From: an uncultured bacterium
GTDB lineage: Bacteria > Fidelibacterota > UBA2242
Direction of reading: 5' to 3'
Length of the DNA: 64,000 bases
Assembly: GCA_964441235.1 (NCBI GenBank)
Contig: CAYTUQ010000010.1
Span: 11,549 to 75,548, forward strand
Part shown: positions 1 through 64,000 of the stretch, one piece after another
How the letters are laid out: every line of letters begins with the position of its first letter
Numbering within the stretch: position 1 is the stretch's first letter
Program-made: the position numbers and the translations under genes
Notes under the pieces: model-generated
Database searches by the model: none
Told to the model about the DNA's origin: nothing
The model's input: the letters and a program-made list of their open reading frames with translations, nothing else

Positions 1-2580
1 GAAATTGTAAAAAATGCTTTCGACATGGCTGCCCGCTTAAATCATCAACAAATAGAGCCAGAACATTTTCTATATGCGATTCTAACAACACAAGAAAATG
101 TAGGTTTAATTGTACTTAAAAAAGTTGTTGGGAATCTTGACAATTTTATCCAGGAAACGAATCGCCTTTTGGAACATTTACCGCGAATAACAGGTGCTGT
201 TGGACAGCCATATTTAAGTCCAGCCTCAGATAGACTCTTTCAATCTACAGAGGATATTGCAAAGGAGCTTCAAGATGAATATATAAGCGCCGAGCATATT
301 CTTCTATCTCTATATGATACCGCAAAGCAGGGACTAAAATCCATTTTTAGAGAGCATGGAGTAAATAAAGAGACTCTTTTAGCCGCACTAAAATCGATAA
401 GAGGTACTCAGCGTGTTAGGGATAAAACTCCCGAAGAAAAATACCAGGCATTGAAGAGGTATTGCCGCGATTTGAATGACTTAGCAAGAAAGGGTAAACT
501 CGATCCTGTAATTGGTAGAGAGGATGAAATTAGGAGAGTTCTTCAAATATTAGGACGAAGAACTAAAAATAATCCTGTATTGATAGGAGACCCGGGTGTT
601 GGTAAAACTGCTATTGCTGAAGGAATGGCACTACGTATTGTTTCACAGGATGTTCCTGAGGGAATGAAGGATAAACGAATTATGGCACTTGATATGGGTG
701 CTTTGATTGCTGGCGCAAAATTTCGTGGTGAATTCGAGGATAGGTTAAAATCAGTTATAAGAGAAATTATAGAGGCAGAAGGGTCCATAATTTTATTTAT
801 AGATGAAATTCATACTGTTGTTGGTGCGGGTGCTGCTGAAGGTGCTGTAGATGCATCAAACCTTCTAAAACCTGCTCTTGCTCGTGGAGACCTTCGTTGC
901 ATTGGAGCTACAACTATTGATGAGTATAGAAAGCATATTGAAAAAGATAAAGCTCTCGAAAGGCGTTTTCAACCAATAATGATTGAAGAACCTTCAATTG
1001 AGGATTCTGTTTCAATATTGCGTGGATTGAAGGAAAGATATGAAATTCATCATGGAATTAGAATAAAAGACTCCGCTTTGGTTGCCGCCGTAGAACTTTC
1101 TAATAGATATATCACCGACAGATTCCTGCCAGATAAGGCAATTGATCTTATTGATGAAGCAGCAAGCCACTTGAGATTAGAAATTGATTCGCTTCCGGCA
1201 GACCTCGATGAAGTTGAGAGGAAAATAAGTCAATTAGAGATAGAGAGCCGTGCTCTTGCTAAGGAAAAAGATGTCAAAGAGTCAGTTGAGAGATATGATA
1301 AAATTCAGAAGGAACTGGCACAATTAAAAGAAAAAGCAGCAGTCTTACGAAGTCGTTGGCAGGAAGAAAAGAATCATATATCAAGAATAAATGATTTAAA
1401 GAAGAAAATCGAAGAAACCAGGCATGAATCCGAGAATGCTGAAAGAGATGGTAATTGGGAAAAAGCTGCACAACTTAAGCATTCCGAGCTGGTTAATCTG
1501 AACAATGATCTTAATAAAGAGAAAGAGCTTCTACTAAAAATACAGACAAATAGCCCTTTATTAAGAGAGGAGGTTACCGAGGAGGATATTGCTGGAATAA
1601 TCTCTAAATGGACACATATTCCAGTTTCCAGGATTGTCGAGGGAGAACGACAAAAATTATTGCACATGGAGGAGAAGTTACAGGAAAGGGTTGTCGGTCA
1701 AGAAGAATCCATTATTGCTGTATCAAATGCTGTTCGACGTGCTAGAGCCGGTTTGCAAGATGAAAATAGACCTCTGGCAACGTTTATTTTCATAGGATCA
1801 ACTGGTGTTGGTAAAACAGAGCTTGCTAAAGCACTGACGGAATTTCTTTTTAATGATGAAAATGCTATGATTAGAATAGATATGTCCGAATATATGGAAA
1901 AGCACTCTGTTGCGAGATTAATAGGAGCCCCTCCCGGATATGTTGGATATGACGAGGGAGGACAGCTTACAGAAGCAGTGAGAAGAAAACCCTATTCTGT
2001 TATTTTGCTAGATGAGATTGAGAAAGCACATCAAGATGTTTTTAATGTTCTTCTTCAGGTATTAGAAGATGGGAGACTGACAGATAACAAAGGAAGAGTT
2101 GCTAATTTTAAAAATGTTATAATTATCATGACCTCAAATCTTGGTTCGCAAATGATAATGGGACAAACTTCCGGTGTTGATGAGGAAAATGTAGATGTTA
2201 TATATGCTAATATTCAGGAAACAGTTTTATCTCAGCTCAGGGAGCATCTTCGACCAGAGTTTCTAAATCGTGTTGATGAAGTGATAGTTTTTAGACCTTT
2301 GTTGCATTCTGACATCGAGAAGATTGTTCAATTGCAGTTCGATAGACTCTCTTTACGAATGAAGGCAAGGGGAATTGATGCAGAGTTGAATGATGAAGCA
2401 AGAGCAATGGTAGCAAGAGCAAGTTGGGATCCCACTTATGGAGCAAGACCAGTTAAGAGAATGATACAAAAACATATTTTAGATCCACTTGCTGGAGAAA
2501 TATTAAAAGGGAAATTTGGCAACGGTGACAAAATTAATGTTGTTATAAGAGACGGTGAGATAGAATTCAAAAAGATATAA
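1..2580 (+). CDS. clpB: ClpB disaggregase chaperone (AAA+, two NBDs). It is 5'-partial: the frame is open from window position 1.
   Basis: N-domain repeat, Walker A GDPGVGKT and second GSTGVGKT, long coiled-coil middle domain, ClpB/Hsp104 architecture. The frame of ORF 25..2580 stays open back to nt 1 (EIVKNAFD upstream of the listed Met aligns to the ClpB N-domain). Confidence 0.9.
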
Positions 2581-2743
2581 CTTAAATTTGGAACATTTTA
2601 ATTTAACAAACAGTATAAATTCATTTGACATTTCTGATTGTACAATTGGGAAATCCGCCAGTTAGCGGAATAGATTTGTTTCTGAATTTTGTGAAGATAT
2701 ATAGAAGAGAAAATTTTTAAGGATTAAAGGAGGAGACAGACTG

Positions 2744-3250
2744 ATGCGGAAAAAATTAGTTGTAGTTTTGTTAGTAGTAATCTTGATGATTTTTATGGGA
2801 TGTGGAAATAAGCCTTCAAGAACTGCTAAGGGGTATTGGGATTCTGCCGTTATGCTTTTTGAGGGTGAGAATTATCAGGGATGCATTGAGCAGTATCAAA
2901 ATCTTATCAAGTTTTATCCTGAGGATACTCTAACTATTAAAGCGCTTTTTGCAATGGCAGAAATCTATAAAAACAATCTGAATGACCTTGATAATTCAAT
3001 TGCGACTTACAAAAAAATTACTGAGAAATATGCAGATTCTGAGAAAGCTCCAAACGCAATGTTTATGATTGGATATATTTATGCGAATGACTTGAAAGAT
3101 TATGACAGGGCAAAAGAAAACTATAATAAATTTTTAACAACTTATCCTGATCATATGCTCGTACCCTCTGCAAAGTGGGAGTTGCAAAATCTGGGCAAAT
3201 CTTTAGATGAAATACCACAATTACAGGTTATTACAAAGACTGAAAAATAA
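2744..3250 (+). CDS. TPR-like repeat lipoprotein
   Basis: Signal peptide with lipobox (IFMGC), then Y/A-rich helical repeats typical of TPR/YbgF-like proteins. Confidence 0.55.
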   Translation: MRKKLVVVLLVVILMIFMGCGNKPSRTAKGYWDSAVMLFEGENYQGCIEQYQNLIKFYPEDTLTIKALFAMAEIYKNNLNDLDNSIATYKKITEKYADSEKAPNAMFMIGYIYANDLKDYDRAKENYNKFLTTYPDHMLVPSAKWELQNLGKSLDEIPQLQVITKTEK

Positions 3251-3264
3251 ATGGAGTCATAGGT

Positions 3265-4257
3265 ATGGCATTTAACCTGTCAGAATTGAATGAAAGAATA
3301 CGTAATGAAAATTCATTCGTTACTTCGATTAAGCAAGAAATTGGGAAGGTAATAGTTGGCCAGAAATTAATGGTGGAACGCCTGATTCTTGGTTTATTGT
3401 GTAATGGACATATTCTTCTTGAAGGTGTTCCCGGATTAGCAAAATCTCTCACGGTGAGTACACTATCCCGGATAATTAAAACATCATTTAGAAGAATTCA
3501 GTTTACTCCTGATCTTTTACCTGCTGATTTAATTGGCACACTGATATATAATCAGAAGACAGGGAATTTTGAGACTAAGAAGGGACCAATTTTCAGTAAT
3601 ATAATTTTGGCAGATGAGATTAACCGTTCACCTGCCAAAGTTCAATCAGCATTATTAGAAGCCATGCAAGAACGCCAGGTAACTATTGGTGAAAAGACTC
3701 ATAGTCTTAATGATCCTTTTATGGTTCTTGCTACACAAAATCCCATAGAGCAAGAAGGTACATATCCACTGCCGGAAGCCCAGGTGGATCGTTTCATGTT
3801 AAAGGTAGTTTTAGGATATCCAAATAAAGAAGAAGAACTTGAAATTATAAAGAGAATGGCTAATACTAATGGGAATATTGAAGTATCTTCTGTTGTCTCT
3901 CCTGAGGATTTGATGCGTGCTCGTAAAGTTGTTAATGATATATATATAGATGAGAAAATTTATCATTACATTACCGATATTGTCTTCGCCACGCGTGAGC
4001 CGAAATCCTGTAATCTGTCTGATATTGGAGACTTGATAGAATATGGTGCTTCTCCGAGAGCATCAATATATTTAGCTATGGTTGGTAAAGCAAAAGCATT
4101 TATTCAAGGGCGTGGATATGTTACACCTGAAGATATTCGTGACATCGTTTGGGATGTTCTCAGACACCGTATTATTTTGACTTTTGAGGCGGAAGCCGAA
4201 GAAGTAACAACTGTAGATATTATTAAGCGGATAATTGATACGGTAGAGGTTCCATAG
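3265..4257 (+). CDS. MoxR-family AAA+ ATPase
   Basis: Walker A EGVPGLAKS. MoxR-type motifs: VIVGQ, LADEINR, ATQNP. The RBS is ggag. Confidence 0.9.
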   Translation: MAFNLSELNERIRNENSFVTSIKQEIGKVIVGQKLMVERLILGLLCNGHILLEGVPGLAKSLTVSTLSRIIKTSFRRIQFTPDLLPADLIGTLIYNQKTGNFETKKGPIFSNIILADEINRSPAKVQSALLEAMQERQVTIGEKTHSLNDPFMVLATQNPIEQEGTYPLPEAQVDRFMLKVVLGYPNKEEELEIIKRMANTNGNIEVSSVVSPEDLMRARKVVNDIYIDEKIYHYITDIVFATREPKSCNLSDIGDLIEYGASPRASIYLAMVGKAKAFIQGRGYVTPEDIRDIVWDVLRHRIILTFEAEAEEVTTVDIIKRIIDTVEVP

Positions 4258-4299
4258 TTAAATATATTAATTACTTCACTGCAGTTAGAAGTCATTAAT

Positions 4300-4524
4300 T
4301 GATATATTCTCACTATAAGATTATGAATGACAAAACATGGAGTTTTAGAGTAATGGAGTTTTGGAGTAATGGAGTGATTATTGATTATTTAACCCTGATA
4401 CGCTCCTTCGTCGCTACAGGGCAAGCAATAAACAATCAACAATAGACAATAGACCCTGTACGGTCCGCTTCGCTCCCTATCCAAAAGGGATCTCTTCGAG
4501 ACAGGGCAGGCAATAGACAATCAA
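4300..4524. repeat. Intergenic composite repeat region. It contains taatggagt tandem units, aataaacaatcaacaatagacaat units and a REP-like hairpin aaagggatctcttcgagaca.
   Basis: The same motifs recur at 14200-14260 (inverted), 21236-21300, 47690-47830 and 62835-62995. Confidence 0.5.
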
Positions 4525-5403
4525 ATGATACCAAAAGAGATACTTAAAGAAGTTCGTCAGATAGAATTACGAACTCGACATCTTGTAAATGATGTTTTTA
4601 GTGGTGAATATCATTCTGTTTTTAAAGGCCAGGGGATGGAGTTCGCAGAGGTACGGGAATATCAATATGGTGACGATATTAGAGCGATAGATTGGAATGT
4701 TACTGCCAGGTATAACCACCCTTATGTAAAGGTTAATGATGAAGAACGTGAACTGAATGTAATGCTTGCAGTGGATGCGTCCAGGTCGGGTGCATTCGGA
4801 TCACATAGAAAATTCAAATCTGAAATAGCAGCAGAGACATGTGCGCTTTTAGCTTTTTCCGCAATTAAAAATAACGATAAGGTAGGATTACTTGTTTTTA
4901 CAGACAATATTGAAAAATATATTCCACCGAGAAAAGGCAAAGGGCACGTTTTAAGAGTTATTAGAGAAATTTTATATTTCAAGCCATCCTCATATAATAC
5001 GAATATTAATATCGGTTTGGAATATTTACTAAAAGGGCTTAAACGTCGCTCCATAGTGTTTGTTGTCTCTGATTTCGAAGATGAAAATTATAATAAGCCT
5101 TTACGAGTCTTGAATCAAAAACATGATGTTATCGCTATACAGATTTTGGATAAACGTGAAAAAGAACTTCCTCCTGTAGGGCTTCTAAAGCTTCAGGATG
5201 CTGAAAGTCTTGAAGAGGCTTGGGTGGATACTACAAATCGCAATCTCAGGCAGATGTATTCTGACCTAATTGAACAAAAGCATCAAAACTTCGTTAAAGA
5301 GGCGAAAAAAACGAATCTTGATTTAATCCAAATTGACACTTCAGAATCTTATGTAGACCCACTTGTAAGGTTCTTTAAAATGAGGGAAAAACGTTTCCGG
5401 TGA
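4525..5403 (+). CDS. DUF58 domain protein (vWA-like partner of MoxR)
   Basis: DUF58 signature DIRAIDWNVTAR...VMLAVDASRS. It sits immediately downstream of MoxR, the classic Bat/aerotolerance operon order. Confidence 0.85.
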   Translation: MIPKEILKEVRQIELRTRHLVNDVFSGEYHSVFKGQGMEFAEVREYQYGDDIRAIDWNVTARYNHPYVKVNDEERELNVMLAVDASRSGAFGSHRKFKSEIAAETCALLAFSAIKNNDKVGLLVFTDNIEKYIPPRKGKGHVLRVIREILYFKPSSYNTNINIGLEYLLKGLKRRSIVFVVSDFEDENYNKPLRVLNQKHDVIAIQILDKREKELPPVGLLKLQDAESLEEAWVDTTNRNLRQMYSDLIEQKHQNFVKEAKKTNLDLIQIDTSESYVDPLVRFFKMREKRFR

Positions 5404-5486
5404 TAAGGAAAGGTAACAATCAGAGAGTTTTGTAAAACACATAATGATACCTGATAATTATTCCAGATTTTCCCAGAGGGATTCCT

Positions 5487-6449
5487 ATGGAGCAAATTTT
5501 CACATTTAAAGTAAAATATTCTGTTTTTATAAGCTTTTTATTCTTTGTCAATTGGTGTTTAGCAGACGATATTCCTGTGACTATTAAAACAGAAGTTGAT
5601 ACAACTATTGCCACAATCGGTGACAGAATACAACTTACAATTCATTTATTATTTCCGGAGGGAACTGTTTTTGAGTTTCCTCAAATAAAAAATAAACTTG
5701 GTGAATTTGAAGTAGTCGATGAATCTTTTAGTAAACCGGCAAGATATAAAAAAGGCTATAAGCGGAATTGGAATCTCATTTTAGCAATTTTTGACACTGG
5801 TAAGGTTGCTATCCCATCTCTTGAAATAAAAGCAAAATCACCCTCTGATTCTACGACAGTATTAACTTTTAAAACGGATTCCCCAATAATAAATGTAATT
5901 TCTGTCTTGCCGCCAAACACAGTAGAGCCAAAAGATATTAAACCGCCATTTCCTTTGCGCACAGTTGTTCCCTGGGATATAATTGTTTTTGTTTTACTTA
6001 TTATTTCTATAGTAGTCAGCGGCATTCTATATTATCGAAGGTGGAAGAAACTTCACCCTCAAGTAGCATTTGATGAGAGATTTTTAGAACCGCCACACAT
6101 AATAGCATTTAATAAATTAAATCACCTGAAGAAAGAAGGTTGGTCAACTCCTGAAGAGCAAAGGAAATATTATTTCTCTCTTTCTGAAATACTAAGGGAA
6201 TATATTGAGAGGCGGTATTTTATTAGAGCACTTGAAATGTCCACATTTGAGATTATGGAAGCATTTGAAAGTATTAATATAGACGGAAACATAGCAGAGG
6301 AATTTGCACGGGTTTTTGAAGAACTGGACCTTGTAAAATTTGCTAAACAAACACCAGCAATAAATGAAGTTCCAATTATTTGGGAAAAGGTTTATAGATG
6401 TATTGATAAAACGAAACGTGAACCTTTAGTAGATAGGAGGCTAATGTGA
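5487..6449 (+). CDS. Membrane protein of the MoxR/DUF58 operon (BatD/DUF4381-like?)
   Basis: N-terminal signal-like segment, a single TM near residue 190, a cytoplasmic tail, and operon context. Confidence 0.45.
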   Translation: MEQIFTFKVKYSVFISFLFFVNWCLADDIPVTIKTEVDTTIATIGDRIQLTIHLLFPEGTVFEFPQIKNKLGEFEVVDESFSKPARYKKGYKRNWNLILAIFDTGKVAIPSLEIKAKSPSDSTTVLTFKTDSPIINVISVLPPNTVEPKDIKPPFPLRTVVPWDIIVFVLLIISIVVSGILYYRRWKKLHPQVAFDERFLEPPHIIAFNKLNHLKKEGWSTPEEQRKYYFSLSEILREYIERRYFIRALEMSTFEIMEAFESINIDGNIAEEFARVFEELDLVKFAKQTPAINEVPIIWEKVYRCIDKTKREPLVDRRLM

Positions 6450-7390
6450 TTGAGGTTCGAAATCTTGTAAAAAATTATGGGGATGTCAAAGCAGTAAGAG
6501 ATATTTCTTTTACTGTAAAAAGTGGTGAAATTCTCGGTTTTTTAGGACCAAATGGTGCTGGGAAAACTACTACTCTTAGGGTTATTACATCCTTTCTTTC
6601 CCCAACGAGCGGCAATGTATTTGTGGATGATTTAAACGTATTTTATAACTCGATGGAGATTCGCAGGCTAATTGGTTATTTGCCTGAACTGAATCCACTT
6701 TACCGTGAGATGAATGTATATGAGTTCATAGAATTTGTTGCCAATATGCGTAAAATTGAAAAGAGCAAATTCAAATCACGTTTAAGTGAAGTTATTGAAC
6801 TGTGTGGTTTAAAAGGCATAATTCATAAAAATATTAGTGAATTATCCAAAGGATATTGTCAACGTGTGGGATTGGCACAGGCAATTATTCATGACCCGGA
6901 AATTTTAATTCTGGATGAACCAACGACTGGATTGGACCCAAATCAGATTGCCGAAATTAGACAGCTAATCAAAAATCTTGGCAAAGAAAAGACGGTTATT
7001 ATTTCCAGTCATATTCTGCAGGAAATTCAAGCGACGGCAGACCGTATGATAATTATCAATGATGGTAGTATTGTCGCTGATGGCACTATCGAGGATTTGA
7101 TGAGTAGTTTTAAAGGAAAAACCCGTTTGACATTAGAATTAAGGAACGCAACTGAAGAGTCCATTTCTAAAATTCAGACTGTTCATAATGAAATTTCTTT
7201 GGCTGATATTAAAACGCAGGATGATACTGTTTTGGCTTCTTTAGAATATCCCAATTCGCTGGATCCAAGGCAGGATATCTTCAATTTCGCTTTAGAGAAC
7301 AAGTGGACAATTCTGGAAATGAGTCGTCATAAAACCAGTTTGGAGGATGTATTCCGCAATCTAACAATCGAAGGAGGAGCTGATGCGTAG
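6446..7390 (+). CDS. ABC transporter ATP-binding protein (GldA-like)
   Basis: Walker A GPNGAGKTT, signature LSKGYCQRV, Walker B ILILDEPT. Confidence 0.85.
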   Translation: MIEVRNLVKNYGDVKAVRDISFTVKSGEILGFLGPNGAGKTTTLRVITSFLSPTSGNVFVDDLNVFYNSMEIRRLIGYLPELNPLYREMNVYEFIEFVANMRKIEKSKFKSRLSEVIELCGLKGIIHKNISELSKGYCQRVGLAQAIIHDPEILILDEPTTGLDPNQIAEIRQLIKNLGKEKTVIISSHILQEIQATADRMIIINDGSIVADGTIEDLMSSFKGKTRLTLELRNATEESISKIQTVHNEISLADIKTQDDTVLASLEYPNSLDPRQDIFNFALENKWTILEMSRHKTSLEDVFRNLTIEGGADA

Positions 7391-8099
7391 CAATGTTTCT
7401 ATTCTATATCGAAAAGAAGTATCATCATTTTTCAATAGCCCTGTTGCCTATATTACACTAATTGGGTTTTTGATAATAAATTCCTGGTTTTTTACGAGTA
7501 CGTTTTTCCTTATTAATGAATCTGACCTGAGAACTCTGTTTTCCCTTATTCCGATTATTTATCTCTTTTTCATTCCGGCAATCACAATGGGACTTATCAC
7601 ACGAGAACTAAACAGTGATACAATGGAGTTTCTAACAACTATGCCGGTTTCCGATTCTGAAATTATTATTGGGAAGTTTTTAGCAGCGCTGACTTTAATT
7701 GGAACAGCTTTACTGTTTACTTTAGTTCATTTTTTCTCACTTTTAATAGTGGGAAATAATATTGATATAGGAGCTATTATTTCCGGATATTTAGGTTTAT
7801 TGATCGTTGGAGCTGCTTATGCTGCAGTTGGTACATTTAGCAGTACTATTACAAAGAACCAAATTGTCGCATTTATTGTATGTTTTGTAATTATCTTTAT
7901 ATTTTTCATTTTAGACAAGATTCTTATTTTTGTACCCGGATTTCTAAGTTCAATTTTTCAATATTTGAGTATCGATTACCACTTGGCTAATATTTCGCGT
8001 GGTGTAATTGATTCACGGAATATCATATATTTAGGATCAATTATCGCCTTATTTCTTCTCTTAAGTGTTAGAACTCTGGAAATGAGAAGGTGGAGGTAA
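7383..8099 (+). CDS. ABC-2 family permease (GldF-like)
   Basis: Six predicted TM helices. The start overlaps the ATPase stop (ATGCGTAG). Confidence 0.7.
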   Translation: MRSNVSILYRKEVSSFFNSPVAYITLIGFLIINSWFFTSTFFLINESDLRTLFSLIPIIYLFFIPAITMGLITRELNSDTMEFLTTMPVSDSEIIIGKFLAALTLIGTALLFTLVHFFSLLIVGNNIDIGAIISGYLGLLIVGAAYAAVGTFSSTITKNQIVAFIVCFVIIFIFFILDKILIFVPGFLSSIFQYLSIDYHLANISRGVIDSRNIIYLGSIIALFLLLSVRTLEMRRWR

Positions 8100-8102
8100 A
8101 CG

Positions 8103-9656
8103 ATGTTGAATATATCTAATAAAAAACAATTTACTTTATACATAGTACTAATTGCTGCGATAATTGTTATTTTCAACCTGGTATCACGGTCGCTGTTTTT
8201 TCGTGTTGATCTTACTGATAATAAAATGTATTCATTATCAAATTCCAGTAAATCTGTGATAGAGAAATTAGATGATCGTATGGTTGCAAAGGTGTTTTTT
8301 TCAAAGGATTTACCGGGTAAGTATGCGAATTCACGACGCTATTTACAAGACCTTTTGCAAGAATATCAGGCTTATTCTAAAGGAGAATTCCATTTCGAAT
8401 TTATAAATCCTGATGATAATCAGGAGGCGCAAAATGAAGCACACGGTTACGGAATTCCTCCGGTACAGCTGCAGGTTGTAGAAAATGATAAGTTAGAAAT
8501 AAAAAATGTTTACATGGGTTTAGTTTTTCTATATAATGACAAGAAAGAAGCCCTTCCGGTTATCCAGACAACAGAAGGTTTGGAATATAACCTTACTGCT
8601 GCTATTAAAAAGATTACTGAAACAGATTTGAAAAAGGTAGGAATTATATCCCCTGAAACTAAGGAAGTATCCACAAGAAAATTACAGCAACTTTTAGAGC
8701 AGACATATAACATACAGACCGTTTCGCTAAATAGTGAAATTCCTGTGGAAGTGAATACAATTTTAATGAATGGTGTGGAAGATTCACTTAGCATGGATGA
8801 ACTTTACAATCTGGATCAGTTCCTTATGCGCGGCGGAAAGTTATTTATTGGTCAAGGACGTTTGAAAACGAATTTACAGCAGGGTTTTGCAACGGAAATA
8901 CATAGCAATATGTATGATTTTTTGGAACACTACGGTTTTCATATTGGAAAGGACCTTCTTCTTGATCGTAAATGTGGTCAGATTCGAGTTCAGCAGAGGC
9001 ACGGTTTTTTCAGTTTTGCTAATGCAATTGAATATCCTCTATTTCCATTAATCCACAAATTCAGTAAAGAAAATATAATTGTTAAAAATATAGAGGAAGT
9101 ACAAGCCTTCTTTGTCAATGAAGTTTCTCCTATTGATTCGACAGCCAATTTTACTTCCTTAATGAGAACATCGGATAAAACAGGTTCTATTTCAGGTCCT
9201 TACTATAACATTTATCCGATAAGAAATCCACAAATGAAAATGTTTCCACTAAAAAGTAAAACAATTACTGCAATGGTTGAAGGAAATATGAAAAGCTACT
9301 TTGCCGGTAATTCTGAATATAATCAAAAGGCGAACTTCCTTAGTCAAGTTGAGGATGTACAGATTTTACTTATCACTGATAACGAGTTTTTCAATGATTA
9401 CCGTGCTGCTAGTATTCCTGAGAATACGGATTTTATCTTAAATGGCATTGACTACCTTTCCGGGGACAGAGAGCTATTGGAAATACGTTCTCGTGGTGTT
9501 ACTGCTCGCCCATTAGATCAGCTGTCTGATGGTACGCGCCGCTTCTGGAAGTGGTTAAATATTCTTTTACCGGCACTATTGGTAGTTTTGTTAGGTTTGT
9601 ATCGTTGGAAACGTAATTCAGACAAACGTAAACTCCTGGAGGAAATCTATGGCTAA
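8103..9656 (+). CDS. GldG-like ABC transporter auxiliary protein
   Basis: N- and C-terminal TM anchors and a large periplasmic domain. It follows the ABC ATPase and ABC-2 permease. Confidence 0.6.
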   Translation: MLNISNKKQFTLYIVLIAAIIVIFNLVSRSLFFRVDLTDNKMYSLSNSSKSVIEKLDDRMVAKVFFSKDLPGKYANSRRYLQDLLQEYQAYSKGEFHFEFINPDDNQEAQNEAHGYGIPPVQLQVVENDKLEIKNVYMGLVFLYNDKKEALPVIQTTEGLEYNLTAAIKKITETDLKKVGIISPETKEVSTRKLQQLLEQTYNIQTVSLNSEIPVEVNTILMNGVEDSLSMDELYNLDQFLMRGGKLFIGQGRLKTNLQQGFATEIHSNMYDFLEHYGFHIGKDLLLDRKCGQIRVQQRHGFFSFANAIEYPLFPLIHKFSKENIIVKNIEEVQAFFVNEVSPIDSTANFTSLMRTSDKTGSISGPYYNIYPIRNPQMKMFPLKSKTITAMVEGNMKSYFAGNSEYNQKANFLSQVEDVQILLITDNEFFNDYRAASIPENTDFILNGIDYLSGDRELLEIRSRGVTARPLDQLSDGTRRFWKWLNILLPALLVVLLGLYRWKRNSDKRKLLEEIYG

Positions 9657-10167
9657 GAAAAAAAGTTCATGGGGAATATATGTAGCTGTTTTAGCAGTGG
9701 CAATTTTGCTTTTATTAATTGTTAGAATTAAAGAAAATAAATATGAACAGAAAGTAACTGATATTTTCAAAGTAGATGTAGAAAATGTCAATGCATTTAC
9801 AATTACAAAGGGAGAGGTATCTGTAACCCTGATGTTTGCAGACACTACATGGATATTTGCTGAACCTGATACAGGAAAAGTCAAACAGTATAAAATTAAC
9901 AATTTTCTTAATAATGTTGTAAAATGTAAAAAAACGGGCTTTGCAACAGACAAAGCTGAAAAATACGGTCAATACAATATTACCGATGAATTGGGTACAA
10001 CTGTCGAATTGAAAAAAGGTGAAACAGTACTTGCATCCGTAATAGTAGGAAAGTCAAAAGCAAGTTGGGCGCAGGATTATATAAGATATCCGAATAATCC
10101 TAAAGTCTATATAACTCAGAAAAAATTGCTTAACTATTTAAGTGAGAAGGCATCATTTTGGAGGTAG
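9649..10167 (+). CDS. DUF4340-like protein (fourth gene of the GldAFG-like cluster)
   Basis: N-terminal TM, the usual small gene after GldG, overlapping start. Confidence 0.45.
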   Translation: MAKKKSSWGIYVAVLAVAILLLLIVRIKENKYEQKVTDIFKVDVENVNAFTITKGEVSVTLMFADTTWIFAEPDTGKVKQYKINNFLNNVVKCKKTGFATDKAEKYGQYNITDELGTTVELKKGETVLASVIVGKSKASWAQDYIRYPNNPKVYITQKKLLNYLSEKASFWR

Positions 10168-10175
10168 CAAATTCG

Positions 10176-10248
10176 TTTAGCCCTTCGGGCACGTCAGGGA
10201 TGTCTTTTTGAGAGAAACGGGTTTGAATCGTAGCTGCGAACTGTCTAG
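10176..10248 (+). repeat. Hairpin repeat copy 1 (cgtttagcccTTCGgggc...gagagaaacggg)
   Basis: About 90% identical to 10383-10447. Contains a C(UUCG)G-type tetraloop hairpin and flanking inverted cccgttt/aaacggg arms. Confidence 0.6.
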
Positions 10249-10382
10249 TTCGCATTTTATATATAGATGCTATTAATTAATTTTGTCTAACAAAACTGTT
10301 AATTATGCGAAAAAAACCTGTTTTCGCGATAGCCAAACAGGTTTTTTATAACAACAAATGATTAGTTTTATGACCGGGACAA

Positions 10383-10447
10383 AACCCGTTTAGCCCTTCG
10401 GGCGCGTCAGGGACGTCTCTTTGAGAGAAACGGGTTTGAGTCGTAGA
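10383..10447 (+). repeat. Hairpin repeat copy 2
   Basis: Direct repeat of 10176-10248. A terminator-like hairpin (aaacctgttttcgcgatagccaaacaggtttttt) lies between the copies. Confidence 0.6.
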
Positions 10448-10707
10448 TTATGATATATTCTAACTCAATATTGTGCTCACTCCTATTATTTATTGTGTAC
10501 GTTTTTACAGACAACAAACCAATTCCCGCCTGAACAACGTGAAGTGCACGCGAACAATATTTGCAATTTGAACACAATCTATTAGCCAACAAAGATTTGA
10601 TAGAGTATAAGTAGTTTTATATCTGATTAAATTGTGCGCTTAAATAAAAAGACTACTTGCAATAGTTATTTATTATTCATAACTAATAACAAACATAAGG
10701 AGGAACA

Positions 10708-11274
10708 ATGAAAATACTTCGACACATTGGCTCGCTGGCTTTCGTGCTCGGGCTCTTCACTGCGTTATTCGTCGGCATACCCTGGTACGTGATCATTGCC
10801 GAGGATCCGGTCATGCCCTGGTGGCTCAAGACTGCAGTTTTTTGCCTTTTGGGTGGTATCCTCGTGGTTCTGCTAACAGTGGCTCTCGAACAATGGAAAA
10901 AAAGGAAACCAAAAGAGAAGCTTCCCCTAACTGAGTCTGCCCACCGGATTTTGCTGATGAATTCCACAGAAATACCTGACCAGGAGATCACGGAGATTCT
11001 TGGTCTAGTCCAGGGTCATACTGTATTTGCTATCTGGCTTGGAAAAGATCTATCCGCCTTAGTCAGATTGATCCTCGGAGGCGAACTGATTGAATATACG
11101 GAGATGATGAGAAGAGCTCGGACAGTAGCTGCTAACAGGATGATCGGCCAGGCTGCAGAGATGGGCGCGGACGCAATAATCAATGTTCGCTATATGACTA
11201 CCAGTGTTGTTGCGAGTGCGGCTGAACTTCTGGCTTACGGCACAGCTGTCAAACTCAGTCACATTGCTGCCTGA
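10708..11274 (+). CDS. YbjQ/UPF0145 (DUF74) domain protein with an N-terminal 2-TM segment
   Basis: C-terminal GADAIINVRYMTTS matches the YbjQ family. Strong RBS aaggagg. The gene is visibly GC-richer than its flanks. Confidence 0.7.
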   Translation: MKILRHIGSLAFVLGLFTALFVGIPWYVIIAEDPVMPWWLKTAVFCLLGGILVVLLTVALEQWKKRKPKEKLPLTESAHRILLMNSTEIPDQEITEILGLVQGHTVFAIWLGKDLSALVRLILGGELIEYTEMMRRARTVAANRMIGQAAEMGADAIINVRYMTTSVVASAAELLAYGTAVKLSHIAA

Positions 11275-11457
11275 AACCATTCAATACATCAGCTTACCAT
11301 CAAAGGCGGTGTAAAAGAAAATGGAAGCGCTGCCCTGAAAGAGACGATGATTTAAAATTCGATTGATCTGCTTACACGACTGAAACCGGGTTTATTTTTA
11401 ATAGATATTTTTATCTTGCCTCTTTCCGGTATTCTGTAATTAACCTCGTATATCTAT

Positions 11458-11856
11458 TTACTTTGAGATGCAATCACCAATTATTTCCCACATTTTTAAT
11501 GCATCTTTTGACGAATTATGTGTCCGAATGATCGGTTTTCTTAATATTTTATGAGCAAGAAGGTACATTACGCTTCCGATATACTGTCTTATAAAGTCAT
11601 CTTCAACTTTGACATTATCTGGTGTCCAATAATTTAATTCTTCTTCAAAATGAAAATCAGAATGTGCGATACAGTTTTCATTGTCATAAACAACTATTGC
11701 TAATCTTGAATCCGGAAATCTTGACAATGGATATTTATCAACACGGAAATAGAAACTATATGGTTGTTGCTTCAATTTATTCAGTTTTCCATTATCCAAC
11801 GAGGAATATTCAATATCTTTAATGCTCATTCTTGTAAACCCGCGCAAATCTATCAT
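11458..11856 (-). CDS. Hypothetical 132-aa protein immediately downstream of the retron-type RT (candidate effector)
   Basis: Co-oriented about 100 nt after the RT stop. I recognise no family for it. Confidence 0.5.
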   Translation of the reverse strand: MIDLRGFTRMSIKDIEYSSLDNGKLNKLKQQPYSFYFRVDKYPLSRFPDSRLAIVVYDNENCIAHSDFHFEEELNYWTPDNVKVEDDFIRQYIGSVMYLLAHKILRKPIIRTHNSSKDALKMWEIIGDCISK

Positions 11857-11957
11857 TTACTAATCCTTTCTTGACTAAATAAATGAGAATTTTATAAGTT
11901 GTTGATTCAACTACATCTATATTTTTCTTTAAAACAAATTCATAAGAAAAGCCTCTC

Positions 11958-12779
11958 TTAGGCATTTGTTACACTTTGAATATATCGGGATAAACCTTCC
12001 TTGCTTTTCTGAGAAATGGAATTATCAACTAATTTTTTTCTTTGATCCTTTCTAACATCAAGACAGTTATTTTTCACCTTAATTCCTGTAACTAATGTTG
12101 GACCAACTTTATAAAAGGTCTTTTTATGGCTTATATTATATCCATTATCGCAAATAATTTGAATTATATTTGGTGTTTTGTCTTTAAAATCCGTTTGACT
12201 TGAAAAAGAGAGATCATCAACGAACCGAGTATATACAATTTTTTTTTCTTTACAGAACTCTAACAATACTTTATCAATAGGCAAAAAAACTAAATTAGCT
12301 AGATGTGGGCTTGTCGGAGTCCCTTGTGGTAAACATCCTTTATAAGTTGTCAATAATGTTAATAAATGGCTTACATCTGCAGAAAACGAATTATTAATAA
12401 ACATATTGTAAACATACATATGGTTTACTGAGGGGAAAAAACCCTGTAAATCTGTACAGAAAAAATATTTCTTCCCTTGATGCTTTTTTGCATTTGTAAT
12501 ATTACTCTTTTTTGTAACACCTCCGTGAATATGAGATAGTAATGGTATTTTAGATAAAATTTTATCCTTAATTTTGACTTGAATTTCTTTTAATAAATCT
12601 TTACTTGGATACAATATTCTATTAACAGGTTCACCATTTTTCATTTTAGGCGTCTTATCATCATTAGTTTTTGGTTCTATTTTCTTATAATAATATCTAT
12701 CAATGTTTTCAATAACATGTTTAATAACATCGAGATCAAAATCTAATGTATAAGCAAGATGTTTTGGTTTTTGGATCAT
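11958..12779 (-). CDS. Retron-type reverse transcriptase
   Basis: YYYKKIEPK...NRILYPS (the retron Y..F.IpKk motif), NAKKH (retron-specific NAxxH), FFCTDLQGFFPSV (RT motif 1/2), LPQGTPTSPHLANLVF (motif 4), TRFVDDLSFS (the Y/F-A/V-DD catalytic box) and VTGIKV (the retron VTG motif). Its size, 273 aa, fits the retron range. Confidence 0.85.
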   Translation of the reverse strand: MIQKPKHLAYTLDFDLDVIKHVIENIDRYYYKKIEPKTNDDKTPKMKNGEPVNRILYPSKDLLKEIQVKIKDKILSKIPLLSHIHGGVTKKSNITNAKKHQGKKYFFCTDLQGFFPSVNHMYVYNMFINNSFSADVSHLLTLLTTYKGCLPQGTPTSPHLANLVFLPIDKVLLEFCKEKKIVYTRFVDDLSFSSQTDFKDKTPNIIQIICDNGYNISHKKTFYKVGPTLVTGIKVKNNCLDVRKDQRKKLVDNSISQKSKEGLSRYIQSVTNA

Positions 12780-13069
12780 TATTTTAAAAAAATGTTGTTT
12801 ATTAATTCATTGATAGTTGGAGATACTATTCTGAAAACATCTTTTTTTGAATTTTCCACGTCATTTTCGGTTAATGATTGGAAATATATTACTGGTACTG
12901 GTACTCCAAGAATGGCACTAATTTTTTCTATGAGGTTAATATTTGGATTTCTTTTGCCATGTTCAATTAATGACAAATATGTTTGTGTGATTTCACATCT
13001 TTCTGATAAATCTTTTTGTTTAAAACCTTTTGATTTTCTAATGGTTTTAATTGCCTGTCCTATTTCCAT
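12779..13069 (-). CDS. XRE-family helix-turn-helix protein, coupled to the RT by an ATGA overlap
   Basis: FKQKDLSERCEITQTYLSLIEHGKRNP is a canonical Cro/C1 HTH. Its stop overlaps the RT start. Confidence 0.8.
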   Translation of the reverse strand: MEIGQAIKTIRKSKGFKQKDLSERCEITQTYLSLIEHGKRNPNINLIEKISAILGVPVPVIYFQSLTENDVENSKKDVFRIVSPTINELINNIFLK

Positions 13070-13141
13070 GAGTATTCCACCAATTTATTTTATATATAAT
13101 TAAAAAGAGAAAAAGGGTTCAATTTCCTTACTACAACTCAC

Positions 13142-13357
13142 TCAATTACTCAAAAAATACTTAATCAGATTTCCTATTACTTCAACTACCATATTTTCAG
13201 TCAAAAATTTCCGTTTCATGTTTCTCTGAATTTTTCCTAATAATCTGATAACATCTTCAAATAATTGAATGTCGGAATTTGAAAGTGAATCACGTTTTTT
13301 GGCTAAAAGTTGAATTAGTTTCTCTTCAACTTCATTTAGAGAATCTTTTGAGTTCAT
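13142..13357 (-). CDS. Small 71-aa helical protein, first gene of the RT operon
   Basis: aaggag RBS 7 nt upstream of its ATG. Co-oriented with the HTH and RT. Confidence 0.4.
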   Translation of the reverse strand: MNSKDSLNEVEEKLIQLLAKKRDSLSNSDIQLFEDVIRLLGKIQRNMKRKFLTENMVVEVIGNLIKYFLSN

Positions 13358-13914
13358 TTTGAACTCCTTTCTTTTAGTCCAGCATAATTGCTGGTAGTCG
13401 TCAACAGCAATAACATTTATGTCCGCCGTGATTCACTATAACCCTTTAAATCTTTCGAAACGTAGTCGTTTTGATATTTATTCCAGTTAAATATCGAATT
13501 CAGAATGAACAATATAGTTTCCCAATAATCAACCTCTGATAGCCATATAAGTTGTCAAAGTATTAGAAAACTGAATATACGGTATCGAAAACACTGTGCA
13601 CCAGACGAGGAATGTGGCTAAGCCACTACCCATTTAGGGGTTTCAATCTTTCATAATGTTATCGCTGGGATTCTCTAAATCAGCCTTTCAAAGAACACCT
13701 ATAATATAAAATATATTAACTGATATGTCAAGATATATTTGATTCTATTAACTATTTGTTAATATATTTCAATTCCAATGCTCTAGCAAAAGCCCACAGC
13801 ACCAGCCGGACATAGAATATCACACTGCCTATACAGTCTCACCGTGTTCAAGGAATACTTCGTAATACCGCAATCCGATTGACATCAAGAAAATAGCCAG
13901 ACCCAGGAAAAACA

Positions 13915-14025
13915 GTGAAAAACCAACTCTACTACGGCGACAACCTTGATATCCTCCGGACATTCCCGGATGATTACGTGGATCTGATCTATCTTCCGGT
14001 TATTAATAGTAAAGGCGTGGGGTAA
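13915..14025 (+). pseudogene. Remnant of a DNA methyltransferase N-terminus
   Basis: Translates to VKNQLYYGDNLDILRTFPDDYVDLIYLP, the conserved MTase N-terminal block (LYxGDxLxxL...VDLIYxDPPY). The DPPF motif is disrupted and nothing downstream continues it. Confidence 0.5.
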
Positions 14026-14340
14026 TAAAAAGGCTGGTCTCTTTTTATATTTTCGATTTTACCTTGTTAAAAAAACCGGTCAGGATTTTGTCCATTTATA
14101 CTCGACACTTTTTAATAAAAATCATTTTTGTCGACTATACAAGGACAATAATTGTATTTCCGCTCACCAAATATAGTACACACAAACAAAAAATTTGAAA
14201 TCAACACTCCATTACTCCATTACTCCAACAATCCAATTCTCCATTACCCTACCACTCCATTTTCTTTTTCTTGTCTTTCCCCAAAATCCGTATTATATTA
14301 CCGACCGACCAGTCAGTCACAATTGAAAAGGGAAATAAAA

Positions 14341-14976
14341 TTGACGCCACTACCCAAAGATAAAGAAAAACGCAAGCGCATTATTGCTGCCGCTATAAAA
14401 GTCTTTGCACTCGACGGGTTAAGCAATGGTAAAATAGCCACTATTGCCCAAAAGGCAGGCATCGGCAAGGGTACAGTCTATGAATATTTCAGCAGTAAGG
14501 AAGATATATTTGAAGCAGTGTTCAAGGATTTTTTCGATCAAATGATAATAGACTATTCTCAACTGCTTGAAGTGCCTATGGATCCAGTCCAGAAAATGGA
14601 AGCTATGTTCGATTACACTTACGATTACCTTGATCAACTTATGGAAGAGAAGCACGGCGAGGAATTGCTGATTTTCCTGGAAATATTCCTGCAGGGCTTC
14701 CGGGATGAATTCAGAGGCGCCGGCAAATTATCTTTCAGCACCGTATTACGTGAAGTATATGATATCTTCAAACCCTTTGTAGATGAAGGCATTAATGCCG
14801 GTGTCTTTAAGCCCCTCGATTCGGAACATGTGACATTTATCCTTTTCGCTGCCCTAGACGGAATCGGTTTGCACTATTTCATTAATCGCAATCATTATAA
14901 TAAAGAAAAATTTAAAACGATCACCAAAGATATTTTTCTGAACGGTTTACTCAAATCCCAAACCGAAGGAGCATAA
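14341..14976 (+). CDS. TetR/AcrR family transcriptional regulator
   Basis: RIIAAAIKVFALDGLSNGKIATIAQKAGIGKGTVYEYF is a TetR HTH. A TTG start at 14341 is likely. The listed 14152 start adds a low-complexity N-terminus that runs through repeat DNA. Confidence 0.7.
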   Translation: MTPLPKDKEKRKRIIAAAIKVFALDGLSNGKIATIAQKAGIGKGTVYEYFSSKEDIFEAVFKDFFDQMIIDYSQLLEVPMDPVQKMEAMFDYTYDYLDQLMEEKHGEELLIFLEIFLQGFRDEFRGAGKLSFSTVLREVYDIFKPFVDEGINAGVFKPLDSEHVTFILFAALDGIGLHYFINRNHYNKEKFKTITKDIFLNGLLKSQTEGA

Positions 14977-14977
14977 C

Positions 14978-15727
14978 ATGAAACGCCTGTTACTATTCTG
15001 CCTGATTATCATCACATCCCTGACCGCCGGCGATCCCGACGTGTCGGGACCGGAGATTCTAAATAAAATCATCAATCTTATGAATCCCGAAAACGCCCGG
15101 GGAGTCATGGAACAGACTATTGTAACCACTTCCGGCGATAAGAGGACTTTCAAATACGAAACTTACATGGGCAATCGCGGTGAGTCGTCACTCATGCGCT
15201 ATCTGGAACCTTCCCGGGTCAAGGGCAATGCGCTGCTCATGATCGATTTTTCCGACAATATCTGGATGTATAACCGCCGCACCGGTCGTGTGCGTAAACT
15301 GGCGTCACATGCCAAAAAGCAGAAGTTCGAGGGTTCCGATTTCACTTATGAAGACATGGGTTCCGGGGACAGCTGGAAAACGGATTTTAAACCCATATTA
15401 AAAGGCACTCAAAAGATAAACAAAGTACGTTGCTTTAAGCTGGAACTTCAGACGAAATCCGAGGATGTTTCTTATAGTAAAATGATCTGTTGGGTACGTG
15501 TCGGCGATTTTTTCCCGATTCAGATCGATTACTACGATGAGAAAAATGTGTTCACAAAAACCCTGTTTCTTCAAGATATTCGTACAATTGAAGGTATATT
15601 AACTCCCATGAAAATGGTTATGAGAAATAATCTCGACCGCACTGAAACCGTCATGAAATACGTCAATATCACTTATGATGTTGAGTTTGATAAAGGCTTC
15701 TTCAGCGAACGAAATTTAAAAAAATAG
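14978..15727 (+). CDS. LolA-like outer-membrane lipoprotein-sorting family protein
   Basis: Signal peptide, and the typical position between TetR and the MMPL transporter. Confidence 0.5.
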   Translation: MKRLLLFCLIIITSLTAGDPDVSGPEILNKIINLMNPENARGVMEQTIVTTSGDKRTFKYETYMGNRGESSLMRYLEPSRVKGNALLMIDFSDNIWMYNRRTGRVRKLASHAKKQKFEGSDFTYEDMGSGDSWKTDFKPILKGTQKINKVRCFKLELQTKSEDVSYSKMICWVRVGDFFPIQIDYYDEKNVFTKTLFLQDIRTIEGILTPMKMVMRNNLDRTETVMKYVNITYDVEFDKGFFSERNLKK

Positions 15728-15744
15728 ACCGAAATGAGATTCTT

Positions 15745-16908
15745 ATGAAACGACTACTTTTTTTGCTAATCATCAGCGCTTCACTTCTTGCCGGACCGGA
15801 CTGGTTTGGGTATTACGAGGGTGAATATGATTTCGGAAAATTACAGGACAAATCAATGTATTTCGGGTATAACAAGTTGCGCCTTGACATGGATACCAGC
15901 CCATCTGAAAATATCAGGATCAGCGCGGACCTGATTTACAAGGAGTATAACGGCCAGACAAATCTGAATTTTCTGGATTTTCTCGACCCCGGTTTTCGAC
16001 CGGTTGTTCCAAATTCTGATATGTCTGGTTGGGACACATTATCCTATATTCCTTACGCCCTCTCGGATTCCCTGTTTATCGACAACATGTTCCTGGAATT
16101 CCATCACAAACTTTTCGATCTGACACTCGGTAAACAGCAGATTTCCCCCGGCGTGGGTTACGCCTGGAATCCGACTGACATTTTCAATATCAAGGATATC
16201 ATGGACCCCACCTATGAAAATACCGGGATTTCTGCTATTAAACTCGGCATACCGCTGGCTGAACGCATTATTTTAACCGGAATTTTACAACCCAAACAAT
16301 CGTGGGATGAGACGGTACAGTATTACCAGATAAAAACCGGGTTTGGGCGCTACGATCTATCGGTCTTATATAGTCGCAGTCAGTATCGTCAGAGCGGTCT
16401 GTTTACAACAACAATCCAGTCACACAATCTATATGGGTTCAACCTTGAAGGTGAATTGTTCGGACTTGGCATTCGCAGCGAAGTAGCCGCTCACCGGTTG
16501 GATTATAACAGCGATAATTTACAATACGAATACATTATCGGCGGTGATTATACGTTTGCCAATTCCCTGTTCCTCCTGACTGAATTCTACCACAGTGACC
16601 TGGGAGCAAAAACCGATCAGACCGTCTTCGATGATTATATGGTCTATTTTGCCGGCGAGCGCAAAAGCCTGAATCAAAATTATCTCTTTGCACTGGCAAT
16701 GTATCCGCTGGGCGACTTGCTGGATATCAGCGCCTTCGGAATTATCAACCTGAATGATAAAAGCGCCGTCATCGCGCCGCAACTGATGTACAGGATTTTC
16801 CAAGATGTGGAATTAGCTTTTATGGGTAGTCTGTTCATCGGTGAAGATCCAGACGAGTTCGGCTTTCAGGAATATGGCGCACGTGTGCGCTTAAGAGCCT
16901 ATTTTTAA
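15745..16908 (+). CDS. Predicted outer-membrane beta-barrel (DUF1302-like)
   Basis: Signal peptide, alternating beta-strand pattern, C-terminal aromatic (AYF) OMP signature. Confidence 0.5.
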   Translation: MKRLLFLLIISASLLAGPDWFGYYEGEYDFGKLQDKSMYFGYNKLRLDMDTSPSENIRISADLIYKEYNGQTNLNFLDFLDPGFRPVVPNSDMSGWDTLSYIPYALSDSLFIDNMFLEFHHKLFDLTLGKQQISPGVGYAWNPTDIFNIKDIMDPTYENTGISAIKLGIPLAERIILTGILQPKQSWDETVQYYQIKTGFGRYDLSVLYSRSQYRQSGLFTTTIQSHNLYGFNLEGELFGLGIRSEVAAHRLDYNSDNLQYEYIIGGDYTFANSLFLLTEFYHSDLGAKTDQTVFDDYMVYFAGERKSLNQNYLFALAMYPLGDLLDISAFGIINLNDKSAVIAPQLMYRIFQDVELAFMGSLFIGEDPDEFGFQEYGARVRLRAYF

Positions 16909-16974
16909 TAATCCGATCTTATTTTAATCTGCTGTAATGGATGAAAGCTGTTAATATTAAAAAGAGGTAAGATA

Positions 16975-19900
16975 ATGAGAGAAAAATTTTTAGATACAAT
17001 TGCTCGCTGGGCAGGTGAAAAAACCTGGTGGATGTTTTTGGGGATAATAATAATTACTATAATTATGGGCGCTTTGGCAGGACAATTAGAAGTGAATATG
17101 AATCTCACTATGCTACTTCCTGAAAACGACCCAATGGTAAATGAATTCAATAAAATCTTTAAAGAATTTAATGGCGCCAATACAGTTTTTGTTGTTGTCG
17201 AAGGAGAACAACAGAATATGAAAAAATTCGCCGAGTATATTACTCCCAAAATATTAAACCTTGAAAATTGGATAGAACAAAATGCTTCTTCCAAAGTAAA
17301 GAAACAACACAACATACTTATTACAAAAGCTGATGAGGGAAAAACCGAATATGCCGGGAATTATTTTGATAGAGTGGATTATAAAATGCCAACTGAATTC
17401 ATGAGAGATCATGGCCTTATGCTGGTAAAAAGTTCTGATCTAAAAAATACCAGTGAAGTATTTACAAATCCCAATATTGTAAAATTATTACAAAATATAA
17501 ATAACAGTCTGGAAAAGGAATATATCCAATCAGAAGAGAAAATCTCCACTACACAGAAAGAACGTTCCGCAGTACAATTTCTTGATGGAATTGAGAGCTG
17601 GTTGGATAATACTGCAAAAGGACTCTATGATTCAGAATATAAAAAACAATCTGCTACTAAAGCAGCAAATGCAATAGGCGTAGGAAATCCCTATTTTATA
17701 TCACCCGATCGCTCAATGCTGCTTATAATGGCTGAACCTACCTTTTCTATCATGGATATGAATTGTGTAATGCCAGGCATCAATGGATTGGAAGAAATGG
17801 TGAAAACTGAATCTACACAATTTAATGTAAAAGCCGGTTTAGCCGGAGGGGTAGTACTTGGCAGAGATGAAATGGTAGCCGGCACAGAGGATTCTTATCT
17901 TTTAACTATATTGGCTTTAATCGCAATATTTATCCTTTTCATATTCACTTTCAGGATGTTCAGCGCCCCTTTGCTTGCGATGTTTAATTTATTAATCGGA
18001 ATAGTGTGGGTTATGGGTGTGGCTTATCTATTAGTACAGAGATTAAATTTATTTACGTTAATGGTTTCTGTGATTCTTGTTGGTCTCGGAATAGATTTTT
18101 CCATTCATATCATTTCACTTTTTTCAGAATACGTAAACAAAGGTGTAGAACCTAAAAAGGCTATCCGCATTACTTTACAAAAAGCGGGAACTGGTATTAT
18201 TACCGGTGGAATAACTACTTCTGCCGCTTTCTTAACACTTTGCATTGGACGTAGTGAAGGTATTAGTGAATTTGGGCTTGTAAATGGAGTCGGCTTATTA
18301 TGTATTATGATTGCTACGATAATCACTCTGCCGACTTTTTTAATGTTACGTGAAAAATACAGAAACTGGCGGGGGAAAAGTATTAAAAAATACCATGATG
18401 TAACCTATGCAGCAATTGGTAATATTGGGCAGAAACAATATAATAAGTGGAAAGTTTCTTTGGTTTCTCTGATCCTTGTCACTCTCATATTGGGTTATTT
18501 TATCACAAAAGTCACTTTTGACTATAATTATCTAAATATGGAGCCGGCTGGATTAGAATCTATTAAACTTAATGATAAAATTATCGACAAATACAACATG
18601 TCTTCGGATGCAACCTGCATTACAGCTAATTCCCTGCAGGAAAACTATAAATTTGCAGAGGAAGCCAAAGAAAAATCCAGTATCAGTTATATTGAATCCA
18701 TTACTGACTATTTACCACCGCAGGACAAGCAAAAATCACGTAAGCAAAAGATAGCAAATATTCACAAGCAGATGGAAAATCAAACAATTGCACAGAAAAT
18801 TACAGAGGTGGATTGGCAAAAATTCATTGATGAAATGATTCGCCTGGAAGATAATGTCATTGAAATGCAGGATATGGCTTTCATAGGCGGGCAGGATATG
18901 GTGGATACAAAAGCAGCCCGCTTAGTCGGGAATGCTAATATTTCTAGAGCAGTAGTTGATCTGGAAGACCTTTTATTTAATCCGGCGGATTTAGAAATTA
19001 ACAATAAAATCAAAAATATTTGCAAGATGCTGAACTTCGTCAAATCCAAAAAGGAAAATCCAAGAATAAAGAATGAACTTTCTGAACTTATAAATAAACT
19101 ATCCGCTTTTTCTAAAAATTCAGTTTCATTATCTAAGGATGAAAAAATAGAAAAACTTAACAAATATTATGGTAAATTAACGCAAATTACTGAATATCCG
19201 GAATTTAAGGGCAGGATATCAGAATTTATAACCCAATTGACTAATAACTCCGATAAATTGGAGCGGCTATCAAAATTTAATCATGATTTTGCTCTAGAAT
19301 ATAAAAATTTAATCCTGAATATGGCTGATACATCGAACATAACTTTATCAATGCTGCCGGATCTCATCAGAGATAAATACATTAGTAAAAGCGGGGAAGT
19401 TTTTCTTTTATCAGTTTATCCCAAAGGGAATATATGGAATCTGAAGTACCTGGATCTTTTTTCCAATGAAATGTTCGAAATCTCCCATAGAATTATCGGA
19501 ACTGCCCCTATGTTTTATTATCTGATAAAAATTATTGGCAGAGATGGGAGAAATGCTGCCTTTTTGACTCTATTTGTGGTCTTCATTTTCTTGTTAATTG
19601 ATTTTAAATCTTTTAAAAGTGCTTTTCTTGCTATGATTCCCCTATTAACCGGAATGATCTGGATGTTGGGATTAATGGGAATATTTCATGTACAACTCAC
19701 TCTTGTAAATATTATGGCTTTACCATTAATTCTGGGAATTGGGGTTGATGATGGAGTACATATCCTGCATCGTTACAGGATTGAAGGAACAGGTGCAATT
19801 AAAACTGTTTTCGCTTCAACGGGAAAAGCAATTATCATAACATCTCTGACAACAATGTTATCTTTCGGCTCTTTAGTTTTTGCCACTTACAGAGGTTACG

Positions 19901-20007
19901 GTAGTTTGGGAATTGCTCTATTTATCGGAGTTGGCGCTTGTCTGTTGACATCTCTTCTGATATTACCGACAATTCTTGGTATGGTTGATAGGAAAAAGAA
20001 GAAATAA
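16975..20007 (+). CDS. MMPL/RND-superfamily transporter (HpnN-like, two SSD-type TM bundles)
   Basis: Two repeats of 6 TM helices after large periplasmic domains. GLGIDFSIHI and GIGVDDGVHILHRY motifs. Confidence 0.85.
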   Translation: MREKFLDTIARWAGEKTWWMFLGIIIITIIMGALAGQLEVNMNLTMLLPENDPMVNEFNKIFKEFNGANTVFVVVEGEQQNMKKFAEYITPKILNLENWIEQNASSKVKKQHNILITKADEGKTEYAGNYFDRVDYKMPTEFMRDHGLMLVKSSDLKNTSEVFTNPNIVKLLQNINNSLEKEYIQSEEKISTTQKERSAVQFLDGIESWLDNTAKGLYDSEYKKQSATKAANAIGVGNPYFISPDRSMLLIMAEPTFSIMDMNCVMPGINGLEEMVKTESTQFNVKAGLAGGVVLGRDEMVAGTEDSYLLTILALIAIFILFIFTFRMFSAPLLAMFNLLIGIVWVMGVAYLLVQRLNLFTLMVSVILVGLGIDFSIHIISLFSEYVNKGVEPKKAIRITLQKAGTGIITGGITTSAAFLTLCIGRSEGISEFGLVNGVGLLCIMIATIITLPTFLMLREKYRNWRGKSIKKYHDVTYAAIGNIGQKQYNKWKVSLVSLILVTLILGYFITKVTFDYNYLNMEPAGLESIKLNDKIIDKYNMSSDATCITANSLQENYKFAEEAKEKSSISYIESITDYLPPQDKQKSRKQKIANIHKQMENQTIAQKITEVDWQKFIDEMIRLEDNVIEMQDMAFIGGQDMVDTKAARLVGNANISRAVVDLEDLLFNPADLEINNKIKNICKMLNFVKSKKENPRIKNELSELINKLSAFSKNSVSLSKDEKIEKLNKYYGKLTQITEYPEFKGRISEFITQLTNNSDKLERLSKFNHDFALEYKNLILNMADTSNITLSMLPDLIRDKYISKSGEVFLLSVYPKGNIWNLKYLDLFSNEMFEISHRIIGTAPMFYYLIKIIGRDGRNAAFLTLFVVFIFLLIDFKSFKSAFLAMIPLLTGMIWMLGLMGIFHVQLTLVNIMALPLILGIGVDDGVHILHRYRIEGTGAIKTVFASTGKAIIITSLTTMLSFGSLVFATYRGYGSLGIALFIGVGACLLTSLLILPTILGMVDRKKKK

Positions 20008-20016
20008 TTACCAGAG

Positions 20017-20343
20017 GTGAATATCATTGGCAAACAGCAGGATGTTGTTAATGTAATGGCTTTACCATTAATTCAAAGGATTGGTATTGATGACGGTGTC
20101 CATATCATCCATCGCTGGCGCAGAGAGGGACGCGGCTCCGTAAAGACTGTCTTTGCAAGCACCGGAAAAGCTATCCTTCTTACTTCTCTAACAACAATGC
20201 TGGCGTTTTGATCGCTTTTATTTTCTTTATGGAGAGGATATGGAAGCCTGGGAACTGCACTCTTAATCGGTGTTGGCGCCTGCTTCATCACCACCGTATT
20301 TATTCTTCCCGGGATTATCGGGTGGATTGAGAGAAATTTCTAA
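20017..20343 (+). pseudogene. Decayed, GC-richer duplicate of the MMPL transporter 3' end
   Basis: VNVMALPLIQRIGIDDGVHIIHRWR...KTVFASTGKAILLTSLTTMLAF then, after a frameshift, ...GYGSLGTALLIGVGAC...ILPGIIGWIERNF. It parallels the last ~110 aa of the intact gene ending at 20007. Confidence 0.7.
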
Positions 20344-20649
20344 TTTCTAATTTCAAATATCAGATTTCAAATTGAAAAATGCTTGACATGCTCGAATGTA
20401 TTTAATAAAATTAGTCGTAAATACAGAGTGATTTTAATGTGATTTTTCTTAGGATGCTATATGGAATTTATCCACTCAGTAAAGAACTCGCGTCTAAAGA
20501 AGATGATAAAACAAGATTTGTGATAATAGAAATATAATTCGTTGATTGATCAGGAAAAAGAAAATAGACTTACCATTATCGTAGAGAATCGAAAAGGTAA
20601 ACATTTGTTAAAAGGGTTGAATCAGATTTCTTATATATTGATACTATAA

Positions 20650-20949
20650 ATGGATATAAGAAATATTCAAGATAGAATAAAAAAAGGCGCCTATCGATTT
20701 TCGGATCATGCTATTAAACGTATGATAGAACGATCACTTGACCGCAAAGATGTTGAAGAAGCAATTTCGAACGGAAAAATTATTGAAGAATATCCAGATG
20801 ATAAATATTCACCAAGTTGTTTAATTTATGGACAAACAGACACAGAACGAGATCTTCATGTTCAGATTTCTCTACCGCCAAAAGTCGTAATCGTTACAAC
20901 ATATGAACCTGATCCTCAAGAATGGATCAATTGTCAAATCAGGAGGTAA
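20650..20949 (+). CDS. DUF4258-family type II toxin
   Basis: YRFSDHAIKRMIERSL and the size are typical of DUF4258. It is paired with a zinc-finger antitoxin downstream. Confidence 0.65.
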   Translation: MDIRNIQDRIKKGAYRFSDHAIKRMIERSLDRKDVEEAISNGKIIEEYPDDKYSPSCLIYGQTDTERDLHVQISLPPKVVIVTTYEPDPQEWINCQIRR

Positions 20950-20954
20950 TTAAG

Positions 20955-21200
20955 ATGAATTGTGTATTTTGTGGAGGCAAAGTTGAGTCTAAAGAAGTAA
21001 CATTTACTTATGAAAGTGAAGATCAGGTTATTTTAGTTAGAAAAGTACCTGCTGAAGTTTGTACTCATTGTGGTGAAAAAACTTACTCTCCCAAGATTAC
21101 AGATGAACTTTTAAAATTTGCTAAATGTCGTTTTAAGCCTGTGAAAACAATCGAAACTCCGGTGTTTGATTATACGAGAAAAGTGGCTGTAAAAGTTTAG
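20955..21200 (+). CDS. YgiT/MqsA-type zinc-finger antitoxin
   Basis: CVFCGG...CTHCGE double CxxC motif. The aggagg RBS favours the ATG at 20955 over 20922. Confidence 0.6.
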   Translation: MNCVFCGGKVESKEVTFTYESEDQVILVRKVPAEVCTHCGEKTYSPKITDELLKFAKCRFKPVKTIETPVFDYTRKVAVKV

Positions 21201-21378
21201 TTTATTTTTCATTTTATAGTACTGTCACGTCACACTTGTGTCGATCGAAGATTCCTTTGGAAAGACATCTCTTCGAGATAATGACGTATAGAATATAGTA
21301 ATTTTATAACCAAAGTTTGATGGTTCTGTCAATTAAAATTGCTAAAAATATTGGCATAAAAACAATTGAGGTAGAAAA

Positions 21379-21597
21379 ATGATTACCTATACATTTTCCA
21401 AAGCAAGACAAAATTTTGCCACGGTACTTAATAAAGCAAAAGAAGATAGTGAAGTATTAATCAAACGTAAAGATGGAACTTTATTCAAAATCCAATCAGT
21501 CAAGAAAAATATGTCCCCATTTGATGTAAAAGGTATAAATCTATCAATTACGTCTGAAGAAATAGTTGATATCGTACGTGAAATAAGAGAAAGATAA
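21379..21597 (+). CDS. Phd/YefM-like antitoxin (orphan)
   Basis: MITYTFSKARQNFATVLNKA has an antitoxin-like N-terminus. No cognate toxin lies downstream; repeat DNA follows. Confidence 0.5.
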   Translation: MITYTFSKARQNFATVLNKAKEDSEVLIKRKDGTLFKIQSVKKNMSPFDVKGINLSITSEEIVDIVREIRER

Positions 21598-21829
21598 ATC
21601 GTAACCGTTCACCCCGTTAGATACTTACTATTTTAAACAACGAATATCTATTAGGGGTTGTTATCTCACGGGGTTCACGGCTTTTCCAAAGGAACTCCCT
21701 TGGAGGAAACTTGAAATTGGAAAGTAGAAATTGGGAATAAGGGAGACCTGTCTGCGTGCCTGCCTGAGAGAGTACGCTCGCAGACAGGCGGGCACGCACA
21801 GGCAGGGATGAAACGAGTTTACGAGTTGG

Positions 21830-22325
21830 ATGTCTATGCCGATCGAAGATTCTCCGAAGGAGTCCTATGTGACCTTTGTAAAGGCATGCCTTTGGCACAA
21901 ACTGGCAGAAGCGTTATCAGATATGGTTTGGCACGACTTTGATAAATGGAACAAAAAGGTTCAGAACACAGTGGGCTATCAGATAATACAATCATCTGAC
22001 AGCATAGCTGTAAATATAGCGGAAGGGTATGGTCGACACACCCCCGCTGACAGGAAAAAGTTCTATATTTACCCCGTTAAATTCTGATCCATCAGAATAT
22101 TTAACTGGGGTATATTCAAGAAGTTCATTTGAAGAAACCAAATCATGGTTGCGAAAACTTATCAGAAGAAAAGTTTTAACTGAGTCAAGCGCAACAGAAT
22201 ACAAAGCAATAGTTGCTCCGCAGGTCACAACGGTCAGACGACTCGTAGAGACTCCTTTGGAGAGCCCCCTCGGGAAAAAACTCGGCCCAAAATTGAATGC
22301 GTTCATCAACAGTACAAAAGCATGA
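21830..22325 (+). pseudogene. Four-helix-bundle (23S rRNA intervening-sequence family) protein, frameshifted
   Basis: IAEGYGRHTPADRKKFYIY in one frame continues as ...GVYSRSSFEETKSWL in the next (ORFs 21830..22087 and 22029..22325). Confidence 0.55.
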
Positions 22326-22448
22326 AGACCAAATTTCTAATTTCAACGTTCGTTGAACAGTTACTAATAAGGAAACATTCGTTATTCACACTGCAGCTAA
22401 CTTTTGACCGTTATATAATCCGTCTAATTTCTATTTAAAGCAAGAAAT

Positions 22449-24461
22449 ATGAACCGATCTCAGGCAGAACAAAAACTACAACAAATATTTAACATTGATC
22501 ATTTTTATGACGACCAATGGGATACGATCAAGAGAATTCTAAATGGTGAAAGAATCCTGTTAGTCGAAAAAACCGGCTTCGGTAAATCTCTCTGTTATCA
22601 GTTCCCGGCAACTCAATTTTCCGGTTTGACAATAATCTTTTCACCCTTGATTGCATTGATGCGCGACCAGGTTAAATACTTAAAATCAATCGGTATTCCA
22701 ACTGAATGCGTGAATAGCGGGCAAGAGTCCGAAGAAAATACTGAAATAATGGAAAAGGCAAAAAACGGACAAATCAAAATTCTTTATATTGCCCCCGAAC
22801 GACAGGAGAACCGGGAATGGTTGGAAGCCGTTCGCAATATGCAAATCTCGATGGTGGTCATTGATGAAGCCCATTGTATCTCTGTATGGGGGCACGATTT
22901 CAGACCAGCCTTTCGTCGCATCGTCAGTTTGGTAAAATTGCTCCCGCAAAATTTTCCGGTATTAGCAACAACAGCAACTGCCACTAAAAGAGTAGCAGAA
23001 GACGTACGAACACAAATTGGAAATAATGCTACTCTTATTCGCGGAAATCTACTACGGGAAAATTTCCATTTAAGTGTAGTTAAAGTATCTAATGAAGAAT
23101 CCAAAATGGCATGGCTGGCAGGATTTCTTCAAAAGCAGGAAGGAAATGGTCTGGTTTATACCGGAACAAGAGTCAACACGGATCTTTTTTCTTCCTGGTT
23201 GCAATTTGCCGGTATAAGCGCGGCAAACTATAATGCCGGTTTGGATTCAGAATCCAGAAAAGACATTGAGAACGGATTAATTGAGAACAGGTGGAAATGT
23301 ATTGTTTCAACCAATGCACTTGGAATGGGGATTGACAAACCGGATATTCGATTTATTATTCACACGCAAATACCTCAATCTCCCATCCATTACTACCAGG
23401 AAATCGGAAGAGCGGGACGAGATGGATTACCGACGAGAATTGTTCTATTATATAACCCGGATGATAAGGAATTGCCGGAACATTTCATCAAAAATAGTCG
23501 CCCCTCGATAAAAAAATATGAAAGAGTTATTGATGCCCTCAAAACCGAACCGATGAGCGAATGGAATTTGATGCGTGCAACAAATCTTACACAGACACAA
23601 GTACGAGTTATTAGAGCAGATTTGATTGATCAAGGCATCATTAAAGAAGTGATGTATGGCAGAAGTAAAAAATACGAATACCAGTATGGCGCATCTCAAC
23701 TTGATACGAGACCTTTTGAAGAACTTCGGAATTTCAAGATGGCTGAACTGGAACAGATGATATCCTATTCCGAGTCCTCAACCTGTAGAATGGATTTTCT
23801 TTGTCGCTATCTTGGCGACGATACTGTCAATCATTGTGGAAAATGTGATAATGATTTACAAAAAAACCTTCATTACGGTCTCTCTGAATACTGGCAAAAA
23901 AAGATTAATGAATTCAGGGATTCTTATTTCCCCGAGTTGGAAATTGAATTAAAAAATTCCAATATCGTCAACGGCGTCGCATGTTCATATTATGGCATAT
24001 CCAATGTTGGCGCGGCAATACACCGTTGTAAATATGAAAACGGCGGCGATTTCCCCAACCATTTATTGAGACAAACTTTAAGGGCATTCAGACACAAATT
24101 TGGAAATGAGGAATTTGACCTTGTCGTATATGTTCCACCAACAGAATCAGGTGATCTTGTGAAGAATTTTGCAGAAAAAGTGGCGCGGACATTAAAATTC
24201 CCATTATCACACAAACTTGTGAAAATAACTAACACGAAACCACAAAAAGTATTTCAAAACTCTGTCTTGAAACACGATAATGTAAAAGATGTATTTTCAT
24301 ACCAGGATGAATCCAGGATTATTGGTAAGAAGATTTTATTAATTGACGATATTTATGATAGTGGCGCAACTATTAAGGAAATTGGACGATTATTTACTAA
24401 ATTAGGGGCAGAGAAAATTGCGCCATTAGTAATAGCAAAGACAGTGGGGGGCGATATTTAA
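22449..24461 (+). CDS. RecQ-family helicase fused to a C-terminal ComF-type phosphoribosyltransferase domain (PsyrT-like)
   Basis: RecQ motifs: [23 protein letters not shown], and the Zn module CRMDFLCRY...CGKCDN. The C-terminal ~190 aa carry the PRTase signature NVKDVF...[16 protein letters not shown]. Confidence 0.85.
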
Positions 24462-25579
24462 TGAGTGATATTCAACAATATGCCTATTGGATGGCTTTAG
24501 CCCATTTACCAAAATGGCGAACGGAAAAAATAAATCGTTTAATTGTGGAAATTCTACACGAACGAAATATGTCCTTTTCTGAATTTTTTGAGATGGATCA
24601 AAAAAGTTGGTCAGAAGAATTTCAGTTCAATTCAAAAGAATTAAATGATCTGGATACAGCAAAATCCGAACTTCCCAATTATTCTTTTCTCGTTGAAGAT
24701 TTACTAAATCAGGGCTTTGAATTAATTCCAATAGATGCCGATGATTACTCACCCACCCTAAAAAATAATTTAAAACTGAAATATGCCCCGCCTTTACTTT
24801 ACACTAAAGGAAACAAAAGTTTACTGAAAGAATCATCCATTGCTATCGTTGGTTCACGAAACGCTTCTGATATTTCTTTGGAATTCACAAAGAATATTGC
24901 TAAAAATACTGTTAAGAACTTTCAGGTTGTCGTCAGCGGTTTTGCGAAAGGCGTTGATCGAACAGCATTAGAAGAAACTTTAGCCGCATACGGTAGAAGC
25001 ATCATTGTTCTGCCGCAGGGGATTATGACTTTTGCCAGTGGTTTTAAGAAATATTATTCCCGGATAATTGAAGGTGATATCCTGATTTTAAGCGCTTATC
25101 ACCCCAAAGCGCCCTGGTCCGTCGGACTTGCAATGGGACGAAATGCTTACATTTACGGTTTAGCGGATAAAATCTATGTAGCCGAATCTGATGTAAAAGG
25201 CGGAACCTGGTCAGGTGTGGTTGACGGCTTGAGAAAAAACAGGGAAATCTATGTTCGCAAACCAAACCCTGGTGAAAATAACGCTAATGATTTATTGATT
25301 TTAAAAGGCGCGACGCCGGTAAGTATTAATGGCGATATCGTACAAAAAGAAGAATTAGAGAATTTTGAAGAACGGGTGAAAAACGTTCTTTCATCCAAAC
25401 CGTTAACCGCAAGTGAAATAAAAGATAAAATTCATATTGATATTGATACGCGAAAACTATCGTCTATGCTTTCTGAATTGGCATTTGTTGTTAAGGAAAA
25501 GGGAAATAGTAAAAACCGTTTCAGGCTTAAGAATTCAGAGGTTGTTCAAACAAATTTATTTGATTCACGTGATATCTAA
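24461..25579 (+). CDS. DprA/Smf-like Rossmann protein (PsyrA-like partner)
   Basis: PPLLYTKGN...IAIVGSRNAS...GFAKGVD...IVLPQGI...ILILSAYHP...WSVGLAMGRNAYIYGLADKIYVAESDVKGGTWSGV is the DprA core. Its start overlaps the upstream stop (TAATG). Confidence 0.8.
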   Translation: MSDIQQYAYWMALAHLPKWRTEKINRLIVEILHERNMSFSEFFEMDQKSWSEEFQFNSKELNDLDTAKSELPNYSFLVEDLLNQGFELIPIDADDYSPTLKNNLKLKYAPPLLYTKGNKSLLKESSIAIVGSRNASDISLEFTKNIAKNTVKNFQVVVSGFAKGVDRTALEETLAAYGRSIIVLPQGIMTFASGFKKYYSRIIEGDILILSAYHPKAPWSVGLAMGRNAYIYGLADKIYVAESDVKGGTWSGVVDGLRKNREIYVRKPNPGENNANDLLILKGATPVSINGDIVQKEELENFEERVKNVLSSKPLTASEIKDKIHIDIDTRKLSSMLSELAFVVKEKGNSKNRFRLKNSEVVQTNLFDSRDI

Positions 25580-25590
25580 TCCCCACTATA

Positions 25591-25622
25591 CCCCACGGCA
25601 AACCGCCGTCGGTGAGTTTTTT
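25591..25622 (+). terminator. Rho-independent terminator after the DprA-like gene
   Basis: GC hairpin cggcaaaccgccg..ggtgag followed by a TTTTTT run. Confidence 0.4.
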
Positions 25623-25823
25623 CAATAAAAGAATAAAACCGGGAATGTTGGTTCTTTCTGTAAACCTATTTTTATATATTTTTTAATAAAACAATTGCGT
25701 ACTTCAAGTTAGACCGCCAAAATGGTGAAATACTAATAAATGGTATCATTATAGATAAAAATAACTTGATAATTCTTTTGGTAAATAGTACATTTGGAAT
25801 GTACAGTAGGAAAGGTAATACAT

Positions 25824-26054
25824 ATGCAAACAATTGCAGTAAATGAATTAAGAGCGAATTTAATGAAGGTCTTAAAAAAAATTGAATATGGAGAAAGTCT
25901 TGATATTACCTCTCAAGGTAAAGTCGTTGCTAAACTAGTACCTCCTGAATATAGTAGAGAAAAAGCAAGAAATAAACTAAAGGAAATTAGAAAGAGAGCT
26001 GTAATACATGATGTAATTTCTTCCATCGATGTTGAATGGGAGACAATGCAATAA
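25824..26054 (+). CDS. Phd/YefM-family antitoxin
   Basis: MQTIAVNELRANLMKVLKKIEYGESL. RBS aggaaagg. Overlaps the PIN gene start. Confidence 0.75.
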   Translation: MQTIAVNELRANLMKVLKKIEYGESLDITSQGKVVAKLVPPEYSREKARNKLKEIRKRAVIHDVISSIDVEWETMQ

Positions 26055-26554
26055 TGATAACTGTAGACACCCATATCATTATTTGGGATGCTTTGAAACC
26101 GGAATTGCTAAGTGAAAAAGCAAAAAGTGAATTGGAACGAGCAAACCAAACAGATGGGATTATTTTCTGCGATATTTCTCTTTGGGAAATTGCAATGCTG
26201 ATTAAGAAGAAAAGAATAGAAATTGATGTCCCATATCTTGAATTCATAGATTTAGTTAAAGCTTCAAATAATTACATTTTTCAAGAAATAACTCCAGAGA
26301 TTGCTGAATTATCTGCCAATTTAACATTAGATATTAATTCAGACCCAGCTGATAGATTAACCCTACTACGTCATTTAGTACTTTTGTATACAATATGTTG
26401 TTTGTATATGTTAATGTTAACCAAACATATAGTGCTATATCTTATAAGTTACGTTGTAGGGTTAATTAGCGACACTTCTCTTATTTCCAATACTACACTA
26501 ATCACAGCTGATAAAAACCTAAGAAAATCGAAAGAATTAAGAACAATATGGTAA
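26054..26554 (+). CDS. VapC PIN-domain toxin carrying an ~40-aa in-frame insertion
   Basis: MITVDTHII...DISLWEI...DPADRL then an atypical hydrophobic stretch before the terminal ...TTLITADKNL PIN block. Confidence 0.65.
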   Translation: MITVDTHIIIWDALKPELLSEKAKSELERANQTDGIIFCDISLWEIAMLIKKKRIEIDVPYLEFIDLVKASNNYIFQEITPEIAELSANLTLDINSDPADRLTLLRHLVLLYTICCLYMLMLTKHIVLYLISYVVGLISDTSLISNTTLITADKNLRKSKELRTIW

Positions 26555-26616
26555 AGGCGGTATAACATTCGTTGACGTTACACCCCTCTGGCGGGGTAAC
26601 GTTTTAACCTGTTGTC

Positions 26617-26883
26617 TTACATATCCGTAGGACATAATTCAAAGATTTTCGCTCTTTTATAATTCAAACTTATTTCTAATGTTTCTTGAAAAAAACAACG
26701 GCATACATCACCTATGTCCGTTAGAAGGATAAAATTCAAAATGTAAATATTTTTTCTATAACTGAAGTTCCCCCGAAATTGGAAATCCCTTATAACGCAT
26801 TTTTTATCTTTACTCAACGCCAGACGCTGGAATAGTCCGGAATTAATCTGCCGCCGCAGTTCCCGAACCGACCAGTTATCCAA
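26617..26883 (-). pseudogene. Fragment of a DUF1016/YhcG-like (PD-(D/E)xK) protein
   Basis: NWSVRELRRQINSGLFQRLALSKD matches the conserved YhcG-family block. No full-length ORF is present. Confidence 0.45.
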
Positions 26884-27007
26884 ATAACTCTGATTTTTTT
26901 AAAATTGGCGTTCGAGATTGTCCTTGATTTTCAGTAATTCTAGTAATATGACCAATTTAATATTTGTGACCGTGTTCCACTTTTTTACAATTATCCTGAC
27001 AGTGCCA

Positions 27008-27163
27008 GGATTATCGGGTGGATTGAGCGAAAAAGGAAATAGTATCCGGCATTCAGTATCCAGTATCAAATTTCATCCATGCTTCTCCCGCTCGGGCGGT
27101 CACAAAGGACTCATAGGAGAACATACATGACAAGAATTTCTAATTTCTAATTTCTAATATCAG
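27008..27163 (+). repeat. Second direct repeat of the MMPL 3'-terminal sequence (ggattatcgggtggattgag...aatttctaatttctaatttc), with a ~95-bp internal insert
   Basis: Matches 20312-20372. A partial third aatttctaatttc copy sits at 22332. Confidence 0.6.
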
Positions 27164-27396
27164 TCGGTACGGTTATTCACTTAGGACTTGACAATAGAAT
27201 CATAAAAGAGTAAAATATTAGCGTAATGACTATAGATGAACAAAAGCGAATAGACATTTCTCGATTGAGAAACATTGCTAAAAAGTTTCTCTATATAGAC
27301 ATTTATTTCTCGATAGAGAAACTATGAAATGAATTAACGTTTGCAAGTTAAAAATATGTTAGGTTTAATAAAAATGAATAAATGATATAGGTATAT

Positions 27397-27798
27397 ATGA
27401 AAATGAAAAGATCTTTAGGAATAACGATAATTGGATGGTATTTCATCGTTCAGGGATGGATAGCACTCGGACAGTACGGTGATATTGGTAATTTTGCATT
27501 AGTTCTTGTAGCTTTATTTGTATGTATTGGCATCGGCTTGCTCAAACTATTTAACATTGCAAGAATTGCCGCTATACTTTTATTTGTTATTCTATCCTGT
27601 TATTCTTTATTTCTCACCATTAATTTATCAAGTCAATATTCAGACTCTATGATTGTAGGGAAAGCCATATCCATGCTTATATTTAGTACGGTGTTATTAA
27701 TTATATTCTTGTTTTTCTTTACAAGGCCTAATATTAAAAACCAATTCAAAGAAAAAAGTAGTTCAAAAAATAAAAATAATGGGTCTGTTAATTCATAA
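27397..27798 (+). CDS. Small integral membrane protein (4 TM)
   Basis: Hydrophobic helices with a K/S-rich tail. No family recognised. Confidence 0.45.
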   Translation: MKMKRSLGITIIGWYFIVQGWIALGQYGDIGNFALVLVALFVCIGIGLLKLFNIARIAAILLFVILSCYSLFLTINLSSQYSDSMIVGKAISMLIFSTVLLIIFLFFFTRPNIKNQFKEKSSSKNKNNGSVNS

Positions 27799-27824
27799 TA
27801 GAAAATTTTACATATATTGACAAT

Positions 27825-28014
27825 GATAAGCCGACCGCAGGCGGTCGGCTTATCGGCACGGGAGTTGTTGGCTCACTCCATGAAAGTCCGCCTGCGGCGG
27901 CCTATCAATGTCGTTCGAGCCGACCCCGCCTACGGCGGCTACGTCCTGTACTCGCATCTGAGAGAAATCCTTTCTCTCCTTGCTGCGTACAGGATGCGGC
28001 TCAACTCCCGTGCC
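27825..28014 (+). mobile_element. 190-bp GC-rich hairpin-ended miniature element, copy 1 (PATE / IS200-605-derived-like)
   Basis: Perfect 30-nt palindrome gataagccgaccgcaggcggtcggcttatc at one end, with ggcacgggagttg...caactcccgtgcc enclosing the rest. It is essentially identical to the inverted copy at 42620-42809 and much GC-richer than the host. The ORF called inside it is rejected. Confidence 0.65.
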
Positions 28015-28047
28015 GTTAGCACAATAAAATGAAGAGGCAGATATAAA

Positions 28048-28626
28048 TTGTCATTAGTATATCGAAATTATAAAAATCAGGAATTCTATCTTCATAAATC
28101 TTTAACAAAAAAAGGTAATCCCAAATATTACTTTTCTACTAAGAAAGAAGGAGAACTTGTTGATTATATTCCTGACGGATATGAAATATACGAAAATCCA
28201 AATGGGCAGGTTTTTTTAAGTAGAATACAACCAAAGCTTATTACTGATGATGAAAAGAGCATTGTTTTAAATGGAATGTACAAATATTCGGATGTAAATA
28301 TATTTAAAATTGATGTAAAGAGAGATATAATAAACATTTATACTCCTGATCAAGATATTGAAGAACTCTCAAAATTTATAGAGATGTCTCCCCTTAGAAG
28401 AAAAAATAGAGATAAAGATAACATAATTAATCAAGTAGTTCATTATTCACCTGTTTTACAATTTATATTAGTTGATAGTTCAATGAGGCATTTTATAACA
28501 AGAAGATATTGTTATTTAGGTTCAATAGATGATTGGATTGAGATCGGACAAATTGGAATACTATCAGATTTAGTGAAGAAATATGTAAAGCATATTGGTA
28601 AAGATTCATATTATGATTTAGATTAA
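28048..28626 (+). CDS. Hypothetical protein (192 aa)
   Basis: ORF with no recognisable motifs. It lies in an accessory region. Confidence 0.45.
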   Translation: MSLVYRNYKNQEFYLHKSLTKKGNPKYYFSTKKEGELVDYIPDGYEIYENPNGQVFLSRIQPKLITDDEKSIVLNGMYKYSDVNIFKIDVKRDIINIYTPDQDIEELSKFIEMSPLRRKNRDKDNIINQVVHYSPVLQFILVDSSMRHFITRRYCYLGSIDDWIEIGQIGILSDLVKKYVKHIGKDSYYDLD

Positions 28627-28815
28627 AAAAATAAGGTGCTAACCATCTCATGCACCCGACAGCGAACGCAGTTGCATGATTGGAGGGATTTAGAGTTTGG
28701 GAATCATTAGTGAAAGAGTTAAAGGTTTACTGATTTAAGTTCGCTGCGGGTGATGAAGTTTCCGTTATCTGCCATTATTAAAGGTATGAAGGTAGATTTG
28801 TGAGAGGAGTTTTAT

Positions 28816-29601
28816 ATGGAACAGTTTAATCAAAAAAATTATTGGACATGGAGGAAAATATTGACGGGTTTAGGAGTTATATTAATCTTGATTATTATCT
28901 ACTTTGTAAATAGAGACTCCACGAATTTGCCAGAACAGATTAAGAAACACCCAAAAGAGACAAAATTATTAGAAGACGAAGCTCGTGAAGCAGTTTCATC
29001 TATGGACCAGGATGATATAAATCTGATGGAAGAACTCACTCAAAAGGCAATTAATCTATTACCCGATGATGAAAAACAACAGCTCATATCCTTGCAACTT
29101 CGGTTCAATGAATATAGTTATGATGCCCTAACAGAAAACGAAATAAATACAATGCAACAGTTAAACAAAAAAGCCATTGGTTTATTATCCACAGAAGATA
29201 ATCTAAAACTAAGCAAGATATTTGAAAGAGCCGTGGATGAAGTTCGTAAAGATATTAAAGAACAAATTCCTAATCAAGACAACTCCCGTTTGAAAGAACT
29301 GGTGGGTAAATTGGATGACCCTGATGAAGCAGTGAGATGGAAAGCAATATTGGAATTAGAAAGGCTGGGGCCAAAGGCAAAGGAAATAATTCCAGACCTT
29401 ATACGGTACTTAGAGAATGATGATTGGCGGATTAGGTATTATGCCGTTGAAATACTGGGAATGATAGGTTCAGATGCTAAAGCTGCTTTCTCAGCTTTAC
29501 AAAAGGTATCAAAAGACCCTGATTGGAAAGTTCGCAAGAGAGCTTCATGGGCACTCGATGAAATATCAAAAAATAATAAAAAGAATAATACCGGCAGATA
29601 A
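28816..29601 (+). CDS. HEAT/PBS-lyase-like repeat protein with an N-terminal TM anchor
   Basis: DDPDEAVRWKAILELERLG...DDWRIRYYAVEILGMIG...DPDWKVRKRASWALDEI HEAT repeats. Internal DD.NLMEELTQKAI / ENEINTMQQLNKKAI repeats. Confidence 0.7.
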   Translation: MEQFNQKNYWTWRKILTGLGVILILIIIYFVNRDSTNLPEQIKKHPKETKLLEDEAREAVSSMDQDDINLMEELTQKAINLLPDDEKQQLISLQLRFNEYSYDALTENEINTMQQLNKKAIGLLSTEDNLKLSKIFERAVDEVRKDIKEQIPNQDNSRLKELVGKLDDPDEAVRWKAILELERLGPKAKEIIPDLIRYLENDDWRIRYYAVEILGMIGSDAKAAFSALQKVSKDPDWKVRKRASWALDEISKNNKKNNTGR

Positions 29602-29619
29602 CAAAACGCTGCACCAGAC

Positions 29620-29659
29620 CGCTATTCCGCTACGCTCCATAGCGGCAGGTGAATTTTTT
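29620..29659 (+). terminator. Rho-independent terminator
   Basis: ccgctat(12-nt loop)atagcgg hairpin + caggtgaaTTTTTT. It shares the ggtgaRtttttt tail with the 25591 terminator. Confidence 0.4.
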
Positions 29660-29690
29660 CGTTAGGTTATTACTTTTACGAGGATAAAAT

Positions 29691-30704
29691 ATGAGCTATG
29701 ATGCGAAACCAATCATTTTTTATAAACCTGCTATGAGTACCCCTCAGATAAAAGCAGCTATGGATTCATTTTTCAAATATTGGTTACCAAAGCATAGTTA
29801 TTCGGAAGATTTAAAATTATATCATTACACGACATTAGAAGGTTTAAAAGGAATAATAAATAGTCGTTCAATACGGTTTACCCACACAAGTACATTAAAC
29901 GACCCATCAGAATTAAAATACGGAAAACAGTTAATTTTAGATATATTAAGTGATACAATTAATAATGAGAATGAAGATAATATTAAAAATCTATTGAAGG
30001 ACTTGTCAACCTTTATAAATGTATTTGATACAATATCATATCAAACTTATGTAGCCTGTTTCTGCAAATCAGAAAATTTATTAAGTCAATGGCGAAGTTA
30101 TGCAGCTCAAGGTGGTGGATATAACCTTGGCTTAAGATTTCAGTCTAGTACAAAATTTTATCATGCTTTAGACGACTCCGAAAAGGAGAGTTATATAATT
30201 TTACGCAAAATGATATATGATATTGATGAGCAAAGAGAATTAGTATCAAACTATATTTCATCTATAGTTACTAGTTCAAGTGATGCTATAAAATATTTTA
30301 GAGAACATGGTGGTGTTCCACAAGCTTGGGCATCAATTGCTGCTATGGAGTCTGTTAATATATTATTTGATTTAATGCTATCATTTAAAAACCCGGTATT
30401 TAGAGAAGAAAATGAATGGCGTCTAATTAAAGGAATGGAAGCTGAACATAGACCTGAACTTATAAAATTTAGAGAAACCAATGAAGGTCTTGTCCCATAT
30501 CTTGAAACATATATAGTGGAAGATTTAGAAGGGGAATCCACTTTTCCGCTTCGCACAATTAAATTTGGTCCCATGCTTGATGAAGCAAGAACTAAGTCTA
30601 CGTTAGAACTTTTCGTGAATAAAGAAGCTGCTTTAACTAATAAAATAAAAATCGATACAAGTAACACAATAATTTCGGGTGCAGGATATATCTTGAGAGA
30701 ATAA
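29691..30704 (+). CDS. DUF2971 domain protein
   Basis: LYHYTTLEGLKGIINSRSIRFTHTSTLNDPSE is the DUF2971 signature. Confidence 0.7.
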   Translation: MSYDAKPIIFYKPAMSTPQIKAAMDSFFKYWLPKHSYSEDLKLYHYTTLEGLKGIINSRSIRFTHTSTLNDPSELKYGKQLILDILSDTINNENEDNIKNLLKDLSTFINVFDTISYQTYVACFCKSENLLSQWRSYAAQGGGYNLGLRFQSSTKFYHALDDSEKESYIILRKMIYDIDEQRELVSNYISSIVTSSSDAIKYFREHGGVPQAWASIAAMESVNILFDLMLSFKNPVFREENEWRLIKGMEAEHRPELIKFRETNEGLVPYLETYIVEDLEGESTFPLRTIKFGPMLDEARTKSTLELFVNKEAALTNKIKIDTSNTIISGAGYILRE

Positions 30705-30906
30705 ATTTCAATTAGCATATCCTAACGAATCTTTTATAGAAAGTAAAGTCAAGAACATAATTCACCGTAACCCCTAGTTTTTAACTTTTAGGGCGCCATA
30801 AAGACGGTTGAAATTTTACTAATGTCGCACTGCCTGTTTTCATAGAGGATATTTCCAGTTTGAAAAACCATACTTATATAACAGGGATTTCTAACCGATC
30901 AGTTTT

Positions 30907-31031
30907 GCCTCAACGGAAGTCTCTGGTGAGACACCTGACGCCATATAAATAAAATAACGATAGCCGAGAAAATCTTTTATTCAGTGTCAGCGTGCACCAA
31001 AGGCGTCTCAATGTGACAAGCAGTGGTTGAA
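30907..31031 (+). repeat. attC-like ~125-bp direct repeat, copy 1
   Basis: Starts gcctcaacgg. It has internal imperfect palindromes (gagacac...gcgtctc; ctgacgcc...ggcgtcag), and similarity to copy 2 ends at ...caagcagNggttg. Confidence 0.45.
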
Positions 31032-31262
31032 ACCATCCCATGGAATTAACGAGGTGAGCTGCTCGACAAAATTAGGTTTTGGCGATTTTACCAAAGATTT
31101 ACGAATGTTAAAAGTAAATCACTTCGAAATCCGGCGTATCTCATACGTTGACCGTTAGCACGTAACAATAGAACAACGAAATAATATAAAATCCTTTTAA
31201 TTAACCATAGCATTGATTATCTTAGTTATGTTGTATGACTAAGTAATAAAAGGGGTAAAAAA

Positions 31263-31490
31263 ATGATACAAGTAAATATACACCATGCAAAGACTCACCT
31301 TTCAAGATTAATTCAAAAAGCAATTGAAGGTGAAGAAGTGGTTATAGCAAAAGGAAATAAACCGATAGTTAAATTAACGCAAATTCTAAATGTACCACAG
31401 ATTAGGAAACTGGGATCTGCTCAGGGGAAAATACATATATCTGATGATTTTAATGAGCCATTGGATGATTTTGCGGAGTATATGAATTGA
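31263..31490 (+). CDS. Phd/YefM-type antitoxin (VapB-like)
   Basis: MIQVNIHHAKTHLSRLIQKAIEGEEVVIAKGNKP. Overlaps the PIN gene start. Confidence 0.7.
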   Translation: MIQVNIHHAKTHLSRLIQKAIEGEEVVIAKGNKPIVKLTQILNVPQIRKLGSAQGKIHISDDFNEPLDDFAEYMN

Positions 31491-31873
31491 AGTATATAAT
31501 TGATACTCTTACACTACTTTGGATAGTTGATAATAATTCGCAATTGACTCGTACTGCTAAGGAAATATATCTCGATGAAAATAATGAAATATTATTAAGT
31601 ATCGCTAGTATATGGGAAATAGCAATAAAAATAAGTTTAAAGAAATTGATAATTCCATGTCGTTTATCGGATTTTGTAAAAGAACATATCATTGGAAATA
31701 ACATTCGGATTTTAAATATAGCATTGTCACATATATACCGACTGGAAACCTTAAAATATTACCATAGAGACCCTTTTGATCGTTTAATAATATCCCAATC
31801 TATTGAAGAAAATATCCCGATTATTAGTTCAGATAGTGAACTTGATAAATACGAAATAGATCGAGTTTGGTAA
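31487..31873 (+). CDS. VapC PIN-domain toxin
   Basis: IIDTLTLLW...SIASIWEIAIK...DPFDRLIISQSIEENIPIISSDSELDKY PIN motifs. Confidence 0.75.
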   Translation: MKYIIDTLTLLWIVDNNSQLTRTAKEIYLDENNEILLSIASIWEIAIKISLKKLIIPCRLSDFVKEHIIGNNIRILNIALSHIYRLETLKYYHRDPFDRLIISQSIEENIPIISSDSELDKYEIDRVW

Positions 31874-31901
31874 GCAAGTAATGTGCTAATGAATCTGCTT
31901 C

Positions 31902-32021
31902 GCCTCAACGGAAGTCTCTGGCGAGGCACCTGACGCCATATAAATAAAATAACGATAGCTGAAAATCTTTTATTCGGCGTCAGCGTGCACCAAAGGCGTC
32001 TCAATGTGACAAGCAGGGGTT
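31902..32021 (+). repeat. attC-like direct repeat, copy 2
   Basis: About 94% identical to 30907-31031 over ~120 nt. It brackets the Phd–VapC cassette. Confidence 0.45.
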
Positions 32022-32282
32022 GCCTGCCCGACGCAGGCGGGAACAAAGCCATCTATCTGGAATTTGCACGGCTTTGAGTTATGCTGATAATCAGTGGTGA
32101 ACAGGTAAAATATTCAGTTTATTGCAGCAATGTTAATCATAAACGTTGTTTTTTATCGGATATCTTGATGAAAACCGGTCCGATACCCAAGGAATACCGA
32201 ATTCTGCAAAAACTATTCTCATGCCGCAATTTGCGGCTTATAGCGACATATAGCGCTAATTTTTGTGAGTTACTTTGTAGGC

Positions 32283-32912
32283 TTAATCACCAAAAAGACC
32301 CAATTGATCCTTATTATTCTCTTTTTTCTTTTCGGCAATCTTCCTGTTAATTTCAGCTCTTCTTTTTTTTCTCTTTTTTATTTTTTCCTCCTCGATTCTT
32401 CTATTTTCATCAACGAATTCCTGTAATTCTCTGGCTTCTTCATCATCGGCAAATTCAATAATATATTTTTGATTGTCCACCATACTTTTGGGGATAATAA
32501 AACCTTCCGGCGTTTGATAAAAAGTAAAAGAATCAGATATTTCTTTACTACAATATCCTTCTTCGCCGATGCTCAGGTTACAGGCTTTTTCGATTTGAGT
32601 TGCTTTAGTGCCAATAGTTGACTTCTTTGTTCCAAAATATTTACAAAGCGAGTCAACAGTAATATAATTTTCATTTTGCTTATCAAATAAAAAATTCAGG
32701 CGAGCTATAACATAAATAATAGATGCGGCCCAAATTTCCTTTTTCCCTCGAATAATATTTATTATCCTTTTTCTACCGAGTTTCCCACATAACTTGATAG
32801 CATACCCTTCCAATTCAGGCGTCAAATACTCCTCACAAAAAGAATGTATCATTTCTTTAATTTTATCTACTCTTTCTGCTTTGTCATTTTTATCTTTTGA
32901 AAATTTATTCAT
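32283..32912 (-). CDS. Hypothetical protein with a K/R/E-rich C-terminal tail
   Basis: 209-aa ORF. No family recognised. Confidence 0.45.
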   Translation of the reverse strand: MNKFSKDKNDKAERVDKIKEMIHSFCEEYLTPELEGYAIKLCGKLGRKRIINIIRGKKEIWAASIIYVIARLNFLFDKQNENYITVDSLCKYFGTKKSTIGTKATQIEKACNLSIGEEGYCSKEISDSFTFYQTPEGFIIPKSMVDNQKYIIEFADDEEARELQEFVDENRRIEEEKIKKRKKRRAEINRKIAEKKKENNKDQLGLFGD

Positions 32913-32933
32913 ACTGATTTTATCACCTTTTAT

Positions 32934-33527
32934 CTAATCAGAAATATATTTATCAATTTCTTTCATAAATATCTCCTCTGTCCTTGCGCCGACCCATTTT
33001 TGACGTATAATACCTTTTTTATCAATAAGGAAAGTTGTAGGAATACCTCGAATGCCCCCATACTTAACTGTTAGATCTTTGAGATATTTTTCATCGCCTG
33101 TCAGGATTGTATAGTTTATAGAATTATTATTTACAAAGGATTGGATTTTTGCTGCATTACCTGAAGATAATGTAATACCGACAATTTCCAGTCCGTCTTT
33201 TTTGTGTTTATCATACATTTTAATAAAGTCCGGAATCTCGTAAAGACATGGACCGCACCATGATGCCCAAAAATTCAGAATTACGACTTTGTCTTTGAAT
33301 TGCTTAAGTGTTACTTCTTTGCCATCAAGAGTAATTAATGAAAAATCGGGTGCTATACTTCCGATAGAACCGGGAATTCGCATAATTTGTGATTGTTTGA
33401 CTTCGCCTGTATTTTTTCCACTGGTAGTGTTAGGTTTTTGCTCTTTTTGGGCACAGCCTACTCCAAAACTGATAAGCATAAAAGTTGAAAATAATATTAC
33501 CATTGTTACCGCACTTTTCAATTTCAT
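32934..33527 (-). CDS. TlpA/ResA-like thioredoxin-fold lipoprotein (thiol-disulfide oxidoreductase)
   Basis: Lipobox FGVGC. WCGPC active site in NFWASWCGPC. Confidence 0.8.
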   Translation of the reverse strand: MKLKSAVTMVILFSTFMLISFGVGCAQKEQKPNTTSGKNTGEVKQSQIMRIPGSIGSIAPDFSLITLDGKEVTLKQFKDKVVILNFWASWCGPCLYEIPDFIKMYDKHKKDGLEIVGITLSSGNAAKIQSFVNNNSINYTILTGDEKYLKDLTVKYGGIRGIPTTFLIDKKGIIRQKWVGARTEEIFMKEIDKYISD

Positions 33528-33576
33528 TGTGTTATCTCCTCTTTATTAATAATTCAAGATACTGCATTTCTGAGCA

Positions 33577-35361
33577 CTAATAAAGTATTATATTCATTTT
33601 CTTTATAAAATCTTCCGGTTTTTCAAAACCAAAAATTCTGAGGTCTGTAATTTCACTCCCTTTTTTGTCTATAAAGACAGTAGTTGGAACTCCTTTGATG
33701 TTGTACTTTTCTTTTATTGATATTGTTTCAGAAGAAGTACCGGAAGTTAAATCTATTTTAAAAAGAGAAAATTGACCGCTTAGTTTTACAACTTCGGAAT
33801 TACTAAATGTAAATTTATCCATCTCTTTGCAGGGTATGCACCAGTCGGCAGAGAAATCAAGGATAATTGGCTTTTCTGTTTCTAATGCTGTTATGTATGC
33901 CTTTTTGTTGTATGGTTTCCAATTCATACTTGACAATGCTTTCTCTTCTGGTTTAAGGAACCATGTCCCTATTATAATAGACACTATTGCAATGATTTGT
34001 TTGATAAATATAAATGCAGGCGCATTTCTACCGGATTTGTTGAAAAGAAGTAAATAAATACCTGAACCTATAATGTACACCGGAAATAGTATGTTATAGA
34101 TGTTTTTAGGGATCAAGGGATTTATAAAATATAATGCTATTCCAACTAGAATAAGACCAAAAATAATTCTAACACCTACCATCCACTCACCCGAACGGGG
34201 TAAACTGTTAATTTTGCTGGAGAAAAATGCCAGAAAAATGAACGGTAAACCCAGACCAAGCGAAAGAGTAAAAAACATTGCAAAACCCAGGAATGGATTT
34301 CCTATGCTTGCAACGTAAGTCAGAAGTCCAATTATGAAAGGACCAATACATGGTGCTGCTACAATTCCCATAGTTAAACCCATAATCAGGGAACCAAAAT
34401 ATCCCGTGCGGCTCCCACCGCCCAGATTTGTCATAAATGAGGGAAGCCTGAACTCGTATAAACCGAACATGCTGAGTGAAAGTGCGGTTAAAATCCCGGC
34501 AATAGTCAGAAGTACAATTGGATTTGTCATAAATGTACCGAGTAGTTTGCCGGACAGTGCGGCGAGTGTACCTATTGTAGAATTTATGATGGCAATGCCG
34601 AGCACATAAAGAATTGCCATAATGATTTTTTTACCATGTTTCTCGGATGCCTGTCCACCAAAATAACTTACAGTAATAGGGATAAGTGGGTACACACAAG
34701 GCGTTAGGTTTAGTCCAAGTCCACCCAAGAAGATAAGGATAAATGTCAGGAATATTCCTTTTCTGGCAATAGATGCTTTAACATCAAAAATTGAGGATTG
34801 TGAATTATTATCTAATGATCCTTCGTTTATAAAATATTCTGAATTTTGAAATATAATTGGGTCTTTCGGATTTAAAATAGGTATAGAGATCGAGAAGAGA
34901 GTTTCCTGAGGTGCAATGCATACTTGATCATTGCAACCTTGATAGAGCAGATGTCCTTCTAAGATTACTTTCTCTTGTGCACTTTCGAGGATTTTTCCAG
35001 AAACTCTAATGATAATGTTACCCTCATATACTGCAAGCGGTTCATCGGAAAATGAGAGGTTTTTAATTTCGTGTGGTGGGAAATGGATATTAGTAATAGT
35101 TAGATATTCCGATTCTTCAAAGCGAATTTCAGTAGGAACGACAAATTCGTCCAGTGGCTTTGAAGAATTGATGTGCCAGGGTTCCTTTAATTTTACAACA
35201 ATAGCGGCATGGAAATCTTGACCTTTATAGACTCCATTTGTGGATAGATAAGTTTCAATTTTTAGAATTGAATTGGTGTTTTTACCGAAAGACGGTAGAG
35301 CGAATAAAATGAAAAGAGTTAAAATAATTGGTAGTCTTGTTTTGGGCATAGTTTTTATCAT
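33577..35361 (-). CDS. dsbD: Thiol:disulfide interchange protein DsbD
   Basis: N-terminal periplasmic domain, central multi-TM domain with conserved Cys, C-terminal thioredoxin domain DFSADWCIPCK. Confidence 0.8.
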   Translation of the reverse strand: MIKTMPKTRLPIILTLFILFALPSFGKNTNSILKIETYLSTNGVYKGQDFHAAIVVKLKEPWHINSSKPLDEFVVPTEIRFEESEYLTITNIHFPPHEIKNLSFSDEPLAVYEGNIIIRVSGKILESAQEKVILEGHLLYQGCNDQVCIAPQETLFSISIPILNPKDPIIFQNSEYFINEGSLDNNSQSSIFDVKASIARKGIFLTFILIFLGGLGLNLTPCVYPLIPITVSYFGGQASEKHGKKIIMAILYVLGIAIINSTIGTLAALSGKLLGTFMTNPIVLLTIAGILTALSLSMFGLYEFRLPSFMTNLGGGSRTGYFGSLIMGLTMGIVAAPCIGPFIIGLLTYVASIGNPFLGFAMFFTLSLGLGLPFIFLAFFSSKINSLPRSGEWMVGVRIIFGLILVGIALYFINPLIPKNIYNILFPVYIIGSGIYLLLFNKSGRNAPAFIFIKQIIAIVSIIIGTWFLKPEEKALSSMNWKPYNKKAYITALETEKPIILDFSADWCIPCKEMDKFTFSNSEVVKLSGQFSLFKIDLTSGTSSETISIKEKYNIKGVPTTVFIDKKGSEITDLRIFGFEKPEDFIKKMNIILY

Positions 35362-35369
35362 TTATTTAT

Positions 35370-36269
35370 TCAAAAGCGAAATATCTTCCTTAAAAATTTC
35401 TTTTCCTTTCTGATTGCATTATGTATTTCGGGCAACTTTTTCTCCGCTTCGACAATTCCTGCATTTATAAATTCTTTATATCTCAAAAATTCGCTCCAGT
35501 GCGCGTCTTTAACATCCGGATGCAAAGAGACATCTGCATTCGCCAGCTGGAGTTTGGATAGATAGAATCCTCTTATCGATTCTGTTCGAGAAATTATATC
35601 AATAATGTTTGGATTTTTAAGTTCTTTAATTTGATTAATGCAAACACAAACTCCTATCACAAGATCAGCACCCATTTCTCTTGCTTCATCAACAGGTACA
35701 GGTGCAGTCACGCCACCGTCTGTAAGCAATTGTCCATTTATTTGTTCAGGAGAAATAAAACCAGGAATAGACGAACTTAGTTTTACCGCTTTTCTTATAT
35801 TTCCCTCTTTAAAAACGACAGTTTTTCCAGAGTTAAGGTCAGTTGATACTACACCGAAAGGTATTTTTGCATTATGGAAATCTCCATCGTCTATAAGAAA
35901 GGAAATGGCATCGGAAAGCCTCTCGTCTTTAATAATTCCTGTTCTGGACTGTGCAAAGTTTACGACAATTCTTTTAGCAACAATCCGAGCTAAATGGCTC
36001 ATGAAAGAAGGATTCTGCTCGTTTTGAGGAATGATATATTTTAACCCAAGTGAATTATAGTTCTGGCTGGCTAAGAAATTTTCAAATCGTTTAATGACTG
36101 CTTCTGAATCAGGATTCTGGGCATACATTGCACCCACGACAGCACCCATTGATGTTCCTGTTATAAAATCAGTATGAATGCCATTCTCTTCGAGTACTTT
36201 TAGAACTCCTAAATGTGCTAAACCTCTGGCTCCGCCGCCACCTAATGCTAATCCGATCTTCGTATTCAT
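35370..36269 (-). CDS. Patatin-like phospholipase
   Basis: GGGARG oxyanion hole, GTSMG (GxSxG) nucleophile, DGG motif. Confidence 0.8.
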   Translation of the reverse strand: MNTKIGLALGGGGARGLAHLGVLKVLEENGIHTDFITGTSMGAVVGAMYAQNPDSEAVIKRFENFLASQNYNSLGLKYIIPQNEQNPSFMSHLARIVAKRIVVNFAQSRTGIIKDERLSDAISFLIDDGDFHNAKIPFGVVSTDLNSGKTVVFKEGNIRKAVKLSSSIPGFISPEQINGQLLTDGGVTAPVPVDEAREMGADLVIGVCVCINQIKELKNPNIIDIISRTESIRGFYLSKLQLANADVSLHPDVKDAHWSEFLRYKEFINAGIVEAEKKLPEIHNAIRKEKKFLRKIFRF

Positions 36270-36928
36270 TTTCTCACATTTAGATTTAGCTTTTTTCGAT
36301 CCGTTACATATACTTTGTTCATAATAACATCTTTAAGTGGACGATCTTTTTTATTACAGTGAACTTTTGCAATTTTATCAACAGTTTTCACTCCCTGAAT
36401 AACCTTACCAAATACTGTGTATCCAGCCTTATCTAAAAACGGTAAGTCTTTCAAGCAGATATAAAATTGGCTGCCGTTTGAGCTCTTTTGCGGATTAATA
36501 TTATCGGGTAGCCTTGCCGATGCAACTGCTCCCCTTAGATGCTTTTGACCAAGTTCTGCGGGAATTGTATAGCCAGGACCACCTGTGCCATCATTATATG
36601 GGTTGTTATCTCTACTTAATATATCTCCGCCTTGAATAACAAAATTGGGAATTATGCGGTGAAAAGTTGTACCATTAAAGTAGCCCGCATTTGCCAGCTT
36701 CTTAAAATTCATTGCGTGAAGTGGCGCAGCGTAAGAGAAAAATTCGATAGTTATATTACCGTATTCTGTTTCAATAACAGCAACTTCCGATGGAGATACA
36801 ACTTCATCGGGCAGTGATTTAACTCTATTCCGAATTTGTTCAATCTGCCTGCCGGATAACGAATCAGCCCGGATCGTCACGCTAATGCAAAGAATTAGAA
36901 AATACATGAAAAGTTGTCGAATAGACAT
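36266..36928 (-). CDS. Cyclophilin-type peptidyl-prolyl cis-trans isomerase (secreted)
   Basis: FHRIIPNFVIQGGD and signal peptide. Confidence 0.85.
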   Translation of the reverse strand: MSIRQLFMYFLILCISVTIRADSLSGRQIEQIRNRVKSLPDEVVSPSEVAVIETEYGNITIEFFSYAAPLHAMNFKKLANAGYFNGTTFHRIIPNFVIQGGDILSRDNNPYNDGTGGPGYTIPAELGQKHLRGAVASARLPDNINPQKSSNGSQFYICLKDLPFLDKAGYTVFGKVIQGVKTVDKIAKVHCNKKDRPLKDVIMNKVYVTDRKKLNLNVRK

Positions 36929-37243
36929 GTGTTCATCTCCTATCTTAAAGTAAAAAGAGGGTAACTATCTAACTCCCAGATCCTGCCGTGTGCCCAAAGT
37001 GTCCCACAGGGGCAATTTTTTCTATTAGAAGTTAGGTTTTTCTCATACAGCAAAAAAAGAGTTTTCATAAAAACATCCTATATTGTTGGTCCGTTCTATA
37101 ACTCAACACCTCATTGTATTTTTCCTCAATAACATTAGGTCTTCGCTCTCCCCTTCTCTTATCAAGAGAAGGGGCAGGGGGTTGAGTTCATCATCTCTTC
37201 CCTTCCACGATCCTCTTCCAAAAAATGGGTCGGAGGATGAGTT

Positions 37244-37748
37244 CTATTTCTCCAATTCTTTCAATAATCTCTCAAGCACATCCTCCAAAGATTTTTTCAC
37301 TTCGGAGTTTTTATATCGTATCACTTTATACTCATTATTTTCCAGAAACTTCTGACGGTATCCATCTTTTTCTTTAGGGGGTGGAATAAAACATATTTTG
37401 TGTTACTATTCATAATTTTATTATAGATAAAAACATTGTAAGATGATTTTTAAGCATGTTAATCTATTCCACCCCCCAAGCGTCCTGTCTTTTATGAATT
37501 CCGCCATCTATTTCAACTATTAATCGCTTTGCATGACAGTAAAAATCGACTATATATCCTCCAATGGGATGCTGTCGTAGAAATTTATATCCTCCCAAAT
37601 TTCTGTTACGGAGACATTGCCACATAATCTCCTCTGCATCGGTAGGATTTTTCCTGTATCTTCTACACAGAGCCTTCAATTCCGGACTGATATATTGAAT
37701 GTTCCCTTCAAAATCGAACTGTTTATATGATAAGGATGGTTCTTTCAT
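37244..37748 (-). pseudogene. DUF559 (Vsr-like endonuclease domain) gene split by a MITE insertion
   Basis: N-part: ...GGYKFLRQHPIGGYIVDFYC...VEIDGGIHKRQDA. It reads into the MITE TIR and stops. C-part 37375→37244: KEKDGYRQKFLENNEYKVIRYKNSEV...LKELEK. The junction restores the frame (…caggacgc|taaagaaaaag…). Confidence 0.7.
37377..37476. mobile_element. 100-bp MITE with 12-bp perfect TIRs GGGGGTGGAATA/TATTCCACCCCC, copy A
   Basis: AT-rich core between GC TIRs. It sits inside the DUF559 reading frame. A second copy lies at 43641-43739. Confidence 0.65.
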
Positions 37749-38055
37749 AGTTTTGGGGTTGATCTTAATAATTAAATTAACTTTCTTGGTGATAATTTAG
37801 AAGATTTCATAGGAAATCCTTTTTAAACCAAATTTCTATAATTTCTGTTAACTTTTTAGTATCATACAATATGAGATAATTCCTCACCGGATTTGTTCCC
37901 CAAAGATATTTTTACAAAAATGGGCATTATTAATTAATAATCTATCATCCGCCAATTTATTACAGCCTGAATAATTCATATACCGCTCCCGGAGGAATTA
38001 CATTTCATACGAATTGTCCGACGGAAAAAGGTACCCTGATGCAGTCATTTTTACC

Positions 38056-38829
38056 CTATATGTTAATTACTGCTCCAGGAGAATTTTGTGAAGCTATTTC
38101 TATTTTATATGAGATTGTATTTTCTGTTTTTGTATTTTCGAAGAGTTCTCTAACAATTTGTGCATCATTATTAATTTCGCTTAAATGCCCAAGAACAAGA
38201 TATTTTAACCTTCCATTATGCGAAATACGATTGAATAAATCTAAGGACTGTTCATTTGATAAATGCCCAACCCTGCTCTTTATTCTCTGTATTACCTGAA
38301 GAGGGTAGGGACCGTTTAATAGCATAAACATATCGTGATTTGCTTCAAGAAAAAGAAGATCAAGGTCGGAGATATAGTGTAATACCGATTGTGTTACAGC
38401 ACCCAAATCTGTGACAATTCCCAACCTCCTACCTCCTGAGGAAGCAACTATACCGATTGGGTCTGCGGCATCATGGGGTAAATGGAAAGTTTTTATTTTG
38501 ATATTTTGTAGAGAGAGAGTATCTCCTGATGTGAAGAATTCGACTTTTACTTTTGTTAGTTTTTTTGGATCAATCGCTTGGAAAGTTTTTTTAGTCATGT
38601 AAATAGGAATTTTATGGCGCCTTGCAAATATGCCTGCACCTTTTATGTGATCTGAGTGTTCGTGTGTTAGTATTATTGCTGAAACATTCGCAGGAGAGAG
38701 ATTAACTTCATCCATCCGCGAGGTAAGGTTTTTTAAACTGAAACCCTGATCAATGAGGAGGGCTTTACCGTTGTTTTGAATATATGTGCAGTTTCCTTTG
38801 CTTCCGCTGCCAAGATTACAAAATATCAT
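38056..38829 (-). CDS. MBL-fold metallo-hydrolase
   Basis: LTHEHSDHIKG (HxHxDH) motif. Confidence 0.8.
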   Translation of the reverse strand: MIFCNLGSGSKGNCTYIQNNGKALLIDQGFSLKNLTSRMDEVNLSPANVSAIILTHEHSDHIKGAGIFARRHKIPIYMTKKTFQAIDPKKLTKVKVEFFTSGDTLSLQNIKIKTFHLPHDAADPIGIVASSGGRRLGIVTDLGAVTQSVLHYISDLDLLFLEANHDMFMLLNGPYPLQVIQRIKSRVGHLSNEQSLDLFNRISHNGRLKYLVLGHLSEINNDAQIVRELFENTKTENTISYKIEIASQNSPGAVINI

Positions 38830-39401
38830 TTCTTTCCGGTTCTACCTCTGGTAGTCAAAGGGATATTAGAAGCACAGAGTGGACATTCTTCAGGTTTGTA
38901 GGTCGGAATCTCCATCGTGATCAGCGGAAAATATGAATCTCCGAAATCGATTTTGTCTCCACTGCGATCGATGAAAACACCAATACCCATTAGAATGCCA
39001 CCTTTTTTTGTCACAAGCTCCATTAATTCATAAATAGAACCGCCTGTAGTGACAACATCATCAACAATCACTACTCGTTCACCGGGATTAATATCAAATC
39101 CTCTTCGCAGGACTAGATTCTTGTTTTCACGCTCAGCAAAAATACTCCGTGTACTTAAGAATCTTCCGATACTGTGGCTTATTATAATACCTCCAGTAGC
39201 AACGCCGATGATGACATGAGGCCTGGTCTTCCTAAAATGTTCCGCAATATCTTTACACAGTTTATCGGTAAGTAAGGGATATTGGAGTACTTTAAATTTT
39301 TCAACATACGTATCACTGTGACGACCTGAAGTGAGAAGGAAATGTCCCTTTAAAATAGCTCCACATTCTCTTAAAATATCTAAATAAGATTCTGTTTTCA
39401 T
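38826..39401 (-). CDS. pyrE: Orotate phosphoribosyltransferase
   Basis: PRPP-binding VVIVDDVVTTGGS. Size 191 aa. Confidence 0.85.
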   Translation of the reverse strand: MKTESYLDILRECGAILKGHFLLTSGRHSDTYVEKFKVLQYPLLTDKLCKDIAEHFRKTRPHVIIGVATGGIIISHSIGRFLSTRSIFAERENKNLVLRRGFDINPGERVVIVDDVVTTGGSIYELMELVTKKGGILMGIGVFIDRSGDKIDFGDSYFPLITMEIPTYKPEECPLCASNIPLTTRGRTGKK

Positions 39402-39631
39402 TGCTATTCCTCTATTTTGTAACTATTAAATCATGATACACGAATTTGCCAGGATTTTTGTAATTAGTAAGAGAAGAAATGTAATTTTGTTGGGAGGTAA
39501 GACTTTGGCAGTTGAGTTTTGGGTGCTTGCGAGATTCTGATATATTCGGAACTTTAATAAGCCCAATTTCCTGTGTTATGAACTCCTCCAACCGATAGCA
39601 AATTGTTATACGATGCCGGTTGCTTCCTCTT

Positions 39632-40045
39632 TTACTCATTGTATGTAGGGTTAATCTTACTAACGACAAATTCTCTTACTTTCCTATCTATTTCAAAGGC
39701 TTCTTTAGCATCTTCTATTCCTGGTTCTATCAAAACATCCGGATAACGGATCTCCACAGCGTAATCAGTGAGGTTATCCGCATATTCCAACTCGTCCTTA
39801 AAAGAAGAATCTATTGTAGCACATAATTCCAACAAATCCATTATACTGTGAGTCTTTGGAAAATAAATCTGATGGTATACTAAGAAGGCTTTTAGATACT
39901 TCTCTGTACCCTGCTGGCAGTGAAAACATACGGTATCTGTAATTGGGTCTTCAAAGGATAATTCCCTTTCTGCAGTTAAAAGGTCCCTTTCTGCCTTATT
40001 TATCCATTTATTGACTAGATCCTTGATGATTTTATCTCGATTCAT
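39632..40045 (-). CDS. HEPN-domain protein (toxin of a HEPN/MNT pair)
   Basis: HEPN-like helical protein downstream of, and overlapping, the MNT gene. An internal Met (MNRDK) with a gggaaag RBS is the likely start. Confidence 0.65.
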   Translation of the reverse strand: MNRDKIIKDLVNKWINKAERDLLTAERELSFEDPITDTVCFHCQQGTEKYLKAFLVYHQIYFPKTHSIMDLLELCATIDSSFKDELEYADNLTDYAVEIRYPDVLIEPGIEDAKEAFEIDRKVREFVVSKINPTYNE

Positions 40046-40349
40046 AAACGACTTTCCCAAATTTATTTGCAGGATACATAATAGTACCAATAATATCTTT
40101 ATATGTCTCAAATTCTTTGGATGGTTTTACAATAACATCAATCGGAACCTTAAAACCAGAGAGAATTTTCCTCACCTTTCGATTCTGTAAATGAGATGGT
40201 AAATCACTATCCTTAATAATCAATAAATCTATATCGCTCTCTTCCGTAGGTATTCCATTAGCGTATGAACCAAAAAGAATCACCTTTTTAGGTTTGAAGT
40301 TCTTTACAATCTTATGAACAATTTTTCTTATCTGATCTTGAGTTAGCAT
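40032..40349 (-). CDS. Minimal nucleotidyltransferase (MNT antitoxin)
   Basis: VILFGSYANG...ESDIDLLI is the pol-beta NTase motif. Confidence 0.75.
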   Translation of the reverse strand: MLTQDQIRKIVHKIVKNFKPKKVILFGSYANGIPTEESDIDLLIIKDSDLPSHLQNRKVRKILSGFKVPIDVIVKPSKEFETYKDIIGTIMYPANKFGKVVYESR

Positions 40350-40490
40350 TGAGGTACCTCTTTATAATCTTATTTATGCGACCAATAGCACAGAAATAAC
40401 AATGATTCTGGAAGTTATTATTGCTCATTTTGGATTTAATTTTTCTCGTTTAATTTTTAATTTCCAATTTCAATGTTCTGTGAACGCTTA

Positions 40491-41279
40491 CTAAATCTTT
40501 AATAATCTACTATAATATTCAGCTGCATCTCTAACATTATCTGGGAATTTGCCTATGCCCGGAAAGATCACACTTCTTGATACATTAATCAGACCAAGTC
40601 CGCAAGTTCGACAAACTTCGACTGCCGATTCTATAACGCCGCCCTGTTTACCAACACCGGGAATTAAAAATGGTAAATCCGGATACTGTTTTCTGACATT
40701 AATGAGTTGTTTTGGTTTAGTAGCTCCAATTACTAAGCCCAGATTCTTCTTCTTATTCAGGTTTTCGACAATATCCGCAGTTTTAAGATAAAGTGGTTTG
40801 TCACCGCCATATTCTTGCAATTCACGCCCGGATGGATTAGATGTCACACAGAGTACAAATGCACCTTTTGATTCATTTTCGATGAATGGTTGGATACTGT
40901 CTGAACCAAGATAGGGGCTTAAGGTAACTGCATCAAATTTGAGGGTTTCAAATAGTGCTTTGGCATAAAACCTTGAGCTATTTCCAATATCGCCCCGTTT
41001 AGCATCACCAATAATAAGTACATCATTTGGCATTTCAGAGATAATCTTTTCAAGGATTTGCCAGCCTTTCCATCCCCATAATTCAAAAAATGCTAAATTA
41101 AATTTATAGGCTGGCGTAATGTCTTTTGTAACATCTATAACTTCCTGTACAAAGTGGTAAATCCCGTCAGGATTTTTTTTAAATTGTGTTGGGAGTTTTT
41201 CCTGATCAGGGTCAATTCCTACACATAGAAATGTGCTCTTTTCCTTTAAACAATTTCTAAAATATTCATAGTACTTCAT
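40491..41279 (-). CDS. pyrF: Orotidine 5'-phosphate decarboxylase (type 2)
   Basis: IIGDAKRGDIGNS active-site region. It lies near pyrE. Confidence 0.8.
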   Translation of the reverse strand: MKYYEYFRNCLKEKSTFLCVGIDPDQEKLPTQFKKNPDGIYHFVQEVIDVTKDITPAYKFNLAFFELWGWKGWQILEKIISEMPNDVLIIGDAKRGDIGNSSRFYAKALFETLKFDAVTLSPYLGSDSIQPFIENESKGAFVLCVTSNPSGRELQEYGGDKPLYLKTADIVENLNKKKNLGLVIGATKPKQLINVRKQYPDLPFLIPGVGKQGGVIESAVEVCRTCGLGLINVSRSVIFPGIGKFPDNVRDAAEYYSRLLKI

Positions 41280-41420
41280 TCCAGAGAAAAAATACGTTTT
41301 TCTGGGATATTAAACAACTGAGTTGGAGACTATATTGCTAATATCTTGTGTCAAGTCCTTTGATTTATCTTTTTTATTGGGTATAATTTAATATGGACTT
41401 AATACAAGGTTTGGGGTAGG

Positions 41421-41882
41421 ATGAAATTTATTGCAGATAATATGCTGGGTAAACTTGCAAAATATCTCAGGATGATGGGATACGATACGGTTTATCCTCC
41501 TCCAAGTGATGCAAACGGTTTAATTGTTTTATCTAAAAGTGAAGATAGAGTGATACTGACACGAAATTCAATATTTATTCGAGACTTCAAGCCTGAAAAT
41601 TATTTATTCATAGAGTCTCAACATTTTTCTGAGCAGATGATTCAGGTGATAAAAAAATTCAATCTTGAAATCAACACTGACAATTTTTTCACGCTCTGTA
41701 TGATTTGCAATGAGCATTTATTTCAAGTATCTAAAGAAGAAGTAAAAGAAAAAGTTCCAGAAAGTGTTTATATCAACTTTAAAGAATTCAGACAGTGTCC
41801 ATCCTGCTCAAGAATATACTGGCATGGTGGACATACTCAAAGGATGGAAAATAAGTTGATGGGAATAATGTCGAGTTTGTGA
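41421..41882 (+). CDS. Mut7-C RNase domain (DUF82) protein with a C-terminal zinc ribbon
   Basis: MKFIADNMLGKLAKYLRMMGYDT start and CMICNEHL...CPSCSRIYWHGGH. Confidence 0.65.
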   Translation: MKFIADNMLGKLAKYLRMMGYDTVYPPPSDANGLIVLSKSEDRVILTRNSIFIRDFKPENYLFIESQHFSEQMIQVIKKFNLEINTDNFFTLCMICNEHLFQVSKEEVKEKVPESVYINFKEFRQCPSCSRIYWHGGHTQRMENKLMGIMSSL

Positions 41883-42221
41883 TTAAAATTCACTGTCTGA
41901 AGTTCAGGGTTTTTGTGTAAAGAGAATAAATAAGAGCCTCAGAATCATCCTATAGCTCCTCAATTAGGGATTGTTTAACTTTTAAGAGAAAGTAAAATTA
42001 TTGGTGAAAGCCGACTGGTTTAAGAGGAAAAACTCCCGGTATTCTAAACCACAAGATGTTTATCGAAAAATCGCTGAGAAGTGGTATAATAACGGTTTAA
42101 CTGATTACCGTGTCAATGCGCAATCATCAACATGAGGAGAAAAACCAACCAAAAAGTTTCTTGTATAGTAGAGATAATGTAAATATATTTCGATTGTTTC
42201 GACTATAATCGAAGGTATTAG

Positions 42222-43623
42222 ATGATTATCAGAAATTCTTATTTAAAAAAAATCGAGCCTTTTATTGACAAGCCGCTGACAAAAGTCATTACAGGTATGC
42301 GGCGAACTGGGAAAAGTACATTTTTACAAATGCTCATACAGCAGATTCGTGAAAAAGGTGCTGTTGATAGTCAGATTCTCTGGATCAACAAGGAATTGGT
42401 AGAATTTGACTCTATTCGTAATTACCTTGATCTTTACCAGTATGTCAGGGATTATTTTAAGACAAAATCAAAAAATAACTATCTGTTTATTGACGAGGTA
42501 CAGGATATCGAAGACTGGGAAAAAGCAGTAGCTTCATTTTTAGCCAATCAAATGGCTGATATTTACATCACTGGTTCTAATGCACGTATATATTCTTCGG
42601 AGCTATCAACTCTGCTAGCGGCACGGGAGTTGAGCCGCATCCTGTACGCAGCAAGGAGAGAAAGGATTTCTCTCAGATGCGAGTACAGGACGTAGCCGCC
42701 GTAGGCGGGGTCGGCTCGAACGACATTGATAGGCCGCCGCAGGCGGACTTTCATGGAGTGAGCCAACAACTCCCGTGCCGATAAGCCGACCGCCTGCGGT
42801 CGGCTTATCGGGACGTTATATAGAAATTCCGATGTTTACTTTAAGTTTCAGCGAATTCCTCCAATTCAGAGAAAAGTCTTATACCGCTCTCAATACTGAT
42901 GATGAATTTAGCCTATTTCTGAAGTATGGTGGTTTTCCGGGAATCCACGCACTGGAGTTTGAAGATAAAACGGTTTTTCAATACCTTGACTCCCTCTACA
43001 ATACAATCTTAATTAAGGATGTTATCAGACGGCATAAGATTCGAGATGTTGGAGTCCTGGAGAACGTTGCTCGTTTCATCTTCGATAATTGCGGGAATGT
43101 TACGACGGCTAAGCGGATACCAGACTACCTTAAGAATAAGAAAATGAGAATTTCAACTGATACTGTACTTAATTATTTGTCTTATCTACGAAGTGCGTTT
43201 CTAATCCATAAAACCGGGCATTATGACCTGAAGGGATTAAGACACCTTGAATTTAACGATAAATATTACCTTGGTGATATCGGTCTGCGACATAGCATTT
43301 TAGGTTATAAAAACCGCGATATTTCCGGTCTTCTGGAGAATATTGTCTTCTTAGAACTACTGCGACGTGGCTATCGAATTTTTATCGGAAGACTTAATGG
43401 CAGAGAGATAGATTTCGTTGCTGAAAAGAGTGACGAACGAATTTATATACAGGTATGTTACCTGCTTGCAGACAGCAGTACGATCGAACGCGAATTCGTC
43501 CCACTCGAAAAGATAGAAGATAATTACCCCAAGATGGTGCTGTCCATGGATAAGATTTATATTCCTGATAGAAAGGGAATTATCAGGCAAAATCTGATCA
43601 AGTTTCTATTAAGTGAAAAATGA
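42222..43623 (+). pseudogene. AAA+ ATPase (AAA_14/DUF4143 family) interrupted by the 190-bp hairpin element
   Basis: Walker A GMRRTGKST and IYITGSNARIYSSELSTLLA| then the insertion, then |GRYIEIPMFTLSFSEF..., the canonical continuation. The insert is 190 bp, so the frame shifts by 1. Confidence 0.7.
42620..42809 (-). mobile_element. 190-bp GC-rich hairpin-ended miniature element, copy 2 (inverted)
   Basis: Reverse complement is identical to 27825-28014. Both copies share the flank motif g[ct]tagca next to the cccgtgcc end. Confidence 0.65.
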
Positions 43624-43640
43624 TTCAGAATTTTTATTAA

Positions 43641-43739
43641 GGGGGTGGAACAAATTAACCTATATATATTATTTATGTAACTAACCTACGATCAATAAAA
43701 CAACAGACCAAAATGTAAAACATATTTTATTCCACCCCC
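43641..43739. mobile_element. 100-bp MITE, copy B (TIR GGGGGTGGAACA/TATTCCACCCCC), flanked by TAA/TAA
   Basis: Same TIRs as copy A, an AT-rich core, and TAA on both flanks (a possible target-site duplication). Confidence 0.6.
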
Positions 43740-43956
43740 TAAAGTGAGAGATGCTTTTAGAAAAAAACGTATTGGGTATCTATTTTGCGTTGATTTTCTG
43801 ATTTTTATTAATTACAATGAATATAGAAATGACTCAGATGAATATATAACTGTAGCAATACATTTAGATTTCCGTAAAATTGAATCCAAAAACTACTTTC
43901 TTTTCTTTATACTGTTTTGTATTTTAAAACAGCATATTTTAAAACAGGAGGGGAAA

Positions 43957-44184
43957 ATGGTAAAAACAAGTAAACTAATTTCTGAAATAGAATCACTTCC
44001 GATTGATCAAAAAACTCAGATTGTTGATAAAATTCTCAATAGTCTAAATCCGGGTCGTAAAGAAATTGATGAATTATGGTCAAGAGAAGCGGAAAGAAGA
44101 GTTGAAGAAATTAAGTTAGGAAAGGTAAAGACAATTCCAGGAGAACAGGTTCTTAAGGAAGTTCAACAACGATTTTTAAAATGA
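43957..44184 (+). CDS. Addiction-module antitoxin (ParD/RelB-like, putative addiction module component)
   Basis: SLPIDQKTQIVDKIL...IDELWSREAERRVEEI. RBS aggagggg. Overlaps the toxin start. Confidence 0.6.
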   Translation: MVKTSKLISEIESLPIDQKTQIVDKILNSLNPGRKEIDELWSREAERRVEEIKLGKVKTIPGEQVLKEVQQRFLK

Positions 44185-44474
44185 AATTCTCCTTTCACCC
44201 CTCTGCAAAGAATGAAATGCTTAAAGCAATTGACTATTATGAGGAATTTCAGAAAGGTCTTGGACTTAAATTTGCCAGAGAAGTTTATGCAGCTATTCAG
44301 AATATTCTAAAATTTCCAAAAGCGTGGTCGAAACTATCAAAGAATACAAGAAGATGTCTGACTAATCGTTTTCCATTTGGAATAATTTACCAAATTATTA
44401 AGAATGAAATTTTAATAATTGCGGTAATGCAGATTAATAGAGAGCCTGATTACTGGAGAAACAGAATAGAATAA
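44181..44474 (+). CDS. RelE/ParE-family toxin
   Basis: Size and FPFGIIYQIIKNEILIIAVMQINREP are typical of the ParE/RelE fold. Confidence 0.7.
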   Translation: MKFSFHPSAKNEMLKAIDYYEEFQKGLGLKFAREVYAAIQNILKFPKAWSKLSKNTRRCLTNRFPFGIIYQIIKNEILIIAVMQINREPDYWRNRIE

Positions 44475-44837
44475 AATATATAGTAAAGTTTAACCATGTA
44501 CTCAATTTTATCACAATCGAAACTTTGTAAAAAGTGATGTATTCAACTTTTTTTCGTAACAGTCTCTAATATGTATAAATACCGAAATTTATGAATTTCA
44601 TCAATCTTATAGTTTTGCAATGGCATAGTTATATTAATCCAAAGGCAAGTGTAAATAAAGTGAGAAGTATAAAAATTTTATCAGTAATGATTGTTTTCTC
44701 TATTTCTATTTTAATGGGTTTACCTGCTGAGGCGGGCGAATGGACCTTAACTGGTTCGCTTTCAAAGAAAAATATTTTAGTAAAGTAAATCCACAACTAT
44801 ATCGATGTATATCGCAGTCAGTTGCCCTGCAATCAAT

Positions 44838-45061
44838 TTATTCAAACCACCTTTCTATTGGTATCGCAAGAAATTCTTCTACAGGAATTCCCTGAATACC
44901 AATTAATAAATTTTTTCTGACTGGCAATGCGTTTGAGAACACCTTAATCCCGGGCAAAACTCCCTTTCTTCTACCGCTTTTCACCTCGATGGCAACTAAT
45001 TTATTTCCGAATCTAAGTATAAAGTCAACCTCTTTTCCCCGTTCTCTCCAATAGAAAAGGT
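44838..45061 (-). pseudogene. C-terminal fragment of a second AAA_14/DUF4143 ATPase
   Basis: The minus-strand translation ...EVDFILRFGNKLVAIEVKSGRRKGVLPGIKVF...GIPVEEFL is the DUF4143 C-terminal block. There is no start codon and no N-terminal part. Confidence 0.5.
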
Positions 45062-45235
45062 CAGTATTTTTTCCACATTGTTACATTTTGCTCAATATCC
45101 TGAGTAAAATTACTCATAATATCAGCGTGATCTCAGGTAATGTCAGAATAATTAATTGATAACTAGAGATTAAAATGATAATTTACATCCTGATTAATAA
45201 GCTCTCTTTATGTATTTTTAGCAGGATTTAAATAA

Positions 45236-45958
45236 ATGAAAGATTTTGACCTTATAATTTTTGATCTTGATGGTACTCTGTATCAGAGATGTTCGGAGAT
45301 TGATGCTGTATTTCCTATGGTATCAATTAACCTTGCTGCAAAGAGCGCCGGGAAAAGTGAAGAGGAAATGCAAGTTGAATTCATGCGGAAAAAAGATGAA
45401 TTAGCCCATCTCATTAATGGTAAACCAACAAGCACACTAACACTGTTCTATTATTATGATGTGGAATTCAAGGAATTCGAAGAGGAAGTTAATAAATTAC
45501 TGAACGTGGAATCCATTCTGAAACCAGATCCTACAGCGATTAAAGCAATTGAAAAGGTAAATCGGCAATATTCATTATTTCTTTACACTACGAATAACGA
45601 GGTATTAAGCAATAGAATTTTGAAAACGCTAAGACTTGACCAAATATTTCCAATCAGCAGGCGTTTTTCATTAGGCTCTGTGGAAAAATTAGACATGCCC
45701 AAAAAGGAAAAACTGGAATATATCAAGCCTGGCCTTAGGGGCTTTGAATTTATTTTAAATCATTTTGGTATTATGCCTGAAAAGGCTCTGATGGTTGGCG
45801 ATTCTGAGGTTTCGGATATAATTCCAGCAACAAAATTAGGAATAAAAACGTATCATGCGGTAGATCGAGAAAAACTCTATGCACTTCCTGAATGGCTTGG
45901 GATGAACCTTTTGGAGGTTTTTCCAATGGAACTTCTACGGAGCAAACCCCCGCAATGA
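45236..45958 (+). CDS. HAD-superfamily hydrolase
   Basis: Motif I IIFDLDGTL. Motif IV GDSEVSD. Confidence 0.7.
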   Translation: MKDFDLIIFDLDGTLYQRCSEIDAVFPMVSINLAAKSAGKSEEEMQVEFMRKKDELAHLINGKPTSTLTLFYYYDVEFKEFEEEVNKLLNVESILKPDPTAIKAIEKVNRQYSLFLYTTNNEVLSNRILKTLRLDQIFPISRRFSLGSVEKLDMPKKEKLEYIKPGLRGFEFILNHFGIMPEKALMVGDSEVSDIIPATKLGIKTYHAVDREKLYALPEWLGMNLLEVFPMELLRSKPPQ

Positions 45959-46015
45959 TAATTAAAAAAATCTTTTCTCAATAATCATAAAAAGTTTCTA
46001 TATTATAAACTGGAA

Positions 46016-46594
46016 ATGGATAAAAGCACACAAAATCTATTTGAAGTAAGTTTATCAGAGACACAAAGCAGAGTACTGGCTTCCACACCTACGGGAATTT
46101 CTATTGAACTTGTAGAGCGTTTGGGAGAAGCTGAATACGGTAAAATTGTTAAAATTTCTGAAACTCTTGCTGACCGCTTTGGTGAAAAAATGAAGTTCAA
46201 CCGCAATTCAATAAGAAAATATTTTAACTATCCTAAAACACAACCTTTTATTATCAGGTTCAAGGATGATATCGAGGGTTTTATTATTGGGGTTCCATTA
46301 GAGCATTTTGCGAAAGAGAGTTGGGTGCATTGTGATGAGAATTTGGGGAAAGGCAATACGATGTACACATACGCTTATGTTGTTAAAAAAGATTTCCGTT
46401 ACATAGGCCTTGCAAAAATGCTAAAGAGAGTTTATCAGAATGCTTTGCGAAGAAAAGGGTATACATATATTACAGGGCATGTTATGGAAGGAGTTTCTTT
46501 ACATTTTACAAAAAAAAGTCATGTTGTTTGTAAATTTAATGACTGGAATAATACCGGATATACATTTGAATACTATCGCTGCCCCCTGAAGTAA
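46016..46594 (+). CDS. Hypothetical protein, possibly GNAT-like acetyltransferase
   Basis: IGLAKMLKRVYQNALRRKGYTYITGHV resembles acetyl-CoA-binding motif A. The call is weak. Confidence 0.35.
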   Translation: MDKSTQNLFEVSLSETQSRVLASTPTGISIELVERLGEAEYGKIVKISETLADRFGEKMKFNRNSIRKYFNYPKTQPFIIRFKDDIEGFIIGVPLEHFAKESWVHCDENLGKGNTMYTYAYVVKKDFRYIGLAKMLKRVYQNALRRKGYTYITGHVMEGVSLHFTKKSHVVCKFNDWNNTGYTFEYYRCPLK

Positions 46595-46737
46595 ATTTCG
46601 AGTTACTTGCAACTAATATTGAAAATGATAAATTCTTTTTTTTTAACCTAATCTACTTTATGAACCTATTAAATATATATAGTATAGAATTTGAAGTTGG
46701 CTAAAAATATATATTCTCTTAAATTCAAGTTTGTGAT

Positions 46738-47217
46738 TTGAATTTAAGGATTACAAATATGGAACTATCGGAAATATTAACTCCAGAGCTTATTATTTTT
46801 CCTTTAGAAGCTAATTCTAAAGAGGAAGTGATTTCGGTTTTAGTAGATAGATTATACAAATTGAAGAAAATCGCAAATTCTGATGCTGCTAGAGAAGTGG
46901 TTCTTGAACGCGAGAGGCTGATGAGTACAGGTGTGGGGAAAGGAGTGGCACTTCCTCATGGGAAATATGGCGATATAGATGATGTTGTCATTTCGGTGGG
47001 CATATCAATCAAGGGGATTGATTTTGATGCCGTAGATGGTCAGCCCGTTCATATCTTCGTGTTGCTGCTTACTCCTGAGCGGTTCACCAATAAACATTTA
47101 AAATTACTTAGCAAATTTTCTCGTATGTTGAATAAAGCAAAATGTCGTGAGGAGATTTTAGAAGCCACTTCTGCTGAGGAAATTGCTGGAATAATTTATC
47201 AGAAGACACGTCTGTGA
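46738..47217 (+). CDS. PTS EIIA (fructose/nitrogen-regulatory PtsN-like) protein
   Basis: GVGKGVALPHGK active-site His region. About 155 aa. Confidence 0.75.
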   Translation: MNLRITNMELSEILTPELIIFPLEANSKEEVISVLVDRLYKLKKIANSDAAREVVLERERLMSTGVGKGVALPHGKYGDIDDVVISVGISIKGIDFDAVDGQPVHIFVLLLTPERFTNKHLKLLSKFSRMLNKAKCREEILEATSAEEIAGIIYQKTRL

Positions 47218-47246
47218 AAGTATGATAATCAAGTTTAGGAGGTGAA

Positions 47247-47582
47247 ATGCCTTTTTGCCCCAGATGCAAGTACGAGTTTGCTGAAGGTTTAGATATATGC
47301 CCGGACTGTAATGCAAAATTAGTTGACAAGATTCCGGAAGAACATGAAGTAAGTATCAAATGGGTACTGCTTTCGACATTATCTTCACCGATAATGGCTG
47401 AGATGGTCAAGGAAACACTTGAAAATCATGGCATTCGTTCTTTCATAAAGACGGATGTTCTAAATGCCGCCTTCTTAGCGAAAGGGACCTCTACTGCAGG
47501 CTCGTTTGCAAAAATATTTGTTCCTGAAGAAGACAAAAAATCTGCTGAAGAGATTTTAAAGAGTATAAGCGACAACAAATAA
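47247..47582 (+). CDS. Zinc-ribbon + DUF2007-like small protein
   Basis: CPRCKYEF...CPDCNAK. Confidence 0.45.
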   Translation: MPFCPRCKYEFAEGLDICPDCNAKLVDKIPEEHEVSIKWVLLSTLSSPIMAEMVKETLENHGIRSFIKTDVLNAAFLAKGTSTAGSFAKIFVPEEDKKSAEEILKSISDNK

Positions 47583-47609
47583 GCGTTGTTAATTATGCCA
47601 ATATTTATA

Positions 47610-47900
47610 TGAAAGTGCCTAAAGTGTCTAAAGTGAACTTGCCAAAAGGCATTCGGCTACTGACGGAAAAGTGTCTAAAGTGCCTAAAGTTGTCTCGCTC
47701 CGAAGGAGTCCCTCTGGGAAAGAGATGTCTTTGACAAATGCGACCAATGATCAATAAACAATTATCTCTACGAGCCGTATGCAATCAACAATATACAATT
47801 ATATGTATTTTAAAAATATCAACTTTTGTCGATCACGAAGGTCAGACGACTTATAGAGATTTGTATGGAAAAACATCTCTTTGAAACATGCTTCGTTGTG
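47610..47900. repeat. Composite intergenic repeats
   Basis: (gtgyctaaagt)x4, a REP-like gaaagagatgtctttgaca, aataaacaat/caatcaacaata units, and tgtcgatcacgaag. All are shared with 4400-4520 and 21236-21300. Confidence 0.5.
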
Positions 47901-47948
47901 TCCGAAAAGCCATGGGAGTTATTTTGAAAAAGAAGTTAGAGGCTTAAT

Positions 47949-49211
47949 GTGTATCAAAGAATAAAGGGAACTAAGGATATACTTCCATCTGAATCATATC
48001 AATGGCAGTACCTTGAAAAATTTATCTCCGATTCATTAGAAAGAAATAATTATCAGGAAATCCGTACACCTGTTTTTGAAGTCACTGAATTATTTACCAG
48101 AAGTATAGGAAGCGATACAGATGTCGTTTCAAAAGAGATGTACACATTTCTTGATAAAGGTAAGACAAGCTTGACCTTGAAACCCGAACTTACAGCACCA
48201 GTCGTCAGAGCGTATATACAGAATCATCTTGGACAAATTTCTCAAATAACTAAATTGTATTATATTGATTCTTCATTTCGCCAGGAGCGTCCTCAGAAGG
48301 GTAGACTCCGCCAGTTTCACCAGTTTGGATTTGAAATTATTGGCACTGAGTATCCTGAGGCAGATGCTGAAGTTATCCAGACGGTCTATGAGATTTTTTC
48401 ACAGCTGGGTATTGAAGAATTAAATGTGAGATTGAATAGTATCGGCAGTCGTGACAGCAGGAAGAACTATCTAAACGTTCTACGCTCATCACTGAAACCG
48501 TATTACAAAGACTTTTGTCCAACCTGTCAGGTGCGCTTTCAGAAAAATATTCTCAGGCTCTTTGATTGCAAATCTGAATCATGCCAGAATATTTTAGATG
48601 AGTTTGCACCGTCTATTTTAGAATATTTAAGTAAGGAAGATCAGTATCATTTTAAAGAAGTAAAGAATCTGCTTGATTTGACAGCGGTTCCATATAGTGT
48701 TGATAAGAAATTGGTTCGCGGTTTAGATTACTACACCAGAACGACTTTTGAGATCACTAATCCGCTTTTAGGGTCTCAAGATGCGATTTGCGGTGGTGGT
48801 CGCTATGATTATCTCATTGAGGACCTTGGAGGTAAACCTACACCAGCTGTGGGAGTAGCGTCGGGAATGGAACGTCTCCTGATGATTCTAAGAGAAGCAG
48901 ATGCAATTCCAAAAAAGAAAACCAATTTGCTTTATTTTGCAGCTCTTGGTGATAAGGCAAGAAAAGTTGGATTTAAATTTATTGCCAGACTCCGCAAATT
49001 AGGTGTAACGGCAGAAATGGATTTTTTACGGAGATCTCTAAAGGCTCAAATGAGGGAAGCTGGTAAGAAATCTGCTAATTGGGTTCTGATATTAGGGGAA
49101 AATGAGATCCAACAGGGCATTATTATTTTGAAGAATATGTCAGATGGAAGTCAATGTAAAATATCTTTGGAAAATGCTGCTGAAGAAGTGGCGAAATATA
49201 TTAAGCAATAA
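47949..49211 (+). CDS. hisS: Histidine–tRNA ligase
   Basis: Class II aaRS motifs, the HisRS-specific RIKGTKD, and C-terminal anticodon-binding domain. The start is GTG. Confidence 0.9.
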   Translation: MYQRIKGTKDILPSESYQWQYLEKFISDSLERNNYQEIRTPVFEVTELFTRSIGSDTDVVSKEMYTFLDKGKTSLTLKPELTAPVVRAYIQNHLGQISQITKLYYIDSSFRQERPQKGRLRQFHQFGFEIIGTEYPEADAEVIQTVYEIFSQLGIEELNVRLNSIGSRDSRKNYLNVLRSSLKPYYKDFCPTCQVRFQKNILRLFDCKSESCQNILDEFAPSILEYLSKEDQYHFKEVKNLLDLTAVPYSVDKKLVRGLDYYTRTTFEITNPLLGSQDAICGGGRYDYLIEDLGGKPTPAVGVASGMERLLMILREADAIPKKKTNLLYFAALGDKARKVGFKFIARLRKLGVTAEMDFLRRSLKAQMREAGKKSANWVLILGENEIQQGIIILKNMSDGSQCKISLENAAEEVAKYIKQ

Positions 49212-49357
49212 AATCAAATCTTTATTACGTTTTATATAGCGAACAATATTATATATAGTTTAAATCTGATGACGATTTTGCATTTTGCGATATTGCTAAC
49301 CATTATATTAAATGCTTTAGATTGATTGTTGGAAGTAAAAACTGTGTTTGTATATTA

Positions 49358-50314
49358 ATGAATCAAATGTTTTATCCTTTTCCCATAGAAGAAAGATATT
49401 ACCACTACAGCCGCTATCTTCGTGAGCGATTTAATTCACGAGTGTATAAAATATCTCTTGACGCGGGTTTTACTTGCCCAACCCGCAACGGCACTATTAG
49501 TTACGGTGGATGTCTGTACTGTAATAATAATAGTTTTGCACTGAAACGTAAAGAATCTATTCCACCTATTTCTCAACAAATAGCTGAAGGTATCGAGAGG
49601 CTAAAAAAATACCGGAAGGCAAAAAAGTTTCTGGCTTATTTTCAGGCATTTACAAATACTTACGCTCCCGTAGAGGAATTGGAAAAACTATACAATCTGG
49701 CTCTATCTTTTCCTGATATTGTGGGTTTGTGTATTGGAACCAGACCTGACTGTGTTGATGATAAGATATTCAAATTACTGCAAGATTTAAATAGAGAATC
49801 TTATGTATCGATAGAATTCGGGATAGAATCAGTTTACGATAAAACGCTGAACTGGATTAAGAGAGGACACGATTTTTCTAAAACAAAGTGGGCAGTTAAT
49901 AAAGCCAGGGAGTATGGATTACATACAGCCGGACACCTGATTTTTGGATTTCCGACAGAGTCATCGGAGGAAATACTTGAATCTGCGGAAACCATAAATA
50001 ACCTTGGAATAGATGCGATAAAAATCCATCATCTTCACATTGTAAAGAACACTCAATTGGCAAAACTATATAAAGAAAAACCGTTTCATGTTTTTAGTGA
50101 ATTAGAATGGATTACACTGGTTTGTGACTTCCTGGAGCGATTATGTCCCAGTATTAGTATTCAACGTCTTTGTGGTGAAGCAAAGCAGGGAACACTCATA
50201 GCACCTTTATGGAAGTTGAGTAAAAGTGAGGTTATTCAGGGAATACAAAGAGAATTGGAGAGGCGCGGGAGTTATCAGGGCTTTAATCTCAAAGGATTGA
50301 CCATTGACAATTGA
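49358..50314 (+). CDS. Radical SAM protein (TIGR01212-like)
   Basis: ISLDAGFTCPTRNGTISYGGCLYCNN Cys cluster. The start is uncertain: TTG at 49322 versus ATG at 49358. Confidence 0.7.
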   Translation: MNQMFYPFPIEERYYHYSRYLRERFNSRVYKISLDAGFTCPTRNGTISYGGCLYCNNNSFALKRKESIPPISQQIAEGIERLKKYRKAKKFLAYFQAFTNTYAPVEELEKLYNLALSFPDIVGLCIGTRPDCVDDKIFKLLQDLNRESYVSIEFGIESVYDKTLNWIKRGHDFSKTKWAVNKAREYGLHTAGHLIFGFPTESSEEILESAETINNLGIDAIKIHHLHIVKNTQLAKLYKEKPFHVFSELEWITLVCDFLERLCPSISIQRLCGEAKQGTLIAPLWKLSKSEVIQGIQRELERRGSYQGFNLKGLTIDN

Positions 50315-50340
50315 CCATTGACAATTGAAAATTGATAATT
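50288..50340 (+). repeat. Seven tandem heptamers ATTGAYM (attgacc attgaca attgacc attgaca attgaaa attgata attgag)
   Basis: They overlap the last codons of the radical SAM gene and extend past its stop. The units contain TTGACA. Confidence 0.6.
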
Positions 50341-50506
50341 GAGTAGGTGTAAAAATTAAATAAAATGGGTGTATTGGCTATGGTAAAGGTAGAAAAATAT
50401 ACTGTTCACGCCTTAGAAACCGGAAGATTCGTGCTTGACGATGCGTTTATTGCTACGAAAATAGATATTTCGATTGCAATTTTATTAAAATTTGTTTAGG
50501 AAAATT

Positions 50507-52255
50507 ATGGTACAAAAACTTAGTAATAAAGATGTTGCAATAATATTGAATGAAATTGGCACATTTTTAGAGCTTAAGGGAGATAATCCATTCAAAATCC
50601 GTGCATATTATAACGGTGCAAGAACAATTAGTAGAATATCGGTAGATTTGAAAAACCTTATAAAATCTGGAGAGCTTGAAAAAATTAAAGGAATTGGACA
50701 AGCATTAACCAAGAAGATAGAAAAATTAGTTACTACTGGCAGTCTCCAATATTACGAGGATTTAAAAGCCAGCATTCCTTCAGGTCTTAGAGATATTTTA
50801 CGGATACCGGGACTTGGGGCTAAGAAAGTTCGCAAGCTCTGGCAAGACCTCGATATAATAACACTTGGCGAACTTGAGTATGCCTGTAATGAAAACCGAC
50901 TTGTTACATTGGAGGGATTTGGTTTAAAAACTCAAGAGAAGGTTCTTGAAGGAATCAATTTTCTTAAAAAATATGCCAATAGATTCCTTCTCAATTATGC
51001 TCTCGATGAAGCGAACAAAATCGTTTCTATTCTTGAATCTCACCCGGAAGTGAAAAGAATCTCGGTAGCTGGCTCAGTGAGGAGAAAAAGAGAAATAATA
51101 AAAAATATTGATATAGTTGCTGATGTTGATTTAAAAGACCGCACCGAAGTTCTTCAATTCCTCTCTGAAAGCACTTATACAGATTCTACACTTTTCTCTA
51201 CAAAAGTTCCCTTAACAGTTAACCAAAATCATACGAGTATCAAATCAGAAATTGGAATGAATGTGGATATTTATTTTGCAAGTAGTGAAGAGTATCCTTT
51301 CATTTTTAGATACTATACCGGAAGCAAAGAGCACAATCAGGTATTACAAAAGTTTGCTGAAGAAGAGGGTTTTATCCTAACCGAAAAAAATCTTTTTCAT
51401 GGTAATGATGAAATTTTATGCTCCTTTGAAGAAGAAATTTATTCCACTCTGGGATTATCTTACATACCACCTGAGCTGAGGGAAAATGGTGATGAAATTG
51501 AACTTGCAGAAAAGAATCAGATTCGGGATTTAATTACCGAAAAAGATTTAAAGGGATGCTTCCACAATCATACGGTTTACAGCGATGGAAGTGCAACAAT
51601 CAGTGAAATGGTAAAAAAATCTCAGGAGTTGGGCTTTGAATATCTTGGTATTTCAGACCACAGTCAGAGCGCTTTCTACGCTAATGGTTTATCTATTGAG
51701 CGAATTCGGGAGCAGTGGCATGAGATTAATGAATTGAATGAAAAACTGGATAATTTTACAATTTTCGAGAGTGTAGAATCCGACATTCTTGTGGATGGAA
51801 GCCTTGACTATCCAGATGATATATTGAAAGAATTCGATTTTGTAGTTGCTTCAGTTCATTCACATTTTAAACTCTCTTTAGAGGAACAGACAGCTCGAAT
51901 TTTAAAGGCAATAAATCATCCTTCAGTAAAGATTTTGGGTCATCCTACCGGTAGACTGCTTCTTTCACGGGATAGTTATAAAGTGGATATGGAGAGACTG
52001 ATTCGTGAAGCTGCGAAATTAAATATTACTATTGAAATTAATTCAAATCCACATAGGCTTGATCTGGATTGGCGCTGGGGGAAACTTGCCAGAGAGGTTA
52101 ATCTGAAAGTTGCAATCAATCCTGATGCTCATAGTTTAAATGGACTTAATGACATTATTTACGGTGTATTTATAGCAAGAAAGGCTGGAATTCCGAAGGA
52201 AAATATTTTAAATACATGGACAGTAGATAAACTTATTGAGTTCTTTAAATCATGA
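50507..52255 (+). CDS. PolX-family DNA polymerase with C-terminal PHP domain
   Basis: HhH motifs, GSVRR, DIDIV, and PHP HNHTVYSDG...DHS. The ATG at 50507 with an agga RBS is preferred over the TTG at 50492. Confidence 0.85.
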   Translation: MVQKLSNKDVAIILNEIGTFLELKGDNPFKIRAYYNGARTISRISVDLKNLIKSGELEKIKGIGQALTKKIEKLVTTGSLQYYEDLKASIPSGLRDILRIPGLGAKKVRKLWQDLDIITLGELEYACNENRLVTLEGFGLKTQEKVLEGINFLKKYANRFLLNYALDEANKIVSILESHPEVKRISVAGSVRRKREIIKNIDIVADVDLKDRTEVLQFLSESTYTDSTLFSTKVPLTVNQNHTSIKSEIGMNVDIYFASSEEYPFIFRYYTGSKEHNQVLQKFAEEEGFILTEKNLFHGNDEILCSFEEEIYSTLGLSYIPPELRENGDEIELAEKNQIRDLITEKDLKGCFHNHTVYSDGSATISEMVKKSQELGFEYLGISDHSQSAFYANGLSIERIREQWHEINELNEKLDNFTIFESVESDILVDGSLDYPDDILKEFDFVVASVHSHFKLSLEEQTARILKAINHPSVKILGHPTGRLLLSRDSYKVDMERLIREAAKLNITIEINSNPHRLDLDWRWGKLAREVNLKVAINPDAHSLNGLNDIIYGVFIARKAGIPKENILNTWTVDKLIEFFKS

Positions 52256-52355
52256 TGGAAATTGTGTAAATTTTATTGGGAAAGTCTTGATTGAAGATTG
52301 ATAAAATGTGAAATTAGCTGAGTAGATGAAATGTAAAAAGTAGAAGAAAACTCTT

Positions 52356-53960
52356 ATGGAAAGTCTATTTGAATTAGAAAAAAGTGACCTACTGACTTTG
52401 AAAGAAGCAAGTTTATGGGCGACAGAATATTTGAAAAAAAATGTCACTGAATCAAATATTTCATATTTAACTAATTATGGTAGAATAAAGAAAATACAAA
52501 AAAATGGTAAAGTCCTAATTAGCAAGTCAGAATTAAGAAGATACTATAATTCGTTTTATGGAAAAAGAGAAATAAATTGGAAAAATCAATTAGGGAATGA
52601 TTTAGATTGGCATTTATCTTTTGATTACCTTAAGGAAGCAGATACAACAAAACATGTGCATAGACTTCACCCATATAAGGGTAAATTTATTCCACAGTTG
52701 GTAGAATATTTTCTTGATGACCATACCGATGAGTTTAAAAAAGAATCGTTTTTTAAAAAAGGCGATATTGTCCTCGATCCATTTTGCGGAAGCGGAACAA
52801 CATTGGTCCAAGCTAATGAATTAGGAATTCATGCATTAGGTATTGATGTTTCTGCTTTTAATGCCCTTATTGCTAATGTGAAGATTGGAAAATATGATTT
52901 TGCCGATTTATATAGTGAAATTAATAAAATTACTAATGCCCTAAAAAAGTTCAACGGAAGAAAAAATATTATTCAGTTTGGAACAGAGCTTGCAGAGGAG
53001 CTTGCTAAATTTAATGATCAATATTTCCCTTCACCTAATTTCAAATATAAGGTAAGAAATAAAGAAATAAATGAGAAAGAATATAGCGATAAAAAAGAAC
53101 ATGAATTTTTACATATATATTTTAATTTAGTCAAGAAATACAATGTTAAATTAAAACAAGAAACTTCCGATAACTTTTTAGATAAATGGTATTTAAAAAC
53201 AGTACGTGATGAGATTGACTTTGTTTTTAGTCTTGTAAAGAAAATTGAGAACATAAATACAAAAAAAGTAATAGGAATAATTCTAAGTAGGACTATTCGT
53301 TCATGTCGAGCTACTACACATGCAGATTTAGCTACTTTAAAGAAGCCAATATCAAAAACTTATTATTGTGCTAAACATGGTAAAATCTGCAAACCTTTGT
53401 TTTCAATGTTACGCTGGTGGGAACGATATAGTAAGGATACTATTGAAAGACTATCAAAATTCAATAATTTAAGGACCGGTACTTTTCAGTATTGTTTGAC
53501 CGGCGATTCAAGAACGATAGATATTTATGAAAAATTAGAAAAGAAAAGTTGTGATTTTGTAAATCTTATAAAGAAGCAGAAAATAAAGGGGATTTTTTCT
53601 AGCCCTCCGTATGTAGGTCTAATTGATTATCACGAGCAACACGCCTATGCCTATGAATTATTTGGGTTCAAAAGAAATGACGATTTAGAAATTGGGCCTC
53701 TATATAAAGGACGAGGTAGAGAAGCTCAGGAATCCTATATTCAAGGAATTTCAAAGGTCTTGAATAAATGCAAAAAATATTTAGTAAGGGACTATAATAT
53801 TCTTCTTGTTGCGAATGATAAATGCAACTTGTACCCAATTATAGCGGAAAAGGCGGGAATGAATATAGTAAATAAATATAAAAGACCTGTCTTGAATAGA
53901 ACAGAGAAAGACAAAGCTGCATATTCGGAGACTATTTTCCATCTAAAGGTAAAGGATTAG
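52356..53960 (+). CDS. DNA methyltransferase (amino-methyltransferase; motif I DPFCGSGTT, motif IV SPPY)
   Basis: HPYKGKFIPQLVEYFL...VLDPFCGSGTT and, ~270 aa later, FSSPPYVGLIDY. Confidence 0.8.
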   Translation: MESLFELEKSDLLTLKEASLWATEYLKKNVTESNISYLTNYGRIKKIQKNGKVLISKSELRRYYNSFYGKREINWKNQLGNDLDWHLSFDYLKEADTTKHVHRLHPYKGKFIPQLVEYFLDDHTDEFKKESFFKKGDIVLDPFCGSGTTLVQANELGIHALGIDVSAFNALIANVKIGKYDFADLYSEINKITNALKKFNGRKNIIQFGTELAEELAKFNDQYFPSPNFKYKVRNKEINEKEYSDKKEHEFLHIYFNLVKKYNVKLKQETSDNFLDKWYLKTVRDEIDFVFSLVKKIENINTKKVIGIILSRTIRSCRATTHADLATLKKPISKTYYCAKHGKICKPLFSMLRWWERYSKDTIERLSKFNNLRTGTFQYCLTGDSRTIDIYEKLEKKSCDFVNLIKKQKIKGIFSSPPYVGLIDYHEQHAYAYELFGFKRNDDLEIGPLYKGRGREAQESYIQGISKVLNKCKKYLVRDYNILLVANDKCNLYPIIAEKAGMNIVNKYKRPVLNRTEKDKAAYSETIFHLKVKD

Positions 53961-53962
53961 TA

Positions 53963-54739
53963 ATGGGACTTTCAAATTTACAATCAACATATATTGAAGA
54001 TGTAATCAAAAATTGTATTCGAGTAAAATTTAAAAAATACAGACCTGAGACTAGTAATATGCCATTTCATTATAGACTTCTTGGTAAGGATAGAATGGCT
54101 TTATACTCATTTATTCATTCTCTTAATACAAGTTTTGGTACTTCGATTTTTGAACCTGTTGCTATTGCACTTACCAAAGAGAAATTTAAAAATGCTGTAA
54201 AGCAAGCTTCTGTAGGACATCAGATTAGTGAAGAAGCACATATAGTTATTCAAAGAATATTAGATGGTTTGACAACTGGCAGAGAAGAGCCTAATAAGAG
54301 AAAAGAAATAGAAATGATTAGAGCGGTTTGTCGTTCGGGAAATATGAATGACGTTAAACCTGTAAAAGCTGATGTATTTTTGGAAGACTATAATGGGAAT
54401 AAATATTTATTTGATATTAAGACTGCAAAACCAAATATTGGAAATTTCAAAGAATTTAAAAGGTCTCTTCTTGAATAGGTTGCGATTGTATTAGCTCAAA
54501 ACCCGGAAACTAAAGTTATGACAGCAATTGCAATTCCGTATAATCCATATGAGCCAAAACCCTATGAAAGGTGGACAGTAAAAGGAATGCTTGATTTAAA
54601 TGAAGAGTTATTTGTCGCTGATGAATTTTGGGATTTTCTCGGTGGTGTTGGTGTATTTAATGAAATATTAGATTGTTTTGAAAGAGCTGGAATTGAGTTA
54701 CGTACAGAAATTGATCAATATTTTAAAAAATTTAGGTAA
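53963..54739 (+). pseudogene. Putative cognate restriction endonuclease interrupted by a single in-frame TAG (amber at 54476-54478)
   Basis: ORFs 53963..54478 and 54518..54739 are in the same frame, separated only by a TAG. It sits immediately 3' of the MTase. I did not recognise the family. Confidence 0.5.
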
Positions 54740-54750
54740 GACAAACAACT

Positions 54751-54939
54751 ATGAACGATAACAATAAAATAATCTATTCTATCAACATTGAAGATGTTCA
54801 AAAGGTAGCGAAACAGGAACTTGATAGAGAGCTGACAGATAAAGAGTTGAAATTAGTCGAGAACAAAATAGGTGATTACATAGACTGGTATGGCGCAATA
54901 GAGCTCTCAATTAATGATGCGATTCTTAATAAAAAATAA
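54751..54939 (+). CDS. Small hypothetical protein (62 aa)
   Basis: ORF only. Confidence 0.3.
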   Translation: MNDNNKIIYSINIEDVQKVAKQELDRELTDKELKLVENKIGDYIDWYGAIELSINDAILNKK

Positions 54940-54974
54940 TGCTGACTATTAAGTAATTATAAGGTATATGTCCA

Positions 54975-55140
54975 GCTAGAAGATATTTGCTCATAATCAT
55001 TTAAATATTTTACATCCTCTTGCCCCAAATATTGCAGTTCCAATTCTCACCATATTAGCGCCTTCTTCTATTGCAACTTTATACTAATTTGTCATTCCCA
55101 TTGACAGTGTTTTCATCTCAACACCTGGTAAGTTAAGAGT
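54975..55140 (-). pseudogene. Decayed duplicate of the yggS 3' end
   Basis: The minus translation [41 protein letters not shown] parallels the C-terminus of the 58387-59082 gene. About 85-90% nt identity, with an internal stop. Confidence 0.6.
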
Positions 55141-55249
55141 TTCAATTTATAAAAATCCTTTTACTTGATTTTTAATTATTTGTTCGATATATTCAAATGT
55201 TCGGTCAGACCGAACATTTGAATATATCGAACATTTTGGAGGAATCTGA

Positions 55250-56314
55250 ATGCAAAAAGAACATATCTTAGATGAGTGTATAGAGCAGCTTCGGCATTTG
55301 CCGCTGGTTAAAGGGGTGAAACAGATTGAAAAAAGTAATGTAAACGGAGAAAGACAATTTGACGTTTTTCTGGATGTTGATACAGAAATGGAGCATTTAC
55401 ATTTTGGTGTTGAAGTAAAAAGTATATTGAAAAGACCTATTCCTGATCACCTGTTTGTTCTAAAAAAGAAGAGTAAAGTGCCGATTCTTCTAATGGCTGA
55501 ATATATAAATGCGTCAATTGCTAACGATTTGAAGAGAAATCAAATATATTTTATTGATTCTCTAGGAAATGCTTATATCCATATCCTGGGGTCAATTTAT
55601 ACGGATATTCAGGGTAAGAAACCGGAAAAGCGAAGAGAAAAGCGGACAACAGCACTGTTTCAGCCTAAAGGCATGCAACTACTTTTTATATTACTTACCG
55701 ATAAAGAGGCTGTAAATGATACTATACGTACCTTAGCTAAGAAAGCAAATATATCCAATGATCGAGCCTTTGCAGTAATGAATGAGCTGAAAGAGAAAGG
55801 ATTTATCTTGGAAACTGGCAAGAGAGAGAACCGACTTATCAATATAAAATCCTTACTTGAGAAGTGGCTGATAAATTATGGTGATCGGCTGAGACCCAAA
55901 CTATTTCTGGGAGCCTACAAAGTGAGTCCAGTATTAATTGACAGTTTAGAAGATGAATTGAATGTTGCCTTTGGTGAACAGGTAAAAACATACGCCTTTG
56001 GGGGTAGTATCGGTGCCGATATTTTAACGGATTATTATCGTGGTTCGAGCGCCGAAATATTTATTAAGCCGGATATATTGGAAAAGGTGAGAATGACTCT
56101 TAAATTGCTTCCTGCCCGGGAGACTAACCTGACCTTATTTAATCTTTTTTCCCCTAAATTGATTTACGGTAAAGTAAAAATAAATTACCCTGTCGTTCAT
56201 CCTTTATTTATTTATGCTGAACTTTTATACAACGGTGGCGGTAGGGAGATAAATACTGCTAAACGTATATACAACGAATATCTAAAGCAGGATTTTGATG
56301 GATCTGAAGCCTGA
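55250..56314 (+). CDS. Hypothetical protein: N-terminal PD-(D/E)xK-like motif and a central winged-helix
   Basis: FDVFLDVD...GVEVKS fits D-x(n)-ExK. The central ...DTIRTLAKKANISNDRAFAVMNELKEKGFI is wHTH-like. It overlaps the next gene by 20 nt. Confidence 0.45.
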   Translation: MQKEHILDECIEQLRHLPLVKGVKQIEKSNVNGERQFDVFLDVDTEMEHLHFGVEVKSILKRPIPDHLFVLKKKSKVPILLMAEYINASIANDLKRNQIYFIDSLGNAYIHILGSIYTDIQGKKPEKRREKRTTALFQPKGMQLLFILLTDKEAVNDTIRTLAKKANISNDRAFAVMNELKEKGFILETGKRENRLINIKSLLEKWLINYGDRLRPKLFLGAYKVSPVLIDSLEDELNVAFGEQVKTYAFGGSIGADILTDYYRGSSAEIFIKPDILEKVRMTLKLLPARETNLTLFNLFSPKLIYGKVKINYPVVHPLFIYAELLYNGGGREINTAKRIYNEYLKQDFDGSEA

Positions 56315-57101
56315 AATTGGTCAAGTGATTAAAATCTTAGATGATTACTTTAAGAAAAATAACATCTCTTTTGTGCTTATCGGGGCATTAGTTCCGTTAT
56401 TCATGATAGATTTTAAAGAGAAGAATGGTGTTGGCTATGGTATTAGACCTACGTACGATATTGACTACTCTGCTCTGGTAAATAGTTGGAGCGAATATAG
56501 GCGTATTAAACAGGAATTGATTGCAAGAGGTTTTAAGGCAAAGAAAAGTGAGCCGGAGCATCGTTTATTTTTTAATGATGTAGCAGTTGATATAATCCCA
56601 TATGGGGATAATTTGCTTGAACATAATATACTGGTTTGGCCTAAATCTGGACATCAAATGAATATGGTAGGCTTTGATATCGTTTTCCAGCATGCTCAGC
56701 AACTGAAAGTCAGCGAAACCCTAACAATTTCGACGATTCCTATATTTTTATCTGTTTATACAAAGATGATCGCACTTTTGGATAGGCATTCGCAGAACGA
56801 TTTGATGGATATTTTTTATATGCTCAATCATTATGAAGAAGTAAGTGTAAGCAATCGGCGATTTGATCTATTTGAGATTGAAGGTATCTATTATGAAAAT
56901 AGTGGAGCGTACTTGGTAGGAGTGGATTTGAAGAAGGTGCTTTCACCACAAATGTTCAAGAGTATTCTGGGTTTCTTTAATTTCATCGATGATCCTGATA
57001 ATACTATTTTATACGAAATTGCAAGAAAATCAAATCAGAAGCCCTTAGAACTCATTGACTTAATTATGGCATTCAAGAAAGGTCTTGGTATCGAATTGTG
57101 A
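56295..57101 (+). CDS. Nucleotidyltransferase-fold protein (AbiEii/DUF1814-like?)
   Basis: VLIGALV...(22 aa)...YDIDYS fits the hG[GS]...DhDh pol-beta NTase signature. It is overlap-coupled to the upstream wHTH protein. Confidence 0.4.
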   Translation: MMDLKPEIGQVIKILDDYFKKNNISFVLIGALVPLFMIDFKEKNGVGYGIRPTYDIDYSALVNSWSEYRRIKQELIARGFKAKKSEPEHRLFFNDVAVDIIPYGDNLLEHNILVWPKSGHQMNMVGFDIVFQHAQQLKVSETLTISTIPIFLSVYTKMIALLDRHSQNDLMDIFYMLNHYEEVSVSNRRFDLFEIEGIYYENSGAYLVGVDLKKVLSPQMFKSILGFFNFIDDPDNTILYEIARKSNQKPLELIDLIMAFKKGLGIEL

Positions 57102-57145
57102 CCTATTTTTGTAATACTTCCAGTATTTAAAGAGAAATAAAAACA

Positions 57146-57175
57146 AAATCCTACAGGGAGGATTTATATTTTATA
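57146..57175. terminator. Bidirectional hairpin terminator between convergent genes
   Basis: aaatcct-acaggg-aggattt is a 7-bp stem followed by tatatttt. Confidence 0.45.
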
Positions 57176-58375
57176 AGCATCAATATCCCGCATAAATAGG
57201 CTCAAGATAGTACCTATACCGAAGAGGATGGCGATTAGAACCATATTGAATCCTAATATAAGTATGATTCCCCCAATTTGTCCTATAAGCATTAATACAC
57301 CATTTGACGTTGCCTCAGGCACAGGATAGGTGATTTCAGCGGCGTATGTCAGCCCAATTGGTAATGCGGATACTAATAGAAACCCGTATAAAAATGAGAT
57401 AATGCAGAGAGGAATAAAATAGGGAATGTATGCTAATAGTAATGTTAGAGGCACTCCGGATCCTACAGCAATACTTAAAAAGATACGGCGTTTGTGATAT
57501 TTATCCGAAAGAGCAGATAGAATAACAGCTCCCAATATTCCTCCAAAAACCAGTAATCCTCCGATTATTCCTGAAGCCTGAACCTCAAGAGATGGCGGAA
57601 TATCAATAACACGAGTAGTATCAAACACCAGATCAATTTCAGAGCTAATCGCATTAAAAGCACCTATCCCAAAGAATAATAAAATAAAAAGGAAGATAAA
57701 ATCACGGTTCTTGAAGATATCTTTTAATCCTTCCACCATTAATGTTTTGCTTTTTAACCAATAAGCATTAGGTGCTTCAGCCGGTTTATCTTTGACGAAT
57801 ATTATATATAGAGCCATAAATATCAACGATACAATACCATAGATAAGGAGTGCTGTGTGGATATTATAAGTATCAAAAAGAAATGGAGTTGCTACCATAC
57901 CAATGATTGCGCCGAGTAGTATAGACATGGTTCCTAAACCCGTAGCAAGAGTTTTTTCTTTTTCCGGAAACCAATTTGTAGCCAGTTTCGTAAAGGAGTT
58001 CAAAACGAAGGGCTGACCAATTGCACATCCTGTTTGACAGATGAGGATCAGTGTATAATTTGGAGAAAATGAACGAAGGAGACCAAAAAGCCCGGTGAGA
58101 ATTACACCAATACCTGTACCCCATTTCAGACCGTATTTATCAATACACCAGCATGCCGGGAAATTGACAGGGATATAAGCGATCATAAAAACCATGGCAA
58201 GCATAATTATTGCATTCGTGCTTACTCCATATTGAGTGGCTACTTCAGTTGTAATAGGTGCGAATGTAATCCAGATTATCTGAGTCATAAGTCCTACTAA
58301 CATAAAAAGTACCAGTACAACCCACCTATAAGAAGAAACCTGATAAGAAGATGAATGTTTTTCGGTATTTGTCAT
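57164..58375 (-). CDS. MFS transporter
   Basis: Twelve predicted TM helices and MFS-like loop motifs. Confidence 0.75.
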   Translation of the reverse strand: MTNTEKHSSSYQVSSYRWVVLVLFMLVGLMTQIIWITFAPITTEVATQYGVSTNAIIMLAMVFMIAYIPVNFPACWCIDKYGLKWGTGIGVILTGLFGLLRSFSPNYTLILICQTGCAIGQPFVLNSFTKLATNWFPEKEKTLATGLGTMSILLGAIIGMVATPFLFDTYNIHTALLIYGIVSLIFMALYIIFVKDKPAEAPNAYWLKSKTLMVEGLKDIFKNRDFIFLFILLFFGIGAFNAISSEIDLVFDTTRVIDIPPSLEVQASGIIGGLLVFGGILGAVILSALSDKYHKRRIFLSIAVGSGVPLTLLLAYIPYFIPLCIISFLYGFLLVSALPIGLTYAAEITYPVPEATSNGVLMLIGQIGGIILILGFNMVLIAILFGIGTILSLFMRDIDAYKI

Positions 58376-58386
58376 ATTTTATACTC

Positions 58387-59082
58387 CTATAATTTACATT
58401 TTCTCGGCCCGAATATTGCCGTTCCTATTCTCACCATATTAGCGCCTTCCTCTATGGCAACTTTATATGAATTTGTCATTCCCATTGAAAGAGTTTTCAT
58501 CTCGACACCCGGCAAATTAAGTCCTCTAATTTTTCTGGAAAATCCTCTCACCTTTCGGAAATAAGGCCTACTCTGTTCAGGATCTCCTCCAATCGGTCCG
58601 ATTGTCATCAATCCTTCCAATCTTAGATGTTCAAGTTCCGAAATGCTTTTAGCCAATTTCTCTATGATTTTGTAATCTGGTTTAATACCTGATTTTGAAA
58701 TTTCGCTGCCTATATTTATTTCAATATAAATAGGAATCACTTTTTTCTCGGCATGCTCAACTCTTTTATCGATAGCTTGTGCCATTTCCAAAGAATCAAC
58801 AGTCTGAATAATATCGAAAATTTTTAGTGCTTTATTTATTTTGTTTGTTTGCAGATGACCAATCATGTGCTACCTGACTTTTTCTCTTTCTTTGAACAGA
58901 GTATTGCAGATTTTTTCTCCCTCCTGAACATAATTTTCGCCAATATCTGTAGCACCTGCTTTTATAACCTCTATTACTTCGTTAGTGGTTCTCTGTTTTG
59001 CTGCCACGACAATTGTTACGTATTCAGGGATTGATTCTCTAATTTTTTGATAATTTTCTGTAATAGACATTTTTATCCCCAT
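58387..59082 (-). pseudogene. yggS: YggS-family PLP-binding protein with an in-frame TAG at the conserved Trp (…KEREKVR*HMIGHLQTNK)
   Basis: ORFs 58870..59082 and 58387..58866 are the same frame, separated by one TAG (complement of 58870-58872). The homologous E. coli block is LEWHFIGPLQSNK. Confidence 0.7.
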
Positions 59083-59094
59083 CTTATTGTCAAT

Positions 59095-60027
59095 TTATAT
59101 TTTATAGAATTTTCTTCCCAGATTCCAATATCGTTTTGTACTTACTTTGTTTTCAGCATAAGATTCATGCCATCTTTCAGGAACGGGCATATTTTTATAT
59201 AAACTTTTACGTTGTGCTTCAAGAAGCAATCTCGGCTTTTTCATGAAGTCAGCAGCACATATGATATTCTTTTTTGTCTTATTTGCTAATTCGTCAAGCC
59301 ATTTAAGCCCACTGCAATTTCTCAATAAGTGATGATCGAGAATTAATATATCAACTTGTTGTGAGAGCTTTATAGCTCTGTCCCATGCTGCTTTGACCTG
59401 TTCTTCATTAAGTTGAGATAGATAAATAGGAGGCCCGCTAGCTAACACAATATCAGGGTTCCATGATAATATTTGAGAGATGGATTCGTCGTTGAGGAGT
59501 TGAATATCAGAAGCGTGCACAAATACGTAATCTTCTTCGATTCTGGTCATCATAACTGTATATAAATTGTTGTTTGTTTCTCCATGTGGTACCGGTATGG
59601 AAAAACTCATAGCCCCGGATTCTTTTCCTTCTGCTACAATTAGCTCTTTATTAAGGGTAAATGAAATGGAAATTGCTCTTCTATCTTCAGTTTTGGAGAG
59701 GTTATAAGACTTAGCCCATATTTTAACTTCTGAGTTCAATCCTGCTATTTTTTCAATATCCAATTGATAAGGATTTGCGTCAGTTAGAGGTACATGATCA
59801 CCATGAAAATGGCTTATCACTATATCCGTAGCCTCAGACCATCTTTTTATGATATTTTTTTGTATTCTTTCATCTACTGCAACTTGAAAGGGATGGGGAA
59901 GCAATTTACTTCTTTTGTAACCTAAAGCTATTCCGGGATCGATTAAGATATTCTGATTTTTAGTTTTTACAAAACAGCAAAGACCTCGTACGCCTAAAGA
60001 CTCAGTACCTAAAATCTCAATTTCCAT
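59095..60027 (-). CDS. MBL-fold metallo-hydrolase
   Basis: ISHFHGDH motif. Confidence 0.65.
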   Translation of the reverse strand: MEIEILGTESLGVRGLCCFVKTKNQNILIDPGIALGYKRSKLLPHPFQVAVDERIQKNIIKRWSEATDIVISHFHGDHVPLTDANPYQLDIEKIAGLNSEVKIWAKSYNLSKTEDRRAISISFTLNKELIVAEGKESGAMSFSIPVPHGETNNNLYTVMMTRIEEDYVFVHASDIQLLNDESISQILSWNPDIVLASGPPIYLSQLNEEQVKAAWDRAIKLSQQVDILILDHHLLRNCSGLKWLDELANKTKKNIICAADFMKKPRLLLEAQRKSLYKNMPVPERWHESYAENKVSTKRYWNLGRKFYKI

Positions 60028-60614
60028 GACGAAATTTACAGTAATAATTTGTTATTCATAAAAATATTAATTGTTTAATTGTAGAACTGTTTTTTCCCTA
60101 ATCAAACAACTTAAGTTAAGTTCGCCTCGATGATTTTACTCAAGTTTCGATTAATTCATCTTGATGAAGTCTCGATGTAATATAGAGTTTTACATCAGAG
60201 AGCGGACTTAACTCAAGTTTTTATCCACTACTGTATTAACTTTCTAAAGGCTTAACCCTGGATCATCTTCCGTAAAATGAAATATTTCTGTTTCAGCCTC
60301 CCGAAGGTCTTTTCTTTCTTCCAATAAAACTGAGATGTTATATATAGTGTTTTTCAGTTGCGTCAGGAGCTTACTCCCAACACAATAAATAACATAATCT
60401 CCAGCTATCTGTAAGATTCCATTAGCAAAGTCGTACCCTTCTTATTAGATGGGGATTTTTTTTTCAAAGGAGTGACAAAAGAGGGTTTTAAAAATTATTA
60501 GACGAAAACTGAGATATTACCTTTATTGTTCTATTTCTTTTCTCTAATAAAGGGGCTAAATTTTGGACGTTTTCTGCGGCTAAAGGAATTATTAGTAATA
60601 AAAAAGAGACTATA

Positions 60615-61415
60615 TTGATTGACCAAGAAGCACTGTTAGGTTTTAAAAAGTGGTTCGCTGTTTATGTGAAAACGTTCCGATCAAATGATCCCGATTACCA
60701 GTTGAATATCGATTTGAAAGAGAAACATACACGGTTGGTCTGCGAAGGAATTATAGATATTGGGGAAAGTCTTGCTTTAAGCGAAGATGATCTTCGATTG
60801 GCAGAAGTAACCGCACTTTTCCATGATGTAGGCAGATTTGAACAATATGCCCGTTACGGTTCATTTTTAGATATGAAAACCGAAAATCATGCTCTGCTTG
60901 GTGTAAGAATTCTCCAAACAAATCATATATTGGATGCAATGGATGAAGAAACGAAGAAATTGATTTTCTATGCAATTTCTAATCATAATCGTGCATATCT
61001 ACCTGATAATGAATCGGAAAGATTATTATTTTTCACAAAGTTACTTCGTGATGCTGACAAACTGGACATCTGGCGTGTTGTCACGGAGTACTACCATAAT
61101 AATAACGGAAAACGGAATGGTGCTTTAGAGCTAAATTTACCCGACACACCGGGAATTTCAGAGGGTGTTTACGATGATTTGATGAAGAGAAATGTAGTAA
61201 AAGCCAAGCACTTGAAAAATTTGAATGATTTCAAATTGCTTCAAATCGGATGGGTTTACGATGTGAATTTTCCAAGGTCTTTACAACTCGTTTGTGAAAG
61301 AAAATATATTGAGAAAATCTACAATGCGCTGCCTAAATCAGAGAAAGTGCTTGAAATTTATAAGGCTGTTCAGGATTATTTGGAAAAGAAATGTAATTAT
61401 GTGGAAGTAAATTAA
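60615..61415 (+). CDS. HD-domain phosphohydrolase
   Basis: TALFHDVGRF HD motif. Confidence 0.65.
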   Translation: MIDQEALLGFKKWFAVYVKTFRSNDPDYQLNIDLKEKHTRLVCEGIIDIGESLALSEDDLRLAEVTALFHDVGRFEQYARYGSFLDMKTENHALLGVRILQTNHILDAMDEETKKLIFYAISNHNRAYLPDNESERLLFFTKLLRDADKLDIWRVVTEYYHNNNGKRNGALELNLPDTPGISEGVYDDLMKRNVVKAKHLKNLNDFKLLQIGWVYDVNFPRSLQLVCERKYIEKIYNALPKSEKVLEIYKAVQDYLEKKCNYVEVN

Positions 61416-61466
61416 TGCGAGATAAAACTTTCGATTTTCGCTATATTTGCCCTCAGGAGATGATTA

Positions 61467-62126
61467 TTGAATAATTCACTTATCCCAACGGGATCTCTTG
61501 ATGAGAAAAAACATGCAAAGGGAATTTTTTCTCGGCTTAAGGAAGCATATCCGGAAGCACAGTGCTCACTAGAATTTGTCAATCCGAGAGAGTTGCTTGT
61601 TTCTACTATTCTTTCTGCCCAATGTACGGATAAGCGTGTGAATCAGGTAACACCAGCTCTTTTCGCAAAATATCCAACAGCAAAAGCGTTTGCAGAAGCA
61701 TCAATTGAAGAATTAAAGGATGATATACGTTCTACTGGATTTTATAATCATAAAGCAAAATCCATTAAAGAAGCGATGAAATCAATTGTCGAAAAATTCA
61801 ATGGTGAAATTCCGGATAATATTGAAGATTTATTGAAATTTGAAGGCGTTGGGCGAAAAACGGCAAATGTTGTGCTTGGTGATGCATTTGGAATTCCAGG
61901 GATCGTCGTAGATACACATGTCAAGCGGCTGTCTGTTAGACTCGGATTGACAAAAAATGCAGATCCGGTAAAAATAGAATATGACTTGATGGAAGTTTTA
62001 CCAAAGAAAAACTGGATTCTTCTTGGGCATCTTATGATATATCATGGGCGTTCAGTTTGTACTGCGAGGAAGCCGAAATGTTCTAAATGTTTCTTAAATG
62101 ATATATGTCCCTCGGTTGAGTTATGA
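61467..62126 (+). CDS. nth: Endonuclease III
   Basis: HhH-GPD (LLKFEGVGRKTANVVL), catalytic D, C-terminal Cys cluster CTARKPKCSKCFLNDIC. Confidence 0.9.
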   Translation: MNNSLIPTGSLDEKKHAKGIFSRLKEAYPEAQCSLEFVNPRELLVSTILSAQCTDKRVNQVTPALFAKYPTAKAFAEASIEELKDDIRSTGFYNHKAKSIKEAMKSIVEKFNGEIPDNIEDLLKFEGVGRKTANVVLGDAFGIPGIVVDTHVKRLSVRLGLTKNADPVKIEYDLMEVLPKKNWILLGHLMIYHGRSVCTARKPKCSKCFLNDICPSVEL

Positions 62127-62154
62127 TAAGTTCCGTTTCTGATATAAATTAATT

Positions 62155-62724
62155 TTGAGGTTATCAATGAAAACAGAGGAATTAATTCGAGAGCTTTTAA
62201 TAAATATTGGTGAGGATCCTGAACGTGCTGGTATTCAAAAAACGCCATATAGAGTGGCAAAAATGTGGGAGTATATTACAAAAGGGTATAATGTCGATGT
62301 TGAAGATTTGCTGAAAGAATCAATCTGTGACGATAAATATGATCAAATGATAGTAGTGAAGGATATTGATTATTACAGTATTTGCGAACATCATCTTGTG
62401 CCGTTTTTTGGAAAAGCACATGTTGCCTATATCCCTGATGGGAAAATTGTTGGGCTTAGTAAAATACCGCGTATCGTGGATGCTTTTGCCCGACGCTTAC
62501 AAATTCAGGAGAGAATGACAAACCAGATAGCTGAATCCCTTGAAAAAGCTTTGAAACCAAAAGGCGTGGCTGTAGTGATAGAAGCTCGTCATCTCTGTAT
62601 GCAGATGAGAGGTATTGAAAAACAAAATTCCTTAGTAACGACAAGTACGATGTTGGGTGAATTTCACTCAGAAGATCAGGCGAGGAATGAATTTTTACAA
62701 CTTATTGGACTTTCAAGGATATGA
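62155..62724 (+). CDS. folE: GTP cyclohydrolase I
   Basis: [18 protein letters not shown] and CEHHLVPF motifs. Confidence 0.9.
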
Positions 62725-62834
62725 GAGATTACTTACCACTGAGAACGCCGAGTACTCTAAGGTTCCAGATATAAAAGCAGTATTAATGATTTTCTTTTTT
62801 GAAATTATAGAAGTGAATAAAAAGGATGGTTTTG

Positions 62835-62995
62835 TCCCAAAGGGATCTCTTTGAGATAAAAAGTGATTATATGTGTCATTCTGATGATCCCGACTTGTCG
62901 GGAGAAGAAGAATCTCCGACGAGAACCAGTAGAGATTCTTTCCCAGGGGGACTTCTACGAAGCACTCGTACCTCGTTCATCTCAAAGAGACCTCT
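62835..62995. repeat. REP-like hairpin repeats (caaagggatctctttgagata ... catctcaaagagacctctatgagg)
   Basis: Palindromic ATCTC-TTYG-AGAT units of the same family seen at 4485, 21262 and 47722. Confidence 0.5.
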
Positions 62996-63100
62996 ATGAG
63001 GGAATGACAGTTTTGATACTTTTTACGATTACATCAAAAAACGAGATTATAAAAATATTCTCTGCGCTTTCAGCGTTCTCTGTGTTTAAATGAGGTTATT

Positions 63101-63949
63101 ATGCCATTAATCGGATGCCATGTATCAATTGCGGGTGGAGTTGAAAATGCACCTATTCATGGTGGAGAATTAGGTTGCGAAGCTATACAGATTTTTACTG
63201 CAAACCAGATGCAGTGGAGAGGGAGTCCAATTTCCGAAGAGAGTAGAAGCAAATTCATGGAAGGATTGAAGGGCCAAGGAATAAGGCAGGTTGTTACACA
63301 CGATTCGTATTTAATCAACCTCGGAAGTCCCGACCATGCAAAATTGGCAAAGTCAAGAAAAGCTTTTATTGATGAAATGGTCAGATCAGAATTCTTGAAT
63401 ATACAGTATATCATTTTCCATCCCGGTTCACACATGGGTAGAGGCGATGATTATGCACTCAAAACAATTGCCGAAAGTCTGGATTATGCGATAGAGTCCA
63501 GGGCAAATTATAAATCCATTTTACTTCTGGAAAATACTGCCGGACAGGGGTCGAATGTCGGATATAAATTTGAGCAGCTAAGAAGCATAATTGATAAATG
63601 CAGCTACCCGGAACGACTTGGAGTCTGCTTTGATACCTGCCATGCATTTGCTGCCGGTTATGATTTAGTAACGGAAGATGCTTATAATAAAACCTTCAAG
63701 GAATTCGATGATATAATCGGTCTTGACTATCTCCGTGTATTTCACATTAATGATTCCAAAAGAGAGCTTGGCTCGAGAATTGACAGGCATGCATGCTTGG
63801 GAGAGGGATTAATCGGCTGGGAATTTTTCCACCGGCTTGTTAATGATAAACAATTTACTGAGCTCCCTATGATATTGGAGACTCCGGGTGGAATTGAAGT
63901 TTTTGTGAAAGAGATTAAAGAGTTAAGAAAAGTAATAGAAAAAGGTTGA
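63101..63949 (+). CDS. nfo: Endonuclease IV (deoxyribonuclease IV)
   Basis: MPLIGCHVSIAGG start, HDSYLINL, HPGSH, HINDSK metal-binding motifs. Confidence 0.9.
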   Translation: MPLIGCHVSIAGGVENAPIHGGELGCEAIQIFTANQMQWRGSPISEESRSKFMEGLKGQGIRQVVTHDSYLINLGSPDHAKLAKSRKAFIDEMVRSEFLNIQYIIFHPGSHMGRGDDYALKTIAESLDYAIESRANYKSILLLENTAGQGSNVGYKFEQLRSIIDKCSYPERLGVCFDTCHAFAAGYDLVTEDAYNKTFKEFDDIIGLDYLRVFHINDSKRELGSRIDRHACLGEGLIGWEFFHRLVNDKQFTELPMILETPGGIEVFVKEIKELRKVIEKG

Positions 63950-63955
63950 TTAACA

Positions 63956-64000
63956 ATGAAAAATAAGTTTAATCTTGCCGTAATAGGGAGTGGCCCCGGT
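63956..64000 (+). CDS. Start of an FAD/NAD(P)-binding oxidoreductase (3'-partial)
   Basis: MKNKFNLAVIGSGPG is a dinucleotide-binding GxGxxG start. It is truncated by the window end. Confidence 0.3.
   Translation, partial: MKNKFNLAVIGSGPG

Follow-up and report, generated by a model that had tools for sequence, protein, structure and literature searches.

A type VI retron of an uncultured Marinimicrobia bacterium with a putative hybrid RNA that joins the leader to the small-protein mRNA

The window analysed here, a stretch of 64,000 nucleotides from an uncultured bacterium, carries four co-oriented open reading frames of 71, 96, 273 and 132 amino acids, found where the initial annotation had placed them; these genes and all features described below lie on the minus strand. 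The 71-amino-acid gene (13357..13142 in the ORF list) has the strong ribosome-binding site (RBS) ascribed to it, a Shine-Dalgarno sequence AAAGGAG located 7 nucleotides before the ATG, with the GGAG at 13367..13364. It is followed by the gene of a 96-amino-acid helix-turn-helix (HTH) protein of the Cro/C1 type (13069..12779) and by that of a 273-amino-acid retron reverse transcriptase (RT; 12779..11958). As had been noted, the RT gene starts before the HTH gene has ended, the overlap being a single base of TAATG at 12779. The 132-amino-acid gene (11856..11458) lies downstream on the same strand with its own AGGA ribosome-binding site, its ATG 101 nucleotides past the RT stop, in agreement with the spacing of 100 nucleotides given before.

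The RT matched Pfam RVT_1 (2e-13) and carries all of the retron signatures claimed for it, NAKKH at residue 96, FVDD, the catalytic motif of the YxDD type, at residue 186 and VTG at residue 230, together with PQG. Its best PADLOC model was RT_VI (1.2e-72, 242.6 bits, profile positions 6-251 of 279) and the second best was RT_III-A with 179 bits; this assignment to type VI is one of profile scores. Concomitantly, the HTH protein matched HTH_VI over nearly its whole length (1e-28, profile positions 2-91 of 92) and Pfam HTH_3 (1.9e-14), so that the earlier proposal of a retron RT with an XRE-type HTH partner, of the HTH-associated class, is borne out. The type VI class in the PADLOC models (RT_VI, HTH_VI and SP_VI) follows Mestre et al. 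2020. A homologue search with the RT recovered 580 sequences. The HTH gene adjoins the RT gene in 154 of 173 loci, and 143 of 144 related loci have, upstream of the HTH gene, a gene for a homologue of the 71-amino-acid protein. Related loci with the same gene order number about 140 and come from Marinimicrobia, Calditrichota, Ignavibacteriota and Bacteroidota; the order is the one already published for type VI retrons, namely small protein (SP), HTH and RT. By sequence, we assign this locus from an uncultured Marinimicrobia bacterium to the type VI retrons, which are bacterial anti-phage systems; it consists of the SP, HTH and RT genes and a structured RNA.

The 71-amino-acid gene had been viewed as part of a new effector configuration. 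The protein itself matched SP_VI weakly (1.7e-5, 23 bits); its family did so much better, since 25 of 28 sampled members matched the profile, with a best value of 4.6e-30. These profile matches identify it as the canonical SP of type VI retrons, its homologues upstream of the HTH gene belonging to one family, and the locus would add a new member to a known retron class rather than a new effector configuration. The structure prediction that had been recommended gave three helices for the SP (pLDDT 80, single-sequence prediction), of which the C-terminal one is hydrophobic. The SP is the predicted toxic effector of the system.

A non-coding stretch reaching to 13900 had been flagged upstream of the SP gene. 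It does hold the non-coding RNA, but the functional part extends from about 13762 to 13358 and not to 13900. At its upstream end, an inverted repeat TTAAC-N5-GTTAA (13748..13762) is located 17 nucleotides upstream of a -35 box; in the alignment both half-sites are kept in the related loci L001 and L007 with a variable spacer, and the element is a candidate operator for the HTH protein. The -35 box belongs to a sigma-70-like promoter, TTGACA-17-TATATT (13703..13731), with 11 of 12 matches, the top promoter-like site of the region, which predicts a transcript start near 13696. Promoter-like sites overall were no commoner than in shuffled sequences, and the support for this promoter therefore comes from its position and from its conservation, as it is almost unchanged in L001 and L007. 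The predicted transcript begins with about 340 nucleotides of non-coding RNA (13358..13696) that comprise a msr-msd-like arm and a riboregulator. This leader is conserved in L001, L007 and L004 (nhmmer E values of 1e-59 to 1e-100), with a variable centre between conserved blocks, and its fold has a z-score of -3.5. An Rfam scan of positions 10000-15500 with E up to 10 detected no retron or msr family and yielded just chance snoRNA-like matches.

Several local elements were found along the leader. A 5′ stem-loop GUUCUUUGAA/UUUAGAGAAU (13669..13696) forms in local folds, when the 5′ domain is folded alone, in the window as well as in L001 and L007. It is followed by two small msr-like hairpins, ACCC..GGGU and GUGGC-UUA-GCCAC (13614..13641), with pair probabilities of 0.72 and 1.0, both of them kept in L001 and L007. 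Further downstream a 57-nucleotide hairpin with a 12-bp base (13516..13572) is present in the MFE structure, the probability of the base being 0.8; L001 and L007 have a long hairpin of unrelated sequence at this position. This long hairpin is the candidate msd, the putative template for reverse transcription. An AU-rich hairpin GAUAUUUA..UAAAUAUC (13473..13495; probability 0.71) also occurs in L001 and L007. Immediately before the RBS, the hairpin CCAGCA-AUUA-UGCUGG (13379..13394) reached a probability of 0.96 in the thermodynamic fold, and in an alignment (A6) of loci that were not picked for this helix it was 79% paired, with double changes in six of the six pairs. The start codon of the SP is itself held in a hairpin, GAGUUC-AAAAU-GAACUC (13350..13367 together with the Shine-Dalgarno GGAG), which had a probability of 1.0 in the thermodynamic fold of the window sequence alone. 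Two of these hairpins had been picked out by eye, CCAGCAAUUAUGCUGG (13394..13379) and GUGGCUUAGCCAC (13626..13614), and thermodynamic folding gives their pairs probabilities of about 1.0. A search of the leader for a canonical a1/a2 priming stem and branching G identified neither; the stem candidates UCUUUGAAA with UUUCGAAAGA, and the 5′ AACCC with the IR1 element described below, are weak and none is convincingly conserved.

The leader is also linked to the SP mRNA by long-range complementarity. The 5′ arm of helix P1, AUUUAGAGAAUC (13680..13669), is the 3′ arm of the 5′ stem-loop and has an alternative partner in nucleotides +13 to +24 of the SP gene (3′ arm, 13345..13334). P1 is present in the MFE structure of the full-length window RNA and is compensated in L001 (UUUAAAGAAUUU / AAAUUCUUUAAA) and in L007. 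In an anchored test that counted Watson-Crick pairs only, at least nine of ten pairs were found in 30% of 95 loci and in 1.6% of controls; the run-length statistic was scarcely above controls in this AT-rich sequence, and only the anchored test discriminated. [quoted passage not shown] Of 109 loci, 83% had a 5′ arm fully complementary (10/10) to the 10-mer of codons R22-L25, compared with 1.7% of controls, and about 40 compensatory arm pairs occur across loci. In the H_L alignment 99% of the positions were paired, with double changes in nine of ten pairs; the loci of this alignment were chosen for complementarity, which inflates the paired percentage, so that the shifted-10-mer control is the unbiased test. 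A third pairing closes the SP-containing domain. Its 5′ arm IR1, AAAGGGUU (13440..13447), is complementary to IR2, AACCCUUU, located at 13119..13112 in the SP-HTH spacer before a U-rich tract, and it is compensated in L001 (AAAGGGG / CCCCUUU). Family-wide, the mean best run of IR1 was 8.9 with the spacer of its own locus, 6.2 with shifted zones and 7.4 with the spacers of other loci. Between the P1 and H_L arms, the SP mRNA contains a coding-region hairpin (13332..13307). The coding-region hairpins covary among relatives; in a broad MAFFT alignment of the riboregulator, the columns of this hairpin were inconsistent between the window's subclade and Bacteroidota.

The element was then recovered with a covariance model, R1, built from distant relatives alone, without the window or its close relatives. 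With the filters off, its top match was 13282..13438 (36.1 bits, E 1.7e-6), in which the 5′ arm of H_L is correctly aligned. Only this mode found the RNA; the default filters missed the window locus. Thermodynamic folding gave a different picture of the long-range helices. In the unconstrained fold of the 604-nucleotide window RNA, H_L and IR1-IR2 had a probability of about 0.01 and P1 was favoured; single-sequence folding is unstable for such helices, two folds with slightly different ends giving different long-range pairings.

A pair of direct repeats, ACGACTAC twice, changes in concert between loci. The first copy, ACGACUAC (13462..13469), lies on the 3′ side of the msd arm and the second (13394..13401) inside the riboregulator. 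The two zones share exact direct repeats, 7 nucleotides or longer, in 90% of 98 loci, in 42% of pairings with another locus and in 28% of shuffles. Furthermore, an alternative hairpin, AUUGCUG/CAGCAAU (13411..13405 with 13393..13387), carries the second copy in its loop and shows compensatory changes in close relatives. Taken together, the comparison of about 100 related loci gives good support to three predictions: the leader and the SP mRNA would constitute one hybrid RNA, the RBS, the start codon and the early codons of the SP would lie within its long-range helices, and the inverted repeat IR1-IR2 would bracket the entire SP gene. The msr/msd RNA, which had escaped location by eye, can thus be placed just upstream of the SP gene, from where it extends through this gene as part of the putative hybrid RNA.

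The fourth gene has a different history. The 132-amino-acid gene is carried by an insertion of about 0.5 kb (about 11954..11441) that is not found in a syntenic Marinimicrobia relative, and in the closest syntenic relative the RT is directly followed by the ancestral spacer. No target-site duplication and no terminal repeats were detected at the insertion junctions. Its product has a putative GNAT-like fold, the predicted structure matching many GNAT structures; the protein gave no match in Pfam, NCBIfam or PADLOC at E up to 1. The segment QYIGSV and the helix that follows resemble the acetyl-CoA-binding motif A, the last motif position being Val and not Gly/Ala; the protein is shorter than typical GNATs. 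An exhaustive search retrieved one homologue, and a word-indexed search returned the protein itself alone. An internal Met start would give this homologue a similar length of about 135 amino acids. GNAT toxins have an antitoxin-like partner, whereas the 132-amino-acid gene lacks one: there is no antitoxin gene directly upstream, the sole candidate being a 48-amino-acid ORF (11965..11819) that weakly resembles winged-helix proteins (E 0.016 or worse) and has no homologue among the related loci outside the window's own contigs. We also considered the 48- and 132-amino-acid ORFs as broken halves of one gene and rejected this, as the N-terminal extension of the homologue is unlike the 48-amino-acid ORF.

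It had been suggested that this gene makes the locus a variant, and its product could be imagined as a fourth working part of the system, such as a second effector or a modulating protein. The gene shares the strand of the RT gene and closely follows it with its own ribosome-binding site, and no terminator-like site was found between the two; the insertion sits precisely where the RT stop would otherwise meet the ancestral sequence downstream. Nevertheless, the gene was found in none of the other 160-odd related loci, the closest syntenic relative lacks it, and the contig of the only homologue has no RT within 194 nucleotides upstream. No GNAT-linked retron is mentioned in the titles or abstract openings of the papers returned by a full-text search. 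A four-gene variant is consequently quite unlikely, and there is just an outside chance that the gene is a recruited lineage-specific component, an acetyltransferase whose substrate would be the toxin, a phage target or the complex of msDNA and protein. Based on the synteny and the structural model, the 132-amino-acid gene adjoins the retron and is probably not one of its components; it is predicted to be a later insertion encoding a GNAT-like protein.

How the SP would be controlled can be proposed by analogy with Retron-Vpa2. The RT and the HTH protein would bind the hybrid RNA, and the HTH protein would restrain reverse transcription. Phage infection, probably via phage recombination or RecBCD-inhibiting proteins, would let single-stranded msDNA accumulate, copied from the long hairpin arm. 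The 5′ part of this msDNA would be the complement of direct repeat 1 and could anneal to direct repeat 2 in the riboregulator, the structure of which would open; the SP would then be translated and would halt the growth of the infected cell. For this locus we infer all of these properties, the msDNA, the toxicity of the SP, the defence and its trigger. The direct repeats change in concert, as they should if one repeat has to pair with the msDNA copy of the other, and this provides comparative support for a mechanism that was proposed, not proven, for Retron-Vpa2.

The two characterised type VI retrons differ on this point, control being translational in Vpa2 and post-translational in Sen3. In a mode like that of Sen3, the SP would be made constitutively and neutralised post-translationally by the HTH protein acting as antitoxin; the ssDNA would also be constitutive, and the toxin would be freed when RecBCD activity is lost during infection. 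This concerns the mechanism and not the identity of the locus. Retron-Sen3 resembles our locus in its gene order, in the conservation of its leader RNA and in the pairing of IR1 with IR2 around the SP, and the sequence is compatible with binding of the HTH protein to the SP. We regard such a mode as possible though clearly the less favoured, because Sen3 represents a proteobacterial lineage (cl2075) distant from the window's clade, and because the concerted direct repeats and the helices enclosing the RBS, start codon and early codons fit the prediction of translational control. A decaying or domesticated remnant, with intact genes and no msDNA or defence any more, would be compatible with the fact that, under standard conditions in E. 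coli, no ssDNA could be detected for six type VI retrons; moreover, the retron is chromosomal amid housekeeping-type genes and, judged by synteny, has been at the same site since before the split from L001. Against this, none of the three ORFs is disrupted and the RT retains its catalytic motifs, the absence of basal msDNA has now been explained for Vpa2, and lineages whose RTs are just 65% identical still share the promoter and the RNA elements, with compensatory changes, which points to continuing selection and makes a remnant highly improbable.

We therefore favour, with a probability of roughly 0.9, the reading of the locus as a type VI retron with an SP-leader hybrid RNA, in which the 132-amino-acid gene is a later insertion; by analogy, its control may be Vpa2-like. 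What appeared to be an odd four-gene retron operon would thus be a standard type VI retron with a hitch-hiking gene, and its previously unlocated RNA now has a place. The hybrid-RNA architecture of type VI retrons has been characterised experimentally in Proteobacteria alone; the covariation in our set of about 100 loci now supports it for Marinimicrobia, Calditrichota, Ignavibacteriota and Bacteroidota.

The locus can be compared with three references. Against the PADLOC type VI models, RT, HTH and SP all match, the SP weakly with its 23 bits, and the gene order is as expected. Retron-Vpa2 is a type VI retron of Vibrio parahaemolyticus, the msDNA of which maps to the long stem-loop of the first arm (Zhang et al., bioRxiv 10.1101/2025.10.22.683967). 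A hybrid-RNA architecture has been published for both Retron-Vpa2 and Retron-Sen3. In the published hyRNA there are three arms, the RBS and start codon are sequestered, an inverted repeat closes the structure and the direct repeats are 7 nucleotides long. Both loci have the SP-HTH-RT order, a single transcript containing a msr-msd part and the SP coding sequence, a long first-arm hairpin, an RBS and start codon in stem-loops, an inverted repeat closing around the SP, and short direct repeats, one copy next to the msd and the other within the riboregulator. They differ in the length of the hybrid RNA (candidate of about 600 nucleotides here, about 470 in Vpa2) and of the SP (71 and 55 amino acids), in the direct repeat, which varies between loci of the clade here and is fixed in Vpa2, and in the additional pairing of the 5′ end with SP codons 5 to 8 at our locus; the host phylum is also different, and the present locus is known from sequence alone. 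Retron-Sen3 belongs to the type VI lineage cl2075 (Garcia-Rodriguez et al., bioRxiv 10.64898/2026.04.27.721009). It has in common with our locus the gene order, an IR1-IR2 pair flanking the SP, an SP coding sequence under RNA-structural selection and a helical SP with a hydrophobic C-terminus. However, Sen3 comes from Enterobacterales and its SP is of another cluster, whereas the relatives of the window are from the FCB group. The named SP-cluster sublineages of type VI are cl2075, cl2760, cl3272, cl3897 and 'Large'. The same study describes a cl2760 lineage in the FCB group, largely restricted to Bacteroidetes (Garcia-Rodriguez et al., bioRxiv 10.64898/2026.04.27.721009), and the relatives of the window might fit this sublineage, which we mention as a lead only.

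The four co-oriented ORFs on the minus strand of 11458-13357 described in the initial annotation were all recovered: a 71-aa ORF (SP, 13357..13142) with an AAAGGAG ribosome-binding site, a 96-aa ORF (HTH, 13069..12779), a 273-aa ORF (RT, 12779..11958) whose start shares one base with the HTH stop, and a 132-aa ORF (11856..11458) whose ATG lies 101 nt past the RT stop. The GC content over the three upstream genes is 27-28%, versus 35.5% window-wide. The RT carries the expected motifs (NAKKH at 96, FVDD at 186, VTG at 230) and matches Pfam RVT_1 (2e-13). Its type was assigned from PADLOC profile scores, RT_VI (1.2e-72, 242.6 bits) standing far ahead of RT_III-A (179 bits), which supports a retron RT. 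The 96-aa protein matches HTH_3 (1.9e-14) and the full PADLOC profile HTH_VI (1e-28), and the 71-aa protein matches SP_VI (1.7e-5) and no Pfam family. Two recent preprints describe type VI retrons as SP-HTH-RT operons with the ncRNA immediately upstream of SP and co-transcribed with it as a hybrid RNA (10.1101/2025.10.22.683967; 10.64898/2026.04.27.721009). The HTH-associated class suspected initially is type VI, by the RT_VI and HTH_VI matches. At the sequence level, the locus shows every defining feature of a type VI retron; it adds a member from a little-studied phylum to an established group.

Among 580 RT homologues, the closest are 66%, 65% (Neomarinimicrobiota MAG) and 59% (Calditrichaceae MAG) identical, and many more sequences, at about 50%, come from Balneolales, Ignavibacteriota and Bacteroidota; this taxonomy fits the Bacteroidetes-associated sublineage cl2760, which is only a lead. 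Of 173 related loci, 154 have an HTH gene directly adjoining the RT. An iterative search seeded with the window SP recovered an ORF upstream of HTH in 143 of 144 loci, and 25 of 28 sampled SPs match SP_VI (best 4.6e-30). The structure prediction suggested at the outset gave three helices for the window SP (single-sequence model, pLDDT 80), the C-terminal one hydrophobic, in agreement with published SP toxins. Because the family is conserved upstream of HTH and matches SP_VI, and the window SP is predicted to be helical, the 71-aa gene, on these comparisons, is the canonical type VI effector and not the extra component of a new configuration. In several Bacteroidota relatives (L150, L157, L066, L126, L103, L141), a large co-oriented ORF (89-723 aa) begins a few bases from the RT stop; for this reason, further lineage-specific genes may be coupled to type VI retrons.

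The 132-aa gene had also been proposed as part of a new effector configuration, a view that the comparison with L001, a syntenic Marinimicrobia MAG, does not favor. In L001 the retron sits at the equivalent place in the chromosome, flanked by TetR/TP_0789-like genes on one side and DUF4340/ABC-transporter genes on the other. By nucleotide comparison, the retron (13840-11955) is 71% identical to L001 (1740-3637) and the flanking genes are 77-85% identical, while the segment carrying the 132-aa gene (about 11954-11441) is an insertion absent from L001. Searches of Pfam, NCBIfam and PADLOC with the protein gave no match at E up to 1, tblastn found the gene on the window's own contigs only, and a word-indexed search gave no match beyond itself. 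When 1.8 billion representatives were searched exhaustively with HMMER, one true homologue emerged (51% identical), located on 1-kb contigs with no RT within the available 194 nt upstream. The downstream neighbours of the RT vary between loci.

Several other features of this site were observed. A 48-aa ORF (11819-11965, minus), overlapping the RT stop with its ATG and the 132-aa start with its end, shows weak winged-helix similarity (TrmB, F-93, PadR; E 0.016-0.11); it is confined to the window's own contigs among the loci compared and is probably no real gene. An 84-nt piece (11440-11363, minus) is 86% identical to L001, where the RT stop directly precedes it. With the 132-aa gene now between it and the RT, and a second insertion of about 1.2 kb (about 11362-10167) between it and DUF4340, it probably represents the ancestral end of convergent transcription units. 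This second segment carries a YbjQ-family gene (10708-11274, plus strand) of 50% GC in surroundings of 35%; this composition and its absence from the syntenic MAG suggest a separate horizontal acquisition beside the retron. The YbjQ-like gene is preceded by a 540-nt spacer in which a 65-nt element occurs twice (10169-10233 and 10382-10446, plus strand; 91-93% identical, 213 nt apart), each copy with a 10-bp closing stem enclosing three small hairpins and the two differing by compensatory changes; the element has no Rfam match and just these two copies within the 64-kb window. The retron diverges more from L001 (71% nucleotide, RT 65% amino-acid identity) than the housekeeping-type flanks, reflecting either faster-evolving defence genes or allele exchange at a fixed site.

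The stretch upstream of the 71-aa gene, flagged initially as the possible msr/msd region, holds a conserved structured leader. A strong sigma-70-like promoter (TTGACA-17-TATATT, 13731..13703) is kept in L001 and in L007, another close relative, and the leader of about 340 nt from promoter to SP start is conserved in the three closest lineages (nhmmer E 1e-59 to 1e-100), with a variable centre between conserved blocks. [quoted passage not shown] The long hairpin (13572..13516) is unrelated in sequence between loci. The msDNA of Retron-Vpa2 maps to the long stem-loop of the corresponding arm (10.1101/2025.10.22.683967), and the long hairpin is therefore assigned, by analogy, as the candidate msd. 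Neither the a1/a2 priming stem nor the branching G, the marks by which the initial annotation proposed to recognise the ncRNA, was identified, and no Rfam family matches the leader.

The leader is also predicted to pair over long distances. In helix H_L, 13436..13427 (GUGAAUCACG) pairs with SP codons R22-L25 (13294..13285, CGUGAUUCAC). With the 3' arm anchored by the protein alignment and the 125 nt upstream of SP searched, a perfect 10/10 complement was found in 83% of 109 non-redundant loci versus 1.7% for shifted 10-mers of the same coding sequence, with about 40 distinct compensatory arm pairs. In a 50-sequence alignment H_L is 99% paired with double-sided changes at 9/10 pairs; the paired percentage is inflated by the choice of loci for complementarity, the shifted-10-mer control being the fair test. 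The second hairpin noted initially, just before the ribosome-binding site (13394..13379), is 79% paired with double changes at 6/6 pairs, in loci not selected on it. IR1 (AAAGGGUU, 13447..13440) and IR2 (AACCCUUU, 13119..13112) flank the entire SP gene; the mean best run of the IR1 zone is 8.9 with its own SP-HTH spacer, versus 6.2 for shifted zones and 7.4 for the spacers of other loci, and many arm pairs are perfectly complementary though unrelated in sequence. P1 joins the transcript 5' end (13680..13669) to SP nucleotides +13 to +24. L001 and L007 show compensatory changes in this helix, but its family-wide support is weaker, with 30% of loci versus 1.6% of controls. Hairpins of the SP coding region covary in distant relatives. 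H_L and IR1-IR2 are absent from the single-sequence thermodynamic fold (probability around 0.01), whose outcome varies with the chosen ends; support for the long-range helices comes from comparison, and some of these helices may be alternative states.

For the riboregulator domain, the RNA around the SP ribosome-binding site, a covariance model was built from 41 distant relatives, leaving out the window and its three close relatives. It missed the window locus with default filters; with filters off, its best match in 9000-17000 was full length at 13282..13438, minus (36.1 bits, E 1.7e-6), and aligned H_L and the pre-RBS hairpin correctly. Two mutually exclusive hairpins of the minus strand share CAGCAAU in this domain: 13387-13413, with direct repeat 2 in its loop, is compensated in close relatives, and 13379-13394 is kept family-wide. 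They may form a switch element of the riboregulator.

There are two copies of the direct repeat ACGACUAC, both on the minus strand: copy 1 (13469..13462) lies at the 3' side of the msd arm and copy 2 (13401..13394) within the riboregulator. The two zones share an exact repeat of 7 nt or more in 90% of 98 loci, versus 42% with zones paired across loci and 28% after shuffling; the copies are identical within a locus and differ in sequence between loci. In the proposal of the Vpa2 authors, the copy of the first repeat carried by the msDNA pairs with the second and frees the SP ribosome-binding site (10.1101/2025.10.22.683967), and concerted change of the repeats is what this proposal predicts. 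By analogy, Vpa2-like translational control is most likely: the HTH protein would restrain reverse transcription before infection, msDNA would accumulate upon infection, and its 5' part would anneal to direct repeat 2, allowing translation of the toxic SP. A mode like that of Retron-Sen3, in which SP and HTH act as a toxin-antitoxin pair under post-translational control, with RecBCD loss as the trigger, is a less likely but plausible alternative.

Set against the known systems, one of the two type VI preprints already reports 81 loci with hybrid-RNA homologues within a type VI clade of 779 members. The comparative support gathered here for the hybrid-RNA architecture and the concerted direct repeats in an FCB-group lineage adds usefully but incrementally to both preprints.

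Follow-up and report, generated by a model that had tools for sequence, protein, structure and literature searches.

Displacement relics and exchanged toxin-antitoxin and defence modules at a recombination hotspot downstream of an MMPL transporter gene in Neomarinimicrobiota

How does an intact transporter gene come to be followed, within a few nucleotides, by the end of another gene of the same family, and why does the tail of that second gene appear again beyond a block of toxin-antitoxin and defence genes? The question is raised by a 64-kb stretch of DNA (64,000 nucleotides; hereafter the window) from an uncultured marine bacterium of the Neomarinimicrobiota, in which a patchwork of ~13 kb lies 3' of an MMPL transporter gene. 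We compared this locus (Table 1) with related loci, designated by L numbers; all of the data are metagenome contigs, and several of the relatives' contigs stop inside the island. Gene replacement together with integrase-free recombination at a hotspot best explains the gene stump and the repeats, with a probability that we put at about 0.6. The locus is a recombination hotspot with displacement relics, and it represents a known kind of genome dynamics that is real and well documented.

Table 1. Features of the locus, in window coordinates.
Feature	Position	Strand	Remarks
Left core flank: TetR, LolA-like (PF17131) and 387-aa genes of the MMPL operon	14152-16908	+	Pfam
A-type replacement block: intergenic spacer, MMPL gene, ~15 nt past its stop (TTACCAGAGGTGAAT)	16909-20022	+	
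Intact A-type MMPL ORF	16975-20007	+	1010 aa
Resident B-type MMPL relic (stump), last ~107 codons	20023-20343	+	In frame; TGA nonsense codon 20209-20211
Proximal direct repeat	20309-20363	+	B-gene last 28 nt fused straight to (AATTTCT)n array; no stop codon or spacer
Promoter-like site TTGACA-17-TAAAAT (20383-20411) and leader	20373-20478	+	Homologous to L009 sequence upstream of PsyrTA
1.9-kb insertion into L009-type PsyrTA leader	20479-22410	+	
Possible A-type MMPL tail relic	20517-20575		In 1.9-kb insertion
DUF4258 toxin	20650-20949		In 1.9-kb insertion
Zinc-finger antitoxin, YgiT/MqsA-type	20922-21200		In 1.9-kb insertion
PIN 3' relic	21331-21378		In 1.9-kb insertion
Orphan Phd	21379-21597		In 1.9-kb insertion
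Hairpin	21601-21684		In 1.9-kb insertion
Heptads	21706-21737	-	In 1.9-kb insertion
Four-helix-bundle (PF05635) pseudogene	21830-22325		In 1.9-kb insertion
Heptads	22332-22351		In 1.9-kb insertion
Predicted PsyrTA pair	22449-25579	+	PADLOC, Pfam
PsyrT: RecQ-like helicase fused to phosphoribosyltransferase	22449-24461	+	PADLOC E 1e-280, full length
PsyrA: DprA-like protein	24461-25579	+	PADLOC E 1.9e-79
Phd/PIN (VapBC-type) pair	25794-26554	+	
attC-like inverted repeat I10	26355-26467		In ORF tail past PIN domain
DUF1016 (YhcG-type) gene, 5'-truncated, decayed	26617-27004	-	Adjoins distal repeat
Distal direct repeat	27005-27163	+	Final 11 codons plus stop of a B-type MMPL (…IIGWIERKRK*), preceded by part of a codon; then degenerate heptad array 1, ~85-nt spacer, heptad array 2
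Promoter-like site TTGACA-17-TAAAAT (27188-27216) and repeat-rich leader	27164-27358	+	Repeats D7 and I5
Second accessory block	27359-32930	+	Absent from empty sites
133-aa membrane protein, 192-aa protein, HEAT-repeat protein, DUF2971 protein			In second block
Phd/PIN	31264-31873		In second block; ~140-nt direct repeats on both sides
DUF6398 gene		-	In second block
Right core flank: AhpC/TSA peroxiredoxin	32934-33527	-	

The transporter gene and the gene end behind it

The intact MMPL gene, whose end at 20007 had been placed correctly in an earlier note on this DNA, is of a different type from its counterparts in close relatives. All of the relatives with an upstream protein 75-82% identical to that of the window carry a B-type MMPL at this position, with which the A-type protein of the window shares 43% aa identity, while the flanks are 75-92% identical at the amino acid level. 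The nearest matches to the A gene are found in L013 (59.5%) and L080 (62%), both with less similar flanks (73% and 48%, respectively). At the nucleotide level the left core flank is 75-88% identical to L007, L009-L012, L015 and L017, and this homology stops at 16908. Past the MMPL stop, the motif GGTGAAT is also present in L013 and L014.

The second gene end begins 10-15 nt beyond the A-gene stop (20017/20023). The earlier note had recognized here a second copy of the last ~110 MMPL codons, richer in GC than the first, and both observations hold (~107 codons; GC of 0.449 vs 0.381 in the corresponding 312 nt of the intact gene); it had further taken the copy for the intact gene's own 3' end, duplicated, frameshifted and decayed, when in fact a single frame, interrupted by one TGA, runs to its end and the copy belongs to the other allele family, with 43% protein identity overall. 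The stump is 68% identical to the adjacent intact end over 238 nt and 62% over the last 312 nt, as against 89% to L007 over 20018-20331 and 93% over 20080-20336; the 3' part of the resident gene, which shares 89-93% identity with B-type genes in relatives, thus lies directly downstream of the incoming gene. Its dN relative to functional B ends is 0.044-0.072, compared with 0.00-0.05 among functional genes, and this raised value, together with the nonsense codon, shows that constraint on the stump is relaxed. Two adjacent homologous ends, with a start-to-start spacing of 342 nt, might also be the products of a tandem duplication of the MMPL 3' end in situ that later diverged, or descend from old A/B tandem paralogues of which B was truncated. 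This origin is highly improbable and is effectively refuted by the B-type identity of the stump (89-93% to functional genes of other species vs 62% to the adjacent end) and by the A block itself, a mosaic insert shared at 90-100% identity by genomes with ~75% identical flanks; moreover, none of 10 related loci carries both an A and a B gene.

The extent of the mosaic is defined by L079. Over a block of ~3.2 kb, from 16896 to about 20075-20095, which comprises the A gene, the A/B junction and the start of the stump, the window and L079 are 90-100% identical, mostly 95-100% (100-nt bins). Outside it the two are 71-77% identical on both sides, each following the lineage of its own genome: the upstream gene scores 71-77% and the rest of the stump 75-76%, and the sequences are unrelated past the heptads. 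In the window, left flank and stump are both nearest to L007 (85% and 93%), and in L079 both are nearest to L010 and L012 (88-89% and 80-82%). Because the L079-like block sits between lineage-specific flanks of 71-77%, the stump is a relic of xenologous gene replacement, with a replacement block that spread later by homologous recombination.

A foreign A-type allele overwrote the first ~88% of the resident B-type gene, leaving the 3' stump. On the left, the block begins where the conserved 387-aa gene ends, which would also be the left end of the replacement; the right junction, between GGTGAAT and ATCATTGG, joins non-homologous positions and would lie ~15 nt past the A stop, at about codon -107 of B. 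The A gene, the junction and the first ~55-75 nt of the stump then passed between lineages ~25% diverged by homologous recombination, with the right crossover inside the stump or the B gene. The weak microhomology at the A/B junction, at most a few nt, counts against displacement. A donor of the A allele is absent from the databases, in which the best match outside the L079 lineage is 62%.

The gap between the MMPL and AhpC genes

The peroxiredoxin gene that forms the right core flank directly adjoins MMPL in two relatives: in L014 it lies within ~100 nt, and in L017 it comes after a B-type tail, a pair of heptad arrays and ~300 nt. The empty sites whose existence the earlier note had proposed to check are thus at hand, and they show that the accessory region runs from 20008 to ~32930 (~12.9 kb); the 6.8-kb island first described (20017-27163) covers no more than its left half. 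L007, L009-L012, L015 and L079 have this tail and heptads in common, followed in each by different cargo. Fixed flanks, variable cargo and empty sites mark this gap between convergent core genes as a recombination hotspot in the Neomarinimicrobiota lineage, and its filler consists of toxin-antitoxin and defence modules exchanged between species.

The gene content previously read from the left half (a DUF4258/zinc-finger pair, an orphan Phd, a four-helix-bundle pseudogene, a PsyrTA-like pair, Phd/VapC and a DUF1016 fragment) was confirmed by Pfam and PADLOC. The predicted PsyrTA pair displays the RqlHI-type architecture (Pfam DEAD, Helicase_C, RecQ_Zn_bind, Pribosyltran and DNA_processg_A) and is 92-93% identical at the nucleotide level to L015 and L009. 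The modules of the 1.9-kb insertion are 93-97% identical to L015 in a different order; across L015 and L009, modules are 92-97% identical to the window, vs 78-85% for the core flanks, and again differ in order. Module junctions lie in microhomology (AGGMAAAAG), and further 3' stumps occur at junctions—namely, the PIN relic, a second PsyrA 3' end in L015 and the possible A-type tail. The DUF1016 gene matches positions 96-137 of the 137-position DUF1016_N profile (E 2.4e-7), and there is no room for the first ~95 positions before 27005.

Accessory cargo that lies between conserved core genes without an integrase is the basis of the defence-island or core-hotspot concept. Here, too, the cargo (PsyrTA, VapBC, DUF4258 toxin-antitoxin and others) varies between fixed core flanks, relatives have empty sites, mobility genes are absent, and cargo is more alike between species than the core genes are. 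Unlike such hotspots, this locus also retains relics of a flanking core gene, and the flank itself was xenologously replaced.

Direct repeats and the distal gene tail

Two direct repeats link the ends of the left half: 20309-20336 matches 27005-27032 (28 nt, 93%) and 20328-20363 matches 27128-27163 (36 nt, 89%). The window contains the 20-mer GGATTATCGGGTGGATTGAG exactly two times, and none of 100 shuffles has it; a heptad 18-mer allowed up to 3 mismatches gives 9 matches against 0.84 expected, all but one of them in this locus. One match, at 22334, is the partial copy that the earlier note had put at 22332, and the recurrence it had reported at 27008-27163 corresponds to the last 28 nt and an (AATTTCT)n array at 27005-27163. 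Its "95-bp insert" in the distal copy must be read with reversed polarity: stop codon, heptad array 1, spacer and heptad array 2 make up the native B-type layout of L007, L010 and L017, which the distal repeat matches, and it is the proximal copy that bears a deletion. We infer that the distal repeat (~160 bp) duplicates the native B-type tail, including the spacer, heptad array and outward promoter that follow it. Strong promoter-like sites with 11 of 12 consensus matches lie 20-25 nt past each heptad array; on the proximal side, window 20018-20478 corresponds to L009 13431-13873 at 78%, and on the distal side, window 27135-27214 aligns with L015 17350-17429 with a score of 70 (22±2.8 for shuffles), L015 carrying a homologous module after its own distal heptads. 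The arrays probably persist as the A/T-rich upstream part of outward promoters.

For the distal copy, we favor recombination that requires no dedicated integrase. A 6.6-kb block (PsyrTA leader, PsyrTA, VapBC and truncated DUF1016) would have entered immediately past heptad array 2 or, on the opposite reading, immediately ahead of the gene's final 28 nt, leaving the distal tail copy behind; the route may have been anchored plus illegitimate recombination, or a homology-driven, Campbell-type insertion of a tail-bearing circle, and the later 1.9-kb insertion and several deletions would have reshaped the block. Two points count against displacement here: the native tail duplicated on both sides of the 6.6-kb block is the exact product of site-specific or Campbell integration, and one-sided illegitimate recombination deletes more often than it duplicates. 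In L015, a short tail-like remnant (~17 nt) and heptads lie distal to the island, so that junctions fall near the gene tail twice; we assume that this reflects deletional trimming up to a functional promoter.

The same duplication invites an integrase-mediated origin, in which a 6.6-kb island used as its att site the closing ~28 nt of the B-type MMPL gene plus the downstream heptads, the repeats are attL and attR, and the integrase was later deleted. As in tyrosine-recombinase islands at the 3' ends of tRNA or protein genes, direct repeats from the target gene's end (28 nt and 36 nt) bracket accessory DNA, with the displaced native end at the far side. Both repeats look like the native site because both carry the TTTCTAA-type heptads of array 2 in L007, whose background is nearest to the window in flank and stump identity; empty sites exist, and the distal remnant and heptads of L015 are comparable. 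Against this stands the absence of integrase or recombinase domains from the Pfam-scanned ORFs of at least 110 aa across the 64-kb window, for which the Pfam annotation stored with contig L001 was relied on at the ABC-transporter genes (6.4-10.2 kb); the earlier note had likewise seen no integrase, and no recombinase was seen in the L009 and L015 islands as looked over without a domain search. None of 2.9 million viral contigs contains the 19-nt site pattern, and the tail portions are unequal (28 nt in the window vs ~17 nt in L015). Unlike tyrosine-recombinase islands, the locus has no integrase, excisionase or other element backbone, its content being a reshuffled mosaic common to relatives; its right end is a truncated gene, DUF1016, with no intergenic arm; and the larger 330-bp relic stems from gene replacement, not integration. 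An integrase-mediated origin of the distal repeat is a real if doubtful possibility. The earlier attribution of displaced gene ends to integration or replacement stands as regards replacement for the 330-bp copy, and its att component found no positive support beyond the duplication.

Comparison with cassette arrays and displacement loci

Integron cassettes offer another account of the modules. In a CALIN, which by definition lacks an integron integrase (Cury et al., 2016, PMC4889954), an integron integrase from another part of the genome would have moved the modules as cassettes, and the array would have its head at the region with the tail, heptads and promoter (27005-27358). As in sedentary integron arrays and CALINs (PMC4889954), nearly all of the small accessory and toxin-antitoxin genes share one orientation, palindromic repeats lie between genes, and some module boundaries fall between G and TTRRRY. 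The 133-aa gene forms a module by itself in four contexts, which share a left boundary between G and TTAGGTTT, and a homologue of one window gene adjoins attC-like sites in other contigs; long imperfect palindromes occur in L086 (ACCTAAC…GTTAGGT and ACCTAAC…GTTAGCA) and a palindrome in L083 (GCCTGAAC…GTTAGGC). In the window there are attC-like candidates at 26355-26467, 28637-28770 and 29598-29672, the ~140-nt direct repeat on either side of the second Phd/PIN pair, and, on the + strand, 10 of 16 CGTTA[GT] occurrences in the accessory 20%, a motif picked after the data had been seen. However, three home-made scans for attC sites (R''-L''…L'-R' imperfect palindromes of 57-141 nt, of which a CALIN has at least two) gave no enrichment over shuffles, fold z-scores of the candidates were weak (-0.9 to -2.1), and the window encodes no integron integrase (IntI). 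Ordinary promoters and terminators, and not attC sites, accompany PsyrTA and the left block, and the MMPL tail duplication is left unexplained; we judge a CALIN unlikely.

For replacement and displacement, the closest precedent is provided by rhs, CDI and T6SS loci, where C-terminal or effector displacement has been attributed to homology-facilitated illegitimate recombination (PMC5361080 and references cited there); for T6SS and rhs loci, this process was proposed to leave orphaned 3' regions (Kirchberger et al., 2017, PMC5361080). As at those loci, a divergent homologue anchored in conserved upstream sequence would have overwritten the resident gene and pushed its 3' stump downstream, repeated events would yield strings of stumps and orphan small genes, and ordinary homologous recombination would then spread the new arrangement. 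Unlike there, displacement here concerns a housekeeping-type MMPL/RND (HpnN-like) transporter gene rather than a polymorphic toxin, the "orphans" are toxin-antitoxin and defence modules rather than immunity genes, and the host belongs to an uncultured FCB-group phylum, with the mechanism inferred from sequence alone. The same operon occurs in L087, where all that remains of MMPL is a 144-aa 3' stump whose junction is a different one.

Origin of the 330-bp copy beside the MMPL gene

The intact MMPL gene (PF03176; HpnN-like by NCBIfam) is followed, 10–15 nt past its stop, by a second copy of the last ~107 MMPL codons, which an earlier note had read as a frameshifted, GC-richer and decayed copy of that gene's own 3' end. 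The difference in GC content stands (0.449 vs. 0.381 in the intact gene's end), whereas the frameshift does not: a single frame runs through the copy to …GIIGWIERNF*, broken only by one TGA (20209–20211) where functional homologues have Gly. Nor is the intact (A-type) gene its source. The copy shares 68% nucleotide identity with that gene's end over 238 nt (62% over the last 312 nt) but 78–89% (blastn) with the 3' ends of the B-type MMPL genes that close relatives carry at this locus, rising to 93% over 20080–20336 for the relative L007; since B-type ends in relatives have a GC content of 0.45–0.52, the GC-richness of the copy is a trait of this family. At the junction, the A-type stop TAA is followed by TTACCAGAGGTGAAT and then by ATCATTGG… at B-type codon about -107, and GGTGAAT also lies shortly after the stops of A-family genes in the related loci L013 and L014. 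Stumps of this kind show a raised dN (0.044–0.12, vs. 0.00–0.05 among functional B-type ends) and contain nonsense codons.

Relatives were collected as eight genome loci anchored on the upstream 387-aa gene (six recorded as Candidatus Neomarinimicrobiota MAGs), to which protein look-ups and a single scan with a DNA pattern added further contigs. All seven close relatives (L007, L009, L010, L011, L012, L015, and L017; 75–82% identical to the window in the upstream protein and 86–92% in the LolA-like protein) have a B-type MMPL of about 880–925 aa, and most of this gene shows no blastn similarity to the A-type gene. The A-type protein is 43% identical to the B-type protein of L015, 59.5% to that of L013, and 62% to that of L080; the flanks of the latter two are more distant (73% and 48% in the 387-aa protein). 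Among 5.8 billion proteins searched, 62% is also the best A-type match outside the near-identical L079 lineage. The window's A-type protein recurs unchanged on 18 metagenome contigs, and every one that was inspected also has the island, 100% identical. In L007, the window's closest relative, the B-type gene is split into three overlapping ORFs, reflecting either a pseudogene or assembly frameshifts.

Comparison of the window with the contig L079 in 100-nt bins is decisive for reading the copy as a relic. Identity is 71–77% in the 3' end of the upstream gene, then 90–100% (mostly 95–100%) from 16896 through the A-type gene, the A|B junction, and the first ~55–75 nt of the stump; it falls to 75–76% in the rest of the stump, and beyond the heptad arrays the sequences are unrelated. 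The left flank and stump of the window are nearest L007 (85% and 93%), while those of L079 are nearest L010 and L012 (88–89% and 80–82%). Given this mosaic and the agreement of flank and stump within each genome, the A-type gene is foreign and the stumps are the native B-type ends of two backgrounds; homologous recombination has carried the gene and its junction from one lineage to another, and the right-hand crossover fell within the stump. That the 330-bp copy is a relic and that the A block has spread horizontally is shown directly, and we put the probability of this at about 0.9. In-situ tandem duplication and an old tandem A–B pair are rejected because the stumps are native B-type ends and the A-type gene is foreign; import of the stump en bloc with the A-type gene is rejected because, right of ~20076, the stump matches the window's own L007-like background.

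The feature is therefore real and well explained by known processes, namely xenologous replacement that left a displacement relic, in an accessory/defence hotspot lacking an integrase, of which it is a new example that reveals no new mechanism. For an uncultured marine phylum, it documents cleanly and at base resolution how a core transporter gene was replaced by a xenologue, with the junction preserved and the replacement block caught mid-spread between species. A "decayed duplicate next to a gene" can accordingly be a displacement relic and not a duplication or att site, which bears on MAG annotation and on mobile elements inferred from repeats alone. A first protein search with the stump returned short MMPL C-terminal proteins only; as most lie on short contigs, they were not counted as widespread relics. 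Two on long contigs were inspected and proved to be genuine free-standing stumps: L087 has the same TetR/LolA-like/384-aa operon with its MMPL cut to a 3' stump at a different junction, and in L088 AhpC and Fur are encoded close to the stump. Relics of the MMPL 3' end seem to turn up repeatedly in other genomes.

Tail repeats and the bracketed 6.6-kb block

The terminal sequence of the copy was reported to recur near 27008–27163, and it does: its last 28 nt reappear at 27005–27032 (93%) and the following (AATTTCT)n array at 27128–27163 (89%). In the window, the 20-mer GGATTATCGGGTGGATTGAG is found at exactly two places, compared with none in 100 shuffles, and the heptad motif is nearly confined to this locus (9 matches vs. 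0.84 expected). The 95-bp insert ascribed to the distal copy has the opposite polarity. B-type relatives all end in …GIIGWIERKR(E/K/G)* with heptads immediately after, and L007, L010, and L017 share a long form consisting of the stop, heptad array 1, a 40–125-nt spacer (…CGCAGGACAAGAA), and heptad array 2. The distal copy has this long form and retains IIGWIERKRK*, whereas in the proximal copy …GAGAGAAA is fused straight to array 2; the "insert" is thus native and the proximal copy carries a deletion. Both copies bear TTTCTAA-type heptads, the type found in array 2 of L007, so that both look like the native site and a real duplication, from about -28 nt through array 2, brackets 20364–27004. 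The distal copy is preceded on its left by a minus-strand DUF1016 gene that has lost its 5' part and covers profile positions 96–137 only (E 2.4e-7).

The best-supported model for the island is a recombination hotspot between convergent core genes, at which blocks would be imported with the conserved MMPL operon or its tail as homology anchor and a non-homologous far junction, a scheme already put forward to explain displacement and orphaned 3' regions in T6SS, rhs, and CDI loci (PMC5361080). The tail could have been duplicated around the 6.6-kb block by anchored plus illegitimate recombination between sister copies, or through Campbell insertion, driven by RecA, of a tail-bearing circle. We favour these recombinase-free routes over a now-lost integrase because a truncated gene sits at the junction, three islands lack an element backbone, and L015 has a different remnant boundary; the duplication is nonetheless what an att mechanism predicts, and this alternative is retained as an unlikely one. 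A more far-reaching proposal, which we consider doubtful, is that stump, native tail, and heptads form a portable homology arm, with which a foreign MMPL allele and TA/defence blocks would sweep across Neomarinimicrobiota ~25% diverged, undergoing RecA-dependent excision and Campbell re-insertion between tail repeats, part of the cargo perhaps being integron-type cassettes. If so, the stump would not be mere debris and the island would have a recombinase-free way of becoming mobile.

A TTGACA-17-TAAAAT site lies 20–25 nt right of each repeat, and both rank among the top three promoter-like sites within 7.6 kb; the heptad arrays thus occupy the place of an upstream A/T-rich promoter element, a function that we infer. 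Beyond the distal end of its island, L015 has ~17 nt that resemble a remnant of the tail (AACGGACAGAAAATAG) and heptads, and then a promoter module homologous to window 27135–27214 (score 70 vs. 22±2.8).

Extent and make-up of the accessory region

Empty sites, the comparison suggested earlier, were found in two relatives. In L014, AhpC lies at most ~100 nt after the MMPL gene and is followed by DsbD, patatin, cyclophilin, and others, collinear with window 32946–41111, and in L017 the B-type gene, tail, and two heptad arrays are followed after ~300 nt by AhpC. The accessory region therefore spans 12.9 kb, from 20008 to ~32930: the island described at 20017–27163 belongs to it and its gene content was given correctly, but it is only the left half. 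The MMPL-to-AhpC interval is a natural hotspot that can be used to mine TA/defence cargo in Neomarinimicrobiota.

Modules are shared and reshuffled among relatives, and stumps or microhomology mark the junctions. L009 has the B-type tail and heptads, then a leader homologous to window 20373–20478, then PsyrTA (93% identity), and relative to it the window has a 1.9-kb insertion (20479–22410) within this leader. The modules of L015 are 92–97% identical to those of the window (core flanks 78–85%) in a different order (PIN-Phd, four-helix-bundle, DUF4258/ZF, PsyrTA); L015 also has a second PsyrA 3' end (17107–17323), and AGGMAAAAG forms the joint between its four-helix-bundle gene and DUF4258 module. 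At 21331–21378 the window retains the 3' end of a PIN gene, complete in L015, L012, and L079; PIN-Phd directly follows the heptads in L079 and L012. Just upstream of the DUF4258 module, 20517–20575 resembles the A-type MMPL tail (last ~10 codons, stop, and ~10 nt; score 35 vs. 18.6±2.8 in shuffles, 0/500), a resemblance that is only suggestive; the stretch could be a third relic of a gene tail, brought in together with the module.

In L010, L011, L015, and L069, a MITE with terminal inverted repeats ATGGAATCGTAAAAAGT / ACTTTTTACGATTCCAT stands straight after the B-type heptad array; that of L015 is flanked by a 21-nt duplication of the array. A hairpin (21601–21684; z = -3.9) follows the orphan Phd gene, with arms conserved in L015 and a loop of 37 vs. 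78 nt; reverse-orientation heptads come after it, upstream of the four-helix-bundle pseudogene. It was rejected as a module boundary or attC: in the window as in L015 its place is after Phd and before the four-helix-bundle gene, and its GTTAGAT box is on the wrong arm.

Mobility genes and cassette-like elements

As claimed earlier, no integrase was found: Pfam detected no recombinase domain in any scanned ORF of at least 110 aa in the 64 kb (ABC-transporter genes were judged from annotation stored with the contig L001). The window has no tRNA or tmRNA, and Rfam gave no match at gathering threshold, nor at E≤1 on 20–33 kb, so no RNA gene is the target of integration, and neither the repeats nor the spacer contain a known RNA. 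A 19-nt tail pattern had 0 matches in 2.9 million viral contigs and 62 in a metagenome scan, where L017 and L069 alone are related to the window and the other 60 are chance.

The 133-aa membrane protein gene that opens the right block forms a module by itself in each of four contexts, which share the boundary G|TTAGGTTT. Its homologues in the contigs L086 and L083 lie in arrays with long imperfect attC-type palindromes, which suggests integron-type cassette arrays in these uncultured bacteria. An integron or CALIN (defined in PMC4889954) is a lead here: three ad hoc scans (regex plus pairing, arm-alignment scoring, and a fold-based filter) showed the window no richer in attC than shuffles, only the L086 sites came through the fold filter as canonical-looking, the window contains no IntI, and a full-text literature search returned no paper linking integrons, attC, and Marinimicrobia. 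A ~140-nt direct repeat, possibly an attC-like or cassette-boundary element, has a CTAAC…GGTTG layout and an internal palindrome, and the same element begins at the end of the contig L085.

Positions of features in the window (unless a contig is named)
Feature	Position	Remarks
Intact MMPL gene (A-type)	16975–20007	1010 aa
330-bp copy	20017/20023–20343
Split B-type MMPL	L007 2434–5123	277, 464, and 142 aa
MMPL stump	L087 6001–6435	144 aa
MMPL stump	L088 6001–6375	124 aa
~190-nt MITE	62857–63036	minus strand; also L010 4915–5118, L011, L015 10932–11123, L069 147–350
attC-type palindromes, canonical-looking	L086 1013–1144 and 2645–2777; L083 1572–1620	ACCTAAC…GTTAGGT, about -46 to -48 kcal/mol
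attC-like candidates	26355–26467, 28637–28770, 29598–29672
~140-nt direct repeat	30891–31029 and 31886–32022	88–95% identity; flanks Phd/PIN, about 31264–31873
197-nt GC-rich element	27825–28021 and 42613–42809	second copy inverted; 99.5% identity
Reverse transcriptase and HTH genes	11958–13103	RVT_1, 273 aa
Further TA/defence-type genes	31487–31873, 39632–40111, 41421–41882, 43744–44184, 52356–54478, 55250–56314	scattered among housekeeping genes

The two copies of a 197-nt element have a perfect 5' hairpin (GATAAGCCGACC…GGTCGGCTTATC), a 14-bp inverted repeat (CGGCACGGGAGTTG/CAACTCCCGTGCCG), and the end G(T/C)TAGCA. The inverted copy interrupts an AAA_14 plus DUF4143 ATPase gene, of which L012 and L015 have intact versions, and in L085 the same flanks lack the element. 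It resembles a non-autonomous mobile element that was active recently. A reverse transcriptase gene and an adjacent one for an HTH protein lie upstream of the MMPL operon and could represent an element of the retron, Abi, or DGR type. TA/defence cargo is abundant in the genome generally, with further genes of the PIN, HEPN, Mut7-C RNase, addiction-module antitoxin, DNA methylase plus TdeIII restriction enzyme, and AbiEi types.

What the first reader, a model, noticed from the sequence alone, without database searches (positions are those of the whole stretch)
22449..25622. RecQ-helicase::ComF-type PRTase fusion with an overlapping DprA-like gene (PsyrTA/ShosTA-like toxin–antitoxin defence pair)
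The 670-aa protein is a complete RecQ core including the Zn module. It is fused to a ComF/GntX-type phosphoribosyltransferase domain (NVKDVF...[13 protein letters not shown]). The next gene overlaps it by 1 nt (TAATG) and encodes a DprA/Smf Rossmann protein. This domain pairing matches the published PsyrTA family (RecQ+PRTase toxin, DprA-like antitoxin) and its relative ShosTA. It also parallels the competence trio ComFA/ComFC/DprA in a single module. A hairpin-plus-TTTTTT terminator closes the unit.
Basis: partly seen in the sequence, partly recalled or inferred. Interest (0 to 1): 0.7.

Follow-up and report, generated by a model that had tools for sequence, protein, structure and literature searches.

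The report
PsyrTA (RqlHI) toxin–antitoxin defence pair

Summary
A 670-aa ORF (22449-24461) and a 372-aa ORF (24461-25579) overlap by one base (TAATG). A hairpin plus U-run (25585-25622) closes the unit.

PADLOC matches both proteins to PsyrT (E 1e-280, end to end) and PsyrA (E 2e-79). The first protein has all the defining features of RqlH/PsyrT:
- intact RecQ-type ATPase motifs
- a ~85-aa family-specific spacer, modelled here as winged-helix-like
- a four-cysteine zinc module
- no RQC or HRDC domain
- a C-terminal ComF/ShosT-like PRTase with an invariant DD PRPP loop

The second protein is a three-domain DprA/ShosA-like protein.

The pair is syntenic in nearly all related loci found and is under purifying selection (dN/dS about 0.1). 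It sits in a variable, toxin-antitoxin-rich slot between conserved core genes. Its synonymous divergence is 2-8 times lower than that of its flanks, which indicates recent lateral exchange.

Toxicity, neutralisation and anti-phage activity are inferred from published E. coli and Bacillus work and were not tested here. This is a new member of a known kind, of low interest.

The parts
22410..22448 (+). Short conserved 5' leader of the cassette. About 40 nt are shared with related loci L002 and L004. L001 and L003 carry a different leader, and homology with them starts only ~15 nt before the ATG.
   Evidence: blastn boundaries and upstream sequences. No sigma-70 promoter above chance and no inverted-repeat operator. 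The promoter is not identified.
22449..24461 (+). psyrT / rqlH: 670-aa RecQ-like helicase fused to a PRTase (the toxin/effector).
   Evidence: ORF. PADLOC PsyrT 1e-280, full length. recQ_fam subfamily 343.8 bits, above the 219.8 cutoff. dN/dS 0.09-0.12.
22449..23468 (+). RecQ-type SF2 ATPase/helicase lobes (residues 1-340): Walker A GFGKS 43-47 (K46), DEAH 139-142, motif [10 protein letters not shown] 317-324.
   Evidence: Pfam DEAD and Helicase_C. 1.4e-80 to the E. coli RecQ core 1oyw over residues 4-340. Motifs 100% conserved in 97 family members.
23508..23681 (+). Family-specific spacer (residues ~354-411), modelled as a helix-helix-helix-strand-strand unit with a winged-helix shape.
   Evidence: No Pfam hit. 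AlphaFold2 pLDDT 90-97 with HHH-EE topology. It corresponds to the '90-aa RqlH-specific linker' of M. smegmatis RqlH. The winged-helix label is my reading of the topology and was not confirmed by a separate fold search.
23709..23858 (+). Four-cysteine RecQ zinc-binding module (residues ~421-470; C446, C452, C463, C466).
   Evidence: Pfam RecQ_Zn_bind 426-469, 3e-9. The cysteines are 92-100% conserved.
23886..24434 (+). C-terminal ComF/ShosT-like type-I PRTase domain (residues ~480-662) with PRPP loop [13 protein letters not shown] 629-641.
   Evidence: Pfam Pribosyltran. comF and GntX hits below cutoff. Foldseek: ShosT 8zvd 3.5e-6, PurF 5.6e-6, PurR 1.4e-4, H. pylori ComF 7p0h 1.9e-4. D633 and D634 100% conserved, D637 98%.
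24461..25579 (+). psyrA / rqlI: 372-aa DprA-like antitoxin with an N-terminal helical domain (1-83), a DprA Rossmann domain (87-290, GSR 131-133, GFAKGVD 160-166) and a C-terminal winged-HTH-like unit (302-356).
   Evidence: PADLOC PsyrA 1.9e-79, ShosA 2e-33. Pfam DNA_processg_A 3e-39. AlphaFold2 pLDDT 89. Foldseek: DprA 3maj 3e-16, 3uqz 9e-15, ShosA 8zva 1e-14. dN/dS 0.11-0.14.
25585..25622 (+). Probable intrinsic terminator: a bulged GC-rich hairpin running into UUUUUU.
   Evidence: Fold -12.5 kcal/mol, z -2.4. Conserved in L002 and L004 but absent from L001. Not called by the consensus scan.

Best explanation
The locus is a two-gene, translationally coupled psyrT-psyrA (= rqlH-rqlI) operon. 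It is a toxin-antitoxin-type module of the PsyrTA anti-phage defence family, carried as a laterally exchanged cassette in a variable chromosomal slot of a probable Marinimicrobia genome. PsyrT is a 3'-5' RecQ-like DNA helicase whose C-terminal ComF/ShosT-like PRTase domain binds PRPP and is the genotoxic effector. PsyrA is a DprA-like ssDNA-binding protein made from the same transcript that binds PsyrT and holds it in check. When that restraint is lost, the PRTase activity acts together with the helicase body and causes DNA damage or disturbs purine-nucleotide metabolism. The SOS response, filamentation and growth arrest follow, and phage replication aborts. Two triggers are plausible by analogy with ShosTA: phage shut-off of host synthesis depleting a labile antitoxin, or phage ssDNA titrating the DprA-like protein and RecA. 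Shown here: the gene pair, its domain architecture, intact catalytic motifs, conserved synteny, purifying selection and cassette-like mobility. Shown elsewhere for homologs: helicase polarity (M. smegmatis RqlH); PRTase-dependent toxicity, rescue and physical interaction (E. coli RqlHI); anti-phage activity (Millman et al. 2022). Inferred: that this copy does the same, the trigger, and the chemical reaction of the PRTase.
For: Full-length PsyrT (1e-280) and PsyrA (2e-79) profile matches. Domain set: ATPase, spacer, four-cysteine zinc module and ComF-like PRTase, with no HRDC or RQC. This is identical to the published RqlH architecture. K46, DEAH, motif VI, the four cysteines and the DD-x-x-D PRPP loop are intact and 92-100% conserved. 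The PRPP-loop aspartates are the residue class whose mutation (D663A) abolishes E. coli RqlH toxicity. PsyrA has the DprA/ShosA fold. A psyrA homolog lies immediately downstream in about 29 of 31 informative loci across many phyla, and the TAATG overlap is conserved in the close relatives L001, L002 and L004. dN/dS is 0.09-0.14. The cassette lies between conserved core genes in a slot whose other contents vary and are rich in toxin-antitoxin genes. Its dS of 0.25-0.35 compares with 0.66-2.6 for the flanking core genes. A type VI retron reverse transcriptase lies ~10 kb upstream. Literature: PsyrTA = RqlHI is defensive and the psyrA deletion could not be transformed; RqlH is toxic through its PRTase, RqlI neutralises and binds it, and the two form one operon; ShosT binds PRPP and perturbs purine metabolism, and ShosA binds ssDNA and RecA.
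Against: No experiment exists for this copy. In one native-host study the E. coli NILS69 PsyrTA gave no detectable protection against the phages tested. More than half of the RqlH-encoding strains surveyed lack RqlI, so toxicity is not universal. The cassette keeps the same chromosomal slot in several related MAGs and has the same G+C content as its surroundings, which also fits a stable resident gene. No promoter or operator was identified. The PRTase substrate is unknown even for ShosT.
Confidence: 0.85

Rival explanations
1. A resident DNA-maintenance complex rather than a defence system. RqlH and RqlI would act together on the host chromosome, for example by modifying and then resolving a nucleotide lesion as in the Russell and Mulvey model. 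Toxicity would be only a side effect of unbalancing the pair.
For: The model was proposed by the authors who characterised RqlHI. The cassette occupies the same chromosomal slot in four related MAGs. Purifying selection is strong. No composition anomaly is seen. Native E. coli PsyrTA showed no anti-phage effect. Many genomes carry RqlH without RqlI.
Against: The rqlHI deletion had no fitness phenotype. PsyrTA protected against phage in a heterologous screen. Here the cassette is 2-8 times less diverged at synonymous sites than its flanks, which implies lateral exchange. It sits among variable toxin-antitoxin genes. Homologs at 55-78% identity are scattered across unrelated phyla and occur on an ICE and inside a plasmid type I R-M operon in E. 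coli.
Confidence: 0.1
2. A competence or DNA-uptake module: a fused ComFA/ComFC-like protein plus a genuine DprA that processes incoming ssDNA for transformation.
For: The PRTase resembles ComF. The partner has the full three-domain DprA fold. The parallel is discussed in the literature.
Against: Scores fall well below the curated cutoffs for DprA (108.9 against 191.15) and ComF (41 against 233.55), while the PsyrT and PsyrA profiles fit far better. The helicase is RecQ-type, not ComFA-type. No competence genes were found among the neighbours scanned. No transformation role was found for rqlHI.
Confidence: 0.03
3. An addiction-only or decaying selfish toxin-antitoxin cassette with no benefit to the host.
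For: It has toxin-antitoxin-like genetics, neighbours that include degraded genes (a truncated 23S-IVP ORF and a PIN gene interrupted by a small inverted-repeat element), and lateral exchange.
Against: Both genes are full length with every catalytic motif intact, and dN/dS is about 0.1, so they are not decaying. A large two-enzyme toxin is costly for mere addiction.
Confidence: 0.02

Closest known systems
PsyrTA / RqlHI (Pseudomonas syringae psyrTA, Sberro 2013; E. coli F11 RqlH-RqlI, Russell and Mulvey 2015; M. smegmatis RqlH, Ordonez 2012; defence role, Millman 2022)
   Same: The architecture is the same domain for domain: RecQ-like ATPase, ~85-90-aa spacer, four-cysteine zinc module and ComF-like PRTase, with no HRDC. 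The DprA-like partner has a C-terminal HTH and lies immediately downstream with an overlapping start. Profile matches are full length.
   Different: The host is a probable Marinimicrobia MAG lineage. PsyrA is 372 aa against 400 aa for RqlI, and its last ~70 residues are not covered by the PADLOC profile. Two E. coli relatives inspected here are only about 32% identical; the chromosomal one, which was aligned in full, lacks the four cysteines and has DDIVNS in place of DDIYDSGAT. No direct alignment to F11 RqlH was possible with these tools.
ShosTA (E. coli; Pu 2025, Yang 2026)
   Same: It has a PRPP-binding PRTase toxin and a DprA-like antitoxin. ShosT is the best structural match to the PRTase half and ShosA is among the best matches to PsyrA. 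It is a defence system with a filamentation and DNA-damage phenotype.
   Different: ShosT has no helicase. ShosA neutralises without binding ShosT (a type IV toxin-antitoxin), whereas RqlI binds RqlH. Profile scores are much lower: ShosT 23 bits and ShosA 114 bits, against PsyrT 931 and PsyrA 266.
Competence proteins ComFA / ComFC / DprA
   Same: A helicase, a ComF-type PRTase and a DprA-type ssDNA-binding protein occur together.
   Different: The helicase is RecQ-type and is fused to the PRTase. Scores are below the family cutoffs for comF and dprA. The neighbouring genes are toxin-antitoxin genes, not competence genes.
Canonical RecQ (E. coli RecQ, PDB 1oyw)
   Same: The ATPase lobes (1.4e-80 over residues 4-340) and the zinc-binding motif are shared.
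   Different: It falls below the recQ equivalog cutoff (398.8 against 640.2). It has no RQC winged helix or HRDC domain, has an extra spacer, and has an added PRTase.
DpdF helicase of the Dpd 7-deazaguanine DNA-modification system
   Same: The RecQ-like helicase domain gives strong PADLOC DpdF hits (3.5e-117) over residues 3-369.
   Different: Only the helicase part matches. NCBIfam DpdF scores 176.9 against a cutoff of 550. None of the neighbouring ORFs scanned with Pfam gave a Dpd-related hit.

Membership tests
PsyrTA / RqlHI | Toxin matches the PsyrT profile over its full length | tested here: met
   PADLOC PDLC03928: 1e-280, 930.9 bits, residues 1-669 against profile positions 1-688 of 689.
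PsyrTA / RqlHI | RecQ-like SF2 ATPase with intact motifs I, II and VI (K49 and D148 equivalents) | tested here: met
   GFGKS 43-47, DEAH 139-142 and QEIGRAGR 317-324 are all 100% conserved in 97 homologs. 1.4e-80 to the E. coli RecQ core.
PsyrTA / RqlHI | ~90-aa RqlH-specific spacer between the ATPase and the zinc module | tested here: met
   The ATPase ends at ~340 and RecQ_Zn_bind starts at 426. The spacer models as a confident HHH-EE unit. The feature is defined.
PsyrTA / RqlHI | Four-cysteine zinc-binding module | tested here: met
   PF16124 at 3e-9. C446, C452, C463 and C466 are 92-100% conserved.
PsyrTA / RqlHI | No HRDC domain; the C-terminus is instead a ComF-like PRTase with an acidic PRPP loop | tested here: met
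   No PF00570 or PF09382 hit. Pribosyltran 574-659. comF and GntX similarity. ShosT, PurF and ComF folds. DDIYDSGAT 633-641 conserved.
PsyrTA / RqlHI | DprA-like partner (PsyrA/RqlI) immediately downstream on the same strand, close or overlapping | tested here: met
   1-nt overlap TAATG. PsyrA profile 1.9e-79. The same arrangement is found in about 29 of 31 informative related loci.
PsyrTA / RqlHI | Partner has an N-terminal region, a DprA/MoCo-carrier-like Rossmann domain and a C-terminal HTH | tested here: met
   AlphaFold2 model: helical 1-83, Rossmann 87-290, HHH-EE 302-356. Foldseek finds DprA, ShosA, then MoCo-carrier and LOG proteins. RqlI domains are given. The PADLOC profile itself covers only residues 5-301.
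PsyrTA / RqlHI | Toxin alone is toxic through its PRTase; the partner neutralises and binds it | not testable with these tools
   Shown for E. coli RqlHI. It needs expression experiments for this copy.
PsyrTA / RqlHI | Protects against phage | not testable with these tools
   Reported by Millman 2022. Not seen for E. coli NILS69 PsyrTA with the phages tested.
ShosTA | Toxin is a stand-alone PRTase protein without a helicase | tested here: not met
   The PRTase is fused to a 470-aa RecQ-like body. The ShosT profile scores only 23.3 bits on residues 540-666.
ShosTA | DprA-like antitoxin best described by the ShosA profile | tested here: not met
   ShosA scores 113.8 bits against 265.6 bits for PsyrA. 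The fold is nevertheless shared.
Canonical RecQ | Reaches the recQ equivalog score and carries RQC and HRDC domains | tested here: not met
   TIGR01389 scores 398.8, below the 640.2 cutoff. No RQC or HRDC hit.
Canonical DprA (transformation) | Reaches the dprA equivalog score | tested here: not met
   TIGR00732 scores 108.9 against 191.15, and NF008007 scores 76 against 495.
ComFC / GntX | Reaches the ComF family score as a stand-alone ~200-250-aa protein | tested here: not met
   TIGR00201 scores 41 against 233.55, and NF008616 scores 31.4 against 304.
DpdF (Dpd system) | Reaches the DpdF equivalog score and lies in a dpd gene cluster | tested here: not met
   NF041063 scores 176.9 against 550. 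The neighbours scanned are toxin-antitoxin genes and a transporter.

The most novel reading that the evidence does not exclude
The helicase body, including its winged-helix-like spacer and zinc module, may be the sensor that loads PsyrT onto phage or replication-derived ssDNA. The PRTase may then use PRPP to phosphoribosylate DNA bases or DNA-proximal nucleobases directly, as Russell and Mulvey speculated, rather than simply draining a metabolite pool. PsyrA together with RecA would reverse or repair this on host DNA. In that case the cassette, which is laterally exchanged among Marinimicrobia at a fixed hotspot, would encode a DNA-directed phosphoribosylation immunity mechanism that has not yet been demonstrated.
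Probability: 0.12. Interest if true: 0.6.

Novelty: new member of a known kind. Interest (0 to 1): 0.15.

Why it matters
It matters little on its own. The family is catalogued in PADLOC, and standard defence-system annotation would flag this copy.

Its modest value has three parts:
- It extends PsyrTA to uncultured marine Marinimicrobia.
- It gives a clean natural example of the cassette being exchanged at a fixed hotspot between conserved core genes, with synonymous divergence far below that of the flanks.
- It gives a confident model suggesting that the previously unassigned 'RqlH-specific linker' is winged-helix-like.

The chemistry of the PsyrT PRTase and the trigger of the system remain open questions for the whole family. 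This locus does not make them more tractable than the E. coli or Bacillus homologs do.

Tried and rejected
- **Direct comparison with E. coli F11/CFT073 RqlH-RqlI.** A blastn 'distant' search of E. coli genomes found only a 59-nt match in six genomes. The gene pair inspected in one of them (H16) is a different, ~32%-identical RecQ+DprA pair on an ICE. tblastn against plasmids gave only relatives at 28-36% identity among those listed (all under 60%). Membership therefore rests on the PADLOC profile and the published architecture.
- **Promoter.** The sigma-70 scan gave 15 sites against 13.6 expected, with none placed sensibly upstream. No inverted-repeat operator was found upstream. Only ~15-40 nt upstream of the ATG are shared with related loci. 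The promoter remains unidentified.
- **Foreign-island signals.** There is no G+C or skew anomaly, no tRNA and no Rfam family in the window.
- **PRTase domain by sequence against the PDB.** Only the PRPP loop matched (E about 3e-3), so structure prediction was needed.
- **C-terminus and N-terminus of PsyrA by Pfam.** Nothing significant was found.
- **dN/dS for the flanking TetR gene.** The values were nonsensical (dN 1.4) because the alignment was poor, and they were discarded.
- **Rejected assignments.** DpdF, canonical RecQ, canonical DprA and ComFC were considered and rejected on curated cutoffs.
Full report
**Observation.** The two ORFs are at the stated coordinates: 22449..24461 (+, 670 aa) and 24461..25579 (+, 372 aa). 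The junction reads TAATG, so the stop codon of the first gene and the start codon of the second share base 24461. No antisense ORF in the interval has any supporting evidence; the longest is 106 aa. Downstream, 25585-25617 folds into a bulged GC-rich hairpin (-12.5 kcal/mol, z = -2.4 against dinucleotide shuffles). It runs directly into UUUUUU at 25617-25622. The consensus terminator scan missed it because of the bulges. The hairpin and T-run are conserved in two related loci, L002 and L004.

**Identity of the first protein.** Pfam finds DEAD (21-184), Helicase_C (219-326), RecQ_Zn_bind (426-469) and Pribosyltran (574-659).
- PADLOC matches the PsyrT profile end to end (E 1e-280, 931 bits, residues 1-669 on profile positions 1-688 of 689). 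Its DpdF hits cover only the helicase part, and ShosT scores only 23 bits on the PRTase part.
- NCBIfam places it in the RecQ subfamily (343.8 bits, above the 219.8 cutoff). It falls below the recQ equivalog cutoff (398.8 against 640.2), the DpdF cutoff (176.9 against 550) and the comF cutoff (41 against 233.55).
- Residues 4-340 align to the E. coli RecQ catalytic core at 1.4e-80.

Between the ATPase (ending at ~340) and the zinc motif (starting at 426) lies a ~85-aa segment with no Pfam match. An AlphaFold2 model of residues 340-670 (mean pLDDT 82.6) shows this segment as a confident helix-helix-helix-strand-strand unit at ~354-411 (pLDDT 90-97). I read that topology as winged-helix-like. 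The zinc-module helices follow, and then an alpha/beta domain at ~480-662.

A Foldseek search of that model against the PDB is headed by ShosT (8zvd, 3.5e-6). The PurF PRTase domain (5.6e-6), PurR (1.4e-4), H. pylori ComF (7p0h, 1.9e-4) and purine PRTases follow. By sequence alone only the PRPP loop matches solved PRTases.

This architecture is the one published for M. smegmatis RqlH. That protein has an ATPase at 1-346, a 90-aa RqlH-specific spacer, a four-cysteine zinc domain, no HRDC domain, and a ComF-like C-terminus with amidophosphoribosyltransferase motifs.

**Identity of the second protein.** Pfam DNA_processg_A covers residues 83-287 (3e-39). PADLOC gives PsyrA 1.9e-79 (residues 5-301) and ShosA 2e-33. 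NCBIfam dprA scores 108.9, below the 191.15 cutoff. PDB sequence hits are to DprA and ShosA.

The AlphaFold2 model (pLDDT 89.3) has an N-terminal helical domain (1-83), a Rossmann domain (87-290) and a C-terminal HHH-EE unit (302-356). Its best structural matches are full-length DprA (3maj 3e-16; 3uqz 9e-15) and ShosA (8zva 1e-14). MoCo-carrier and LOG proteins follow at 1e-5 to 1e-3. This mirrors the published RqlI description of a DprA homology region, a 'MoCo-binding' region and a dispensable C-terminal HTH.

**Integrity and selection.** I aligned 97 family members. Walker A K46, DEAH 139-142 and D633/D634 of the PRPP loop ([13 protein letters not shown] 629-641) are 100% conserved. D637 is 98% conserved, and the four zinc cysteines (446, 452, 463, 466) are 92-100% conserved. 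By motif position, D637 probably corresponds to the E. coli RqlH D663 whose mutation abolishes toxicity; this mapping is an inference. dN/dS against three close relatives is 0.09-0.12 for psyrT and 0.11-0.14 for psyrA. Both genes are therefore functional.

**Synteny and distribution.** A scan of one genome per species found 35 loci. The closest (91-94% identity) are in Candidatus Neomarinimicrobiota MAGs or unclassified marine 'bacterium' MAGs, which suggests the source of the window. Other loci at 55-78% identity are spread over Cloacimonadota, Calditrichota, Bacteroidota, Ignavibacteria/Melioribacteraceae, Omnitrophota, Thermodesulfobacteriota, Fibrobacter and others. A psyrA homolog lies immediately downstream in about 29 of 31 loci with enough sequence; L019 is a solo psyrT. 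This agrees with the published rule that rqlH is always upstream of rqlI and is often overlapping or close, and that solo RqlH genomes exist. The protein database holds thousands of homologs of each protein.

**Context and mobility.** In the Marinimicrobia relatives the cassette occupies the same slot. It lies downstream of a TetR / LolA-like / MMPL-transporter operon (window 14086-20478). In L001 it lies upstream of the DUF6398 / AhpC / DsbD genes (window 32277-35280).

The window carries about 2 kb and 6.7 kb of extra material on the two sides, compared with about 0.2 kb and 1.2 kb in L001. That material includes:
- DUF4258 plus an MqsA-like zinc-finger protein
- an orphan Phd
- a truncated 23S-IVP ORF
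- Phd plus PIN
- a DUF2971 protein
- a second PIN protein

The shared cassette runs from ~22410/22434 to ~25588/25631 at 91-93% nucleotide identity. The core flanks are only 65-84% identical. Synonymous divergence is 0.25-0.35 for psyrT and psyrA, against 0.66-1.66 (LolA-like gene) and 1.1-2.6 (the 387-aa ORF) in the same genome pairs. So the cassette has been exchanged laterally more recently than the flanks diverged. G+C content, skew, tRNAs and Rfam give no further signal.

**Mechanism.** The evidence falls into three classes.

*Shown for homologs:*
- M. smegmatis RqlH is a ssDNA-dependent ATPase with 3'-5' helicase activity, and this activity is independent of the ComF-like domain.
- E. 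coli RqlH expressed alone induces the SOS response, filamentation and loss of viability.
- That toxicity needs the PRTase domain and its PRPP-loop aspartates, although the PRTase alone is not sufficient.
- RqlI neutralises RqlH, co-immunoprecipitates with it and is co-transcribed with it.
- PsyrTA protects against phage, and the psyrA deletion could not be transformed.

*Shown for the sister system ShosTA:*
- The toxin binds PRPP, couples PRTase and pyrophosphatase activities, and disturbs purine metabolism.
- The DprA-like antitoxin binds ssDNA and RecA and is intrinsically unstable.
- T7 Gp0.7 triggers the system by shutting off host protein synthesis.

*Inferred for this locus:* translational coupling (TAATG) keeps the two proteins co-produced. 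Loss or titration of PsyrA during infection frees the PRTase-helicase to damage DNA or disturb nucleotide pools, and this arrests the cell. The trigger and the PRTase substrate are unknown for the whole family.

**Caveats and rivals.** One native-host study saw no protection from E. coli NILS69 PsyrTA. The original authors favoured a cooperative DNA-maintenance role. I give that rival about 0.1. Lateral exchange, the toxin-antitoxin-rich variable slot, the scattered distribution across phyla, and the ICE and R-M-embedded copies in E. coli all point to a mobile defence or toxin-antitoxin cassette. The competence, DpdF, canonical RecQ and canonical DprA readings fail the curated cutoffs.

**Verdict.** The system belongs to a known, catalogued family. 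The ComFA/ComFC/DprA parallel was already discussed in 2015. Novelty: new member of a known kind. Interest: low (0.15).

Noticed in passing
window 11958-12779 (-), with 11458-11856 (-) downstream: A 273-aa reverse transcriptase matches the PADLOC retron type VI RT profile (1.2e-72, 243 bits). The adjacent 132-aa ORF has no Pfam or PADLOC hit and could be its effector. The low-GC stretch upstream (12-14 kb, GC 0.305) could hold the msr/msd RNA.
   Followed up: partly
window 20650-22325 and 25794-26554, 31487-31873: PsyrTA is flanked by a run of small toxin-antitoxin genes: DUF4258 plus an MqsA-like zinc-finger protein, an orphan Phd/YefM, Phd plus PIN, and a second PIN. A truncated 23S-rRNA-IVP four-helix-bundle ORF (21830-22087, matching only profile positions 7-62 of 106) is probably a remnant. 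These genes are absent or rearranged in related genomes.
   Followed up: partly
window 26356-26466 (inside the PIN gene 26036-26554): A ~111-bp insert bounded by 22-nt inverted repeats (ATTAACCCTACTACGTCATTTA / TAAGTTACGTTGTAGGGTTAAT, 86% complementary) sits in frame in the VapC-like PIN gene. It adds a hydrophobic stretch just before the conserved C-terminal 'LITADKNL'. It looks like a miniature inverted-repeat element. There is no other copy in the window.
   Followed up: partly
window 20017-20211 (+): A 64-aa ORF repeats the C-terminal transmembrane segment of the adjacent MMPL/RND transporter (16975-20007). It appears to be a duplicated gene fragment at the edge of the variable slot, and it is also present in L002 and L003.
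   Followed up: no
window 22410-25630 compared with flanks 14978-16908; loci L001-L004: Synonymous divergence of the PsyrTA cassette (dS 0.25-0.35) is 2-8 times lower than that of the neighbouring core genes in the same genome pairs (dS 0.66-2.6). The DUF4258/MqsA-like pair is even closer to L002 (dS 0.02-0.18). This indicates recent lateral exchange of the islet's contents among Marinimicrobia.
   Followed up: yes
L002 12089-12305: A second copy of the last ~217 nt of psyrA (residues 305-372 plus the terminator region, 90% nucleotide identity to the window) lies ~1 kb downstream of the intact psyrA in this related MAG. An insertion that duplicated the gene's 3' end would explain it.
   Followed up: no
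L036 (E. coli IncF plasmid NZ_OX030731.1, 37352-40869) and L037 (E. coli chromosome NZ_AP021946.1): A distant RecQ+DprA pair (~32% identity) is embedded between hsdS and hsdR of a type I restriction-modification operon on a conjugative plasmid. Another sits on an ICE next to HigA and an ABC-three-component system. The ICE copy lacks the four zinc cysteines and has DDIVNS in the PRPP loop.
   Followed up: partly
homologs P0096, P0031, P0037: Some close PsyrT homologs (65-79% identity) are ~200 aa longer. P0096 carries RQC plus HRDC and P0031 carries HEAT-like repeats plus HRDC; in both, the extra domains lie N-terminal to the helicase, a permuted position relative to canonical RecQ. P0037 carries C-terminal leucine-rich repeats. 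Gene-calling fusions were not excluded.
   Followed up: partly
L008 (JAFCDU010000037.1): A 64%-identical PsyrTA pair lies on a 5-kb contig binned as a Candidatus Pacearchaeota archaeon. It is nearly the same as the Calditrichota and Polaribacter copies, so either the cassette was transferred into a DPANN archaeon or the contig was mis-binned.
   Followed up: no

Follow-up and report, generated by a model that had tools for sequence, protein, structure and literature searches.

The GC-rich element of 190 bp that occurs in two inverted copies in the analysed stretch of 64,000 nucleotides (hereafter the window) is very likely an integron cassette lacking an open reading frame (ORF), i.e. effectively a free-standing attC site with a non-coding, self-complementary payload of about 70 nt, which would be moved by the integron integrase IntI. 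IntI is a tyrosine recombinase that acts on folded single-stranded DNA.

Two identical copies and their integron surroundings

Copy 1 and copy 2 (Table 1) are 100% identical over 190 nt and lie in inverted orientation at a distance of 14.6 kb, as had been reported in the initial annotation, which also correctly described the element as richer in GC than its host (G+C content of 61% for the element vs 35.5% for the window). The element contains no ORF. We could confirm the previously noted inverted pair, which comprises 13 nt (GGCACGGGAGTTG / CAACTCCCGTGCC), as well as a terminal hairpin, which is present at one end of the element only. The underlying palindrome, GATAAGCCGACCGC-NN-GCGGTCGGCTTATC, had been taken to be perfect over 30 nt; however, since the two nucleotides between its 14-nt arms are not self-complementary, it is palindromic at 28 of 30 positions and forms a 13-bp stem with a 4-nt loop. 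The boundaries are ambiguous by 1 nt, and according to the integron convention copy 1 would extend from 27826 to 28015.

The presence of only two copies in the window, identical to each other, could also be expected from a segmental duplication or an assembly artefact. The arm 27825-28021 is the reverse complement of 42613-42809 over 197 nt (99% identity), and the homology beyond the copies, which the initial annotation had named as the mark of a duplicated segment, ends after 7 nt on one side (TGCTAAC vs TGCTAGC, a site-like motif), the other flank being unrelated, which excludes a segmental duplication. In addition, identical copies with different flanks are found at at least eight places on other contigs and in other samples, and the fragments of the gene disrupted by copy 2 recur on 11 contigs. 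Taken together, we consider the probability of either origin to be next to nil.

Between 27.8 and about 32 kb, the window carries a cassette array with textbook attC sites, which starts at an attI remnant of about 30 nt on the left of copy 1. The homology to the attI-intI region of two related loci (L009/L031) ends about 24-30 nt past copy 1, and the integrase gene of these loci is absent here. On the right, the next cassette harbors an ORF encoding 192 amino acids (28048-28626) and an attC site with an unpaired spacer, an L stem and two extrahelical bases on the 3' arm of the bottom strand, followed by an ORF encoding HEAT repeats (28816-29601) with its own attC site; a PhdYeFM/PIN toxin-antitoxin pair is among the genes located further along the array. 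Copy 1 and the two canonical attC sites are co-oriented on the plus strand. The attC sites were detected not with IntegronFinder but with a custom script, which under relaxed thresholds gave these sites plus a few probable false positives (26355-26467 and 60104-60223) that were left out. Based on the attI remnant to its left, the attC-bearing cassettes to its right and the missing integrase gene, copy 1 occupies, as far as can be judged from the sequence, the first cassette position in a chromosomal integron that is decayed and has since lost its intI.

The absence of TnpA and TnpB from the window, which had been stated before, was borne out by the Pfam annotation of the corresponding JGI metagenome contig (Ga0315543_1000177, 79 kb), in which neither Y1_Tnp, OrfB_IS605 nor any integrase was found from about 2 kb to the end of the window; the first 2 kb or so are covered only by a ClpB-like gene running off the annotated locus. 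A Neomarinimicrobiota-like bacterium of the FCB group is suggested by the nearest protein relatives as well as by the chromosomal surroundings of the related integron.

Table 1 Features of the two copies and of the probable integron remains in the window. The arrow marks the putative crossover point.
Feature	Position	Strand	Remarks
attI remnant	27795-27825	+	...TTTTACATATATTGACAATG; crossover G at 27825; intI missing to the left
Copy 1, probable ORF-less cassette	27825-28014	-	bottom ('S') strand is the minus strand; cassette top strand reads on the plus strand
Terminal palindrome ('hairpin D'), copy 1	27825-27854		GATAAGC + CGACCGCAGGCGGTCG + GCTTATC
3' arm of closing stem P1, copy 1	27855-27867	-	CAACTCCCGTGCC on the minus strand; partner 28002-28014
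Interior core-site-like box GATAGGC, copy 1	27900-27906	-	putative R'' of the inner attC fold on the bottom strand
R' core site GTTAGCA ending copy 1	28015-28021	+	TTAGCA... opens the next cassette
Canonical 134-nt attC of the next cassette	28637-28770	+	R box GCTAAC/GTTATC
Canonical 72-nt attC after the HEAT-repeat ORF	29596-29667	+	R' GTTAGGT
ATPase, N-terminal part (AAA_14)	42222-42619	+	called ORF extends into the element, with its stop at 42695
Target half-site TGCTAGC abutting copy 2	42613-42619	+	RYYYAAC-like box of the bottom strand; opposite strand G↓CTAGCA
Copy 2	42620-42809	+	bottom ('S') strand on the plus strand; within the ATPase gene, antisense in cassette terms
Stems and box of copy 2	42620-42632 / 42767-42779; 42629-42636 / 42713-42721; 42728-42734		P1; inner L stem; interior box
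Hairpin D, copy 2	42780-42809
ATPase, C-terminal part (DUF4143)	42810-43623	+	called as an ORF of 282 aa, whose GTG start (42775) lies within the element

Relatives at attI and attC sites

A scan of genome and metagenome collections for the pattern of the terminal hairpin revealed a family with five architectural types, A to E. The window copies and their identical counterparts elsewhere represent type A, which is also present at 94-96% identity in two metagenome-assembled genomes (MAGs). Types B to E have in common the palindrome G(A/T)TAAGCCGACCGCnnGCGGTCGGCTTA(A/T)C, the interior motif ...CAT(T)G(A/T)TAGGCCGCCGCAGGCGG... and the closing stem, the sequence of which varies among types with its complementarity being kept. 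Half of the 28 pattern matches from metagenomes were discarded, as these 14 turned out to be GC-rich terminators of other bacteria (AAAAGCCGACCGCnnGCGGTCGGCTTTT) that are not related to the element, and the plasmid and phage collections contained no match to the element. We also considered the element itself as an intrinsic terminator and rejected this candidate, since no U tract follows the hairpin.

At several loci (L005, L009/L020/L025 and L016/L031), the hairpin side of the element is followed by an attI-like sequence and then by an intI gene or its remnant. This includes a close relative of the window (L009), in which the element is located in the same place beside an intI remnant; a conserved AT-rich region between the hairpin end and the start of the tyrosine recombinase gene is shared by this locus and L005. 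The integrase fragment of L005 (166 amino acids) scored 191 bits on the integron integrase model TIGR02249 over half of the model, vs 43 bits for XerC. The full-length integrase of L031/L016, after repair of a frameshift and a stop, reached 436.6 bits on TIGR02249 (cutoff 265); the repaired L031 protein carries the IntI-specific insertion, and its database relatives bear the source name 'integron integrase'. The damage to these genes consists of a 25-nt insertion leading to a frameshift (L029, L031 and L016), an additional in-frame stop (L031/L016) and a truncation (L009). Since the integrase genes next to A-type copies are damaged or missing, no demonstrably active enzyme is associated with them, and the window copies are probably immobile now unless an integrase acts in trans; otherwise they would be fossils of recent activity. 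That the spread of the element was recent is argued by the 100% identity among its dispersed copies.

In six contexts, the attI-like sequence ...CCATCTATTGACAATG is joined to the element, and the sequences downstream of the element differ among all six, five starting with GTTAG and one (L007) with GTTGG. A junction common to six contexts with differing sequences immediately downstream could also mean that the element belongs permanently to the integron platform as an accessory part, namely an attC-like extension of attI, at the right end of which new cassettes integrate. However, the idea of an obligatory attI part is weakened by the orthologous site on contig Ga0315547_1000273 (L029/L041), where an attI with 95.7% identity is element-free and joined directly to a cassette (...ATTGACAATG↓TTATAG; the intact attI of L029 reads ...CCATATATTGACAATG↓TTATAG). 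The unoccupied site CAATG↓TTATAG of L029 thus compares with the occupied form CAATG↓ATAAGCC...GTGCCG↓TTAG.. of L016/L018/L009. Moreover, the array of L029/L041 contains two copies of the element deeper inside, at cassette positions 7 and 9 of L029, each beginning directly behind the final G of a canonical attC site of 133 nt, and in L029 six canonical attC sites and both copies lie on one strand. With the same boundaries, the element is also located in arrays of Neomarinimicrobiota and in two genes. One of these Neomarinimicrobiota loci (L004) harbors three B-type copies in one orientation, one of which adjoins a canonical attC site of 74 nt, whose R' box GTTAAGC constitutes the first 7 nt of the element. 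The different downstream sequences, finally, could also be produced by cassette deletion, and we regard a role as a fixed attI extension as improbable.

The sequence that follows the element on the cassette top strand was compared at 21 distinct junctions, at which the successive positions are occupied by G (21/21), T (19/21), T (21/21), R (21/21) and G (17/21), with GTTRG being complete in 17 of the 21 cases. From this tally we conclude that the flank corresponds to the integron core site GTTRRRY; the respective window flanks are GTTAGCA for copy 1 and GCTAGCA for copy 2. Six variants of the left flank exist on the bottom strand (CTAAC, CTAGC, ATATC, CCAAC, ACAAC and ATAAC), so that the flank motif postulated in the initial annotation is indeed a preferred one, but not a fixed one.

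These junctions also bear on the assignment made at that time, according to which the element is a palindrome-associated element (PATE) of the IS200/IS605 type, mobilized in trans by a Y1 HUH transposase. Such elements, like REP/RAYT systems, are short and non-autonomous, end in hairpins, move as single-stranded DNA without target duplication and have a sequence-specific flank, and the element indeed ends in a hairpin, inserts 3' of an ...AAC motif without duplicating its target and folds strongly as a single strand. However, its hairpin is confined to one end, its flank is variable where the IS200/IS605 guide needs a fixed motif and equals the integron core site, and it is placed at attI and attC crossovers next to an integron integrase gene, an attI allele without the element being available for comparison. 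Neither Y1_Tnp, i.e. a Y1 HUH transposase, nor TnpB was found in the annotated fetched loci, including L039-L045, or in the window, and no IS605-associated RNA family matched. Without such an enzyme, and with a single hairpin, a variable flank and an integron context, the assignment to IS200/IS605 does not hold, and we give it a very small probability. Several other mobile elements were rejected: a miniature inverted-repeat element (MITE) of a DDE transposon, as there is no target-site duplication and the inverted pair is not located at both termini, and an IS110/IS1111 bridge-RNA MITE or Helitron/IS91-like ends, as no matching enzyme was seen and the placement at attI/attC crossovers fits an integron cassette better.

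A putative inner attC fold and its self-complementary payload

As a single strand, the element folds far more stably than shuffled sequences (z = -8.0 and -8.8 as RNA, -8.3 as DNA), which holds for either strand. In the lowest-energy fold, the 13-bp closing stem P1 encloses three hairpins and is followed by the terminal 13-bp hairpin. This fold places a perfect 13-bp stem beside the R box, without the unpaired spacer or the extrahelical bases that define attC. On the top strand, the cassette reads ATAAGC, a 16-nt GC palindrome and GCTTATC (which together form the terminal hairpin), followed by about 45 nt, an interior GCCTATC box and a stem in which one base is unpaired; between one and three variable hairpins come next, and the return strand leads to the G↓TT of the neighboring sequence. 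Hairpin D thus consists of the first 6 nt of the cassette, which would be the right half of R' in the circle, the GC palindrome and an R''-like box, and a compensatory change from A:T to T:A between types preserves one of its pairs.

The stretch of the bottom strand from the flanking RYYYAAC box to the interior G(T/A)TAGGC box can adopt an attC-like fold in all types, with an R box, a spacer (7 nt vs 2-6 nt) and a 12-bp stem, in which one extrahelical base is located at the same column in 9/9 sequences and four pairs show compensatory changes. A canonical attC site usually has two extrahelical bases. This canonical-looking inner fold is much less stable than the lowest-energy fold; the latter (P1, P2, P3 and terminal hairpin) differs from an attC fold because of the additional stretch of about 70 nt, which is complementary to the spacer and the arms of the inner attC. 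The inner attC alone, without payload or hairpin, is present elsewhere in L026. Within P1, P2 and the hairpin, double changes keep the pairing in 9 of 36 consensus pairs.

The R'' boxes are the canonical GCTTAAC and GCCTAAC in types B and E, and GCTTATC and GCCTATC in types A, C and D, including the window copies; on the other strand, the interior box of the B/E-type relatives accordingly reads GTTAGGC instead of GATAGGC. The second position of the hairpin box and that of the interior box co-vary, with GAT in types A, C and D and GTT in types B and E. Even without the AAC triplet, the pairing of R' with R'' would be kept in the circle of types A, C and D, since the GAT among the first bases of the cassette itself matches the ATC. 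Of 13 unique members, 11 have the bottom strand as the more stable one. The only E-type copy carries its interior in reverse orientation with respect to the outer shell, as would be expected if the palindromic shell lets either strand recombine. Two studies link the choice of strand and orientation to the unpaired features of attC (PMC2727003, PMC5027507). The covariation, the stability of the bottom strand and the inversion in type E fit a substrate of an integrase.

The initial annotation had also suggested that the element could host a structured RNA. At the gathering threshold of Rfam 15, no match was obtained in the whole window, and in a permissive scan of the element the lowest E value was 0.14 (Hrs13, 16 bits) and the top score 19 bits (mir-9424, E = 0.18). 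A hammerhead-like GAUGAG...CGAA core, perceived by eye, was rejected due to wrong spacing and the lack of an Rfam match, and a group I or other intron because the required bases at the exon/intron boundaries are absent and copy 1 is intergenic. More generally, the cassette could be conserved for a function of its payload, be it as an sRNA, as an attenuator of transcription or translation or as a DNA structure with a modulating influence on recombination where the array starts. Between lineages, the element is indeed 94-96% identical, compared with about 78-84% for the adjoining attI region, its interior motifs are conserved in sequence across types A to E, and in six contexts it comes first after attI, a position that transcripts starting at the cassette promoter would pass through; ORF-less cassettes with a role as promoter or sRNA have been described (PMC8876359). 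On the other hand, the better-folding strand is, as for attC DNA, antisense to cassette transcription in the 11 of 13 members mentioned above, and the copies within genes as well as the occurrence of either interior orientation (type E) look like by-products of mobility. The conserved structure is better explained as folded single-stranded DNA that is recognized by an integrase than as RNA, and we consider conservation for a payload function to be rather unlikely.

Insertions within genes, proposed mobility and significance

Copy 2 is located between the codons for ...STLLA and GRYIEIPMF... of an ATPase gene. As the initial annotation had proposed, the reading frame is lost at this point, and deletion of exactly 42620-42809 restores an ORF for a 403-aa AAA_14/DUF4143 protein, which aligns without a gap across the junction and with 73% identity to intact homologues of 401 amino acids. 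A second insertion within a gene (L015) affects a gene with a T9SS sorting domain, which is likewise in frame once the element is removed. The mending of the reading frame in two genes by removal of exactly 190 nt indicates insertion without target-site duplication, and together with the multiple copies in related genomes these clean insertions substantiate the earlier view that the element is discrete and mobile and ends in a hairpin. The top-strand targets are ...ACGTCCC-G↓CTAGCA for copy 2 and ...ACTGTCC-G↓ATATCC for L015; both are similar to the 3'-terminal sequence of local attC sites (TGTCC-G and GTCCC-G, compared with ..TGTCC-GTTAG..), and no canonical attC site is located upstream of either insertion. 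The L015 target G↓AT fits the GWT consensus, whereas the G↓CT of copy 2 does not. The search for empty sites in relatives, which the initial annotation had proposed for the ATPase gene, yielded no such allele for this gene (predicted empty site: CTCTGCTAGCGGGACGTTATATAG) or for the L015 T9SS-tail gene, but only truncated fragments at 100% identity; the best intact homologues are 73% and 67% identical, respectively. The truncated fragments, including the 282-aa C-terminal fragment of the ATPase on 11 contigs, recur on 11-12 contigs, which indicates that the sampled populations are fixed for the insertions.

Copy 2 is best read as a natural insertion of the cassette at a secondary ('attG'-type) site, and we infer that IntI catalyzed the moves of the family, which would have spread selfishly without cargo. 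On the bottom strand, the unit starts just after an RYYYAA↓C box and ends with GCTTAT↓C. Excision between RYYYAA↓C and GCTTAT↓C would generate a circle of 190 nt, in which R' (G↓ATAAGC) pairs perfectly with R'' (GCTTATC). The circle would then re-integrate at the G↓TT of attI, becoming first in the array as copy 1, at the G↓TT of the attC site of another cassette and thus between cassettes (L029 and L004), or occasionally at a look-alike secondary site, as for copy 2 (...GTCCC-G↓CTAGCA in the ATPase gene) and L015. In a k-mer search of the fetched loci for the predicted circle junction CGGCTTATCGGCACGGGAGTTGAGCCGCATCC (linear top strand: ...GGAGTTGTTGGCTC), neither a circle nor a tandem junction was found. 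A more far-reaching version, which we put forward tentatively and do not expect to be correct, treats the element as a parasitic, self-sufficient mobile attC. Owing to its outer shell, composed of the flanking AAC, the closing stem and the palindrome that rebuilds an R-box duplex, the integrase would insert it in either orientation and cut both of its ends even where no attC site is adjacent. The payload could switch the inner attC between a locked and an open state, and the element would seed new cassettes.

The cassette reading has precedents, since ORF-less cassettes are known from Treponema in oral metagenomes and from the integron of Xanthomonas campestris (PMC8876359). The element resembles these in the bounding G↓TT crossovers, the attC site at the 3' end, the lack of an ORF and the position either first in or embedded within the array. 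However, the known examples combine a classical attC site with AT-rich spacers that carry promoters or sRNAs, whereas here the part outside attC comprises about 70 nt, is rich in GC and forms an inverted mimic of the attC arms plus an R-box palindrome, and the element occurs in multiple, nearly identical copies across loci and also within genes. Insertion outside integrons has been described as well: 'attG' sites of the genome (5'-GWT-3') serve IntI1 as targets for cassette insertion, by which genes can be disrupted (bioRxiv 10.1101/2022.09.11.507474). Like the attC x attG insertions of Loot et al., the events described here lie outside attI and attC, use a short G↓WT-like site (G↓AT in L015), lack a duplication and disrupt genes. 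That study relied on marked plasmids in E. coli and V. cholerae and on IntI1, together with IntI2 and IntI3, whereas the present events are natural ones of an ORF-less cassette in an uncultivated bacterium of the FCB group, with G↓CT as target in the window.

Vibrio cholerae repeats (VCRs) are the attC sites of gene-bearing cassettes and form a homogeneous repeat family of sedentary chromosomal integrons. As with VCRs, we are dealing with a repeated, structured and host-specific recombination site of a chromosomal integron rich in toxin-antitoxin cassettes; in contrast to them, the element is a separate cassette that stands beside ordinary attC sites of 72-134 nt, which belong to a different family, in the same arrays. 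Group IIC-attC introns and IS1111-attC insertion sequences encode a reverse transcriptase or a transposase and insert within attC. These attC-targeting elements are found in arrays at attC sites (PMC3001079). Unlike them, the element encodes nothing and is placed exactly at the crossover point of the integrase. Since ORF-less cassettes and attG insertion have both been described, the element is of a known kind; what appears to be new is its architecture, the multi-copy, near-identical and cargo-free spread, the host lineage and the natural disruption of genes. In the literature, we found no paper combining integrons, attC and Marinimicrobia.

For annotation, the results imply that an integron, and not IS200/IS605, may be the origin of short hairpin repeats that are rich in GC and occur in AT-rich genomes. 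In the work cited above, cassette insertion outside integrons was seen with marked constructs in laboratory strains, and the element provides a natural case. It represents a cargo-free attC site that is present in nearly identical form at many loci of uncultivated FCB-group (Neomarinimicrobiota-like) bacteria, both in arrays, where it adjoins attI or separates cassettes, and in two genes unrelated to each other, and offers a substrate for asking whether bare sites are spread through genomes by integrases, what an insertion such as that in the split ATPase gene costs and whether a payload controls the folding of attC. De novo formation of cassettes has been called 'largely unknown' (PMC5371416). 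If the element were indeed a mobile attC, it would place ready-made attC sites beside or between genes, which could thereby become new gene cassettes.

Variant forms of the element

The terminal palindrome of the element occurs on its own in L037, a related locus, where the remainder of the element is missing and where it is directly preceded by an attI-like site (...CATCTATCAACAAAG/TTAAGCC...GGCTTAAC, the slash marking the crossover point) and directly followed by a cation-efflux (CDF) gene. Another related locus, L030, carries two variant copies of type A, the type found in the window: in one of them the left arm of the closing stem is replaced by GGGCTGCGAGATG, which abolishes the pairing, and the other lacks the terminal palindrome.

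Coordinates of the repeats, variants and genes described in the text.
Feature	Position	Identity	Remarks
Lone terminal palindrome	L037 1189-1218
Variant type A copies	L030 2380-2561; 3851-4014
intI insertion, 25 nt	L029 ~430-460; L031 ~1200-1225; L016
Integrase remnant	L009 12840-13100		likewise in L020, L025
Cassette repeat, ~140 nt	window 30891-31029; 31886-32022	88-95%	within two adjoining cassettes
Adjacent attC ends	window 31154-31160; near 32078		GTTAGCA; GTTATGC
Direct repeat, 65 nt	window 10169-10233; 10382-10446	91%	AAAYYCGTTTAGCCCTTCGGGC...GAGAGAAACGGGTTTGA
Reverse transcriptase gene	window 11958-13069, - strand		PF00078; PADLOC RT_VI, 242 bits
Direct repeat, 144 nt	window 55005-55148; 58389-58532	84%	3.4 kb between copies

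Interrupted integrase genes and a cassette repeat

The same 25-nt palindromic insertion (ATCTCGAAGAGATCTCTACGAGATA) is present in the integron-integrase genes of three related contigs, where it follows approximately codon 40 and shifts the frame. In L029 the remainder of the gene is open past the insertion, with a 322-aa ORF called, and the insertion could represent either an inactivation or a recoding or bypass site. The integrase remnant of L009, L020 and L025 runs for 68 codons before a ~70-nt repeat, TTACTT(G/A)TGTCTCC...ACAAGTGG, present in two copies, interrupts it.

Within the window, each copy of the ~140-nt repeat is located a short distance 5' of the attC end of its own cassette. A search of Rfam returned no match for this repeat, which could be a further conserved non-coding cassette module.

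Defence genes of the window

Toxin-antitoxin and defence genes are densely packed between 23.5 and 57 kb, partly beyond the recognisable cassette array, and include PIN/PhdYeFM (two pairs), ParE/antitoxin, HEPN/nucleotidyltransferase, Mut7-C, AbiEi and a HinfI-type restriction-modification system. The window also contains a 144-nt direct repeat.

The two 65-nt repeats, spaced at 213 nt, are internally self-complementary and gave nothing credible in Rfam; they are located about 1.5 kb from the reverse transcriptase gene. The latter lies directly downstream of the gene for a small HTH protein (PADLOC HTH_VI, 97 bits), and the two genes form a predicted type VI retron-like defence pair.
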